Source: Pelagomonas calceolata (taxonomy: Eukaryota). Taken from it: a DNA stretch of 64,000 nt. Within the stretch, counting starts at the first letter, position 1. Each line of letters starts with the position of its first letter. Location: NCBI GenBank assembly GCA_918797485.1, contig CAKKNE010000001.1, forward strand, positions 2,666,001-2,730,000. The letters are read 5' to 3'. The position numbers and the translations under genes were made by a program. Shown here piece after piece: positions 1-64,000 of this stretch. Under the pieces are notes generated by a model that was not told the origin of the DNA, did no database searches, and saw only the letters and a list, made by a program, of their open reading frames with translations.

Positions 1-3000
1 AACCTTCGCCGCTAGCAACGATGATTGTTCCACCTGTTGATGTTGTACCGCGGCCTGACCGCAGGGTAAGCTCACCTCCAGCGCCGCTGGTGCCACTCCC
101 GACTGCCAATGTCACCCACCCACCTTGTCCCTGCGTCGCTGCGCCCGAGCCGATGTATATTCCACCGCTGTTGCCACCCTTCGCCGTGCCTGAGCTAAAG
201 GTTAGTACGCCCGAAGAGCCGTCGACCCCGCTATTAATTGTCGCCACGCATACAGACCCGCTACTTGTGTGCGTGCCCTCGCCGCTCCCCACATATATGA
301 CCCCGCCAGTGGACTGTGTTGAGCGACCAGAGCACACGCTCACTCCACCCCCGCTACCCGAAGTGCCGCTGCCAACAACGAGGGAAAGACTCCCTGAACG
401 ACCATTTGTCGCCGCGCCTGTTCCAATGTATATAGCCCCACTATTTGCATCTTTAGATGTTCCAGAGCTAAAAGCCAGACGGCCGCTACTACCCCCAATT
501 CCGGAGTTTGCCGTGGTCAAGAGCACCGATCCGCTGCTGGTTGCCGTGCCTTCACCACTCATAATCGACATCTTCCCACCAGTTCTCATCTCACTGCGAC
601 CTGCCTGCAGCGTCATCATACCGCCCTTACCGGATGTGCCACTTCCCACAGTCAGGACGAGCGAACCAGCGCGACCGTCCGTTGCCGCACCCGAACCCAT
701 ACACATGTCGCCGCTATTCCCTCCACTTGCAGTACCAGATGAAAAGACAAGGCGACCACTTGCACCACTTGTGCCAGCATTTGGTACGCAAACGAAGATG
801 GACCCGCTACTTGTCGCTGTCCCCTCACCACTTGCTGCAGACAACTCGCCACCAGTCTGGACGATAGACCCTCCTGCCATTATCCAAATCCCGCCTCCCA
901 CTCCCGATGTGCCGCTCCCAGCAGTTATGCCGATGGCTCCACCTCGTCCGCCTGTCGCGGCGCCCGTACCCAAGAATAGCATGCCGGAATTGCCCGCCTT
1001 GCTAGATCCACTACTAAAAATAAGATATCCGCTCGCACCAGAAGCACCACCATTCGCAGAAAGAACTATTACCGTCCCACTGCTAGTTGCCGTACCTTCA
1101 CCGCTTGCGAGCACCACCGAACCGCCGGAGCATGTGCCACTCTGGCCGGCACAGAGCGAGATGTCTCCACCGCGACCGCTTGTGCCGCTACCCACCGTGA
1201 GAAACACCGCGCCGCCCTGTCCACCTGTCGTGGTGCTAGTACCAAGCAAAATATCGCCACTGTTACCGCTTTTCGCAGATCCAGAGGAAAAGATCAGACA
1301 ACCAGAGGAGCCTGTAGTGCCGGAATTACTAGTGCGGACAGTGATCAAGCCGCTGCTACTCGAAGCACCTACTCCGCTCTCAATTGCAACCGAGCCACCT
1401 GTCCTCGTGGTCGAGAGGCCAGCGTCTAGGACAAGCGCACCACCCGATCCACTTGTGCCGCTACCAACAGAAATATATATAGCACCGCCTCTTCCGCCTG
1501 TTGCCGCTCCGCTTCCCAAGAGCAAACTGCCACTATTTCCATTACTTGCTGTGCCAGAAGAAAACACGAGGTGTCCACTTGACCCAGCCACGCCACTGTT
1601 TCCGGTTCTGAATGTTATGCATCCGCTGCTTGTCGCTGTCCCTTCGCCGCTAAGAAGCGAGAGAACTCCACCGGTCGCGGCCAGAGCATTGCTCGATCCG
1701 CTCTGTAAACCCAGAACACCGCCGTCTCCGCTAGTGCCGCTACCCACCGTCATATACATGGCGCCACCACGCCCCCCCGTAGCGCTGCCGCTGCCCAATA
1801 GCAGGTTTCCAGTGTTTCCCGTTTTTGAGGTTCCCGAAGAAAACGACAAACGACCGCTCGTGCCTGCGGCGCCAGCGTTGGGCGTGCGTATGCTGACTGA
1901 TCCGGAGGAGGAGGCGGTGCCTTCTCCGGACTCGATTTTGATCAGCCCACCGGTGGAAACCGCGGACTGTCCAGCTAGTAAACTCATTGAGCCACCGGCC
2001 CCACTTGTGCCACAGCCCACACTTAGTGTTATGGCACCGCCACGTCCACTTGTGGCCACTCCAGTACCGATGAGTAACGCGCCACTATTTCCGCAGTTGG
2101 CTGTGCCAGAAGAAAAGACAAGATGGCCACTTGCCCCTGTAACCCCCGCGTTGCCAGTCTGAATTACTAATGCACCCGAGGTTGATGCTGTTCCCTCACC
2201 ACTCGTCACTGCAACAGTACCGCCCGTTGCTACTTTGCTGAGACCGGCCGATGCATATAGATCTCCACCCCGTGCTGAAGTACCACTACCAACGCCTATA
2301 CTGAGCATGCCACCGCGACCGCCAGTGGCGGTTCCGCTGCCAATAAGGCAGCCCCCAGTATTGCCATTACTTGACGTGCCGGAGGAAAAGGCTACTAGCC
2401 CACTCGCTCCGTTGCCACCCGAGTTGGCTGTGCGGATGGTCAAGGCGCCCGAAGTTGTTGCAGTTCCTTCACCTCCCTCTAGCTTCAGGCTGCCCCCAGT
2501 GCGAGAGGTGCTGCGGCCAGCAAGGATCAGAAGTTCGCCGCCTCGGCCAGAGGTACCGCTGCCAACAGAGACTTTGATGGCACCACCACGGCCTCCTGTC
2601 GAAGCGCCGCTTCCAAGGAGCACTCCGCCCGTATTGCCGTCTTTTGAAGTCCCCGATGAAAACGAGAGCCATCCACTGGCTCCATCCTCCCCACCGTTGG
2701 CTGTCCGTATAGAGACTGAGCCGGAGGTAGATGCGGTTCCTTCGCCAGACTCGAGTAGCAGAGCACCGCCCGTGTACGAACCTGAGCGGCCAGCAGCAAC
2801 AAAAAGCATGCCGCCACCGGCGGACGTGCCGCTGCCGACGGTGAGACTGATCCGACCCCCGCGCCCAGAAGATGCGGCTCCACTCCCGATGAGGCAAGCT
2901 CCTGTATTTCCACCACTTGATGTTCCTGCAGAGAAAATCAGGGAGCCGGATACACCGCGAAAACCGGCATTTGCGGTAAGAAAGCAAACTGTGCCTGAAG

Positions 3001-6000
3001 TTGACGAGGCCCCCTCGCCAGTGGTCAAGATTAATGAACCGCCCGTACGCACGGAGGACGCCCCAGCAACCACAGTGGCGTTTCCTCCCGTCCCGCTGTC
3101 CCCTGTTCCTACGACTATCGTCATGTTACCGCCGCGACCGCCTGCAGAGTCACCAGACGTTATGTTTATCCAGCCACTGTTGCCATTGCTTGCTGTGCCG
3201 GTAGAAATGATCAAGTGGCCACTAACACCAGCGATACCTGCATTCGCAGTGGCAATTGTCATGTTGCCTGAGCTGTACTTTGCTCCATATCCCGATGTAA
3301 TCCAACAGCTCCCGCCGCTCGATGTGTATCCCTGCCCCGCCGTGATGGCAACGTGACCGCCACATCCATTGCATATGCCGGTACCATCGCCCGCGTGAAT
3401 GCTAATAGACCCGCCCGTCTTGTCGGACTGTGAAGTGTCTCCAGCGGTGACAGTGATGCTACCTCCATGGCCGCTGTCACCGGCACCGACCGAGACCTCA
3501 ATCGCCCCGCCTCCGCCGATATCGGCTGTTCCTGTTGCTATAAGAACAGAGCCCGTGTTTCCAGATGAAGAAGAGCCTGTCGTAAATTCGACACGCCCCG
3601 ATGCTCCCATTTCGCCACCGTTCATTGTCGACGTGGTTATTGAACCGGATGTGGATGTCGATCCATATCCTGATTTGATGAAGACAGATCCACCGGTGTC
3701 TGATCCTCCGATACCTGCAGAAACTGAGAAAGCACCGCCCATGCTAAATTCTTCACCGGCACCATGACCAGCAACGATAGTCACCGTGCCGCCACGGGAT
3801 ATTCTGCCATCTGTGCCGTCCGCGCTGGTCCCTCCCGCTGCGAGACTGACCGATCCGCCGTCGCCACTGTCGCCGTCTCCAACGAGAATAGTGAAAGCTC
3901 CTCCTCTGCCACTTGTAGCGGCCCCGGTTTCTAAAGCTACGTAGCCGGAGTTCCCTCCCGAAGACGTGCCTGTGCTAAGGAACAGATAGCCGCTTATGCC
4001 ATTATCTCCTGCATTCATCGTGCGCATAGACACCGTTCCCGATGTCGATGCAGTTGAATAGCCGGCAACAATAGATATCCTGCCCCCCGTACCCGAGTCC
4101 CCCCCTCCGACCTCGACGGACACGCTCCCCCCTGACCCAGACTCTGCAATGCCCGTAGTCATCTGGATCTGCCCCGAGTTCCCTTCACTTGCGTCGCCCG
4201 TCGAGACAACCATTCCGCCCGAGACTCCTGTTATCCCTGAGTTCGCCGTTTGCAAGGTCATAGCTCCAGATGTGGTCTCTTGCCCGTATCCCGTTGTCAC
4301 AAAGACCTCCCCTCCCGTGCCGATCTCAGACTCTCCTGCTATTAGTTCGACGCCCCCTCCATCTCGAGTTTCGCCACAGCCAGCATGGATAAATATAGAG
4401 CCACCACTTCCACCCGAGGCTGTACCTGTCGACAATAAGATCGCACCCGTGTTTCCATCATTTGTTGAACCGGTCGTCAAGGATATGGAGCCAGAAGAGC
4501 CTTTACTGAGCACGTTGGCTGTGCACATGTAGAGGCGCCCTGAGCTTGACTTCAACCCTTGTCCGGAGGAGATATAGATGTCGCCTCCCGGCGATCCACT
4601 CCCGGCAACAAACGAGAGGCCCCCTCCGGTACCATAAAGGCCTTCGCCCGAAGCAAGTATGATCTCACCGCCATCCCCTGCTGTAGAGTCTCCGGCATAC
4701 ATTTCCACATTACCTCCCGTGCCACTGTCGCCCGTACCAACCATGATCGTGATTTGGCCTCCGCGACCGCCAGCACCTTCGCCCGAGAGAATATCGATAG
4801 TTCCAGACGATCCCTCTTTCGCGTCTCCAGTTTGAAGCAGCAGCGCACCGCTCGCGCCACTTCGCCCAGCGTTGGCGCTTGCAAGGGTCACATCACCAGA
4901 GGCAGACTTTTCACTGTAGCCAGATAACAGACAAAGTTCCCCACCTGTTGCTGTGCTGGATCCACCGGCCCTTATTTCAACATTACCACCCTCCGATGTT
5001 GACGACATGCCAGCGCCACCCTCAATGGCTGTAGTGCCCCCCTTTGCATCCTCGCCCTCCGTAGATCCTCCAATCACCGAGACGCCTGCACCGTTGCCCT
5101 CCGCAGCATATCCTGCGGCGATGGCGACGGCGCCACCCCGTCCGTCCAAGCCATCGCCAGAGACCAAGCATAGGCTGCCGCCGATCTCGCCGCTGCCTGA
5201 TGACATAGTAATACCCCCTCCCATTTCATCATCACTTGAGTTTCCGGCGTAGATGTATGCGCCCCCCCCCCGGCCAGATGTCGAAAGCCCAACTTCGATG
5301 GAGACAGACCCAGATGCACCGGACGCGGTTGACCCACTCGAGATGCGGATCTTACCAGAATCGCCCTCCCCAGCATCCCCTGTGCAAATCGCAACGGAGC
5401 CTGAGCCGCAGTTTGCCTGTGCCGTTGACACGCTGACATCACCTCCTTGGTCTGAAGAGGAGGTGCCACTTGATATGGTCATGGCGCCTCCGGAACCATC
5501 AATGGCATCGCCTGCGGTCATGGTCATGTTTCCTCCTGAGTCCGCCCCATTCCCGGCTCTAAGCTCCACCTGCCCTCCTTTGCCTGCAGAGGAATCACCG
5601 CCATCTATGCGAATCTCGCCCCCCTGAGAGCCATCGCTCAGTCCAACTGACAAGAAAATCCCTCCTGCAGATCCGGAAGTTGCCGGGCCCGTGGTCATGG
5701 CGACGCTCCCGCTGTCGCCACTATTTGTTTGGCCTGTCTCAAACAGCAAATTTCCCGATGAAGTCTGGGCTGGTGATGTCATTATCGACACATCGCCACC
5801 CTTGCCGTCCGTTGATGGACCGGACCGAATCTCTACGGCACCACCGCCGCCGCGGCCCAGGCCGCCCTCGACCAACAGGCTCCCCCCCTGTTCACCCCTG
5901 CCTGCTGCGATGGAGGCGTTGCCCGCACACCCTGCTTCGCTCTCGCTAAGTGAGTCACCCGCTCGCAGTGTCACAGCTGCGCCACATTGCGCATTCGAGT

Positions 6001-9000
6001 TTCCACCCAGTATTCTAAGCCCACCCCCCTCCGACGTCTTTCCCGAACCTCCTCTAATCGACACCCCGCCACCAGCTCCAGACTCCGAATTAGAATGGCC
6101 GGCGACAAATGATAGATGACCGCCTGCGCAGGTCGACGAGTTTCCGGCTGACACTTGAATGCTTCCACCTATTCCCAGGTCGCTACGACCGACTCGAAGC
6201 GAGAGTGCGCCACCATTGCCCTGAAAGGAGCTGCCAGTTGATATCCAGAGTCCGCCCGAATCACCATTCATACTATCACCTATGTGCGAAGTTCTCAGAT
6301 ACAGGCAATGTCCGAACGTCTATGGGCTTTGAAACAAGCAAACGAAGGACGCCGGAGTATAGACCAGTGGAGATTGACATCGTGCCGGTCTCTGCCTGAC
6401 TGTCGCCGCTCTGGATCTGAATTTCGCCACTAGAGCCTGTGGCGGATGCGCCAGATGCGAGGCACAGGTCGCCTCCTTCCGCCATTTTCCCAGATCCACT
6501 AGCAAGAGTCACACTTCCGCCCGCAGTGCCAGAGCCCGCGCACAGGCACAAGGCGCCGCCGTTGCCTCCGAGAGCAGTTCCGGCCTGTAATTCCACGTCG
6601 CCTCCGGCACCAGAGCTACTGTAGCCGACTGAAAATTTAATACCACCAGCCCGGCCCGTAACGGCATCGCCCGTGCGGAAGCAAAATAAACCTGAATCTC
6701 CTTTATCCGTCGTGCCCGTTGCCGCACCGGTTGTAAAATTAATCGATCCCGAAGATAAAGATGAAGGAGTACGCAACCTACAAGTCAACAAGTCATAAGG
6801 ACGTGATAAGTAAGAAAAATTGGATGAGGGCAGATAGTAGGTACAACAGTGTTGATACTGTCTGATCCCCCGCCAGCTGTTAAAACTGCGGTTGTGGGCT
6901 CTATGTGTAACACTTTTTTTAAGGCGCGGGACTGCGAGACGTGATGTTACCTGATGGCCCCATTACCGAGGTGCCGGACTGAATCGCCACTGAGCCGCCT
7001 TGATCATCAGCTCCCGCTCCGGCTTGGATAGTAAAGGACCCCCCGACTGATCCAAAGCCTGCTAGAAAGTCTGCATCGCCGCCAGCACCCTCGGTTGCAC
7101 CACCAGCTTCTAGATGCAGCGCACCACCGTGAGCCGTCCCATTTCCACCACGAAAGCACACACGGCCTCCAGTTTCCACCTCGCCGTCACCGGCTGACAA
7201 GACCATGTCACCGCCAACTCCTCCGCTACCAGCCCTAAGATGAACACTGCCACCACGCCCACATTCGTCACGAGAGCGGCCAGCCGTCAGGTTAGAGTCA
7301 CCACCGACACCACCAGTCGCACAGCCGACGGCTATGGAAATAGAGCCAGACCCGGCTTCTTGGGCAACGCCAGTACTAATACTGATTGAACCTGCGTTCC
7401 CAAGAGCCGAGGAACCGGTTTTTAGTTCGAGCGCACCGGTGTGACCTAGCGCAGGTGGACTCACGACGTTTATATCGCCTGAACTCGCTTGATTGCTTGC
7501 CGTGTTGCCAGTAATTCTGCCCGAGGTGATGGCAACCGACCCACCCGTCCCCTGAGTCGTGCTACCTGCGCCAAGACTGAGGTCACCGCCACTTGCCTCG
7601 GTCCCATTCCCGGCGACCAGTCGTAGTGTACCTCCGGTTCCGCCCGCGCCCGCCTGCATGATTATAGCACCACCAATACCCGACATTCCCTCACCGACCG
7701 ACATGCTGATACCACCACCACCGGTCGTCGTGCTTTTGCCAGTGTGCAAACGTATTGAACCTGAGTTCATATCACCCTCTCCGGTCTCAAAGCTTAGATG
7801 TCCAGATTGGCTGTCCACGGTACCACACGCTGCACACGTTGCCACTTTTATATCACCACCCGCTGCGCCGTCGCCCGATGCTATGCTTACGCCACCACCG
7901 CAAGCGCTCCCAGCACCTGCATTGATTATGAGATTACCCCCCGCTACACCCGCGCCAGATGTAAATTCCAGGCTGCCACCTTCACTAGAGTCGTCCGTTT
8001 CGGAGAAAGACCTGCCTGCGTTTACGCTTATGGAACCACCGTCGTCCTGCCTGGAATCTCCCCCCTTGATGTTCAAGTTACCGCCGTGGTTGTCGGTTGC
8101 GTCACCGCCTTGGATTTCGACTCCGCCTCCGGTGACACCAGAGCCTCCTCTGAGCAGCAGGTCGCCTCCCACGCTAGCCTCTACATCACTCAACTGGACG
8201 TCGGAGGCGTGCGCGCCTCCTGCTGCGAAAACGACGTTACCGCCATGCCCATGGCCCGAGGTTCCCGCCAGTAGCTCTATGGCTCCAGACATTGACCCAT
8301 CGGAAGCCCCAGTGTGTGCTTGGATGGCGCCAGACTGGCCGGAGTTCACATCACCGGTACACAGGCAAATATTCCCATGACTTTGAGCATCGTTGTCATC
8401 AGGCCCATCCGATCCAGGCGGTGTGGTAATACGAACGTCACCTGACTTTATCATGCCAACACCTGATTGCATCGACACACTCCCCCCTTGTGCTTGGGTA
8501 CTTGTCCCGCCTTCTATTGTAACGTTTCCACCACCGCATCCTGATCCGCCCGCAACCCGAACAGAACCACCAGTGTTGCTGGTTGAACTACCCGCGCGGA
8601 CTTCCAGGGTTCCGCCTGGTCCACTGCACGACTGGCCCACTCGCACAGATATGTCGCCAGCACCTAGGGTTGATTCTCCAGAGCAGATCAACACCCTCCC
8701 TGACGTCGTGGTGGCGTTTCCAGACGACATTGTGAGATCTCCAGACTGTACACTTGCTTTGCCAGTTGTGAAGTTGAGACATCCTGATCGTCGTCCATCG
8801 CCAGATCGGATCTCGGCGTCTCCTCCACTTTCAGAACTACGTCCTGCTGAAATATGAATGGCGCCACCCCGACCGTCACCGCTTCCACCAGTCATATTTA
8901 TAGTACCTCCGCCTCCATTCTGCGACGAACCAGCGCAGACCCTAATTGACCCCCCAAGACCCGACGTCGCCTCGCCAACGACAACCGAAAAATTTCCCCC

Positions 9001-12000
9001 ACCTCGTGACAGCAAGGTGAGGCTACCCCCAGATTGAGTCCCAGCTCCCGAGGCAACTGACACGTTACCGCCGCGCTTACCGTCGCCTGCGAAAAACGAC
9101 GGCATGCTGTCAAATTTGGCACAGCCCAGGGACGCCCCCACATGCGCGAGAGGGGAGGGGTTGATTTGCAACGACACCGGAGGTAGCCTGCGCTCATTTG
9201 TATGTTGCCACCATGTCCAGTGCTAGATGTCTGCACAGTTGCATTTATAGACCCCGTGTTGCCATTGCTACTTGCGCCTGTCGAGAGACGAACGTCACCT
9301 GAATCGCCCGCGCCTGCCGTTCCGGTCGTAAGCGAGATAGCCCCCGAGCCACCCGCGCCCCCCGGACTCGCGCTGCCTACGAAAAAAGTGGGTTGCGACA
9401 AATCAGGGCTTACTTATTAGGGCCATCGAGCTATGGGGCCTTTCATTTTTACAAGACGCTGATTTCAGACCAGTCGCAATGCTAATGTTACCAGATGATT
9501 CCCCACCAGGACCAGATTCAAGTATTAATGCGCCACCATGATATACGCTGCCTTCCCCACTCCGAATTGTCAAGTTGCCTCCCGAGGCACCGCCGCCGGC
9601 AGCAAGGTTGGCAGACCCACCTTGTGCTGCCTCGCCCCAGATAGAACCAGCGGAGATGTTGACTTTTCCACCGCCTGATATACCGGTTCCCACCTGCAAG
9701 CTTAGGTCCCCCGCTTTGCCCTGCGGTGCATGGCCAGTCCGAATGGATACAGAGCCTGATGTTCCAGACGACACGTCGCCGGTATTCATCTCGATGCTGC
9801 CCGTCGTGGTACTGCCGTCGGCCTCGCCTTGATCTAGGGCAGGGCTTGCGGTGCTAAGCGTAAGATTCCCGGATCGAGTCGCGCTTGCGCCAGATTTGAC
9901 GTCAATGCCGCCGCCGTCTTGCAGAGCATCTCCACCGGCTACCGAGATCTCGCCGCCCGTCGTACATGTCGATGCACCGGCATGCAATAAAATTGCACCA
10001 CCTTTGGCTTGCTTTGAGTTGCCTGCGGTCACCGTCAGCCACCCTCCAGAGCCAGAGGATGCATTGGCGACACATACAGAGACGTTGCCGGCAGCTCCAC
10101 CAGCGACACCCAGCCCGCTTGAGATACTCACTGTTCCGCCTACTTGGCCGTTTGCAGCCGCAACGGTGACGTTTCCACCTAAGCTTCCAGTTGAGTTCCC
10201 AGCCTCGATGCGGATCTCGCCACCCTGCAGACCTGATCTGCCTACGTGCATGAGAATGCTGCCTGCGCTGCCGGTCTCTGATGTGCCCGTGGAAACAAGC
10301 ACCGTCCCTGAGCTTCCTGCAGGTGAATCCCCAGTCGACACCAAGACATCGCCGCTTGGTCCAACCTCTGAGGAAGTTTGCGCTGTCGCAAGACGCACGA
10401 TACCTGACCCTCCCTTCATACCAGCACCGGAATATACATCTATTCGCCCACCCACACTGTCCCCACACCCACCGCGCAAAGCAACTCCGCCACCCCGCGC
10501 ACCTTCTCCGCCGACGACTTGGACATGACCCCCAGCATTACCACATTCGATCGCAGATCCCGCCGTAACATTTATGGTCCCACCCCTGCCAGAGCCACTC
10601 GAGCCAACTGCGATTTGAATCCCCCCGGCCGCACCCTCTGGGTTTTCGCCCGTGCCAAGAAAGAGCGCACCCGAATCCCCAGCTCCGCCAGCTTCCGTAC
10701 TGCCCGTCGAAACGCAGATTCCACCCCGCGCAGAAGCAAGCGTCGCGGAAGCACCTGAAGTTATCCACATTTCACCACCCTGCGCAGCGCCGGTGCCGCT
10801 GGTCAAGTGCAGATCAGCTCCGGAAGTCATGGACACATTGCCGTCTGGTCCGCCGGTTCTTACGACGATGTTGCCTGAAATGCCTCCACCCCCGGCAGCA
10901 AAGATTACGTCACCACCTGCCTCGCCATCTGAGCCTCGAAGAACAATGTCGCCGCCCCCGACAGCACCACTCCCGCTACAAACAACAACAGCACCTCCAT
11001 TTTCTCCCTCCCCTCCCGCCACGCGCACACTCCCGCCGTCAATGCCTGCACTACTAGCTTCAAGTGAAATTCCTCCTGACGTGCCAGTCGCAGTGCCTGT
11101 CGAAACACAAATCCGGCCAGAAGAATCTGATGCGTCACCAGTCCCAATGCTTGCATCACCGGTATGACTCTGACTATCCTTGGTTTGCATGGAAATTCTG
11201 CCGTCCTTGTGAATCGTAAAATATTGATTGTGCGACTGCATGGCTGCAATCAAATCTAGCGTGAGGCCTTGCTTGTCAACTTGGTGGAATCCATCGAGGG
11301 AGAAATTGTAGGCTGGGTGGGTGTAGTTATCCACCACTTCGACACGCTCTGGGAATACCTCGCGTACATTCTGCGCGATTACGCCTCGCACAACCACGTC
11401 GTCGACTCCGCGTATTTTCAGCCACTCATCAGTGTATCGATAATTAGCTAACTTGATCTGGGTAAACCTGTCGTAGATATCATCTAGCTCCGCATCGTCA
11501 AGATAATGTATATCCTCCTTGATGCGTTCGTCTGACGAATACTCGATCTTGGTCACACGCATCGGCACTGTCGAGATAATCGACCCGCCGGCGCCCGCAG
11601 ATTCAAGCCTAAAGTCTGGTCCAGGTCGATTTGACACAGAAAACTCGATGGTGTTGCCAATCGCGCCCGATGCATCCAAACTAATATGACTCGCCGTCAC
11701 ACTTTGCTCCGCGGCAAGCATCTCCACCGTGGTCCCGTCGACTCTAATTGAACTACTGCCGGATCCAGATAGCACGCGCACCATGCCATGTGACTTTCCG
11801 CCGACGCCTGCCGATACTGTCACATTGGGGCCCGAATCTGTGCTGTTTGCAGCGCAGATGGATAAAGAGCCACCGTTGCCGTCGCGGGATGCTCCTGTCC
11901 GTAACGATACCACTCCGCCAATTTCTGGGTCTCCCCTACCGCCACCATCTATGATTATAGACCCACCCCTGCCAGACTCAGCAAGACCGCCACGGACAAT

Positions 12001-15000
12001 CACGTCACCGCCGGCATGCCCTCCACCTGCGGCTACTTCTACAGAGCCACCAGATCCGGAAGCATCGGAACTCGCGCCTGCTCTTAGGCTTATGTGGCCC
12101 CCAGCAGCGTTCGATGACGTACCAACATGCAAGAGAATGCTCCCGCTCTCTTCCTGTGCGCTTGCTGTTGACAGTGTCATGCTGCCCGAGACGCCCCGAG
12201 CTGCCGCTCCAGTCGATAGCTTGACAGAACCAGATAGTTCCCCGCTATCCGAACTCGCGATGGAAACTTTGCCACTCGAGCCCGTCGCACCGAGACCACT
12301 GGCCAACAGTAGACCGCCGCCGTCGAGCTCGCGACCAATTCCACCTGTTAGAATCACCTTTCCGCCAGAAACGCCATCACCACCGGTCAAATCAATATAT
12401 CCTCCAGTACCCCGCTGGGTTGCTCCCGCCTGAGCACATATATTTCCCCCGCACGAACCTGAGCTCTCCCCCGCTGCGACGTTGACTCCACCCGCTACGT
12501 CTGCTGAGCCAGTTTCAATTAGAACACTGCCACTTGAAGCCCCACTTGGCCCGGACAAGACCATGACGTCCCCGCTATCTCCCTGCTCGGAGGCTCCTGA
12601 GCCCAATGTCGCCGAGCCGCCAGTACACGACGCACTTGCGCCTGCAGCGATGCGCACATTACCGCCTATTCCCTCGTTGCTCGAACCCGATTGGAGTAAC
12701 AGACTACCACCTGATCCTCCCGAGCCCGCCTCCAGACTCACACTACCACCACATCCAATACCATTGGATGCACCTCCGCTTAACCATATGTCGCCCGACC
12801 TATCAGGTCCCGCACCGCTTATCAGCGCGACGCCACCGCCCAATTCACCTGCACCCGACGCTATCTCCACCCTTCCTCCGCTTGTGGCTCCGTCACCGGC
12901 AGAAACTGATATGTCCCCGCCATGACCTAGGGCCGACGCGCCAGTCGAGATGCCAATGGAGCCGCTTTGGCCCCCAGAGTCTCCAGTGGCAATCCTCACC
13001 CCACCTGATACGCAGCCCGTTCCGGTAGCCAGCAAAATAGCCCCGCTATCTTGGGTTGCCTGTCCACTCATAAGGCAAGCATCCCCGCTTGTTAAGGTAC
13101 CTGCGCCGCTGCGCATCACCACAGCTCCTCCAGGACCACAGCTACCAGAGCCCGCCTGTAAACTTAGCTCGCCACCACAACTGCCATCTCCCCCGATGAG
13201 CGACGTGCTACCGCCCAAACCTGATGCGGATGCGCCAGCCTGCATTGTAATAGCAGCACCATTGTCGTTGGCGCACAATCCAACGGACAGGTCCAAATCA
13301 CCAGCAATGCCGCCGGGTACGTTGCCCGTCTCAAGCCGAATATTTCCACTTGATCCGCTGGCGTCAGTCAATGTTGCCAGCCTCACGTCCCCACCTCTGG
13401 TTGCACCCGGGCCAGAGCTTATGTTGAGGTGACCACCAACTCCAGACGTGCTCCCGCCAGCTGTTATACATACCTCGCCGCCGTCTCTCGCAGCACCGTT
13501 GCCGCCACTGAGCGACAACTTGCCGCCGCGTGCACCGGCTCCTCCGGCTATTTCCATGCTACCACCAGTGCCCCTTGTAGAAACTCCGGCCGCTATTTCG
13601 ACGTCACCGCCGCTGGTGTCACCAACACCAGCACGCAGATCAATTGCCCCTCCTATACTTCCATCGCCTGCTGCGAAACAAGTAGAACCGCCAGATCCGC
13701 CCTCATCTCTCGTTGTACCCGCTTGCAGAGACAGTTCCCCACCCGATCCTACTGTGCTGCTACCGATACACACGTTGATGGAGCCACTGTTTGTCTCGGC
13801 TTCGCCAGTTGAGATGAATATCTCACCTGAGGCACCTGCGTATGCCACGCCGCTCGAAATAACAACGCCGCCAGACTGCGCTTCACTACTTGCACCTGTA
13901 ATGGACACGACCCCCCCTTCACTACCGACGAGCTCCAGATGTCCGCCGCCACCCCCGCTTCCGGTCCCGTCTCCGGCTATGACGGACACGGTACCGCCAC
14001 AGGTGCCATTCCCGCCCACTAAGGCGATATTACCACCTTGGCCTTGAGACGAGTCACCCGCTGCCAATTCTAGTTGGCCTCCCGCTCCGCTTGAGCTCTC
14101 GCCAACATCAAGGGTCAAGTTTCCTGAGCGTCCAGCCGACCCGGTGGCAAGGGTTATCCCCCCGCTTTTCGTTCTACCCTCACCGGTGCACAGAGACACT
14201 TTTCCACTTGAGGAGGCTGCGTCCGTGGACCCAAAGGAAGCGGAGCCGCCGGATGCCGCAATGATTGAAACTTTTCCACCGCTGGCGTCCTCATTACCCC
14301 CGGTGCCCGATGATGCACCACTTTGCAACGAAATATCGCCGCCCTTGGTTCCCGATCCCGCCCGAAAGCACACAGACCCGCCAGTCTCTTTCGAAGCGCC
14401 CGCACGCGCAAGTATGTTTCCGCCTGAAGCACAGCTACCAGAACCGCTTTGTAACGCAATGGTTCCTCCGCTCTTACCGTCTCCGGATGAAACATCCACA
14501 CCACCACCTTTCCGCAGTCCGTCACCAGCAGACGCAATTAGAGAGCCACCGTTTCCATGGCGTGACGAACCGACTGACAGCTCAATTGTGCCACTTTGGC
14601 TCACTGAATTGCCCGTGCCAATGATTACCCCACCCGAAACATCAGCCGATCCGCTTGCAATAGCTACTGAGCCACTCGTGCCGCAAACGTCCGCACTTTT
14701 CAAGAGTACGTCGCCACTAGCTAAGGCACCAGTACCACTGCCAACCTGAAGAGAGCCCCCGGAGTCGGAACCAGCTCCGGCCATGATGCTAACTTCACCA
14801 CCGGCTAGTCCATCGCCTGCCATAATGCTAGTCGGTCCTCCAGCACCAGCGGTTGCCATGCCGGCTCGCAACGCAATGGCTGAGCCCCCTCCAGAAGAAC
14901 TCGCGCCCGTAAAGCAACTAATGTTCCCGGCTCTACCATCCGTTGCGTCGCCAGTTTTGATGAGAACTCTACCACTCGACGCTTTCGCATCGCCGGTAGC

Positions 15001-18000
15001 CAGGTGGATCTCCCCGCTCGCTCTCTGGCCCATTCCGGCGGACAGCTTAATGTTCCCACCCGCCCCGTCGCTATCGCCGCCGATGATGTCCACGTTGCCA
15101 CCCCTGTCCCTATCTGAACAGCCTGCGGTCATCAAGACGCTTCCCCCGCAGCTGCCATCGCCTGCGGAAATCGTCGTGCTTCCTCCGTTGCCTTCGTCTG
15201 AGGTGCCGGCACTAAGCTCGACATCGCCGCCCTTCCTTGCAGTTCCCACACCCGCCCGGAGCCGAATGGCGCCACCAGCGTTTCCGCCGCCACCTGAGAT
15301 TCCTATGGATCCGCCATAGCCGCCGCTAGCCGTTGAAGCCTCGCCCACGCCCAGGACCAGATTTCCAGCATCACCTAACAAACTCGAACCAACAAAGAGA
15401 CTGATTCCGCCGCTACCGCAATGGCCAGCACCGGTGGAGACAAAAATGTCTCCGGAGGCGCCTTCAGCCACACAACTAGTTGAGACCTCAATGTCTCCTG
15501 AAGAAATAGTGCCCTTTGCAGATTTGATGGTAACGTCACCACTCTTGCCGGCCCTTCTAGTAAGCTGCGTTCCACTGAAGATTTCCAAGTTGCCGCCGGC
15601 TGCGTCGATGCCAGCGCCCGCGTTCAAGCTTATGTGGCCTGCAGAGGCTCCATCTCCAGCCGCAAGGCGCAGAAGCCCACCCTGACTAGCCGCCGAATCG
15701 CCGGCTACAAAAATGACGCTGGCCCCAACACCGGTTTCTGAGTCGCCCGCCTGAATTGATAAAGTCCCCACAGTATCTCGAGCATCACCAGTGGCAAGAA
15801 TGATTTTGCCACTGGCGCCCCAAGTCTGTGCCCGTCCCGATGATATTGATACGTCCCCGGAAGCTTTGCCGCTAGCAGTGGTTATGGCAACCTGTCCACC
15901 CACATCACCGGTGCTTGTCCCGCTTTCGACGACTACTGAGCCGCCCAGTTCCATATCATCCCGCCCCGCTTTGATAATTATTTCACCGCCCTTACGTCCC
16001 CCACCCGCATGTAGGTCAACCGCTCCACCGAGTCCTCCGGTCGCCTCGCCTGCCACAAGCTCGAGGTTGCTGCCGCGGATGCTCGTGTGGCCCCCAAGAT
16101 CACCTTGACCAGACGCAACAATAATTTCACCACTACCACCACTGCCGCAAGATGAGCCCGTCGAGCATACTTTCACCGCGCCCCCACCGCTGGTAGCCAA
16201 ACCAGCACAAAGCTCGATGTTGCCAGCTGAGCCCGCCGAATCCCCGGTGGCGATGGATACGTCCCCTGAGTTCCCTTGAACAGATGTCCCAGTTGCGAGT
16301 AGAATGCCCCCACTTGCACTGCTTTCGGCACTTGCGATCGTAAAAGTGCCGCTGGTCCCTTCGCCACCACTTCCGCTGCATAAAGTGAGGGTGCCACCTC
16401 TTTCTCTACCATCGCCAGCTTTGAACTGGATGCTGCCACCGATGTCTCCATTGCCGGCGTTTACGTCGAGTCTGCCGCCAGAAGCCCCTCCGTCGCCTGC
16501 GTGCACGGATATTCTGCCGCCGTCGCCGGCAAGCGAGGCCCCGGACGCCAGCGAGATGTCGCCAGCGATACCAGATACAGCATCCCCCACGGCAACACAG
16601 ATGCCATTGCCCGAATCTCCGTTCATTGCTTCCCCTGTTGTGAGGGCAACGCCGCCTCTGGTGGCGGTCAGGCTTACATCGCCAGCGTTCTCACCATCTC
16701 CCGCTTTCAGAGAAATACAGCCACCATCTGCGACACCAGAGCCGGTAGATAGCAAAATATCTCCCTTGTTCTTGGCCTTCGAGCTAGTCATGAGTGAAAT
16801 AGAGCCGCTATTGCCGCTTGCGGCGGCCCCACTCTGTACGAGAATGTCCCCGCTCTCACCCGAAGATGCGCGCCCCGTCTGTAAGTAAATGGCGCCAGAG
16901 CTCGGCGCAGCCTTTGTGGTCAGTGCGAGAGAACCGGACTCCGAAGATGTAGACTCACCAATAGAGTACCGGTCGTGAAGGGCTTGGAGGCCGCCGATGA
17001 CGTCAAGGGCAAGCCGTTGTTTATCAACCCGATAAAATCTCGTTTTTTGGAACCCCTTGTCTGGAAGCGAGTATGTTTCGAGGACGGATATATGCTCAGG
17101 GAAAATCTCATTGAGCTCTTGTGCAATCACGCCGCGGACTCGCTTGTCGGGAATCCCCCGAACGGCCCGCCACTCGTCCGTGTATCCGTACTCAGTAATT
17201 CGAACTCTTTGCAGGCGGTGAAGCAAGTCGGCCGTGTCAACCGGCTGAAAGTCTTTCTTGATGCGACGATCCGAAGGGCTTGTAAATGACGGAGCCGAGA
17301 TTGGTACGTCAGAATATAACTCGGTGTTGCCGTCACCATTTGTGGTGAGTCGAACATCATACGTCGCAGAACTGCCATCACTATCAGTGATGCCCCAACC
17401 AATTGTGCCGTCCGGACCAGCGAGGAAAGAGACGTTGCCTCCCGAGCCACTCACCACATCGATGTTGTCGCCAGTGATATTCAAGTATGCATCTGTGCTC
17501 AAAAGTGTGGCCGATGCTTTATTTGAGGTAATCGAGACGTCCCCTCCCCGACCACTATCCGACTCGCCGGCTTGGAAAACTATGTCGCCGGCGTCACCAC
17601 TAGTTGTGCTTCCCGTCGCCAGGATTAAATCCCCAGAATCGCCGCCGGTGGAATCCCCTACACAGCGCAAATGATACATGTGAGTAAATACGGGGCATGG
17701 GGAGGGCTTGTTTATGGGGTTTGTTTTCATGCAGCTGCCGGAAAAAGTGAAGTTCGAAAAGACAGATCCGTTTTGTGCTAAAGGTATCCCCCTTATCAAT
17801 ACCCAGGATCCCGATGGCTAAACGCACCTGTGGTTATGGTAATACTTCCGGCAATGCCTCCAACAGCATCCCCTGTTATGAGACTAAGGTCGCCAGAATT
17901 TCCTTCTGCGATGGCTGTGGCACAAGATAGACTACCCGTCACGCCCCCCGGGGCGGCTCCCCCAGTCAGCGATACCGCGCCACCGGCCACTCTCAGGTCG

Positions 18001-21000
18001 CCCCCAGCATCGCTCGTTGACTCGCCGGCCACGAGAGAGATAGCGCCAGCAGCACCGACTTCCGAACCGCCTGCGCAGATGGTAACGTTTCCCGAGTTCC
18101 CACTTTCCGCAGTACCCGAGGTAAAGCAAATGTTGCCTGTGTCCCCGGTGCTCGAAGTTGGCGTCGAGATCTCGACGACGCCTCCAGCTCCGACCGTCGA
18201 TGCGCCGCTCGAGATGCTAAGTGTGCCGCCTCCAGCTGTGCCCGCGCCGCTTGTCATAGAAAGATTGCCTCCTGCATCGTCGGTACCGGCCTTTATAGAA
18301 ATACTGCCAGCGCTTGAAGATGCAGGGGCAGTGTCACCTACGTAAATTGATTTAAACGGCGGGGAAAATAAATCTGAACTCTCTCAATTTGTATCAATTA
18401 TGACTTGTTGACTACGATAGCCAACAAACTGACTCTGATTTCTGCCTGTCGAGATTGATATGCTGCCCGACGACCCTGATGAAGTAGATGAGTCACCCGT
18501 AGACAGAACCAACTGGCCCGTTGTGACAAGCAGCGAGCCCGAAGCGCCGGACGTACTATCGCCGGTCGTCACGCTAATCGTACCCGACGATGATGTCCCT
18601 TGTCCGGAAGAAACCTCCACGTCCCCCCCGAGACCACCTGCAGTGACACCAGCTTCAAGCAGGATGGTGCCACCAGCACAACTGGCCTCGGTCGATGCGC
18701 CAGCTGTCATCGTCAGGTTAGCTCCGTTGCCTGAGGTGGCATGTCCGACAGACAACGCAATGCCACCTCCCACCGAAGTTGTCGCTCTCCCGGAGAGGAC
18801 GCAGACTGAGCCGGAGGTGCCCGAGCTTGAGATCCCAGTCGAGATTGCAAGTCGACCGCTTCCCGAGGTGGCGCCGCCGCCCGCTGTGGCGATTGTGACG
18901 TTGCCGCTCTCTTTTCCCGCACCAGAGGATATTGACAGGTTGCCGCCATGCTGCCGGGAGGAGTTACCGGCAGCCAGTGACAGAGGTGCCCCCGCACCAC
19001 TTATTGACATCCCGACAGAGATAATCACATCTCCAGCTTCTCCAGCAGAAGAGTCTCCGGATGCAATTGCAATTGACCCTGAAGCCGGCAAACCTTCACC
19101 GGCACTACCAGTGGCTGCACCAGTAGCTACTTGTATAGATCCAGACGTACTGTCCGTTTGGCTCGCATTACTTGTAGCGATGGCGATCCCCCCTGTTGCC
19201 AACTTTCCGCCGCCAGAGAGGAGAGCCACCGAACCACCCGCGGCTTGCGAAGATCCAGCGCCAGCGCTGATGTGGATGTTCCCGCCGGCATAATTTTCCT
19301 CTGGTACTTCGTTGAGATTATCTCCTGCGGTGAGGTATAGCGAACCGCCGCAACCGGTATCACCGTAACCTGCGCCTGCTTCCATAATAATCGAACCCCC
19401 AGCACCAGTTGCTGTGCCTGTCGCCAAATGAATGCTACCCGAGTTCGTGCGATATTCGTCGTCACTCCGTCCTCCATCTGCCGTCCTTACCGTGATACAG
19501 CCACTTTCCCCATAAGTTGACTTTCCTGATGTGAGTGCGATGGCACCCCCAGAAGGGGTGGTCTCTGCGTCGTCCTCTGCTTCTTTGAGATCAAGCTTTC
19601 CGGCAGTGATGCGAATGCTACCTGCTGAACCTGACGAAGCCTCGCCAATGGACATGGATATATTTCCTGATCGGCCACTTGATGCAGAGCCTACAAGAGC
19701 AGTTATAAATCACACTGATTGCAACTACAAAATATAGCTGACGCTCAGTCGCGAGCCTGTGCTAAGTGAAATGTCGCCGGTCGTGCCGGTCGACGCGGCA
19801 CCAGTTGTCAGCATTATGTCGCCCGAAGCGCCATCAGTTGGATCTGCGGTACCAATGGTCAAATTTCCGGAGAACGTTTCGCCTGTCCCCGAAACAAGTG
19901 TTAGAAGACCACTTTGATCACCAGAACCTGACGCTATGAGGATGTCCCCAGATTCGGAGCCATTTCCAGCCATCAAAGAGAGACTGCCTCCCCGCGAACT
20001 CTTTGAGGACCCCGCAGTGAGAGAGATTGACCCCGCGTCGCCTGCTTCTGAGTTTCCCGTAGTCAGGGAAACTGCGCCTGAACGGCCGGCTGTGGCACTG
20101 CCAGACTGAATCACAATATTTCCAGAGTTGCCCGTCGTTGATGCCCCACCAGAGGTGATTTGGATACCCCCGGAAGCACCTGTGCCCGACCCCGTCGACA
20201 CATTGAACCGGCCGGAACCGACCCCGTCGCCGCCGTCTGCCGATGCCAGCGAAACAGAGCCCGACGTACTAGAGGTTGACGCACCAGAACGGATCAAGAC
20301 CAGTCCACCGGTGGAGTCTGTCGAGGATCCGCCTTGCAGCACCAGGTCACCGCCAGCACCAGCCGTTGAGACTCCAGGAAAAACTTCGACAGTCCCCGAA
20401 GTACTTTTAGACGAGCCCGTGGCCACGCTGATGCTGCCCGAACTCACGCCATCGCCTGTTGCTATTTCGATCGCTCCAGATTGTCCCGTGGCTGCATTGG
20501 TTTGAATTGTAGCATGACCACTTGATGATTTCGCTGAAGCGCCCGAGCTGATTGTCACAGAACCGCCGCGGCCTGATGTTGAGTCTCCCGCGGCCATAGC
20601 GACGTCACCGCCAGCTTTGCCGGTACCAGTCGACACCACGATCGTACCAGCTTGACCAGACTTCGCATCACCCGTGCAAAGCGAAATGCTCCCTGAGTTG
20701 CCTTCTCTTGACGTACCCGTCGCCAGGGTCAGAGTGCCCGTGTCTGCTTCAGCCGAATACGCTGAGGTTAGATTGACTGCACCACCGTCTTGCTCAGACG
20801 ATTCGCCTGCGAGCAGTGCAATATCTCCACCTCCCGTTGCTCCGGATCCAGCTTGGATGATGGCATGCCCACCTCGCCCCGATTGAGATTCGCCCGCAGC
20901 GAGTATGATGGCACCACCATCCCCGCCATCCTCTAAGGAGGCCCCTGCAGTGAAGGATATGTCCCCTCCAGTACCAGAGTCACCCTCTCCAACGGACATC

Positions 21001-24000
21001 GATATTGAGCCGGCCGTGCCTCCACTAGCACGCCCGGTAGATACATTGACCCAGCCACTGTCTCCGCCTTCGGCCGTACCGGATTGGAGCAAAAGATATC
21101 CGCTAGCACCGTTGCTGCCAGAATTGGCTGTCTCGATGATGACTAAGCCTGAAGTAGTTTTCCTTGAATAACCGCTGACGATCCGTATGTCACCACCCGT
21201 CTCATCTGTAGCATCGCCACCTTGCAAAATAGCATCAGCACCGACCCCCGACTCCGAAATGCCGAGCCTCATGTAGACTGTTCCCGCTTTGCCTTGTGTT
21301 GCGGTGCCTGCGGGACAGAAATTCGGCGTACTTCAAGATACTTAAGTCAATGCGCTGGAATGAACCTGTGGTCAGCAAAACATCTCCAGAATTACCCGTG
21401 GTAGCATTCCCTGTCACTATTGTTACCTGGCCGGAATCCCCTGAATCTGCCGTGTTACTTGAGGCGATTTCAATATCCCCTGTTTTGCTTGAGGTGCCCG
21501 TCGCCGCACCGGAAAGCAGTTCAATGTTACCACCCTCGTCAGTAGCGCATCCCCCCTCAAGACACACGGCCCCGCCTCGAGCAGATCCGTCACTCGTATC
21601 GCCTGCTGTCAGCGAGATGGCGCCCGCAACGCCACCTGCGGCCGCACCCGTGCCAACAGTCAGTCCGCCTGTGTTGCCGTTCGAGGTCTGGCCAGAGGCT
21701 AGAGTTATTTTACCCGTGGTGCTTGAGTCGTCTGCAGATTTTAGGCTGATTTGTCCCGCTGTTCCTTCGGTTGATGGGCCAGAGAGGATTAAGATTGACC
21801 CACCTTCACCTTCCGTCCCACCAAATGCGGACCCGGCTACTAGCTCCAAATCACCGCCCGAGTCGCCGTCTGACGAGTCTGATGCGTTGCCAGACCGAAG
21901 GATGACTTGACCGCCACCACCCGCCATCCCGCCGCCTGCCAGCAATTTGACACTACCACCGGGCGAGTCTGGGCCGTTTGTACCTCCCGCATTAATCGTG
22001 ATATTACCACCCGCACCAGTTAGACCTTCACCGACGCAAAGTTCAACGTGACCTCCGTCGCCTGAGCTAGCAAGACCAGTTCCCAGGGTGAGGTTCCCGG
22101 ACAGACCATTTGTGCCGCCTTTGCCTACGAGCGGGGGACTGCTTAACAAGTGCCAGCACCCACGTGTGCTTGCGTACAAAATTGTCACGTGAGGACACTG
22201 AAACACGACCGGTTGTGACAAGAACATCTCCCGAAGAGCCACCTTCACCGCCGTCCGGCGTTCGAAGGGTGATTGGTCCACTAGTCGATTCAGCTGCGGC
22301 TCCAGATGTCACGCAGATGCCCCCACCACGAGCTGAATCTGCGCTCGCACCTGCAGTTACACTGATATCGCCCCCGATTCCCGTTGACGATCCGACCGAC
22401 AGCGTTAAGCGCCCTGCATCGCCGCTTTCTGCATCGCCAGTTTCGATAAGTATGTCGCCAGAGCTGCCCGTAGACGCGCCCGTGTGGATTGAAATGCTTC
22501 CAGAGCCATCGAGTCCATCAGATGCTGTTTTGAGACTCACAGAACCCGACCTGTCGGTATCTGAGGGTCCAGATAGCAATTGAATGCTGCCGCCATCACC
22601 TGACGCCGCTCCTCCTGCTGTTATGACAAGAGATCCGCCCTCTGAGGCCGCATCAATAGAGTCGCCGCCAGCGAGCGTCACATTGCCGCCCGTTCCACCT
22701 TGACCGGCGGCGAGGGCCATAGATCCGCCCAAGCTATTCGAGCTATCCGAAAGCTCGCTTCCTCCAGCGGCCATGGTGATGGACCCGCCAGGCCCACATC
22801 CGGTTTTACCAACAAGCAATGTGATGCAACCGGCGCTCGCTTCAGCGGAGTCTCCGGTCGACAGCATAATGCCGCCGCTCGTCCCATCTGTAGAGGAACC
22901 AGTCTCGATATCTAGCTTACCCGAGCTTCCATCCGACCCTGCGTTCACCGTCCGAATCGTAACTTCGCCTGAGGACGTGTCTGAGCCTGTTCCCGACTCA
23001 ATAGTGATGCTGCCCCCTGCGCCCTGATTGTCTGAAGTTCTCCCAGCCTGAATGTATATCTCGCCGCCAGCACCAGAGGCTGTTGAGCCCACTTCGAGCA
23101 AGAGCTTGCCCCCTGTTCCCTGTTTTGTTGACCCTGTCTTCAGGCAGATAGCACCTGAGCTTCCTCCAGTTGCGATACCAGTACTTAATAAAACATCTCC
23201 TGAGGCTCCCTCGGAGCCTGCATCGGCTGTGAGGAACTTAATTGACCCTGACATCGACGATTTTGCGTTTCCGGAGCGCATCAAAATGTCCCCACCGGCT
23301 CCGCTGTCGGCTTGCGAGTCGCCCGCTTGGAGCGTCAAACAACCGCCCATGCCGGAGTTGCTTTCGCCAACAGCAAGTGAGATGTTCCCGCCTGGACCAC
23401 CGTTCCCTTCGCCCGTTTTCAGGTGAATTGCGCCCGAATCTCCACAACTTGATGATCCAGTGCAGAAGAGGATGTCGCCGGACACACCCGCCTCACCAGC
23501 ATTGGTAGTAGACAGTGTAATTTTGCCAGATGAACTGTCCAGTCCAGCTCCTGAAGATACTAAAACAGAGCCCCCACTGCCGCTGAGGGCAGTGCCGCCT
23601 GCAAGAGACACGTTTCCACCTTCACTGTCTGGAGATTCGGACGCAAGTGAAAGTCCGCCCTGAAACAGTATTCCGCCCCCGTTACCACCATTTGTGTGAA
23701 TGGAATTACCACCAAATAAGCTCAATTTGCCGCCAACACCATCGGTCGCTTTCGAATCACCAGCAACCAGTTCAAGATTGCCACCGTCTCCACTGGCACC
23801 CGTCCCGACGCACATAGAGATAGAACCGCCCGAGCCGCCCTCCGCGGAAGACCCAGTCTCCATCACTATTGAGCCCGAATCGCCTGATTCTGCATCTCCA
23901 GTTGTGAAATACATCGAGCCACTTGCGCCGAGAGATCCCCCTTCGGCTGTTCTGATGAATATTGGACCTGACGTGGAAAGGGTGGATGCGCCCGAGGACA

Positions 24001-27000
24001 TGCAAAGATGGCCCCCAGTCAGTCCGCTACTTGTAGAAGTTGATCCCGCAGAAAAAGTGATATCGCCACCCGCACCATAATAGGCATCACCAACCACGAG
24101 CGAAATGGCACCACCCCGACCATCGTATGCATCGCCGGTGCGTACCTCGAGGTGGCCGGAGTTGCCACTAGAGGCCGTGCCGGTGTGCACGAATACCCCC
24201 CCAGATACACCCGCTTCGCCTGCATTGGCTGTTTGGAGCGTCATGTCACCTGAGGAGCTTGCCATGCTATATCCAGTCTGCAGCAGTATTGCCCCGCCGG
24301 GGCCTGCCGCCGCAGGCCCGCCGTGGCACTCAAGAATTCCTCCGTCGTTGTCAGCAAGATTGCCCTTGGCTGCGCCGCCGTGGATCATCACGGTTCCCCC
24401 GCTTCCACCGTTTTGGCCCGATGCTGAATACGAACCATGGCCTGCTAGGACTGAAAGACAACCGCCCGTTTGTCCCGCTTCCGTGGTTTCTCCAGCATAA
24501 ATGTACAGATTGCCGCCATCGCCAGAGTCTCCGGTCCCAACCTGAAGCGATATATTCCCTCCCCTTCCATCCGTAGCGTCGCCTGTCCCGCAATACAGGT
24601 ACCCGCTGTTGCCAAGAGTTGTTGTGCCTGTCTCAAAAGAAATTGAGCCAGAAACGCCGCCACTGCCAGAAACGGCGCCGTTTGCGGTCCACAGGTAAAC
24701 ATTTCCAGAGCTCGTCCGGGTACCAGAGCCGGTCTGAAACATAAGAGAACCGCCCGTAGCTGCTGTTGCACACCCACCGACTATCTCAATGTTCCCGCCA
24801 ACATCATCGGTTGCCTCCAAGCCACTCGCTTCCCCGCCGTACAAGAGCAGGGCGCCACCGTCCCCACCATCGTCGCTTGCGGTTGATGATCCATGACCAG
24901 CAGAAATTAGAATCAATCCACCCGAAGAAGCCTTATCGGTCGTTTCACCGGCAGAGACAATGACATCGCCGCCATCGTTGGCGTTTCCCGTGCCGACAAG
25001 AAATTCAATGTTTCCACCAGCACCTGATACTGCATCACCGGTTGCTAAAGAAATCAAGCCCGAGGTACCCGCACTTGACGTCCCAGATGCAAAATGTATG
25101 GCTCCAGAGACACCACTTTGACCAGCATTCGCCGTATCTAGGGAGAAGGTTCCTGACGTTGACTGCTCTGAGTATCCAGTAGTTATGGAAATCAGTCCTC
25201 CCGTTGCCGCTGCCGTGGTCGAGCCGCTAACCACGACGAAGTCAGCACCGGCCGCGGAATCCCCTGTGCCAACTAGAACGTGTATATAGCCGGCACGCCC
25301 TCCTGAAGCTTGGCCCGTCTCAACGTTTACGTACCCAGAATTCCCATTTGAACTTGTGCCCGTGGAGAAATCTATCGAGCCACTCGTGCCCTGGGTACCA
25401 CCGTTTGCTGTCGAGATGTCAATTAGCCCAGACGAAGATGCCTCGCCGTAGCCCGTGCGAACAACGAATGAACCGCCGCGTCCCTGGTTAGCGTATCCAC
25501 CAGCAAACTCGAGACTTCCACCGTCGTCCTCTGAGAGTCCGCCCTGCGCGGCACCACCGAATAGTTGTACTAAACCACCATTCCCACCATCATACTGGTA
25601 TGTGGACGAGCCCTCGCCGGCCTGAATTGTCACGGAACCTCCTGTAGCCTCATCATCTGTAGATTCTCCAGCAGCCAAGAAAACATTTCCTCCATCGTCA
25701 GAATGGCCAGTGCCGACTCGTGCCATAATAGTTCCGCCATGGCCATCATGTGCGTAACCTGTTTCAAGTGCAATCGCCCCCGAGTTCCCTGCAGATGTGG
25801 TGCCTGTGGCGACTGATATTTCCCCACTCACGCCAACTGAACCGGCATTTGGAGTACTTAGGTCAATGAAACCAGAAGACGTCTCAGAAGAGTATCCTGA
25901 TTCGAGGACCAGGAAGCCGCCCGTCGCTGCGTCAGTCGTGTCGCCGGCCACGAGTTCTATCTCGCCTCCTTCTCCAGTGTCACCATCGCCGACTCTCACA
26001 TTAACGTAGCCACCACGGCCAGACGTCGCTTGGCCAGAGACAATCTCGACTGCGCCACTGCATCCATCTTTGGATGTGCCCGTGGAAAGAGTCATACTTC
26101 CAGATATGCCGCTGAATCCTGAATTGCCCGTTGCAACAAGCAGGTCTCCACTCGAACTGTGAGTAGACAAGCCACTTGATACGCGCAAACGCCCACCATA
26201 GCCCGACTGCGACTGCCCCCCTACAACCGAGACATCGCCGCCGTTGTCATTGACGTTTGAACCTCGGGCTGTGCCGCCCTTGATCATCACATCACCGCCA
26301 TCGCCGCCGTCATTCAGATTGGTCGAGGCGCCCGTGCCCCCTTGGAGTGTAATTGCACCTCCTTGTGAAGCGGCAGCAGACGAACAGCCTGCTCCGAGCA
26401 AAATGTCACCGCCGGCTCCCAAATCACCTTCACCAGCACGCAAGGCGATGTCACCACCCGCCCCATCGAGTGAATCGCCAGTACTGATCGATACTTGGCC
26501 AGAGTCTGCAGTCACCGCATCGCCAGTTGCGATTGTCACAGCCCCACTTGCTCCGTCGCCCCCGACATCTGGCGACCCCACAATAACGCGGCCCGAAGAC
26601 CCTGCGTGGCCGATTCCTGATTGTAGCGTGACGGAACCGCCGGTCCCGCAAGTTGCAGATCCACCGCTGATCATCATAGAACCGCCAACATCGCATCGCG
26701 CACGACCAAGCGCTGCTCCGCCTTCTAAGAGAATGGCCCCGCCATCCCCACCATTTCGCGGATCCAGCGACAGTCCATTGCCACCTTGGAGGGTCACTGC
26801 GCCGCCTGCCGCGGCATCTGCCGATGTGGCACCAGCAACTAGAGCCACGTGACCACCGTCTCCAGAGGCTCCTGCGCCGACGCCAAATAAAATGCTACCA
26901 GCCGCGCCACAGCCTGACGTACCAGTTGTGAACTTGATTGATCCCGAGGTTCCAAAGGCCGTAGTGCCCGTTGCGAGGGAGAGGATCCCTGATGTGCTAG

Positions 27001-29468
27001 AGTCGCCTCCATTGGCTGTACATAGCAGGCAGGAACCAGACCCACTCAGTGTGCCGGCACCGCTTACCAGAACGCAATCTCCACCCACCGCAGCTTTGGA
27101 ATCACCTGCGGCGATGTAGATACCACCGCCGCCATCCCCCGATCTTCCCCCGTAAAAATTGATGTCACCTGCGTGTTCAAGGCCACTGCCGGCACTTATC
27201 GTTACGGGCCCACCGGCACCACAAGAGGAGTCACCACCAGCAATTTCAATCGAACCACCACATGCATCACCGCCCATTGTAGTTCCCGCGCTGATGAAGA
27301 AACCCCCCCCCACTTCACCGCCACCAGCCCCGAGCTCAATATTGCCAGAAGATCCATGACAAGAGGATCCAACTGCAAGGGCGATGCATCCCGAGTTACC
27401 AGACACACTGGTCCCAGTAGTGAAGCCCATATTCCCGGTGTTGCCATTTGAGTTGTGTGGCGTACTAATGAGTAGCGCCCCTGGCGTTCCAATGCCACCT
27501 CCAGATGCAAGCCTGATATCTCCCCCTGAGCCATTAGCATCGGGCGAGTCGCCGCCTGAAATTGAAATGGTGCCACCGGTCTCATAACCGTCTCCGCCCA
27601 CGAGCGAAATGGTGCCCGAGGTGCCTTCCGTCGAAGTTCCCGTGCCAAGCAGAATTGCCCCGGAGCTTTGTGATGACGCAGTGCCAGTCCGCAGGTACAC
27701 ACTTCCGCTGGCACCATTTTGGCCAGCATTCGCCGAGCTTACATACAGACCACCAGATGTCGAAAACTCACTTTCACCAGAAAAAATACAAATCGAACCT
27801 CCGGTTCCCATTACCGATGTTCCACCCTTGATCAATACATCTCCACCCGCACCACTCCCAGCAGCATGCCCGCCTCGAAGAATGACACCACCTGCACTTG
27901 CACCGTCATCCCCGGCGCCGCTACTGACCAAGACTTGTCCACCTTGCATCGAGGAAGCGCCGGCACGGATCTCGACACTTCCTCCAACCCCGTCGCCACT
28001 ATCACCGGATGCAATAGAAATACCACCGCTCTCCTGGCCGCTGTCTGATGTGGCGACCGAAATGTCTCCCGAGCTACTCGTGGCCGAGCCGGTCAAGACC
28101 GAAACGGAACCTGACGACGCAGTTGCATTCGCGGTTGAAACAGTCACGCTACCCGAACTTGATTTGGCATCTCCAGAAACAAGCACTATTTCACCACCAG
28201 GCGTTTGTTCGGCGCCCTCGCCCGCGGTGAGTGTTATGGAACCACCTGCACCACTGCCTGACTCGCCGACGCGCAAAGCAATCCCACCCGCAAGTCCTGA
28301 AACGGCATCTCCGGTCGAGATACACACAGCTCCGGAGTCACCATGGGCAGTGCTCCCGGTGGATACCGAAATATCACCGGAGCATGAGCCATGGCTGCCG
28401 CCACTTGCTGTCATGAATGTTAGCACGCCTCCATTTGTACCACCGGAGCCAGACATCAGTTCCAGAGCACCACCAACTCCCACTGCAGACTCTCCTGCTC
28501 GAAGGCTCACAAGGCCACCCGCTCCTGCCATGGAATCGCCGCCTGTAATGTCCACATTTCCTCCGTCGCCGACATAGCCACCAAGGGCGGGGCTGCCATA
28601 GCCATCACCACCACGGAGGGTCGCAGAGCCACCTTGGCCGCCATGCGGGTTTACACCTGAACCGGCTGCCAGTGACATTGACCCACCCATTCCATTTTCT
28701 TTGAAGTTTTGACCTCCCTTGATGGTTACCTACACACATTCATTGTGTTCGGAACGCGAAATCCTCCGGATCGGGAAATTAGACACGGAAACTCAAGTGT
28801 TGCTCTCCACGGGAGAGCAACAAACGAGAAATCAATAAATACATCGCCAGCTGAAACGACGGATATTTCGACCTCGTCTATGATGAATTCGAAAGTGCCG
28901 CCGCCCGTCCCAACACCCGATGAGCGGAAGTGCCCACCTCCAAACACAGGGTCAGCCTCAACAATAAGATTACCCACAATACGGTTCTCGACCTGATGAG
29001 AAAGAAGTTTGTTTCAGTATGACCTCGCAAGACTCTGCCTAACCCTCAACAGGAACATGCATGAATTTAGACGGGGTTAGATGGACACGGCGGGTCGAAG
29101 ATGGAACCTTCGCACTCTGAGAGAAATATCTCAGATACAGTGAGGCATCGCTGCTCGGAGGCACACCACGCACACCCTTCCATATCCACGCATACGCCAC
29201 AGCTGCTAAGTTGCTCACACTGGGGTATCTCAGGGCATTCCGCAGCCGCCGTTAGCCAGTAATTACACGGGAGCCCACTCAAAGGCCCATTGCTTCCCCG
29301 TTCCATGCACTGAAGTGTCGACAAACAAAAGCCACAGCTTGGGTTGGCAGCGCAAGCGCCGCAATCGCTGATTGCCTCATAGTAGTCACCGCCGTCGTTG
29401 CTAAACCGCTCGCACTCGTGCGCTGCCGCCTCTAGCACCAACGCGATCACGAGTGACAAGACCCGCAT
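1..29468 (-). CDS. Giant secreted Gly-rich repeat polyprotein with N-terminal PSI repeats and two internal peptidase S74/ICA domains (3' partial, >=9,448 aa)
   Basis: Minus-strand exons joined by hand: 29468-29073, 28992-28843, 28729-22210, 22124-21366, 21307-19757, 19690-18446, 18337-17828, 17657-9471, 9376-9188, 9086-6941, 6777-6365, 6279-<1. All 11 introns (58-170 bp, GT/GC-AG) keep phase, and those inside the array restore the G-G-x-[IVL]-x-[IL]-x-[AST]-G repeat. Spliced length is 28,345 nt. The last exon has no stop in the window, which is why the ORF track omits it. Confidence 0.85.
11221..11538 (-). other. Peptidase S74 / MYRF-type ICA domain 2
   Basis: S|SDERIKEDIHYLD...IKLANYRY...RGVIAQNVREVFPERV...FHQVDKQGLTLDLIAAMQS. 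Ser codon 11535-11533, Lys(+5) codon 11520-11518. Confidence 0.9.
16970..17277 (-). other. Peptidase S74 / MYRF-type ICA domain 1
   Basis: P|SDRRIKKDFQPVDTADLLHRLQRVRITEYGY...RGVIAQELNEIFPEHI...FYRVDKQRLALDVIGGLQAL. Ser codon 17274-17272, Lys(+5) codon 17259-17257. Confidence 0.9.
29073..29468 (-). other. Exon 1 of the giant gene: signal peptide plus two PSI-like (plexin/attractin-type) Cys repeats
   Basis: Hydrophobic leader MRVLSLVIALVLEAAA. It is followed by CGACAANPSCGFCLSTLQC...GP...C..W...CP and CEQLSSCGVCVDMEGCAWCASEQRC...C...CP, which match PSI Cys/Trp spacing. Confidence 0.75.
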
Positions 29469-30478
29469 GCCGCCCGACGAGCCTCGCTTTCCAACCGCTC
29501 CTATAGGAACTCCATCTCAAAGACACTTATTTTGAGCGGACCGAAGGTATCTATCCAGGTACCATATATCATGCTTGAAGTTTTTTATTTACCGCAGTAA
29601 CCTCCAGTCCAGCCCTATATGACGGGCCGCGCCGAGCCCTATAGGACGGCGACCTGTAAGACACTAGCAAGCAAAACCAAACGCGTCACGCAGCCGTCTG
29701 AGTATCCTTCCGTTCGCTACTGGTCCAAAGAGATCAATGCCAGTGGGACAAGTACTTGTAGACCGCCGCGCTGCCGCCGCCGCCGGCCCGGGCCCGCCGG
29801 GAGTATCACTAGGCGGCCTGGCATGACTCGGGTGGGGCCCGGCCCGGGCCCGGACCGGACTATCGTGACTGCCACGCACAACTCGGGACTGGAAACTCGA
29901 AACTGGGCAAACCGTTGACCGTCGGACTGGGCCGGGCAAACTGGTCAATCGGGCTGGCCTGTTGTTGCTGCCCCCTGTCACTGGCAGTGCACTTCAACTT
30001 GTGCTACTATTGAAAAATTGATAGTTCCAATTATTCACTGGCAAGTTCGACTCGGAGTAAAATTCCATATTCCACATTACTACTACTAGGCTACTGGTAT
30101 TCAATGGGTCCGAGTCCCGGGCCCGGACCATCATGCTATCATGATCGTGCTACATAGCACAATTACCAGCGTAGTATGCTAATCTCAATAATATTATAAT
30201 GCTATTTCTAAACTTTGAATGCTATTCTGCTATTTCGCATTTTGAACGTCACGGTGCTGCCAAGGTCCAAGTTCAAGTTCAAGTTGGAGCCTAATACACT
30301 TCGGGTCTAAGAGGCTAGTAAGAGCAGGCCCTTGTTGTGAACCTAGCATTGTATGGGATTGATGGATTCCACCAGGACAGCACCTTGATCGGGGAGGATG
30401 TCTTGAGAGAGGCTGGTATCATCATCATCATGATGATGCCAGCCCCGGGGCCCGGGCCGCCGGGCCTGAGTGATAGAA

Positions 30479-31273
30479 ATGACCTTAGAAACGATCAAAT
30501 TTTACGAATCAACTATCTTGGAGCTAGACATTCCTGGCATAAGAGAGGCGTAAGGAGCTTATGGAGTGGAGTGGTACCTATGGGAAGCAAATCGTGGTGG
30601 TCTCTCCCCAGCCTTCAAAGAACAGTTGAAATATTTCAACAGCGATTCCCCTCAAGAAGAAGATTCTGATTCTACAGAGCAGGAACAGCATACGGCTGCG
30701 GAGATTCGGGCCAAGCTTAAAGATGCCATAGAGTACAGTAAACGAGAGGACGAGGAAGATGGAGACAAGACTTCATACATTCAATTAATTATGATCGCCT
30801 TAGATCACCTTGTCGCCACTCAGGAGAAACATCGGATTGAATTGAAAACCATGAGTGACCCAATGCATAGATATGTTCTCCGCATTCTCGATAAGCAAGT
30901 CAACGAGACTAGTGGACCTTCTCTACCGAGATTCCTAGCACTCCAAAAGTGGCACGTACGGTACACTTTGACAATAATGAAGCTCCTAACTCGTATGGTG
31001 ACATAAATGCCCCCTAATTACCCGACACCTCAGTACTACATTACCACGAGCTACGACCTACCACAAAACAACCTACAGAACACTCTACCAATTCTCACGT
31101 GGAAGGTTAAGTGTATTCATTGAGAGGCAAATGCCCATGTGCTACTTGATGATATTTGCCAAAATGCACATTTCAATGAAACGAACGACAAGGATGGAGG
31201 ACAACTTTCACCCCATATTTTCCTAAGGGAAACAAGAGCTTACCCTCATGAAAAAGGGGAGTGCGATAAATAG
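30479..31273 (+). pseudogene. Decayed intronless ORF of unknown, probably mobile-element, origin
   Basis: One frame of 264 codons from ATG 30479 to TAG 31271-31273, broken by only three in-frame stops (TAA 30551, TAA 31004, TGA 31121). No family recognised. Confidence 0.45.
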
Positions 31274-31326
31274 GGCGAAATACCCCCTATCCCCACCCTT
31301 CCGCGCCACATCATCGCTTTTCAACA

Positions 31327-31927
31327 ACGCGTAATAAACACAGTTAAAACCAAAACTACTTAGTGTATTTAAGGTAGCTCCGCGGCAGACTATCTCAGCC
31401 GCCGTACTCCCAAAGGTGCGTACTCCTTTGGTCTTGCATTATTCGCAAAACCTTTGATGTCACGGCCGGGTTGGTCATCATGATGCACGCGTAATTAAAC
31501 ACCGTCCGTAAACCAAAACTAGTTAGTGTATTTTAAGGTAGCTCCCCGGAAGACTATCTCAGCCGCCGTACTCCCAAAGGTGCGTACTCCTTTGGTCTTG
31601 CATTATTCGCAAAACCTTTGATGTCACGGCCGGGTTGGTCATGCACGCGTAATTAAACACCGTCCGTAAACCAAAACTAGTTAGTGTATTTTAAGGTAGC
31701 TCCCCGGAAGACTATCTCAGCCGCCGTACTCCCAAAGGTGCGTACTCCTTTGGTCTTGCATTATTCGCAAAACCTTTGATGTCACGGCCGGGTTGGTCAT
31801 GCACGCGTAATTAAACACCGTCCGTAAACCAAAACTAGTTAGTGTATTTTAAGGTAGCTCCCCGGCAGACTATCTCAGCCGCCGTACTCCCAAAGGCGCG
31901 TATCCCTTTGGTCTTGCATCACTCGCA
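31327..31927. repeat. Tandem repeat, 158-bp unit, about 3.8 copies
   Basis: CACGCGTAATTAAAC recurs at 31486, 31644 and 31802 (158-bp spacing), with a diverged first copy from about 31327. Each unit has a CCAAAGG-N8-CCTTTGG hairpin. Confidence 0.95.
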
Positions 31928-32157
31928 CCTAGTCGCAAGGCCCCGCCCGGGTCACGGTCACGGTAACTTGAGTTCATCTTAATTACAACTCATGGAGGAA
32001 GGGTCGAATTCTCGTTCGGGAGGACTACGCGACGTCAGGTGAGGCCTAAACAATGTCGGAAATTCGCATCTGAATTTCGCGCGAAACCCCCCTCCTCCCC
32101 CTCGCTCCCCCACTAGGAGGACTGCTGCTGTGCTCATTGTCCGCTGATACGCATAAC

Positions 32158-35100
32158 ATGAGCGACCTAGCCGATCGCCTCGAGGTGAAAGTTATCGCTG
32201 CTCGAGATCTCGTTGAAGCCGAAGGAGGCGAGTGTAATCCTTTTGCTGTAGTGAAATGCAACATGGTACGTGTCAAAGGCTAAAGTTACCTGCATTCACA
32301 AAGTATTATGACAGGAGCTGGAACAGACCATGGTCAAAAAATCGCGTTGTGTGTTGGTTCGAAAGTATTAGTAAGTGTGTGTGCAGGTCGCGAGTCACAC
32401 AACAGACCCAGAATGGAATTCTGCAACTATGATCTTTACGGGCATAGGGAAGTATGATGCAGATCACATTGTTGTGACAGTGATGCACAAAAGTCTGTCT
32501 GCACAATCTGATGTAGAACTCGGACAGGCAATTGTGGACCTGCGCACTGTCGTACTATCGCCCTCCATAGAGTCTGACGCATGGTACATGCTCCAACAGA
32601 GGACAGGCATGAGGCATGAAGTCTCGGGGCGCATACGGATAGAGTGCACTTACTTCATATCAGACTCGAATAATATTGTACCTGGGCGTAAGGATGCAGA
32701 AGATGGGGGTGACCTTGTGCACACGCCAAATATGCTCGTTGGAACTATCATCTGTGGGCGTTCTCTGCATCTCAAGGGAAGAGAGCTTGTTGACGCTTAT
32801 GTGACACTCAAGGTAGGCGCACATAAACATTCTACGGCCGTTGTCGGGAAAAACTGCAATCCGCATTGGGACCATGAGTTCAAATTGCCAGTTTCTGATG
32901 GGTCAAGAATGATCACTGTGAAGGTCGGGCTCAACATAAAAAAAGGAGCATTGCCAATACTTTGGCTGTAGGTCAAAGACCACGGTGTTCTTCGTAATCG
33001 TCTTATCGGCACCTGCATCATACCCATGGTTGAAGTAGCCGCACATGGCGAGGCGGGCTTAACAAAATGGTGCTCTCTTCATGGCAGTGACGGTCTTGTT
33101 GATAATCATGCGAGTGATCCATAAAAAAGAATAAATTTTCATAATCCCCTTAGGGACGCGGCGATGTCGAACTTTATCTTGCGTGGCGTTTTGACGCGCA
33201 GTATGCTCAAAGTCTCTCGCGGCATATGCTGACGACCAGCAAGACTCTCAGCGAATTTCATAGTATGTTTAGCATTAATTTCTCTCCTACTTGTCAGGCG
33301 CTGGGTTGCTCACAATGAGTCGAAAGATGCAAGGCCCCAAATCAAGCTCAGGGGCATTAGTTGACAGAGAGAGCGCATGGATGATAGAGGAAGATGCATT
33401 TATGCCGCTGGAGCTTTCTTCCAAGGAACGAGAAGAACGAACTGACAGACGAGAAGCAAATGTAACAGCCCTTGGCATATTGAAGTACACACAGTCGCAC
33501 AAGCACATGCGCGCACACACATTCATAATACCATCATCACACAACAATATTGTATTGTTTGAAATTTAACAAAAATGAAATGTAGGTAATGACAGCGAGC
33601 CGCCACCTCGATCAGCTTGAGCAACGAAGCCGCATAATGCCCTCTGGCGATTACCAAATACAGGTTCACCTTATTGAATGTCGTGATCTCACCGGACTCC
33701 ATGATCCTTATGTCAGAGTCAAGGTCATGGGGAGAGTAAAAAAGACGCGTGTCATTCGCAAGGTGTGACGAAACAACAGAGAGTTTAATAGCCAATTATA
33801 TTGGGGTCGTCTGTTAGGTTTCAGCTTGCGTTTTTGACGACACGCTTCAGTTTAACTTCGCTGGACTTTCCTGCTCAGCAATTGAAGAGGCGAGCATTGA
33901 AGTTAAAATGTACGACTTTGATGCTTTCCTAGCCCATGATCTTATTGGTGCGACTGTGTTTGATGCGAGATCAGTGCGTGAACTTCCAAACCATGAGTTT
34001 TACCGCAAGTGGGTTGGCCTCACGAATAGTCAGTCAAATGCGAACAGAAGCAAAGACAACTGCGCTGCAGTGCACCGAGGGATTCAAAACACACTCTAGA
34101 GCCACAGGTTTTCGTGGATTCCTTAAACTATCAGTCACAGTCCTTGGTCCTAATGATGTGCAACAAGCACATGATCTAGATGCTGAGTATCAAAAAGAAC
34201 TTGTTGAGGAAGTCGGCTATGGCGTGGATGGCATGGTAAAACCGAACTTTACTATGTGCAATCTGTGTCAACGTGCTTATTTGTGTCGCATTCTCTATAT
34301 TGTAGGAAGACCACTTACTTGGTCATTTTTGTCTGGGAAGCTGAGGATCTCAACATAATGGAAGCGAATCTTTTCTCCAACACCCGGATCGAAGCATACG
34401 TGAGAGTTAACTTTTGTGGATCCCAGGCAATTACATCCGTAGTATGTGTTCGGGGACGTGCTCGTTTGGCTCCTGAGTTCAATGAAGAACTTTGGCTTCC
34501 AGTCACAGAACCGACAGAAACAAGACGCATTTCAGTTGGGCTCTGGAACTATAGCTCCCATACTAGAGATAGGCCGATTGCACACTTGTATTTCGACCTA
34601 GACGACATCGAACGGAGCAGCAAATACATATCTGGAAGTTTTTTGGGTGGCGGGCTACTGGAGCAGAACAACTATATGGGGCCTAGGCCTCGCTGGTATA
34701 ATTTATACGGTGCGCCCATCCGTATTCAAGGTAAGCGTGGTGCCTTGCAGAATCGATATGGTAATGAAGCCTCCACCTATCGTGGTCGACTTCTTCTTTC
34801 CATGGAACTTCTTGCTAGACCACCTAACGAGCAACGGCATAAGAGTATGGCTCATCGAAGGCCATTTCATTTCAAGCCAAACACACGCCTCACATCGGCA
34901 TCTGCCAAGTATCATCTGCGTGCTCTTGTGGTGATGGGCTCCGAGATACCACAATTTCGTTCCCCAGCCATCGGGAACTGTACCAAAATGCGTTTGGTGA
35001 TTTCTATAGGTGCGGATGTAATTTCTGTTGTCGATTGCACTGCGCTCTGCAGGTAATCATACGCTTACTTATGCTTGGGAGCCAAACAAGCGCGGTGTTG

Positions 35101-38100
35101 TGATGTGGAACATGCTACTAACCTTGAAGGTAGTATTGCATGTTTGCTCTCGTATACTTCTTATTGATATAGGCAATAAAGCTTCCAGTGCTTGTAGAGG
35201 AGATACCAGATGTGTGCTTGTACCTTGTACGTGGTCCGCCTAAAATCTTAACGGTGTGCTTTAGCCGCATAGCTGCTGCAAGATTGCTCAGGGAGCAATT
35301 TCGTGCAGGACCATGCTGGGAATTGCTGAAACCCGAGCCATCAAGAGCGTCTCAACTTGGTGGAGCTGCGCTCAAAACAAATCCTGGTGCTGTGCTTCTT
35401 AAGCTTGGCTTTGGTCTATCAGAAGATGCACTGGATCCTGACTTTAGTTGGCCAGAAGAAGAGCTCCTGAGGAAGGCCAAGGATCGTGTGCCTTTTTGCC
35501 TTCGGGTTTTTATCTACCAAGCAAAGGAATTGCCTGCATCGGACCAAACTAGTCTCCTTGATCCATATGTCAAAGTACGTTTCTGCGGTAAGAAAGAGAA
35601 AACACGAGTGCATGCAATGACAACGGCGCCGCTTTTCTATGAGACATTAGAATTTCATGAGATGCTTCCACTCGACGTGCGCTTTGGGCCTGACATCGTT
35701 GTGCAAGTGTGGGACAGGGATGTATTCTCGTCTAATACTCCGAGGGCGCTCTTGCGTTTCCCATTGACCAAGTGCCATGTTCTTGCTTCAGAAGGATCTA
35801 AAATTCCTTCTCCCAGCTGGGAAAACCTCACCAGTATTGGTGCAGAGCCAATAAGCAGCCAAATTCTCATGTCAGCAGCGCTTATTCGAAAAAGAGACCT
35901 CTCTGAAAGACTCGGCCGTTCCGAGTGCATAATCCCACAGATGAGACAGGCTTGGGTGGAGATCACATGTGTTGGCGTACGTCAGCTAAAAGCTCATCGG
36001 CTGCGGGCACCCCAAGAGCCATGTGTGCGCATTGATGTGCCCGCTCCGAATGATAGAGGCAATTGCTTCAGAACACAACCAAGTTCTGTGCCGTCTGGAC
36101 GGAATGCAAATTTTCTAGAGCGAAAAGTCATGGCTATTGATATGCCAGAAAACCCCCTGTACGCTCCGAACCTTGACCTACGTGTGTACGATGCCCGGGT
36201 TGGTATTTCCGCAGGGCTTCACAAACGTCTTCTTGGTGCAAGCTCAATTGATCTTTCCAGCAAACTGCCATGGAATTCTGAGGCCTTTGTGGCGCCGCAA
36301 ACAGAATTATTCAGCGGCAGCGATGTGTGGCAACAAGAGAAGGAAAGGAATGAAGAGTCGCATCTGCGAACCCAATCTGAGCTTCTAGGTAGTGGTTTAT
36401 CACAATGGACTATCAAATATCCTGGTGATGCAGGGTTGCAATTTCGTGAGAGACTTGATAGCAATCATGAAGACGACTATGACGAATTTGAGTGTGATGT
36501 TGAGCACCTCGAATTAGAACGTCATTCTCCAGATGCCTTGAGTTCTATGCCTGGAGATTCTGGGACAGGAGCTTTTGATCCCATGATTTTGTCCGGGCTT
36601 CCAATGATCCATGAAGATGTTATCTTCAGAGAGAAGCAGATTCAATTTGCCGAGAAATTTCCACTTGATGAAGATATCACTCCCTTCCCTGAGATGATAA
36701 ATGCGAGTTCCACTTCGACCGAATACTCTACCCTCCTTGGGAGCCAGGCGAGCTATAAACTAAGTGAACTTCCCATCTCATTTCCATCACAATGGGCTGC
36801 TGCAGAATATATCGAGGGACGTGAGTGGTGGACGAAACAGGGGGGAAGGGAACTAGAGAATCACTTGAAAACTAAACCTTTTGAAACATACAAGTTGTTC
36901 CGAGGAAAGTTTCATCCAAATGCCTCAAAATCTACTCTTCGCTGCGTTGGGGTATTCAAGGGAATACTACGAGTCCTAGAGACAAATCCATCGTGTGAGA
37001 AGGAGCCTTTTTTTCCGTTACAGATTCTTTCATCCGCTATATATACAGTGCGTCTGTACATAATACGAGGCTCTAATCTCCAACCTGTAAATGGGAACTC
37101 AGCTGATCCATATCTCAGGGTGAAGTTGGGCACTGATATTCAAGACAGCAGGAGCTCACACTGTACTAGGACACTTAAGCCTGAATTCTATGAAACGTTT
37201 GAGTTCCGTACAGTGATCCCTGGTCCTTCCCTGCTTAAAGTCCAAGTCAGGGACTGGAATAGGTTTTATCCCGTGCACGAGATTATTGGTCAAACAGAAA
37301 TTGATCTTGAAGACCGGTGGTTTCATTATGGGTGGCAAAAGCTAGATAGGTTGAAACCAATTGAAATCAGGAGTTTACACAAAGACACATCACCTATCAT
37401 CCAAGGCCAATTGCATCTTTGGTTAGAGATCAGGCCAGAGGCAGAAGCTCACAGGGAGCCACCTGTCGAGCTCCACGGACCAAAGAAGCAAAAGTTTGAA
37501 TTGCGCATAGTCTGTTGGAAGTCTAGGGATGTGCCATTCGATATGGGTGACTACTTTGCCGAGTTTTGGATTGGCGATTCCCGGAAGCAAAAAACTGATG
37601 TCCACTGGCGTTGCAGAAATGGACAAGCTAGTTGGAATTGGCGAATCAAGATACCAATTGAACTTCCACTAGACTCACCAGAGAAAGGTCGCCTCATGTT
37701 GCAGCTTTGGGACCAAGATGTTATCAAGTGGAATGAAGTAATTGGCGATACACAGGTTGATCTGTATCGCTGGTTTCTCAAAGCCTACCACGAACAACGT
37801 GTCGTGAATGTATTCAAGGAAGTCAAGGACGCAATTTCCAGACAGCAAATGAAGGCCGCCAAAAAAGAGACATATGGGCGCAACATAGATTCGAATGAGG
37901 AGGGAACAGAAATTAATGAAACAGAAGTGCGAACCTCACCAGATACTCTGGAGGTAGGAGGATCTGCGTGATATTGTTCTTCTTATTTTAGCAGACAGCC
38001 CTTTTGTAGAATCATCATAAGGCTATCGAACCGGATGGAGACTCGAAGGATGCCAGGCGACACGCAACTCAAATGGCGAGAATTGAGGCACGAAGCGACT

Positions 38101-38750
38101 CAAAAGATGCTGCCTACTTTGTCAAGCAGCTCAAGGAAATGGTCGGTCTTGGTGAAATTGATGAGTCGGCGGAATGGATAAATATAACGTACCATGATAG
38201 ACGCAGAAGCAGAGTGCTCCCTCGTGGCAGTCTTGCCCTCTCGGTAGGCACATTCGACGTTACTGAAACAACCAAGTATCATTATTTAATCCTTAGATTG
38301 AAATATTGCCTGAGGAGGAGGTTGAACTGAGACCTGCTGGACATGGGCGCACAGAACCAAATGCAAATCCATATCTTCCACCAACGGCTGGCCGCTTTAG
38401 ATTTTCCTACAATCCATTGGCCCTGTGTTCCGCGAGGAGACAGCGTCTTTTGCATGGCAGAAGCATATAAAATTACCTCAAAGGGTTTTTAGGCTTTGCT
38501 TGGCCCAAAAATTGCATTTCAGGTCTCCATCGATATTCCCAGCCTCAGCTAGCAGATGATATTTTTTATCTCTATAACGTAGGTCGGATGTTGCTTTTGC
38601 TGTCTTTTGGTTATGATTTTAATAGGGTTTTGCGGTATATATTTTACATCCTTGTGAGTTTTTTGTCCACCTTATGCTAACTTTGAAGGGCTTTTTAATA
38701 GTTATACTGTATTGGAATCGCTTGGGTTGACACAATCAGGAACTTCCTGA
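32158..38750 (+). CDS. Ferlin family protein (multi-C2-domain, C-terminal TM anchor)
   Basis: Multiple C2 domains: LEVKVIAARDL, YQIQVHLIECRDL, LRVFIYQAKELPASDQTSLLDPYVKV, VRLYIIRGSNL...ADPYL, FELRIVCW...QKTDVHWRC..GQASWNWR. Also IGQTEIDLEDRW, PAGHGRTEPNANPYLPP and a terminal hydrophobic helix. Many short introns; the start codon is approximate. Confidence 0.88.
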
Positions 38751-40091
38751 GGCTTCTAGTTGGCGATGAGGTATACATCCCTCTAGTTGGGACTGAAAGG
38801 TTTAGGCTGTTTCAAGGTTCTCCAATAGGACTTTCGGCATTTTGTCGTGCGCCGCACCAAGACTTGATGCGGGAGCGCCCAGTCGCCAGCGACGGGCCGA
38901 CTGAATGAATGATTATGAGCGGATGAACGCAGGGGACTTTTAGAATTCCCTGTGCGCGCCGGGGAGGGGAGCTAGCGCGCATTTTCCTTGAAGTCTATAT
39001 GTGAAAGCCCTTCAAGCCGTGGCTCATAGCCCGCCAAACTGACTCATCGCCGATGCAGCAAATCAAAACCTCCGTTTTAGGAGACTGACAGCGGGCGATT
39101 CATTTCCTACTGGGTTTCCAGAGTAGAAAAAGCAGAAGGTAATTGTCGCCTGGTCCCTCGGGCGGCAGCCCACCGTACACCGCCTAAAGCCGGCTCTGGG
39201 TCGCAGCGCCAAGTAAGGAAGGCAAACGCACGGCGGCGCCGGGGGCCCCCGTGCGAATCAATGGCAGCGGCCGGGCCCAGTGGTGGCAGCCTTAGCTGGT
39301 TAGAAGCGGTGCGAATCAATGGCAGGGTAACTGTCCAATAAGAAATTACTAAATTCGATTTCATGTTCTGTAAAATCTACAAAAAGTATTTTGTGTATCT
39401 TTGTTGGGTTCGGGCGATCCGGACCCTGCACCATCCGGACTTATGCTGGCTTTCGTCGAAAATTTGAAAATCCAGGGTTGGCCCTTAGTGGTTTTCTTGC
39501 TAAACTTGAAGTCACTAAACGGGTTTTATGCGCTTCAAAATAAGCTCAGCAGTGGAGTCCGTTGGAGACGCTGTTGCGGGAAGAAAATTCAGTAAAATTT
39601 ATATCGATCATACGGTGGGTTCTAAGAAGACTAATAGCGGCCGGGAGAGCTACGACGATTTCCGTACATTCTATTTTTTATGTATGGAGAGATATTTATT
39701 TATCCGAGTCATCATGCCCTAGCTTGGGTTCAACATTGCAGGGTATCTTGGCTTCATGCCCTGGTCGAAGTGTCGCCCTTGGGAGCCTGGGGTCCGGGCG
39801 CGGCACAAAAAAGTGCTAAGCGCTGTGATGTGGCCGTGACCGTGACTCGGACTGGCAGGTAGTATTTCAAGTTTTACTCACTGTTTCAGAGGCGCAAGCA
39901 TACTATATTATGCGGACTACAATGATGCTGCAGGTGAGTCCTGATTATCATGACGGATGTCATGCCTTATCTTTGTCTGCTTTCATCAACCGTGACCCCA
40001 ATGTGCAGGGGATACAACTTGCAAACCGCCACAGGCTGCTAGATTGTTACGAGATGCAATGTGTTCATTGTAGGAGGGTTTTATTCCTGCA

Positions 40092-42108
40092 TTAGTCAAC
40101 CTTGATGGAACCAAATATGACAATGTTGAACCACAATGCAGCGTAGAAGCCAGTAGTTCCAGTAAAAAGAAATATACCGAAGCAGATGATCAACATGTAG
40201 CCAAAATAGAGGAGGTATGTAATCGGAAGATTGGACTCTAGCTTTGTAAAATACAGTGAAGAATACACGAAGACGTAGGCAGCGGTGGATCCTGAAGTAA
40301 GAAATGTTCTCCACCACCAACGATAATCTTCCGCACACAGTTGGAAATATAAGAACACAATGGTGATTTCTGCACATGTAATCAAGAGGATGGCAAAGAC
40401 AAGGAAAGTAAAACCAAAGACATAATAGTATTGGTCCATCCACATAGAGGAGAGAATAAAAAATAATTCAACGAAACAAGCACCAAAAGGCAAGATGCCG
40501 CCGGTGGTTACGGTAAAAGCGGAGCTAAGATACCAAGGCGGCATAGGGATGGGCCGAGGAATGTTTGAATACTTTGCTGGGAATTCTATAGGTTCTTTCC
40601 GGAACCCAAGGTAAGCACCCAGAAAGACCAGGGGGACGGATATACCTAGCCACAGTGCAAGTAAGGCGACCATGCTGGTAATAGGCACAGCGCCCGTCGA
40701 GTCTTTATAGGACGCGAGCGCCAAATCGAGGCTCACAAAAACCAAAAAAGAACCACCCGGGAAGAGAAGTGCCGTTGCTGCTGTAGCGCGCTGCCAATGT
40801 TGGCCTTTGAAAGTCTTGTAAAGGCGGGCACAGTGGTACCCCGCAAAGGTACCCATCAAGGCAAATAATACAAGCATCACAAACATGAGTGATCCTCGAT
40901 TAGCAGGTGAAATAAAGCCGACGGCCGCGAACGCAATTGTTAATAGGGCCATGACAAGAACTTGTACGCCCCCCCCAATAAAAACACAAAGAAACATGGG
41001 ACATGTTGTCGGGGGCCGAAATACATCCTGGTGTACCAGCTTCCAGCCTGTCTCTTCGCTTGTTGAAATTTCGGACTCTGGATCTTCATCAGTTGGTAGA
41101 CGATTGTATTGACTTATGTCGCGACGCAAGTTGCGCGTCAGGATTATGGCAATCATACCGCTTAAGCAGAATACGATCAAGAGCGAGTTGACGATGGAAA
41201 ACCAGTGCACCTTTTTGGGCACTGCGTTGTCCATCGATAGGTATATGTCCCAGCGGGAAGCCCATTTGATATTGCTAGGTTTCCATACAATGTCATACGT
41301 AAACAGCACCTCGATCGATTTTGTTAGCGCCAATGCATGATCTTTCGCCTGATTCAGATCCATGGGTTCCGCCGTCGAACATGTCTGCAGAGCTGGTGTC
41401 GTATCCTTGCCATCCCAAGACACACCACCAACAAATTCATGTTGCACGGAAAAGGGCTCGACGTAAAAGCCCACTATCCGATTCCCACCAGGAACTGCTT
41501 CATGATATTCAATGACGATGTTTGCGTGGTTATAAAGAAAGTGCTTACCCGAGACTCGGTCGTAGTAACCCACGGGAAAACCGCGACTATAACTTGTCGT
41601 TACAAATGATTCCGTATCTATCACGCTTGCAGCCGGAATATTGTCTACAATCCAATTATGATGGTACCATTCGTCAATAGATCGTTTAAATTGTAGTATG
41701 TTGTGTGCATTAAGCTTGGTCTGACACAACACCTTGCAATACTCATCCATACGCATGAATAGCAAGTACCTATCGTGTATAGAAAGATTTCAAAAATCGG
41801 GCATGACAGCTCACGGAGAATTTTCGATTCGGTCTCCACTAAGAAATTCCCCTAGATTCTCCGCAGTCGCTTGCACACCGCCATGCGGTTTGCAAAATTT
41901 ATGGCTGTAATAATCATACGGTAGTTGCGTGCGGACCGAGGTCAACTTGTTTACCTGTGGTTGACGTCATATCGAGCACCTAGAAAATTAAGACTACCTT
42001 CAATTCGACCTTCTCTCCGGATTCGTATTCCCTAGGAGCCACGCCTGGGAGGTAGAACGCACGAGCAAAGTTTAATGCCCACGCGACCGAGACCAAACGC
42101 GCATTCAT
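40092..42108 (-). CDS. Transmembrane 9 superfamily (nonaspanin/EMP70), TM9SF2/4-like
   Basis: Signal peptide then [86 protein letters not shown]-terminal IKVD. Three exons; intron 1 is 41997-41955. Confidence 0.95.
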
Positions 42109-44541
42109 TACAGTGCTTGGGAACAAGTTACGCAGTGCGCTAAGGGCTAAGCAGTCGTTTTTAGGTAGTGAATGCCGTGACAGAAAAGCGCCGGCAATTA
42201 GATAAATCTGCTGCTCGTAACACAGGGTATGTTGACCTGATGTGTCCGTGCGCCGATGGAGTTGTAGCGGCACGTCGGCACGTTTAATTGGACTGGCAGC
42301 CGTCCGACAAAATTCTCTTGATGTATAAATCCGTTGGTTGAATTATTGTTTGAAGATGAATTGGTGTTGTCATCTGCTAGACCATACATGGATCTTAATG
42401 GATTTTGTTCAAATGTATCCCAAGATCGTTCTTCGTATTGAGTAGGTGTGTATGCTTCATCTTCATCAGGGTCTTGAGCTCTTGGAGCAAGGCCTGATAG
42501 TGTGTCTCTTAGTTCTTCTTGGTGTTCTTCACCAAGAGTTACGTCACCAGAGTCATGAGAACTCTGTAACATTAAAGTATTCGTTTCGGGGTCGTTTTTA
42601 TCGTTTCTAGGTGTGACTGGGAGAGTGTAGCGAGTTAGCGGACGCTGCCTCTGACCTCCGTGCTAGGAGAGGCCACGCAGTCACGTCAGAGACGATATCC
42701 ACGGAGAATGACGCCGGATCCGCTCTGCGTGTGGGCCACACAACCTGCAGGAAATAAGTAGGGTGCGGTGGTATACCGACCCTCTGCAACGGTGTGAGTG
42801 AGTTTGGCGTAAGTGACTCCCCGTGTAATACTAGCACTAAGAATGAATGTGGTGTAAACCTTCATTACGTCAAGGTGGGACTAAGTAGGAGAGTAAGAGG
42901 GGCCTAGTGTAGTACTAGGGGGTATATTCTTCGCATCTAGAGCAGCCGCGTTGCAATGAATACGGGCGCAACTCGAGAATAAGAGGTTTCAGGCCCCTCG
43001 GGACCTCTGCGCGGACTTTGGAGAAGCGTGCGTTGCAGGAAGTGGGCGGTTTCGAGGCAACGTCGGCTGAAAAACCCTTCGATGCCACTTATTGCTGCCG
43101 TTCGGGCCACCGCAGTGTCGGAAATCATCGACTATGACCCCGCGCCGGCCGCCGGGCCCGTGGTTTCTCGCACAAGCGCTCTCGAAGCTCTCAATTTGTC
43201 CCACGTCGACCTCGATGCGGCCGCCGCGGTGCGATGATTTCCAGCGTTTTGAGCGGGCGAAGTCGTCCGCGGGGCTCGGGGCACACCCACCGTACTGCAC
43301 GGACCGGTTTTGTGGTGGGCGGGTGCCCGCATCGCGTCGGAGAGCTGCCGCGCTCTTTTGTGGCGTACCGCCTCGGTTGACCCCTTGGGCGGTCAGAAAT
43401 AGCTTGGGGCACACGAGGCCAAAAATGTCTCGTTTAATCGAGTTTCACGGGTTTTTGCCGTTTTTGAGGCTTTGCGCCCTAATCCCGATCCCCGTAGAAC
43501 CCATCGCCCCCAGGATCCGTGAATGGTCCCCCCAACCCTCGAAAGCCGGAGTTGCCCCCATATCCATCCGCGGGAAGGCGAGATTAGAAACCCGTCTGAC
43601 CCCCCAGACACCCCGAAGGGGACGTGGCTATGCCTAGTCTAAGTGAGGGCAGCTTAGACCTAAAGATAGGCTACTTAGGCCAAGGTCCCCCCCCCCCAAA
43701 ACCCGAAATCAGTGGTTTATAATCAAAAAGTCTTAAACCCGCACGGAAGTTCCCCCACGCCGGATTTTTTACCCTTGCGGAGCAGCCCCCCGCAGGGGGA
43801 AAGGTGTGAACTCCTCCAGGGTTAGCTGCCCTCAGGGCAGGTGACCCTGAAGGAGTTTATACCTTTTTTGCGCATGAGGGCCCGGGAAGCCTGGGGGCCA
43901 CTACAGTACCATCATCATAGTAGCTGTTTTGCCTGGCTCTTATCCTCGGCTTGGAATTCGGTGCCACGGTCACGGTGCGGCATTCAAAGAGATGCTCTAA
44001 GCCCAGAAGCCTGGCGAAAGGGCAGTCCAGGAATGTCCTGAGATGCGTGAGAGGGAAGACACGAGAGGGGCAGCGAACGCTCCGGAGGCTTTGACGATAA
44101 ATAGCTTTGATTCCAGTCTCACAAACCTCCAGGCCCTTTCAACGTCGTAAGTTCATCGCCAGAATTCTCAAACAAAAATCATCTGTCTAATTCTATCATC
44201 TAAACTATCATCAACATGTGGATCGATTATTGTGACAAAGACGCATGTCGATGGCGCTTGAAGAGCGCATTCATCGGGTAGATGGTAATTTTGGTAATCA
44301 ATTACTAATATCTGGAGCCTTAGTACAAAAATTTAGACTTTCGTTGAAGAATAGATGATACGTGAGGGGGGACTCCTTTTTCTTCGCAAAATCCGGGTGA
44401 ATCTTCAGCTGAGTACCAGTGATTTCAGTCCGACAGGCGGTAGTGAGGATTGTCGTTTGAATATACAGCCGAGATCCCTAGGGACGAATATACACCTGTT
44501 TGTACATAAAACCCTCATCACAATCTCAAATGCATATCTAG

Positions 44542-45973
44542 CTATTCGCTGCTGTCTATGAATAGACCCTTCCCCCGTAACAACGGCTTTTTCTCTTGTG
44601 TGACCAGTGTGTCTAGCCTAGTCAAGGTCGCACAGTAGAGAAACAGGGCACCCGCGAAAACATATGAAGTAACAACAGACCACAAGACCAACCATCTGAT
44701 TATAGTGTCTGGGTAGCCGCGGGCAAGCATTGCATCGTAGATATAGCCAAGGATATAGGAGGCTAGAGACCCAAAGAAAGTAGCAATGAGGGTAAAACAT
44801 GCTATCGCGAGTGCGCGACAATCTGCTTCAAGAGCTGATTGCATGGTAGCGACAACAGGACCAAACCAGCACTCCGCAATTAGATATTCCACAAAAAGGC
44901 CAAGGAAAATTGAAACATAAAAATCAGAAGCCAGGCAGCAAATAGCCATGAAAGGTAGTGAGCCAAAACAACCGCAAACTGGAAGGTACATGCGCGCTCG
45001 TGGCTCGACGGCGCGCCATTTATCTGCCAGCATGCCTCCAAGCCATGAAGAAATGAACCCACCACCAGCAACAACATATGCGTTTATATAGGAGTATTGA
45101 TCGTCAAAGTTTGGAAACACGGAGGCAAATAGTGCAGGCAAATAGCCTGCAATCACGTAGCCACCCATGTAACGCAGGGATGAAGCCGCAAAAACCAGTA
45201 CAACTAATTCATTGCTAAATATAGCCCAAATTGCCTGAACAAAATTCTTCTTCGCCGCCGCTGGGATATGCCCGCCTTCAGCATTTAAGGCGGGCAATTT
45301 CGATTTTCTTGAAGGACGTTGTGGCTCACGAATGCTCACGACCTCGATTACTGAAATACAAAAGCCAATTGTTGCAATTAAAAAGCAAGTATTGCGCCAG
45401 CCCAGGTCCGCACTCATGGATATACACATGGATGCCATCCCGCCTCCAATGTACACACCACAAGCAAATAAGCCATTGGCTTGTGACCGCTGGCTCTCCG
45501 GGAAGTAGTCTGCAATTAGAGAGTAGCTAGCAGGGCTCGAAAATGCCTGGCCAAAACCGAGAACCAGCCGCCAAAGTAGGACCTCCAAGTAGGAGTGGCC
45601 TACGTTTCACAGACCTTAGGCATCTATTAAATATTTAATAAAAGGAAATGTGCTCACTGTAGCCAATCATAAGCAGGGCCACGTTCCAGGCAAAGATGCC
45701 AGTAAAAATAATCAATTTTCGTGAGGAGATGTCTGCCGCGCGTCCAGCCACCAGTCCCGCCAAACAGAACGTCCCGCTAAATCCATAGCCGGTCAATATA
45801 CCGTATTCCGTGTAGGAAATGCTGTCTGCATGCTTGATGGACACAAAGTCATCATCTTGACTTACATTGTACAGGTAATTCAGGGAGTAGCGTGACCACT
45901 GCTGTTGCGTATAAATCAGTCCTAGTACAAGAAGTACGAACCAGGAGAATGCGGGAACTTCACGAGCAATCAT
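44542..45973 (-). CDS. MFS transporter, spinster-like
   Basis: Exons 45973-45658 and 45599-44542. MFS motif A-like GRAADISSRK, ASYSLIADYFPESQRSQANG, GGMLADKW, and many TM segments. Confidence 0.85.
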
Positions 45974-46022
45974 ACTTGCCAAAAGCACCTCATGTACCGT
46001 AGGTAACTCGTGTGCCGTAGGT

Positions 46023-46036
46023 CCTACCGTAGGCAC
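46023..46036 (-). promoter_or_regulatory. Candidate promoter-proximal motif GTGCCTACGGTAGG upstream of the MFS gene
   Basis: The identical 14-mer occurs at 56742-56755 in the same relative orientation and at a similar distance from the SWR1 ATG. Confidence 0.3.
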
Positions 46037-47151
46037 TAGAGAGAGAGAGAACCCTCTAGCCCTTCCTACCCTAGATAGGGCCCCGGGCCGAGTAACCCCG
46101 GGTAATTCTTTCTTCTAAGATTGGACGCATCCTCCATGAGTCCCGGGCCTAATTAAGATAAATTACTAGTACCCTGCGGCGAATCTTAATCATACTGCGT
46201 GGAGACTTCAAGTTCGAATTTTATAGGGGGGTGAGCGCAATTAGTCGACGTTGATTTTGATTTTGCGCAATGTGCGTACAGCCACGCGCCGGCCGAATGG
46301 CGGGGAATTTTTGCTAACTTGAAAATAATGCCCGGGCCAGTGGGCGGCTGTGCGCAGTTTGGTACCATCATGATGCGGGCAGCCTCGCGATATCTATATA
46401 GGGCTATATAGGGCTCAAAGGGATTTTCCGGTGTTTGGCTAGGCCGAGCCGTGCGATCATTCGGAGGGGGCAAACCGAGTATCTCCGAGTCGAAAGAAAT
46501 CATACCTCACGTTCTTCCTCGAAGCCTGAGGCCGATGATGATATAAGTTGAGTGGTTTTTTACACCACTTTTTCAAAGTTTGATTTTAGAGGCCAATTAA
46601 GCCCTGTTCGCTGCGCTCACTGGCATAGGACAATCGGCCTCTAATCAAAAAAGCGGCCTGGGATGATGAAAAAAAGACACTGGCACATCAACTTATTTTG
46701 GGGTTCCCCCGCCCCAACCTTACCAAATGTACTAGTAGATTTTAGAATTTTAAGATTTATATTTAATTTGTTATGCCAGCACTGGCAGTGACGAAAATAA
46801 TTTTATGCAATATGTGTGTGTGTGTTGAACTTGCTCAAGATATACACCAATTTGCCTTGCATTACTCAGGCTACTAGAAATAACTTTTATGTCACGGTCC
46901 AGCGGTGCGCGTGACATTAAAAATAAATAATTAATTAATGAGGAATACCTCTAAAGGCCTTCTCACTTCAAGTTGCCTTCCCCCGCGAGTGACGTCATGC
47001 AGGTAAGTATACGGGGGGATCCGGACATTATAATTTAACTCATCACTGGGATCCTTGGCCAGCACCCCGATGTAAGCAATTCTAGGCAGCCCCACAAGCT
47101 CGGGCGCTTCCACAAGCCCACTGCAACTTGCGGGCGATTCGGACGTTGAAC

Positions 47152-50100
47152 TTAACGGTCAACTTCAATCTCTTCCCATGGAACCAGAACTGGCGAGAGA
47201 GTGTCTATCGAACTTGCTATTTGCGGGTCTCTATGCTCGCCCTGGCGCAGGACAGTGTTTATGTAGACTCGAACCGCCTCCATAAAATGATGTAGCAAAA
47301 GTGGTTGATCCTCTGTAACAGTCCTGCTTCTCATCGACTTTTGAAGTTCACCATTCGAGTACCTGCGGGGTGTACATATGATCCATGGCATAATAAATGT
47401 CTTTTCTGGTATGATTTTACACACAAGATACTGGACACTGCTTGCTCTGAAGTGAGAACAACAAAGTGTGAGGGCTCTAAAGCAATTCGAAGTGACCATA
47501 TCTGTGCGGAACATACTTTCCACCAGATGGATAGCGCAGCATGACGCAGCTGGAGGTAGAGGGTTAAAGCAGCAGGTTTATCGCATGCCACACATTCATA
47601 GAGAATCCTGGCACACCAATGTTCGACTGATGCCACTCTTCCAAGCAAACTGTCAAAAGCCAATGCTTGAGGATCATGCCCAAAACTTACATGATAACCA
47701 AGATTATCACAGAACTGTCTTGCAAAAGTTAGGAGAAATGGATCATCTGCATATGGCACAAGAACATCACTTTGAGTACCTGTGTAAGCTGAGTTGTGGT
47801 TGATCGTGATTTCATGCGTAAATATAAGCAATGATTCAAATCAAACAGGGCGCTACCCATATTAGCAGAGGCGTGGAAGGTGCGACGCGCCCATGGTGCT
47901 AAGATGCGTAAAGAGCAGAGATCTGATTTGTTGTTGATTCCGGATTCTCCAGCTACACCGGATGCCTCGCGCAGTGCACATGGGTCGTGAATGTAGCTCA
48001 AGTACCCAGGGCGACGTTTCACGTGAATAATAAGACACACAATTGCACGAGCATTCTGGAGATGCCTACATTAAATTGTGCGCTTAACGTGGGACAGTCG
48101 GCTTTTTAGTTCAGGGCGCTGTGCATTTCTGTAGACTATGCAGAGTAGCTGGATAGTAGCGCCCTGATGCGACTTGCACAGAGCCAATATTACACACAGG
48201 TGGAAGAAGGCACGGCGACATCACCCGCAAGATCTGTCTGGATGCAAATGAGCCAGCGACACCCTTCGCAATATAGTCTATGTCAGGATCTAGGTCTATC
48301 TGGAGTGGGACGGGGACATCGGTGCCAGTCTCTACATCAACCGTCTTTAGGCCCCGCCAGTCAACGGCCAGTACCCACAGATGCCTTAGGGGCTGAAGGT
48401 GATATTGGTTGTCGCTAGCGCTCCGAGGATAGCGTGGAAAAAGAGCAACAACGAGAGCTGCGATGGCTTCCTTCGATCTTGACAATGATGCACGACCGCA
48501 GCCAATAAATAGAAGACCAATAGACATATGCAAGGCCATGTGTGTACCTATATTGCGTAAAGTGCGAACTGATTTCAAACTGAGAATCATTCAAATGCAC
48601 CATATGTGATGTCTTCGTCGATGCGCAAACGAAGCTGGCGAAGTAATCGCAGGGACTCGAGATCACCAGTACCAGCCATCACCATTCCCAACGCAATTGA
48701 TATTGTAGCGAGGCACATCTCCAAGGTAGGCCGATCTGGCCGCCAAGCCAGTGAATGTTCTCGTATGACTGGATCTAAGAGAGCGTTGCTATGGGAGGTG
48801 TGCTTTGACTCCCGCGTCACGACTCCAGGGACCAAGTCGCATGCATTTCTCAGAGCCTTGAATCGTATTAAGAAGTACTTAAGGGTTGCAGCAGCCATAG
48901 CACAACCAGTTCCGGCATAGCGTAGACCAATTGCCTATGGGTAGATTGAAAAATGCTGTCAATAGGTTGTACACGGGCGCACGAAGCAGCCACCAGCGAC
49001 AATGTTGGCATGTGCTTGCTTTAAGGTACTCCAGTCAGCTGCGTCTTGCAAGGGCAATTCTTTTTGGCAACTGCACTTGCAGAACAGGACCTTTGCGCAC
49101 ATCTTACTCCTAGATGACCTACACATGCATCGCCTGAAATACTAGCACGAGCAGCAGACTTTAGACTGTACGAAACGGCTAGCAGTGCTTGCATCGAGTC
49201 TACAAGGACAGATGGAAGCTGGGCTTCAACCCACTCGGTTGTAGGTCTAATGAAATCCCACAGTATCAACCCGCGTGCTATCACACGAAGTAGCATAAAG
49301 TCTGGTCGTACTGTATCTATGAGGACACCTGTGTCTGGAAGACGAAGTCGTGCGGCGGCGGCGGTGGAGTTTGTCTGAATGAAGTAAAGTCCGAGTGCTA
49401 GGGTGGCACCAGGCGCAGTCAGGTCTGTGTTTAGATATTCACCCTCACGAACGCGAGAATTGCATACATGGTCTTCACACAAATAGTTACCTTGGTCTAC
49501 TGTGCTACTTAAGAGACGTAAGATCTGGCCTGATTTGCTCTCAGTGCCACCAGCAAGGGCATGATGCAAGCGCTGGGCGATCTCGAGGTCCCCAAGACCA
49601 GCGGCCTCATTGCTTGAACCCTTACCCAGCGTGACGAGTCCTAGCGCCAGACCGGCAGAAAGTGTATAAGCTTCGCGGTCCCGCATACGATCTCCACGGG
49701 AGCAGCATGCTATCTCGCCAAGGAGAAATTCTGCCATTAACCGGTGAGCTGTGCCGCAATAAAGCATGCCGATACCAGTTATTGCGGCTGTTTGTGCTGC
49801 AGCAGAGACCTCCATCTCTGCGAACGGCTGTGGGAGGAGAGCCGGGATGTGCAGACATAGCATCTTTGATACTGCTGCGTCACAGGAGCCACATTTTGCT
49901 GCAGCCATCCCGAGCAGCATACCAACTGTTGTCGGATCATGACCTAGGGTCAGATATTCGTATATATCTGTCATTGCCAAAACATGAAGTTGCTGTTGTA
50001 AGCCCAATGCGAGCAACAGCCCACCATGTTGGGGTGTGGGAATCTCTGGCTTGTTGTACACTATCCAAGTTCGTGTGATGCACACTGACTTTCTTTGTCT

Positions 50101-53100
50101 AGCAGTGAGGCGAGATGTCGATCTTAAGGACTGTAGTCGCAGACCAACAGCAACACCGTTGTGAAACTTTGGCCATAAGCTCAGAGCTCCTGCGAGAGGC
50201 GACGAGAGGTCAAGAGCCACAGTGACATTGCAAGGTGGTGAACGACCCAAAAGACACATTCTTGGTACCTGGAAGGCAGGTTGCACTACATACGTATATC
50301 AGTCACTCACCAGGAGAACCTCCGCTAGGGTACTTAAGGATGGTAATGACCTGAAAGTGATCATACCTCGGCCTGCAGCTGTCGCAAATGATCGGGTGCA
50401 TGCTAAAAGGAGAGATGCTTGCTTGCGCTGCTCAAAGTCATGATCAGATATCTCAGGGGGACGTGTTGCATTAAACAAAACCAGTTTTGATGAACATAGT
50501 AATCGAGATACTTCACGCAAGAGGGAATTGTCAGCATGGCACAGAGAGGCCATAGTACATATGCGTGTAAGTCTATGTAATTAGAGTGTTGATAGTGCTG
50601 CCTGCATCTAACAGTGTCTTCTATGGACACCGAGAGATACCCATCTTCGTCTAGGTAGGATATGTGGCCCTTATCCACTACATAAGCAGCGTACGTGTGT
50701 GTCCTGGCGCACATCATCTGTACTGCTTCCCAACTACGTGCCTCTATGGTAACTAATGATTCTTCACGGTGTTGGATCGCTAGATTTAGACAAGCAAGAT
50801 CACCACGACCAATAAGTTCATATGCAGAAGTAGGCCAACAGTCGGGTGGTCCCAGGCAACACACATTGAGAGCATCTTGTATAGGCACAACAAACCCCGG
50901 GGTCAGAAAGCCAAGCTCATCCAAATGTAGTCCAGTGCGTACCATCGCAAGGATGAGCTCTTCAGCTAGTTTTCGTCGCAAATCTAGGCAAGCTTGACCA
51001 CTAAGTACGTTTAAGATGCAAGAAAGGCGCCTTGCGCGAGAGCGAAAAGAAGCACAAGAACCATATTTTACGTCACCAAACAACTGACTTTTCAATATAT
51101 CAGAAACCCATTCTTGAACGCCAATTAACTGCTTCTTGTTTAGAGTACCTGAAGAAACAAAACCTATGCGCTCACTGACATCAGGTTCGTAGTTTATTTA
51201 AACGCAAGACTCTTACAGCTGTCTCTACTAGCATGAGATTGGCCCCTTTTTAGATTGGATTGAAGATCCTGGGAATTTACGCGGTCTGCTGGCTGAAAAT
51301 CCGTGCTTAGGGAATCAAGCAAGAAGCTTAGCGGTTCTAAGTGAGCCCAGGAGAGTGATGATAGCTTACAGTCTTCGCGAGCTGCATAGATCGCATCATA
51401 GATACGTTTCAGGTGCATTCTCCACTCAGCATCCACTTGGGTGAAGCCCAGAGCTCGATGGGCTACGTCTTGGGCGGCAGAAATTAGAGTAAAGTAACAC
51501 ACACGAGAGCGGTCTGTTAGTAAGCTCCCGGCTCTGATAGGCAAGGCAATCGCGATCTTGTATGCATATAACGAATGCTTTCGGTGTGTTTGATTGCAAA
51601 TCAAGTTCAACCAGAACCATTTGCTGTCGCTGCGATTATCACTGACAAAATCATGGCTCGGATTCAGATTAGCATTCAATAGTTTGCTACCTATGTGGAA
51701 AATGCTCAACAAGAGCGACGCTTTCATTGTAAAGGACACAAGTTGCTCATGATGCATCCAGGGAACCAAAAAGAGATTTAAGCGTAACTACAAACGCAGT
51801 CCATATGACTTCACTGAGTGAAATACCACAAGGGTAAGTGCTGCGGCCCAGAAAGTCCACGACAGTAAGCACCGAGGCACGCCTGTGTAGTAAGAACATC
51901 GCGCGAGGCATGAACCGCAGTACTTGGACCCTCAAGGTAACTTACAAGATGGATGCGAGCGAATGTGGTAGTGTGTCATCGAGTGCTGATAGAGCTGATT
52001 CTGCGAGTGCTGAATCAAGCGTGAGGGAGACCTTCAGGCGCATGTGCTGCCAGGAGGATGTCATGGTCAGGGCGGAGCAATCGTCCCATTGCGTGCCAAG
52101 AAGATGTGCCCCAGGTGCAAACAGGGGACTCGATAAACCTAGACGTTGTCATTTGAAATCAGGTTATCATTTGACATTTTTTGGCACTAGAAGTAGTAGC
52201 TGGACTGGCTAGCAAACTCGAAGTCTCTATGTATGACAAGGAAAGACCATCAATCATTAAAGCAAGACTCCCTTCTTGCCTTAAGACTACAAAACCAACA
52301 CGGTGCCGTTGTACGTTAACAGGTTGGGCATCAATGCATTGTATATTAAATGCAAATTGGAGCATAGGAGGTAAAAGAATATCAACCTCACTCAGTGAGG
52401 TAACTTTCAGCCCAATCAACCTGTGTGGTGTATGTCCATCTAAGTATCCTGTAACAATTTGCACAGACATCTCACGAAGGTTCTAAGTTAAAATTACTTT
52501 TATGCAACAGGAGGCAGAGCATGGACTCATTTTGCTCGCCACTCACGCAAAAAATTCGAATAGCAGCGGATGAACTAGCAAGGTGAATATTTCCATTTTG
52601 AGCCCCTATGCGTTGAGCTAATAGCTCCGGCCTTTGCGGGAATATGCTCTCTGTTGGTGTATGAAGCAGAGACATGTCTGATCCTGACACTTGACCACCG
52701 CACCTGCCTTCTTTGGATGAGGTGACTACTCGAGGCAAACGCGGCGGATCAAGTTTGCATTTTGTACACGTGCTTGGAGACGGAGTGCTTCCATAGTCTA
52801 CTCTAAGTGAACGTGAAGATCGTTTATGGATGCGCCATACAAAATGCTTTTGTTGCGACTTACTGTATGTGACTACTAAAAGGGGCACACCTTCAGCGAC
52901 GAAGACCACACGGTCTGGCGAACTATACGATATGTTGCCGTCATATGCTTGGTATGGGGCTTCAACAGCACAAAAATTCTCGAGTGGATGAGTCATTGAG
53001 AATAGGGGAATTCGTGGCGATAAATTAGATGCACAAAGCTGGGATTGCACGCACTGAAGAACAAGCCCCCCCTTGCTTACAGGACATGGTAAGATTGGCC

Positions 53101-53452
53101 AGATGCAGTCAACATGAAACGGTAGTGCTGCTTCTACTTGGCTCCCGTCGGGTGCAAAAAGGACAAGACTGCAACTATCCAGAAGCACGACAAGCCACGG
53201 GCCAGTGTTTCCACTGAATGAAACCCAGGTAACGGTTGCCACCTTTGCGACATCATCAAATTTCAGACTTCTGTAAGCGCACTGTCCAATCAAGGATTTC
53301 ACTATGACCCGATTTGCTGATACCTGTAATATCGTGGGACTGCCGTCAATGTCGTGTGCCCCGCGGACTTGGCGTGTAATGTAGGCCGTAACTCTAGCGT
53401 AGGTCATCGCATGCCGCAGCATCTTATGGCATCTTACGCCCGTTTTCAACAT
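47152..53452 (-). CDS. APC1: Anaphase-promoting complex subunit 1
   Basis: WPKFHNGVAVGL, WIVYNKP, HGGLLLALGL, LHIPALLP, TAHRLMAEFLLGEI, REAYTLSAGLALGLVTLGKG, TAPGATLALGL, VRPDFMLLR, VMAGTGDL, YGTHMALHMSIGLLF, DNQYHLQPLRHLWVLA. Multi-exon; the 5' boundary is uncertain. Confidence 0.92.
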
Positions 53453-54532
53453 GCAACAACAGCATGATCGAATTCGCTCGCATGTGTGGCTTGAGTCGTA
53501 CGGCTAAAATTCGATGCGTACCAAGGGAGAGGTGCAAATAAATGGCAGCAGCGTATTTTCGAGTCCAGTACTAGTGGAATGTCACCCGGGACCCGCTTGG
53601 ATACCCCGTTTCGCCAAATCAGGATTCGACCCCGCAGTTGTACCTTCGGGAGCAAGCGGAAACGCTCGCTTCGCCAGTAGGTCGAAGTGGCCGTGGCGCG
53701 CGTCGGCGGCGTGCGGCACGCGTAGCACGCGTCTTCGGAACAAGCGAAACCGCAGTGTGGGCAGATGCCCATGCGCGTGGGTGCGAAAGCGATGCTACGA
53801 GCTGACAGAGTCGCCGAGATCATCGGAAACGGTCCCCGCACGGAGCCAAGTTATCTCTGGCGGGCGCTTCCAGTGGAGAAATCGTCCCACACGGGGCGTA
53901 TAGAGGTGCTCGTAAAAAGGTGGTGGTGGCGTTGCGCACATGCGGACTCGTGTTTCTCCCATACCTACTAGCTCGGTGCGCGACGGGCGCGGCGCCTCGG
54001 CGGAAATCACGGCGGCTAGCCGAGTTGGCACCGAAAGGGCGGGGGTTGAGCCAAAAATATCGGAGTATTTGGCGATTTCGCGCACGCACGGGGAAAAGGG
54101 TGCAATTTGGGAATTTAGTCTTTGACCACTTGTAGACCCAAAGGGCAAAACTAACCCGGGCCCACCAGATGGAACGTACGAGGCCCGGCCTTCCGCTCGA
54201 CTGTTCCTTGGTCTGCTCGAGGCCCACGCTCGGCGCCGCGGTCCTGTGTGAAGTTCTCTCCTTCTTGTCTTGTCTCAGTGACGGAGTCGGAGGGCCTTGG
54301 TTTAACTCAGCCAAAGGCCTCCCAGGCTTCTCCCCCCCCCAAATTACCCAAGATATAATAGTCCATTCCTTCAAATTGATCCGAGTCTGGCTCTGTCCTT
54401 CAGCACTCCAGCTCCCGACCGTGACTAAAAAAAAATCCTATAAAGAACTTACATCTATATTTTGCAGTGTAAAACCCTGGCTGCTCTGGTAGCTCAAGCG
54501 CGTGCCAGCGGGACACTCTTCAAGTTGTAAAT

Positions 54533-55033
54533 ATGGGTCGTAGTTCTCTTAACCTTCTTATCCCGGCACGCTTCTTGCTGACCGTGGGTCATCTTGTTTC
54601 TGTTTTAACGATGGTTCATACGCGAAAAGAGAATCTCTCTTCTGCGGTCTCCGCTGATCCCAAGGATGCCCAAAAAGAGGTAGACTTGTGAAGCAGCCCA
54701 GCATCTAATTTATTACTGTAGTTCATGATGGCATATGCAATCTGCCTGGTGTGTTTCGCCGTTGATGTGCTGGGAATTCTTATGGGCACATCCCTATTCT
54801 TCCCCAAGGCAAACCTTCTTCAAATTATCTGCCACTTCGTGGGTAGCTGTTTTATAACATCTATGATTACCCAATCCTGGCAATATCAGTATATCTGGTG
54901 CGATCCGCAATAAAAATGTTTTCACATTCATAGAATGCTTAGGTTTTCTATTGCCACTTGCAACATACCCTGCGCACTCTGTGAAGTTAGCATCCTGATT
55001 GGGACTTTCGCATTAAAAGTTGTTGTCTTCTAG
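54533..55033 (+). CDS. TMEM107: Transmembrane protein 107 (ciliary transition zone)
   Basis: Exons 54533-54679, 54722-54897 and 54943-55033 give 137 aa: MGRSSLNLLIPARFLLTVGHLVSV...R.EN...FAVDVLGILMGTSLF...IICH...W.Y.YIW...CNIPCALCE...FALK. This matches the TMEM107 pattern (LxPxRFL..xHL, GxSxF, W...W, PA..E) and length. Confidence 0.85.
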
Positions 55034-55371
55034 ACCAGTGACGGAGTTAATGCAGTTTCAGGTCCCTATCCGAGTGGCTGATCACGGGCTTGGTCCAACG
55101 AGCGAGATAAAGAGACTACCCAGGCATCTACGAGCGGGCCTGGGTGAGCCTGCCAGTGAGGAGCATTTTATTCAAAAGTACAATTTTAAGTTTTGCTACA
55201 TCGCCTGGCTTGCCGCCGCTTACGCCTGGCTCACAGCGTAAGTGATCTGCGCCGCAATGCTCTGCGGCTAGAGTTAGTTGAGCCTGAGATCAGCGAGTCG
55301 GCGGGGGACACCAGACTAGGATTGCTCCATAGCGAATATAAACATGCCAGTGTGGCCTGGGGGGGAAGCCA

Positions 55372-55756
55372 CTAAGTTGCCATTAACCGGTTAATAACCG
55401 GTAATTTACCTATTATTACCCCTGAAGGGGATCCGGGGTAAATAACCCGCTCAATAACCCGGCGGGTTTTCGACTAAACCCGTTTAGTGAGATTAGCGAA
55501 AGACCCCTCCGGACGAGCGGATGGGCGCAAGCAGCCCGTTGGGCTTTTGGATACGTACAGGTGCGCCAAGGCAAGTACCAAGTCATGTGGCCCGGCGCGG
55601 CTCAGGCCCGCGCCAGTGGCCTGTGAGGCCCCCTCCCCTACCCCTCTATAACTTGAAGATCCTGAGGTAAATATCCCGTACTAACCGGCAATTACCCGGG
55701 TTATTAACCCCGGGCGGCGCCAGGGGTAATACCCCCTCAGGTAAATGGCAACCCAG
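55372..55756. mobile_element. Non-autonomous TIR element (MITE), hAT-like
   Basis: Termini CTAAGTTGCCATT and AATGGCAACCCAG form an imperfect inverted repeat, with inverted subterminal blocks TATTACCCCTG and CCGGGGTWAATAACCCG. A perfect 8-bp flanking duplication GGAAGCCA lies at 55364-55371 and 55757-55764. Confidence 0.8.
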
Positions 55757-56356
55757 GGAAGCCAGACTAGGATAGCCTGAGCTCCATAGCGAATATAAAC
55801 GCACTGGCAGCCTGTAGGTCAGGATTTTCCAGAACAAAGGGCACACAAGTCGATTCCCGTCCCCTAACAAAAATGGGGGTGGGGTCGTCGGGATTTGGCA
55901 AGACTGACGATGTGACTCGACACGCTCTTCTCCGGCCCGAACGGCGCCAGAGCCGCCACTAAGTCATCACCTTTGCTGCAGTACCCTTTGATGCCGCCGC
56001 CAGTCGCGTGCGGTTTTACTCAAAAAGGCTCGGGTGTTGAATGACTCACCATTCTAGCCGTTGAGGGGGAATTGGGGAGCAACCCGCACGCGGGTGGCAT
56101 GATATTGTGCAGCTGCCGCTAAACCTACTAAACGGGGTTTTGACGCTTTTTGGAGCTCTCATCGTCATAAATCATAAAAATATAAATCTTAAAATTCTGA
56201 AATCTACATCATGATTTGGTAAGCTCGGTCGGAACGCGGAGAGCGAGAGAAACGTTTTTACAGGGACGGAAAGGACGAGCGGCGAAGAACAGCGTTCTGA
56301 CGAGCGGCGCATAACAGCTTAAATGCTAGTGGCGCAAAACTCACTAGGGCCTGTGT

Positions 56357-56382
56357 GCCCCGTACCGTTAACGGTACGGGGC
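56357..56382. repeat. Perfect 26-bp palindrome
   Basis: GCCCCGTACCGTTAACGGTACGGGGC equals its own reverse complement. Confidence 0.9.
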
Positions 56383-56741
56383 CCGCCGGCGGGGCATGCA
56401 AAGTTCGGTGCAGTGCGGGCAGCCTCGCGCTGAGAAATCAGCTGCACAGCTGCCCCGGCCCGGGGCCTGGGCCGGCGCAGTGTGCCAGTCACGGCCCGGG
56501 TGCCACCGTGACGTGGACGTCACCGTCACGGTGACGGTGTACTCAGGCTAGTACTCACTGGCAGGCTACTAGTAACTTGAATGCGGCTGTGGGCGTATAA
56601 ATGGACCCGCAATACGAAAAGAATCCCTGACTTCAATATCTATAAGGCTAAAAAGGAATTTCCGGGTGTGTCTAGCCCGACCCGCGGGTGTCTGGTTATT
56701 TCTATCATAAGCTGTCACAGTACCGTACTGTAGGTAGGTAC

Positions 56742-56755
56742 GTGCCTACGGTAGG
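56742..56755 (+). promoter_or_regulatory. Candidate promoter-proximal motif GTGCCTACGGTAGG upstream of SWR1
   Basis: About 44 bp before ATG 56799. The same 14-mer lies about 50 bp before the MFS ATG at 45973. Confidence 0.3.
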
Positions 56756-56798
56756 TGTATCGGCATCGCGATAATCCTCCGGCACAGAAGTGCAAAGC

Positions 56799-59700
56799 AT
56801 GGACGGAGCCAAGAATGACATTTGTAGCGCCTTACTGGAGGCGGGCGGGGGGGCGACGCCTGAAGCTTCTCGGAACGAATGCGTTGTCAGAGTCTTCGAG
56901 CTGCGGAGAATGCTTGAATCGACTGCATGTCAGACGACGGTGGAGCCGATAGAACCTCCATTAGTTCTTGAGACACATCGAGGCTTTCTGCTGAAGGAAA
57001 TGGCATGGATGGCCGCAGACTTCAGGGTAGAAAGCCAGCCACCGGTGTTCTTGTACTTTTCTTTTAGTTGCAGCTAGTTCTTACTTTTAGGGAAGCGACA
57101 CAATATAATGCGAAAGAAACGATCAAAGGTCCTGGCCATCTCAAACTCAACCGATGAACTCTAGCTCAATTATAGGCCGTTGTGCAACACTTCCGAGGGG
57201 CGAGGGGCCGTGCACAGAAACAAGAACGCGAACACCAGGTAAGTCAAAGTTTGCAGGCTAAATTTAGTTCGATCTCATAAACCGTCAGGTATCAAAAAAA
57301 AAGTTGGCCCAGCGGGCATCACGCTTGATTAAAAAGTTCTGGGTAAAAATTGATCGGGTCATTGCGCACAAGCAACGGTTGGCTTGGCAAGCGTCACAAC
57401 GAGCAGCGATGGATAAGCACTTAGTCGAACTTATACGCCAGACGGAACAGTACACTGGAGATCTAGCGGAACGCATGCACGGTGGAGGAGCAAGCAGCTT
57501 TGGTGGGCTAGTGACATCAAAACAAATAGTACCACCACATCGCAGCCAGACTGAACCTATAAATATCCGCACTAGCGGGAAGAGCTCGAGTCTAATGGCA
57601 CAGTTGGAGGCAGCAGACGCGCGTGTGCGAGAGGCAGAGGTCGCTCGACCATATTTACTCGATAGTACTGTCATGTTGAGGCCTTACCAACAGATTGGTC
57701 TTAATTGGCTTGTGTCAATGCATGAGCGACGATTGAACGGCATCCTTGCAGATGAGATGGGGCTCGGCAAAACTTTGCAGACAATAGCCCTCCTGGCACA
57801 TCTTGCGGCTTGTAGAGGTCTATGGGGTCCGCACCTTGTTGTTGTTCCGACTTCGTGCCTCGTGAACTGGGAGCTGGAGCTGAAGAAGTTTTGCCCTGGT
57901 TTCAAAGTGCTCACCTATTATGGTGCAGCTAAGGCCCGCAAACAACTGCGGGTAGGCTGGTCGAAATCATTATCTGTGCATGTTGTAGTGACATCATATC
58001 AACTTGCTGTTCAAGATGCTTCGATCCTCCGCCGCAAGAAATTCTACTATCTCATTCTTGATGAAGCTCATAACATCAAAAACTTTGACAGTCGAAGATG
58101 GCGCACACTTCTTTCATTCCAGGCGCAACGGCGATTGCTACTGACAGGCACACCGTTACAGAATTCGCTAATGGAGCTTTGGTCTTTGATGCATTTCCTA
58201 ATGCCTCATCTATTTCGGTCACGACACGAATTTTCTTACTGGTTTGCAAATCCGCTTCAGTGTGCCATTGAAGGAAATTCCAACATATCTGAGGACCTAG
58301 TTAAGCAGCTCCATTCAATTATGCGTCCATTTGTCTTGCGTCGTCTTAAGAAGGATGTCGCTAAACAATTGCCTCTTAAATTTGAACACGAACTCAAGTG
58401 CCAACTTTCGAGACGTCAGCAGTTACTCTATGAGGAGTTTATGAATCACAGCAAAGGTCGTCGCGTTGCCTCAGGTAAATATGGTATCTGCGGTAGTAGC
58501 TTCGTGTCACTAATGAACATTGTGATGCAGCTGCGAAAGGTGTGCAATCATCCCGATCTATGTGAGCCACGCTCTGTTTTGGCACCTCTTGTTTTGCCAG
58601 GTTTGTCATTTGGAATTCCCCTGATGCTGTCTGGACTTACCTGTTTGCGTGGCATCTCGTGCTGCGTGGAGGATGCCAGGTGCACCTCTTGTATGACCAC
58701 ACTGCCTGCATCGGCATTTCTTGTACTTAGTGAACATTGTTTAGTAAGCTCACCACGGTCCTCTAGCAACTTGCCTATGTCAAGCCACACGTTGACGGGT
58801 AGATTACTTGTCAAAAACACTATTGCTATGATGTTACGCCACACAGCGAGATGCACGCGCGCGCTAGATGCTACACTACCTTCTCATCTTTCATCTTGTA
58901 CACTCCACTTCATCTTACAGGTTTTTGAATCATCTACGCCTCTTGCATTGGCTTGGCAATCTCTCATTCATCCAAATGATAGTAGGCTCCATTCAAATAG
59001 GCAAAGCCTAAAGGCATCAGACACATTGCGAAGACACCTGGAGCATCAAGCTACGGTGAACGCCCGATATTGGAATCTTTTTGACTTACTAAAGCGCTTT
59101 GCATTTGTAGTACCAGCAGCCCTAGCCAGTGCCCCTCTCTTCACATTCAGAGAACAAAACAAAGTTTTGTCTGGGGTGTCTACCAACATTGCTGCTAAAG
59201 TTACCGCCGCCTTCTTGCCAATACGCCACATTACACTCGCATTGCGCGTGTCATTTCCCGATAGGACACTTTTGCAATGGGACTCGGGAAAATTTCATGA
59301 GCTCGCACCATTGTTAAGGCGCTTAAAAATTCAGAAACATCGTTGTTTGATTTTCACTCAGATGTCTAAGATGCTTGATGTGCTACAAGGCTTTCTATGC
59401 TGGCATGGACATAGTTATCTTCGTCTTGATGGCGGCACTTCACCAGATGAACGGCAGCGATTGATGACTCGTTTTAACTCAGACACAGCTGTGTTCTGCT
59501 TTTTGCTCTCGACCCGTTCTGGAGGACTAGGTGTTAATCTTACGGGTGCGGACACCGTCATCTTCTATGATAGCGACTGGAATCCAGCGATGGATGCGCA
59601 GGCTATGGACCGCGCACACCGAATTGGGCAAAGTCGCGATGTCCACATCTATCGACTTGTTTGCACCTCGACAATTGAAGAAAATATCCTCCTCAAAGCT

Positions 59701-61645
59701 CGGCAAAAGCAGAAGCTTGAGCTTATTACTCTCACGGAAGGGAATTTCTGCAGCCAGCTGCTCAACACGGAAGGAGATAATGATCAGAGAAAAGCACCGG
59801 CAAAAGAGGACGACGCCAAGCTCGCAGCTACCATGGCCGAACTTGAAGATGAAATCGACGCCAAATGTGCACGGGAAGCGGCAGCCGAAGCAGCCTCCGA
59901 ATCTCGTGAGTTCGAAGAGCCCTGTACCGAAATTGGAGCGGACAAAGGGGCTGCCTTTGGAGTGGGCGCGGTGGCGCGAGGACCAGAGACTGTGTCATGG
60001 AGAGAACAAATCGGGATGGATATTGGCACATTGACGAGGTCTTTGAGCGCTGTTGAGCGATACGCTATTTTGATCCGCGAGGCTCAAATTTCGAAAGTTC
60101 CTTTAGCGGCTGCAGAAGAATCTTTCTTAGTACCAGCTGAGCGCAGGCTTGTAGCAACGATTAAAAAAAAAGAATGGGAAGGGGGCGCGGGTGCCAAAAC
60201 AACCGAAGGCCTTCAACAGATAGAGGAACACCGTGCTTGTTCAGAAGGTGAACTATCAGCGACTGATTTGTATTTCATCCCTAAAACTAGAGCCGGCACA
60301 TCGTCTAGTGTCCCTGAAAATTCCAACAGGCGGGAATTCCTCGAACGCCGCCAGCTTGCACAGTCAGCCAAGCGCAAGCGCAAGTGCACGGGCGCTGCGT
60401 GGGAAGTTCGCACGGATGCTATTACTGGCAGTCCTTTCTGGTACAATGTAGACACAGCAGAAGCCACTTGGATGAAGCCATTTGTCATTCAGCGTCGCGA
60501 TGCCCGGCGAGGAAGTTGAAATTTGAAGGGTGTCTTTTTAGTTGAGATTTTTTCGTGAAGATAGAGAATTATCATGGTTTATTCTACACAGGCGACGCCT
60601 ATCTGCAGGCGTGCCAGGGTGGGTATAGCCATTGGCCCCGAGAAATTTCGTTCCTCTTCATCGCAATGTGTGAGCCAATTCCCACACGTTTGACTTGCGC
60701 ACTCGTGTGCCAAAATTGGGCCCGCGCCTGCCGCGAGGATAATCTTCTTGTTCGAGTCTTACCTGCGAACAGCCCAACCCCAACCCTGACTCATAGGGAC
60801 CAACAATCTTCACAACCACCTTGTAAACGCCACACCTCACTAAGTTGCGCGTTGAAGTCGGTATTGCCGGGAGAAACTCTTATTCTTGGGCCCGGTCGTT
60901 ACTGGGAGAGATCAAGCCTCTTCATCGACAGCAAAATCCGCATTGTTGGAGATTTAAACATGCCAGAGCGGGTTCTCATTGAGCTCAACAACGCACTGGA
61001 ATGGCGCGGTCGCTCCGGTGCTCTTATTGGTATCACAATCCACCGCTTGCAGTCACGGGGTATCACAAACTCAGCACTTGTTGTTAAAGGTGGTCATCTT
61101 GTTTGTCATCGTGTGGTAGTGGATTGCTCTGGGGCACCTGGCGCTGCGATATCTCTTCACAAAGGTTTGTCTCCTGGCGCTTGCCCATTTGTGTTGTAAC
61201 CCAGAATACTCTAATGCGAGCAGGCGCAAGTTTGCACGTCAGCTGCTCCATTGTGGTGAGTGCCACTGCCGCCGGGGTGTTCGTCTACCCTGGTGCCAAG
61301 GCTACGTTCTCACTATGTGATATTAAGAGCAATAATCACTGTGGTCTCTGTGTGGCACCCAACGCAATTTGCTTTCTCAGCAACTGCAACCTCACAAGAA
61401 ACGGTGTAGCTCAGGTGGCTGTGAGAAGCTTCCCGCGCTTAACTTGACAAGTGCTCATATGATTTGATCAACACGACTCGTAGGCATTTGCCAAATCTGC
61501 TGTTGTCCTCAAACGAGTGCTACTCTCTAGTGATATAACGAGTGCCGCTCTCATTGTTGATCATGATGCTCATGTATTCACAAAGAAGAATATTGTAGAC
61601 AGTGACACTGGCACTCCCAATGATTTTAGGGAGTATAGACATTGA
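56799..61645 (+). CDS. SWR1: SWR1/SRCAP-family SNF2 chromatin-remodelling ATPase with C-terminal WW, F-box-like and beta-helix-like extension
   Basis: HSA-like LLKEMAWMAADFRVERK. ATPase motifs LRPYQQIGLNWL, NGILADEMGLGKT, WGPHLVVVPTS, ILDEAHNIKNF, LLLTGTPLQNSLMELWSLMHFLMP, QLRKVCNHPDL, LIFTQMSKMLD, LSTRSGGLGVNLTGADTVIFYDSDWNPAMD. The main exon ends at about 60493-60514. Downstream exons to TGA 61643-61645 are joined by inferred introns. Confidence 0.88.
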
Positions 61646-63107
61646 AATAAGGCGCCTTCTGCATCGCGTTGCCACACAACAAGGTCTACACACAACAAGG
61701 TTTCAGACTACGTCGCCGGCCATAGCACCGCCAGCACTGTCTTCATTGGGTTTACTGAGTCTAGCACGTGCTCGTTCAATAACGGCATGATAGTAGAAAA
61801 CAGAACTTGAATAAGCCTCAGGCTCAGGAGCTTCTTTTGACGAGGGCAAAAAAGTCACGGTCACGGTGTAGTAAAATTAATCGGCCGGGCCCACCGGGTG
61901 GGGGGTATTCTAGAGGTATATTCCTTGCCACTGGCAGTGCAGTCTAGAAGTCACGGTGCAGTCCTCTGGCCCCTTGATCATCACTCCCCCTTGATCAGTT
62001 GGGGAGGTCCATCAGGGGAGTTTAGCATTTAATCGACCTGTCGGAGCACCATTTGGCGCTCAGTTGGCCCAAGGTTTTTTTATTCCGGCTCAGCCTGTGG
62101 TTCTTAGCTCAGTTGGGGAGGTCCATCAGCCGAAGCTAGCCTAATTACCCTCATCTAGTAGCTTTATCAAACATTTTATCGGCTCGCTGGGCCGGCCGGC
62201 GGCGGCAAGGCTCCCATTTTTGTGCCAAAAAACGGCAATGCGCGCCCGCCCCGCCCGCGCGCGGGAAGGGAGTCTATCGACGCTGACCAGCTAATGAGCG
62301 TGAATTTGGCAGCATCGGCGACCGGGGCGGTCGATCCCGCCCCCGCTTTTTGACGTAAAATGCCACGATCCCAGCTTCTGCGCGCCCCCCAAGGACGCCG
62401 AAGTCTCCTAGGCTAGATCATTACGATACTTGCGGGCCCCGGCCGCGGCCCGGGCGGGCCGGGAAATCATCGGGACCGGGCCTACCCTAGCTCGCCCCTA
62501 GGAAGTTCCCTTCCCCCTTATCCACATACTATCTACATTCAACAGCGCAATTATGACACTTCCTCGCATTACACCACATGAAGTGCTGATCCCTTACGGG
62601 GACCCTCCTATGACCTCAGTCGCCAAACCCGCTGGGATGCCGGCAGTGCCATACTGCCGGCCTACCGTTTTCCACAATACTAGTATGGTCTGGGCACGTA
62701 ACCTGAAACATGACTTCAACGTGAAGTGAAAGTCAACTTCAAAGGAGTTCAAGTTGATTGTTTTGATGGTTTCCGAACCTGCCAGTGGCCGCTGAGCTTA
62801 AAACTCAGCAGCCCGAGGCAGTCGAGGTCACGGTGTAACGTTCCCCGAAATGACACAGGCACACACTTCGGTCCGCGGCACTGACAATCATGATGACTCG
62901 GACTCGGAGGTGCACTGTCCGAGTCAACGTGACACCGGTCGTGCTCGGCTGCTTGCTGCCGCGCACGGCGGCGATGGTTCCCTTGGAACCATCTCGTTTA
63001 CCTAGTTAGCGCCTCGCTCGCCCGCTCCGCGAGCTCGGCGCCATCGGCTCACAAGCAAGATACGTCGCTGTATATCTTATATTGTTTTAATCAAAGCTGT
63101 TGTAAGC

Positions 63108-64000
63108 ATGTCCAAAGCCACGGATCCCCCAATAACTTCTGAGAGCAGTGACAACCGGACTCCTCTGCCTGCCCTGGGACAGGCGGAGTGTACCTCAAAT
63201 AAGCACGCCGGTCTCTGGCCGCGGGTGGCAGACGCTCTTTTGCCTAAATGGCCACATGAGCTTGAGGGCGAGAGATGGTTTAGCACAGATGATGCGTATG
63301 TGGACCAGGAGTTCGACCTTGAAGCTCTGCCGTTCTGGCTTCGGGATACAAGTGTGGGCTGGGTTCGAGCACCCAGTCTTAGCTCTCAGTCAGCGCAATC
63401 AGCGAGCTCTGAGATATTAGTCAAGACGAGCATAATAAGTAATGAGGAATTTGTGACAGATGACCAGTCAAATGTACGAAGTGCACAGGCCGTGGAAAAC
63501 ACTGCTCTTGCGGAGTGGAGTGAGACAGCTATTGATGCAATCACAAATGAGCCGCTCCCACAGGTTGTCGTTCTACCACCACAAACTGACAGGGGACCCC
63601 CCCCCCCGGATTCGTTGCCACTTGAGAGGGGTTTTGCTTTGGCGGACCAACCAAATGGGATCGCTACATCATCCAAAGAGCAAGATGAGATTGGAGCATC
63701 GCTGCTTCGGTTGGTGGCAATGTATGCACGTCAGTGCGATCAAAATCGGAATAAACCTTTTCTTTGGGAGGCCATATACCCTCAAGATAGATCAGGAAGG
63801 CCGTGCTATAACCCCGGTGGCAAATACGTCGTAAAAGTCTTTTTTTGTGGCTCATGGCGCAGAGTTCAGATTGATGATCGTGTGCCCATAAATGCACGTG
63901 GACAAGCGACCATCGTGTTCTCGCGCGAGAGGCGCGAGTTGTGGCCATTTATTCTGGCAAAGGCAGCATACAAAGTTGCCCATCTAGCTTATCGGGCGAT
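63108..64000 (+). CDS. Calpain-like (CysPc) protein, androglobin-like N-terminus; 3' partial
   Basis: Open frame from ATG 63108 to the window end: LLPKWP...ERW...YVDQE..LP...WVRAP...PFLWEAIYPQDRSGRPCYNPGGKYVVKVFFCGSWRRVQIDDRVP...ELWPFILAKAAYKV. There is no QGxxGDCW-type catalytic Cys motif. Confidence 0.75.
   Translation, partial: MSKATDPPITSESSDNRTPLPALGQAECTSNKHAGLWPRVADALLPKWPHELEGERWFSTDDAYVDQEFDLEALPFWLRDTSVGWVRAPSLSSQSAQSASSEILVKTSIISNEEFVTDDQSNVRSAQAVENTALAEWSETAIDAITNEPLPQVVVLPPQTDRGPPPPDSLPLERGFALADQPNGIATSSKEQDEIGASLLRLVAMYARQCDQNRNKPFLWEAIYPQDRSGRPCYNPGGKYVVKVFFCGSWRRVQIDDRVPINARGQATIVFSRERRELWPFILAKAAYKVAHLAYRA

Follow-up and report, generated by a model that had tools for sequence, protein, structure and literature searches.

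Gene structure, transcription and genomic setting

The window analyzed here, a stretch of 64,000 nucleotides, carries on its reverse strand a single gene, spliced and transcribed, from a pelagophyte-like stramenopile alga (Table 1). The extent of the gene was built from chained open frames and RNA-supported introns; it starts at an ATG and its frame has not closed where the window ends, giving ~9,400 or more codons, an approximate figure since three introns toward the 3' end are only inferred (in-frame GT/GC-AG candidates exist for all three junctions). Eight further introns show up as splice joints in contigs from metatranscriptomes, five of them GT-AG and three GC-AG; in pelagophytes about 14-17% of introns are reported to be GC-AG (bioRxiv 10.1101/2024.10.30.620910). 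The RNA joints of introns 1 and 2 agree with previously predicted splice candidates, and on the exon 1 side the spliced contigs of X18 and X20 extend to 29447 and 29516, respectively.

Table 1. Features of the giant gene within the window
Feature	Position	Strand	Description
Giant gene, in-window part	2..29468	-	ATG at 29468; frame open at window edge
Exon 1	29073..29468	-	132 residues; hydrophobic signal-peptide-like N-terminus, then two PSI (plexin) repeats
Intron 1	28993..29072	-	80 nt, GT-AG; joint in X18 and X20 RNA contigs
Intron 2	28730..28842	-	113 nt, GT-AG; joint in X18 and X20 RNA contigs
Fibre segment 1 (exons 3-7)	17828..28729	-	Gly/Ser-rich ~15-residue repeats; four introns inside
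Intron in fibre segment 1	22125..22209	-	GT-AG; metatranscriptome contig joint
Intron in fibre segment 1	21308..21365	-	GT-AG; metatranscriptome contig joint
Intron in fibre segment 1	19691..19756	-	GC-AG; metatranscriptome contig joint
Intron in fibre segment 1	18338..18445	-	GC-AG; metatranscriptome contig joint
Intron 7	17658..17827	-	170 nt, GT-AG; joint in X20 contig
Neck 1	17275..17409	-	~45 residues, ORF residues 131-175; neck HMM E 3.3e-14
ICA domain 1	16933..17274	-	SDRRIK; Ser3839 codon 17272-17274, Lys3844 codon 17257-17259; family HMM E 5.8e-63
Fibre segment 2	11671..16932	-	~1,750 residues; 13-15-residue repeats between cassettes; intronless, unbroken ORF
Neck 2	11536..11670	-	~45 residues, ORF residues 2044-2088; neck HMM E 3.1e-15
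ICA domain 2	11203..11535	-	SDERIK; Ser5752 codon 11533-11535, Lys5757 codon 11518-11520; family HMM E 7.2e-57
Fibre segment 3	2..11202	-	Repeats downstream of ICA 2, running off the window; by translation
Intron in fibre segment 3	9087..9187	-	GC-AG; joint 9084/9186 in X18 and X20

The exon with both neck + ICA cassettes follows intron 7 directly. A single 5,467-nt spliced contig from X20 contains the joint of this intron, spans five joined exons and continues past ICA 1 as far as 16477. An X18 contig carries, at 17827, 11 loose letters equal to window positions 17646-17656, beyond the intron, and contigs of X15 and X16 cross the intron unspliced and may be DNA or pre-mRNA. Other coverage is collinear with the genome (X15, 9938-14762; X16, 13544-18104), and collinear contigs in RNA libraries are by themselves no proof of transcription. 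For ICA 2, RNA contigs come from X15, X16 and X18. The spliced coding sequence from 28729 to 9404 runs for 6,279 codons without a stop and spans both ICA domains. A row of distinct fibre genes, each with an ICA at its end, could mimic one gene, and one C-terminal ICA per fibre is indeed the canonical layout, seen in the relative P0285 and described in the PLV paper (one of PMC12220804 and bioRxiv 10.64898/2026.02.06.704369). We give this arrangement hardly any credence, in view of the stop-free frame, the spliced contig that starts in earlier exons and crosses ICA 1 to reach the following repeats, the restart of repeats in the same frame 15-25 residues past each ICA, and the existence of relatives with an identical layout (L013) or with multi-cassette ORFs (L019, P0002, P0282, P0113).

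The genes adjoining the giant gene (SNF2, EMP70, APC1, calpain and C2) form a eukaryotic context, and the best named relatives of the EMP70 neighbor are from pelagophytes, at 74-75% identity. These host genes flank the giant gene on one side, the only side visible in the window. Overall G+C is 57-59% in the giant gene versus 46-52% for most of the remaining window. This compositional difference would suit an endogenised giant-virus or polinton-like-virus (PLV) fibre gene instead of a host surface protein, as would the description of S74-tipped fibres as common in protist viruses (in the two sources just named). However, GC3 is 0.49-0.52 in the giant gene and 0.43-0.49 in neighboring genes, close enough to place the excess G+C in the first two codon positions of Gly, Ala and Ser. 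Also against the viral reading stand the presence of eight spliceosomal introns, GC-AG in three cases, the host genes alongside, the orthologue L013, found at dS 0.24 with a gene-wide dN/dS of 0.18, and a scan of IMG/VR that gave only pieces 35-37% identical; the PLV paper, moreover, gives S74 as absent from ochrophyte PLVs. An endogenised viral fibre gene at this locus is highly improbable; for the ICA-fibre family as a whole, viral ancestry in the distant past is possible.

N-terminus and fibre repeats

Exon 1 matches the Pfam PSI model PF01437 (E 3.2e-9, 2 stretches) behind an N-terminus judged by eye to be signal-peptide-like; the giant protein likely enters the secretory pathway and is a candidate secreted fibre. 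After the PSI repeats come ~9,000 or more residues of Gly/Ser-rich repeats with a period of 13-17 residues, mostly 15, and the consensus GxSGxIxLxTGxSxx; the last exon in the window also holds a higher-order repeat of ~120 residues. Three in-window stretches scanned for hydrophobicity, ~9,090 residues in all, contain no 19-mer with a Kyte-Doolittle mean >2.0. The structure model of a repeat monomer is poor (pLDDT 57), and short strands are predicted on both sides of cassette 1 in the AF2 model. TLP-12 glycofibrils are described as trimers of 12-residue Gly/Ser repeats, with candidate precursors that end in an ICA (bioRxiv 10.1101/2025.09.30.679562). By analogy with these fibrils, and from the short strands predicted around cassette 1, the repeats of the giant protein may fold as a triple beta-helix and are possibly glycosylated in the same way.

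The two neck + ICA cassettes

Both ICA domains (Peptidase_S74) lie in one intron-free exon. The corresponding ORF, 9403-17799(-), has 2,798 residues, contains the SD.R.K motif exactly twice, and matches Pfam Peptidase_S74 (PF13884) in two stretches (E 1.1e-23; 83.7 bits, the gathering score being 22); the nine other ORF pieces of the gene give no match to this model. When the entire window was translated in six frames and scanned with a family HMM, these two places stood alone, the next best hit having an E-value of 0.48. An initial annotation of this DNA had put S-D-x-R-I-K at about residues 3839 and 5752, and these positions turn out to be exact under the RNA-supported model (182 + 3,657 = 3,839 and 182 + 5,570 = 5,752); each copy does contain the strings it listed as shared (Y.YTDEW, VRGVIAQ, FPE, VDKQ.L.LD).

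Over 169 residues, the two cassettes show 37% identity (BLASTP E 3e-27). Pairwise similarity between the two necks, which the same annotation had called related, is weak, the score of 33 being reached by 90 of 5,000 shuffles and 18 of 340 repeat-region windows. A neck-only HMM from 45 other family members nevertheless picks out just these two necks from the six-frame window (next best, 3.3 bits), which indicates that a conserved neck of ~45 residues precedes each ICA and that the homology is real at the level of the family.

The resemblance to the MYRF ICA, pointed out in the initial annotation, is borne out by sequence for both cassettes and by predicted fold for cassette 1. The best solved match is the MyRF ICA structure 7dc3 (E 7.3e-11 for cassette 1; 5.2e-6, by phmmer, for cassette 2). 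With MyRF residues numbered as in PMC8326128, the Ser-x4-Lys dyads align with S587 (mutated in 7dc3) and K592, and R590, I637, Q639, F666, V669 and K671 also have identical counterparts. An AF2 model, made for cassette 1, has a pLDDT of 87, with neck 1 as a predicted beta-hairpin (pLDDT about 85) and a terminal helix at model residues 160-177, in keeping with the ICA fold, whose C-terminal helix makes up the trimer core. Its best PDB fold match is again 7dc3 (E 5.7e-8, TM 0.71, rmsd 2.4 A, 31% identity), followed by the chaperones of phage T5, endoNF and GA-1, and there are matches at E<=1e-3 to 283 viral tail-fibre models. As judged from the alignments, then, both domains are genuine ICA domains with a Ser-Lys dyad and the MyRF ICA is their closest solved relative; for cassette 1 the predicted fold points the same way.

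Selection on the cassettes and retention of the dyad

Both cassettes are under very strong purifying selection, far above that on the surrounding repeats. Measured against L013, dN/dS is 0.016 and 0.022 in the two cassettes versus 0.19-0.25 in the flanking repeats (0.19 in fibre segment 2), with 4 nonsynonymous and 56 synonymous changes in the cassettes versus 232 and 366 in the repeats (Fisher p 6.6e-8). Nonsynonymous and synonymous changes number 0 and 9 in neck 1, 2 and 24 in ICA 1, 1 and 7 in neck 2, and 1 and 16 in ICA 2. Of 101 sliding windows, the five lowest each overlap a cassette. In the more distant L015, identity is 65% in cassette 1 versus 80% in an N-terminal repeat stretch, so at greater distance other parts of the protein can be better conserved than cassette 1.

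The initial annotation had described both copies as remaining under selection to cleave. The selection itself is now measured; its purpose is argued from the dyad. Among family domains that cover the dyad, 22 of 129 lack the Ser and/or the Lys and yet score like intact ones, with the rest of the domain kept; the fold alone thus does not keep the dyad. Since relatives can lose it with the fold intact, its retention in both window cassettes argues for cleavage. The same non-cleaving cassettes imply that the fold has a function without cutting, and this speaks for an alternative in which the two ICAs are permanent trimerisation and registry nodes in one uncut, very long fibre, with cleavage absent, partial or conditional. 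Ser versus Ala at the same cassette in P0002 and P0282, and a dyad-less cassette flanked by two intact ones in L019, also fit such an arrangement. We consider it unlikely for the window gene, however, where both cassettes retain the Ser, the Lys and the MyRF-equivalent Arg, as do the orthologues L013, L015, L038, P0005 and P0020. In MyRF, moreover, S587A and K592A are reported to abolish cleavage, and trimerisation to be enough to trigger it (PMC8326128, which equates these two residues with endoNF S911 and K916).

History of the cassettes

Relatives carry from one to four neck + ICA cassettes. Trees place both window cassettes in one family clade (SH-aLRT 92), distinct from the clades of MYRF/MrfA and of IMG/VR viruses, so the phylogeny proposed earlier does not separate the two domains into unrelated groups. 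Within the family they are not sisters, and each has orthologues of its own (clade support 99 for cassette 1, 96 for cassette 2). The claim that a fibre-neck-ICA cassette was duplicated within the gene therefore stands as to the homology of the cassettes but is not established as to intragenic duplication: the clades are non-sister, and an AU test does not reject joining them (p 0.106, for a group named after the tree had been seen). For the fibre parts upstream of the cassettes, homology is not demonstrable beyond generic repeats. Going by the trees, an intragenic duplication, if there was one, would be old.

A model for folding and cleavage

The reading we favor, and regard as reasonably probable, is that the gene encodes a repeat protein of >9,000 residues with two intact cassettes, each of which likely trimerises, would serve as template for the upstream fibre, and is predicted to cut the chain before its dyad serine, Ser3839 or Ser5752. 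Each cassette would bring three chains together, and the Gly/Ser-rich repeats upstream would wind into a three-chain beta-helical fibre before the chain cuts itself in front of the dyad serine. Should both cuts occur, the products would be a PSI-headed fibre trimer of ~3,838 residues per chain, a 1,913-residue piece starting with the ICA-1 trimer, and a piece of at least 3,600 residues starting with the ICA-2 trimer. The C-terminal helix bundle of each ICA runs straight into the next repeats and may set the register at the N-terminus of the fibre that follows (pieces 2 and 3).

A bolder form of this model, which we offer tentatively as plausible but short of probable, is that the protein is a self-dicing fibre polyprotein. 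Internal ICAs of the phage type would fold one segment after another of a precursor with >9,400 residues and then divide it into three or more separate fibres, each three-chain and probably glycosylated. Every fibre after the first would retain an ICA trimer capping its N-terminus, and loss of the dyad, as in relatives, would fuse adjacent segments. If so, fibre length and number could be tuned by switching cutters on or off, and this would be a general, so far undescribed route by which protists make the giant extracellular fibrils seen by cryo-EM of natural waters.

Comparison with known systems

The closest known systems are the TLP-12 glycofibril precursors and viral fibres, both described with a single C-terminal ICA, from which the window gene differs by its two internal ICAs. 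The TLP-12 precursors (Amoebophrya A0A8J1ZHD7 and relatives) are likewise giant protist proteins, built from short Gly/Ser-rich repeats that each contain two short strands, and are described as forming a trimeric, interwoven beta-helix that the ICA is proposed to fold (bioRxiv 10.1101/2025.09.30.679562). Their units are 12-residue GSxxSx7 where those of the window are longer, they come from alveolates and not from a stramenopile, and in the window each ICA follows a repeat array and is followed by more repeats. An O-glycan coat and a trimer are reported for TLP-12, and may apply here by extension.

Phage tailspike and tail-fibre chaperones (endoNF 3gw6, T5 L-shaped fibre 4uw8, GA-1 3gud) and the S74 fibres of protist viruses (PMC12220804) share the fold and the dyad, at 12-23% identity to the cassette 1 model. 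There the domain chaperones the trimerisation of a beta-helical fibre from its C-terminus and is then released by its own cleavage; it occurs as a single terminal copy in intronless viral genes, in contrast to two internal copies in a gene with introns. Unlike the phage chaperones, a window ICA is followed by further fibre and would stay attached to the next piece.

The MYRF/MrfA ICA (7dc3; PMC8326128, PMC3742443) has the Ser-x4-Lys dyad and a number of cleavage-site residues in common with the window cassettes, as well as an internal position in a eukaryotic, intron-containing gene. MYRF and MrfA are ER-tethered and nuclear, whereas the window protein is probably secretory, shows no transmembrane helix in the window stretches scanned (its C-terminus lies outside), carries thousands of fibre-repeat residues upstream and two ICA copies, and falls in a separate clade. 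No Pfam match to Ndt80/PhoG, MYRF_ICA (PF13887) or MRF_C2 appears in any of the 10 ORF pieces of the window gene; in the animal MYRF P0146, run for comparison, NDT80_PhoG, MYRF_ICA and MRF_C2 are all detected.

Architecture and splicing of the fibre gene

Two ICA domains (Peptidase_S74, PF13884) lie inside one giant, putatively secretory protein of a widespread marine alga. A search of the accessible literature found no protein described with more than one ICA domain. The encoding gene, here called the fibre gene, is a chain of long open frames on the minus strand that runs from an ATG at 29468 to the window edge. Metatranscriptome contigs from four runs in three studies, aligned to 8800-22400 and 22000-31500, contain eight joints in this gene, each removing a short intron (see table). 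Five introns are GT-AG and three GC-AG, which is consistent with the unusually high GC-AG share that a preprint reports for pelagophytes (bioRxiv 10.1101/2024.10.30.620910). The stretch itself is detected in marine metagenomes and metatranscriptomes of 12 studies.

Introns of the fibre gene removed in metatranscriptome contigs
Feature	Position	Strand	Boundaries	Evidence	Remark
intron	29072-28993	minus	GT-AG	RNA joint	
intron	28842-28730	minus	GT-AG	RNA joint	
intron	22209-22125	minus	GT-AG	RNA joint	
intron	21365-21308	minus	GT-AG	RNA joint	
intron	19756-19691	minus	GC-AG	RNA joint	
intron	18445-18338	minus	GC-AG	RNA joint	
intron	17827-17658	minus	GT-AG	RNA joint	just upstream of the exon with both cassettes
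intron	9187-9087	minus	GC-AG	RNA joint	sole RNA-supported intron downstream of 9404

Once its five introns are removed, the coding sequence from 28729 to 9404 gives 6,279 codons, open throughout and spanning both ICA domains, and we therefore reject a reading as several separate fibre genes. Exons 1 and 2 (132 and 50 residues) add 182 residues to this spliced frame, which makes the catalytic serines residues 3839 and 5752, exactly the numbering of the initial annotation. Exon 1 encodes a hydrophobic, signal-like N-terminus followed by two PSI repeats (Pfam E 3.2e-9); no hydrophobic helix was found in the stretches of the protein scanned within the window. A spliced contig of 5,467 nt (run X20) joins five exons and continues through the first ICA domain as far as 16477, and a contig of run X18 carries at 17827 an 11-letter overhang equal to 17646-17656, that is, with intron 17827-17658 removed. 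The same intron is unspliced in contigs of runs X15 and X16, both of one study, which could reflect DNA carry-over, pre-mRNA or regulated splicing; if retained, it would introduce an in-frame stop.

Downstream of 9404, three junctions have in-frame GT-AG or GC-AG candidates only, and the reading frame runs off the window edge without a stop. Two metagenome records (L009 and L013) reach by their coordinates ~6 kb beyond the window start, and a protein search with the last in-window exon returned relatives only (P0282-P0285) and no extension of the gene. That exon (2-3500, minus) has a very regular higher-order repeat of ~120 residues, roughly eight units of ~15 residues; this tandem array has expanded recently and extends beyond the edge.

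Identity of the ICA domains and their necks

By profile match, the ICA domains are members of Peptidase_S74: Pfam finds two in the 2,798-residue ORF (E 1.1e-23) and none in the other nine ORF pieces of the gene. A six-frame scan of the window with the family HMM returns the two cassette sites only (a cassette being a neck of ~45 residues plus its ICA domain), and the motif S-D-x-R-x-K is likewise confined to them. Aligned with each other, the two cassettes share 37% identity over 169 residues (E 3e-27). Among all PDB sequences the only significant match is 7dc3, the ICA domain of MyRF (E 7.3e-11 and 5.2e-6), in line with the MYRF-like spacing given in the initial annotation. In the alignment the Ser-Lys dyad that it had read in both domains falls on the mutated S587 and on K592, and R590, I637, Q639, F666, V669 and K671, which in the published MyRF structure lie in or close to the cleavage centre (PMC8326128), are identical. 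From a 40-sequence alignment, AF2 models cassette 1 with pLDDT 87; the model predicts beta-strands before the Ser and an 18-residue helix at the end of the ICA domain. Its best PDB fold match is again 7dc3 (TM 0.71, rmsd 2.4 A over 115 columns, 31% identity), followed by chaperones of phage T5, endoNF and GA-1; 283 viral tail-fibre models also match it at E<=1e-3, with 14-23% identity. The ICA domain is known as the release switch of MYRF. Membership of the MYRF family is rejected for the fibre protein, since it has no DNA-binding domain.

Compared directly, the two 45-residue necks are only weakly similar (score 33, a value that 90 of 5000 shuffles and 18 of 340 repeat windows also attain), which is unconvincing as proof of homology, and a family profile was used instead. 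A neck-only HMM built from 45 other family members, with the window and its near-identical proteins excluded, picks out just the two necks from the six-frame translation of the window (E 3.3e-14 and 3.1e-15; next best 3.3 bits). The neck is thus a conserved module of the family that stands before each ICA domain and nowhere else in the window, and the homology proposed for the two necks is borne out at family level.

Constraint on both cassettes

An orthologue, L013, has both cassettes at the same spacing, with 92% protein identity over the exon and a dS of 0.24. Against it, dN/dS is 0.016 in cassette 1 (2 nonsynonymous and 33 synonymous changes) and 0.022 in cassette 2 (2 and 23), versus 0.19 and 0.25 in the repeat runs and 0.18 over the whole exon. 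The cassettes are the most constrained parts of their 2,800-codon exon: the 101 sliding windows have their five lowest values where they overlap a cassette, and nonsynonymous to synonymous counts of 4/56 in cassettes versus 232/366 in repeats differ strongly (Fisher's test, p 6.6e-8). The necks alone give 0/9 and 1/7. Both copies are therefore under purifying selection, which may be selection to cleave, as had been supposed. Two more distant pieces, both collinear, keep the dyad as well: L015 (cassette 1, 65% identity) and L038 (cassette 2, 75% identity). At the distance of L015 an N-terminal run of repeats reaches 80% identity, more than cassette 1 does.

Origin of the two copies

Cassettes 1 and 2 do not come out as sisters in trees built from 80 and from 54 cassettes (148 columns, poorly resolved). 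Cassette 1 groups with sequences from L013, L015, P0005, P0020 and P0057 (SH-aLRT 99), and cassette 2 with L013 and L038 (96). The four cassettes of another locus, L019, cluster together (98), and an eight-row clade (88) takes in all three of protein P0002 together with their counterparts in P0003 and P0009. A broader tree, which separates the groups but does not order them, puts cassettes 1 and 2 in a single family clade (92), not in unrelated ones, apart from the MYRF/MrfA clade (98), the IMG/VR viral matches and other S74 groups. By these positions the copies are old paralogues within one algal fibre family. They may have arisen by duplication inside the fibre gene, as had been proposed, or by the joining of two fibre genes; a tree constrained to unite the two window clades is worse by 11 log-likelihood units and is not rejected (AU p 0.106, for a group named after the tree was seen).

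The wider family and the state of the dyad

Searched with a profile of the two cassettes, 1.84 billion representatives yield 2,072 proteins at E<=1e-3, of which 56 reach E<=1e-30. The close relatives have Gly/Ser-rich repeats and are for the most part fragmentary sequences of marine assemblies; a cassette 1 search among proteins of 1,538-4,897 residues gave no match at E<=1e-8, and ESM Atlas matches are to clusters without names only. Cassette number varies, with three in P0002 and P0282, two in P0003 and four neck-plus-ICA cassettes in a 5,098-codon ORF of another marine organism (L019:1-15295). Two of the latter are mutually identical, evidence of a recent tandem duplication of a ~1,180-residue unit, and one between them lacks both Ser and Lys. 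A simple layout is that of P0285, in which EGF-like domains at the N-terminus are followed by repeats and, close to the C-terminus, a single ICA. The PSI-like N-terminus of L022 is homologous to that of the fibre gene, whose repeats are shared with an Ectocarpus protein. Multi-ICA proteins exist outside this family as well, since the unrelated-looking, Gly/Thr/Ser/Ala/Asn-rich P0113 (5,473 residues) carries four ICA domains with S..K intact, spaced ~1,100 residues from one another.

The window ORF and the best 150 matches supplied 160 domain rows for a survey of the dyad. Ser and Lys are both present in 107 of the 129 rows that cover the dyad; one or both are missing in the other 22, mostly by Ser to Ala, and dyad-less cassettes score as well as intact ones. 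The second cassettes of P0002 and P0282, which are closely related, have Ala in one and Ser in the other at the nucleophile position, so that, to judge from this pair, dyad gain or loss is fast between relatives.

Proposed assembly and comparison with known fibres

In viral fibres the known ICA domain is a fold-and-cut module, present once and usually at the end of the protein, and those of phage fibres template repeats into a three-chain beta-helix. The repeats of the fibre gene are ~15 residues long (consensus GxSGxIxLxTGxSxx); an AF2 monomer model of a 350-residue stretch of them is uninformative (pLDDT 57, almost no secondary structure). We suggest that the protein would enter the secretory pathway and that, by analogy with the phage fibres, each ICA domain would trimerise via its terminal helix and the ICA trimer would template the upstream repeats into a three-chain beta-helix. 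The dyad would then cut before Ser3839 and Ser5752, and because repeats resume 15-25 residues after each ICA domain, each downstream piece would start with an ICA trimer. The main rival explanation is that the ICA domains serve as uncut trimer nodes, a role in keeping with the dyad-less cassettes of relatives but at odds with retention of the dyad in both orthologous lineages. Under the cutting model, the up to four cassettes of relatives, with the dyad on or off, suggest a modular way to fold and dice very long trimeric fibres.

According to the accessible text of a preprint, the TLP-12 glycofibril is a trimer of 12-residue Gly/Ser repeats, and its candidate precursors end in an ICA domain with a similar proposed role (bioRxiv 10.1101/2025.09.30.679562). 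The S74 domain is single and C-terminal in those candidates and, as far as the accessible text describes them, in protist-virus fibres (PMC12220804), whereas the fibre gene has two internal copies. A TLP-12-type protein is rejected on repeat type (~15-residue versus 12-residue units). A viral fibre gene is rejected as well. The fibre gene is a concrete candidate for the assembly of giant extracellular fibrils by a protist, and it widens the known eukaryotic uses of the phage-type ICA domain beyond MYRF.

Genomic setting

The window is eukaryotic nuclear DNA, with C2-domain, EMP70, MFS, APC1, SNF2 and calpain genes in 30-64 kb and no tRNAs in the 64 kb. For the EMP70 protein, the best relatives with a name are both from pelagophytes (74-75% identity); other marine sequences are 82-100% identical to it. 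G+C is 57-59% in the fibre gene versus 46-52% in most of the rest of the window; the excess is at codon positions 1 and 2 (GC2 0.63-0.68) and follows from Gly, Ala and Ser content, and GC3 is 0.49-0.52 versus 0.43-0.49 in neighbouring genes. An IMG/VR scan for close viral relatives, based on one peptide pattern, returned distant matches only. Together with the introns and an orthologue under purifying selection, these features argue for a resident cellular gene, and a recent viral insertion is rejected on the same grounds; an ancient viral source of the whole fibre family is compatible with them.

Adjoining the fibre gene, consecutive C2-domain ORFs on the plus strand (32375-32971, 34256-35056 and 35188-37971) probably belong, as exons, to a single multi-C2 gene of synaptotagmin or ferlin type. 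In run X16 the summed contig depth is 213 at 29608-29924 and 453 at 31193-31500, versus ~10-15 over the fibre gene, and many loose contig ends lie near 31124-31448; the jump in depth may come from an upstream element that is repeated or strongly expressed, or from reads of other organisms.
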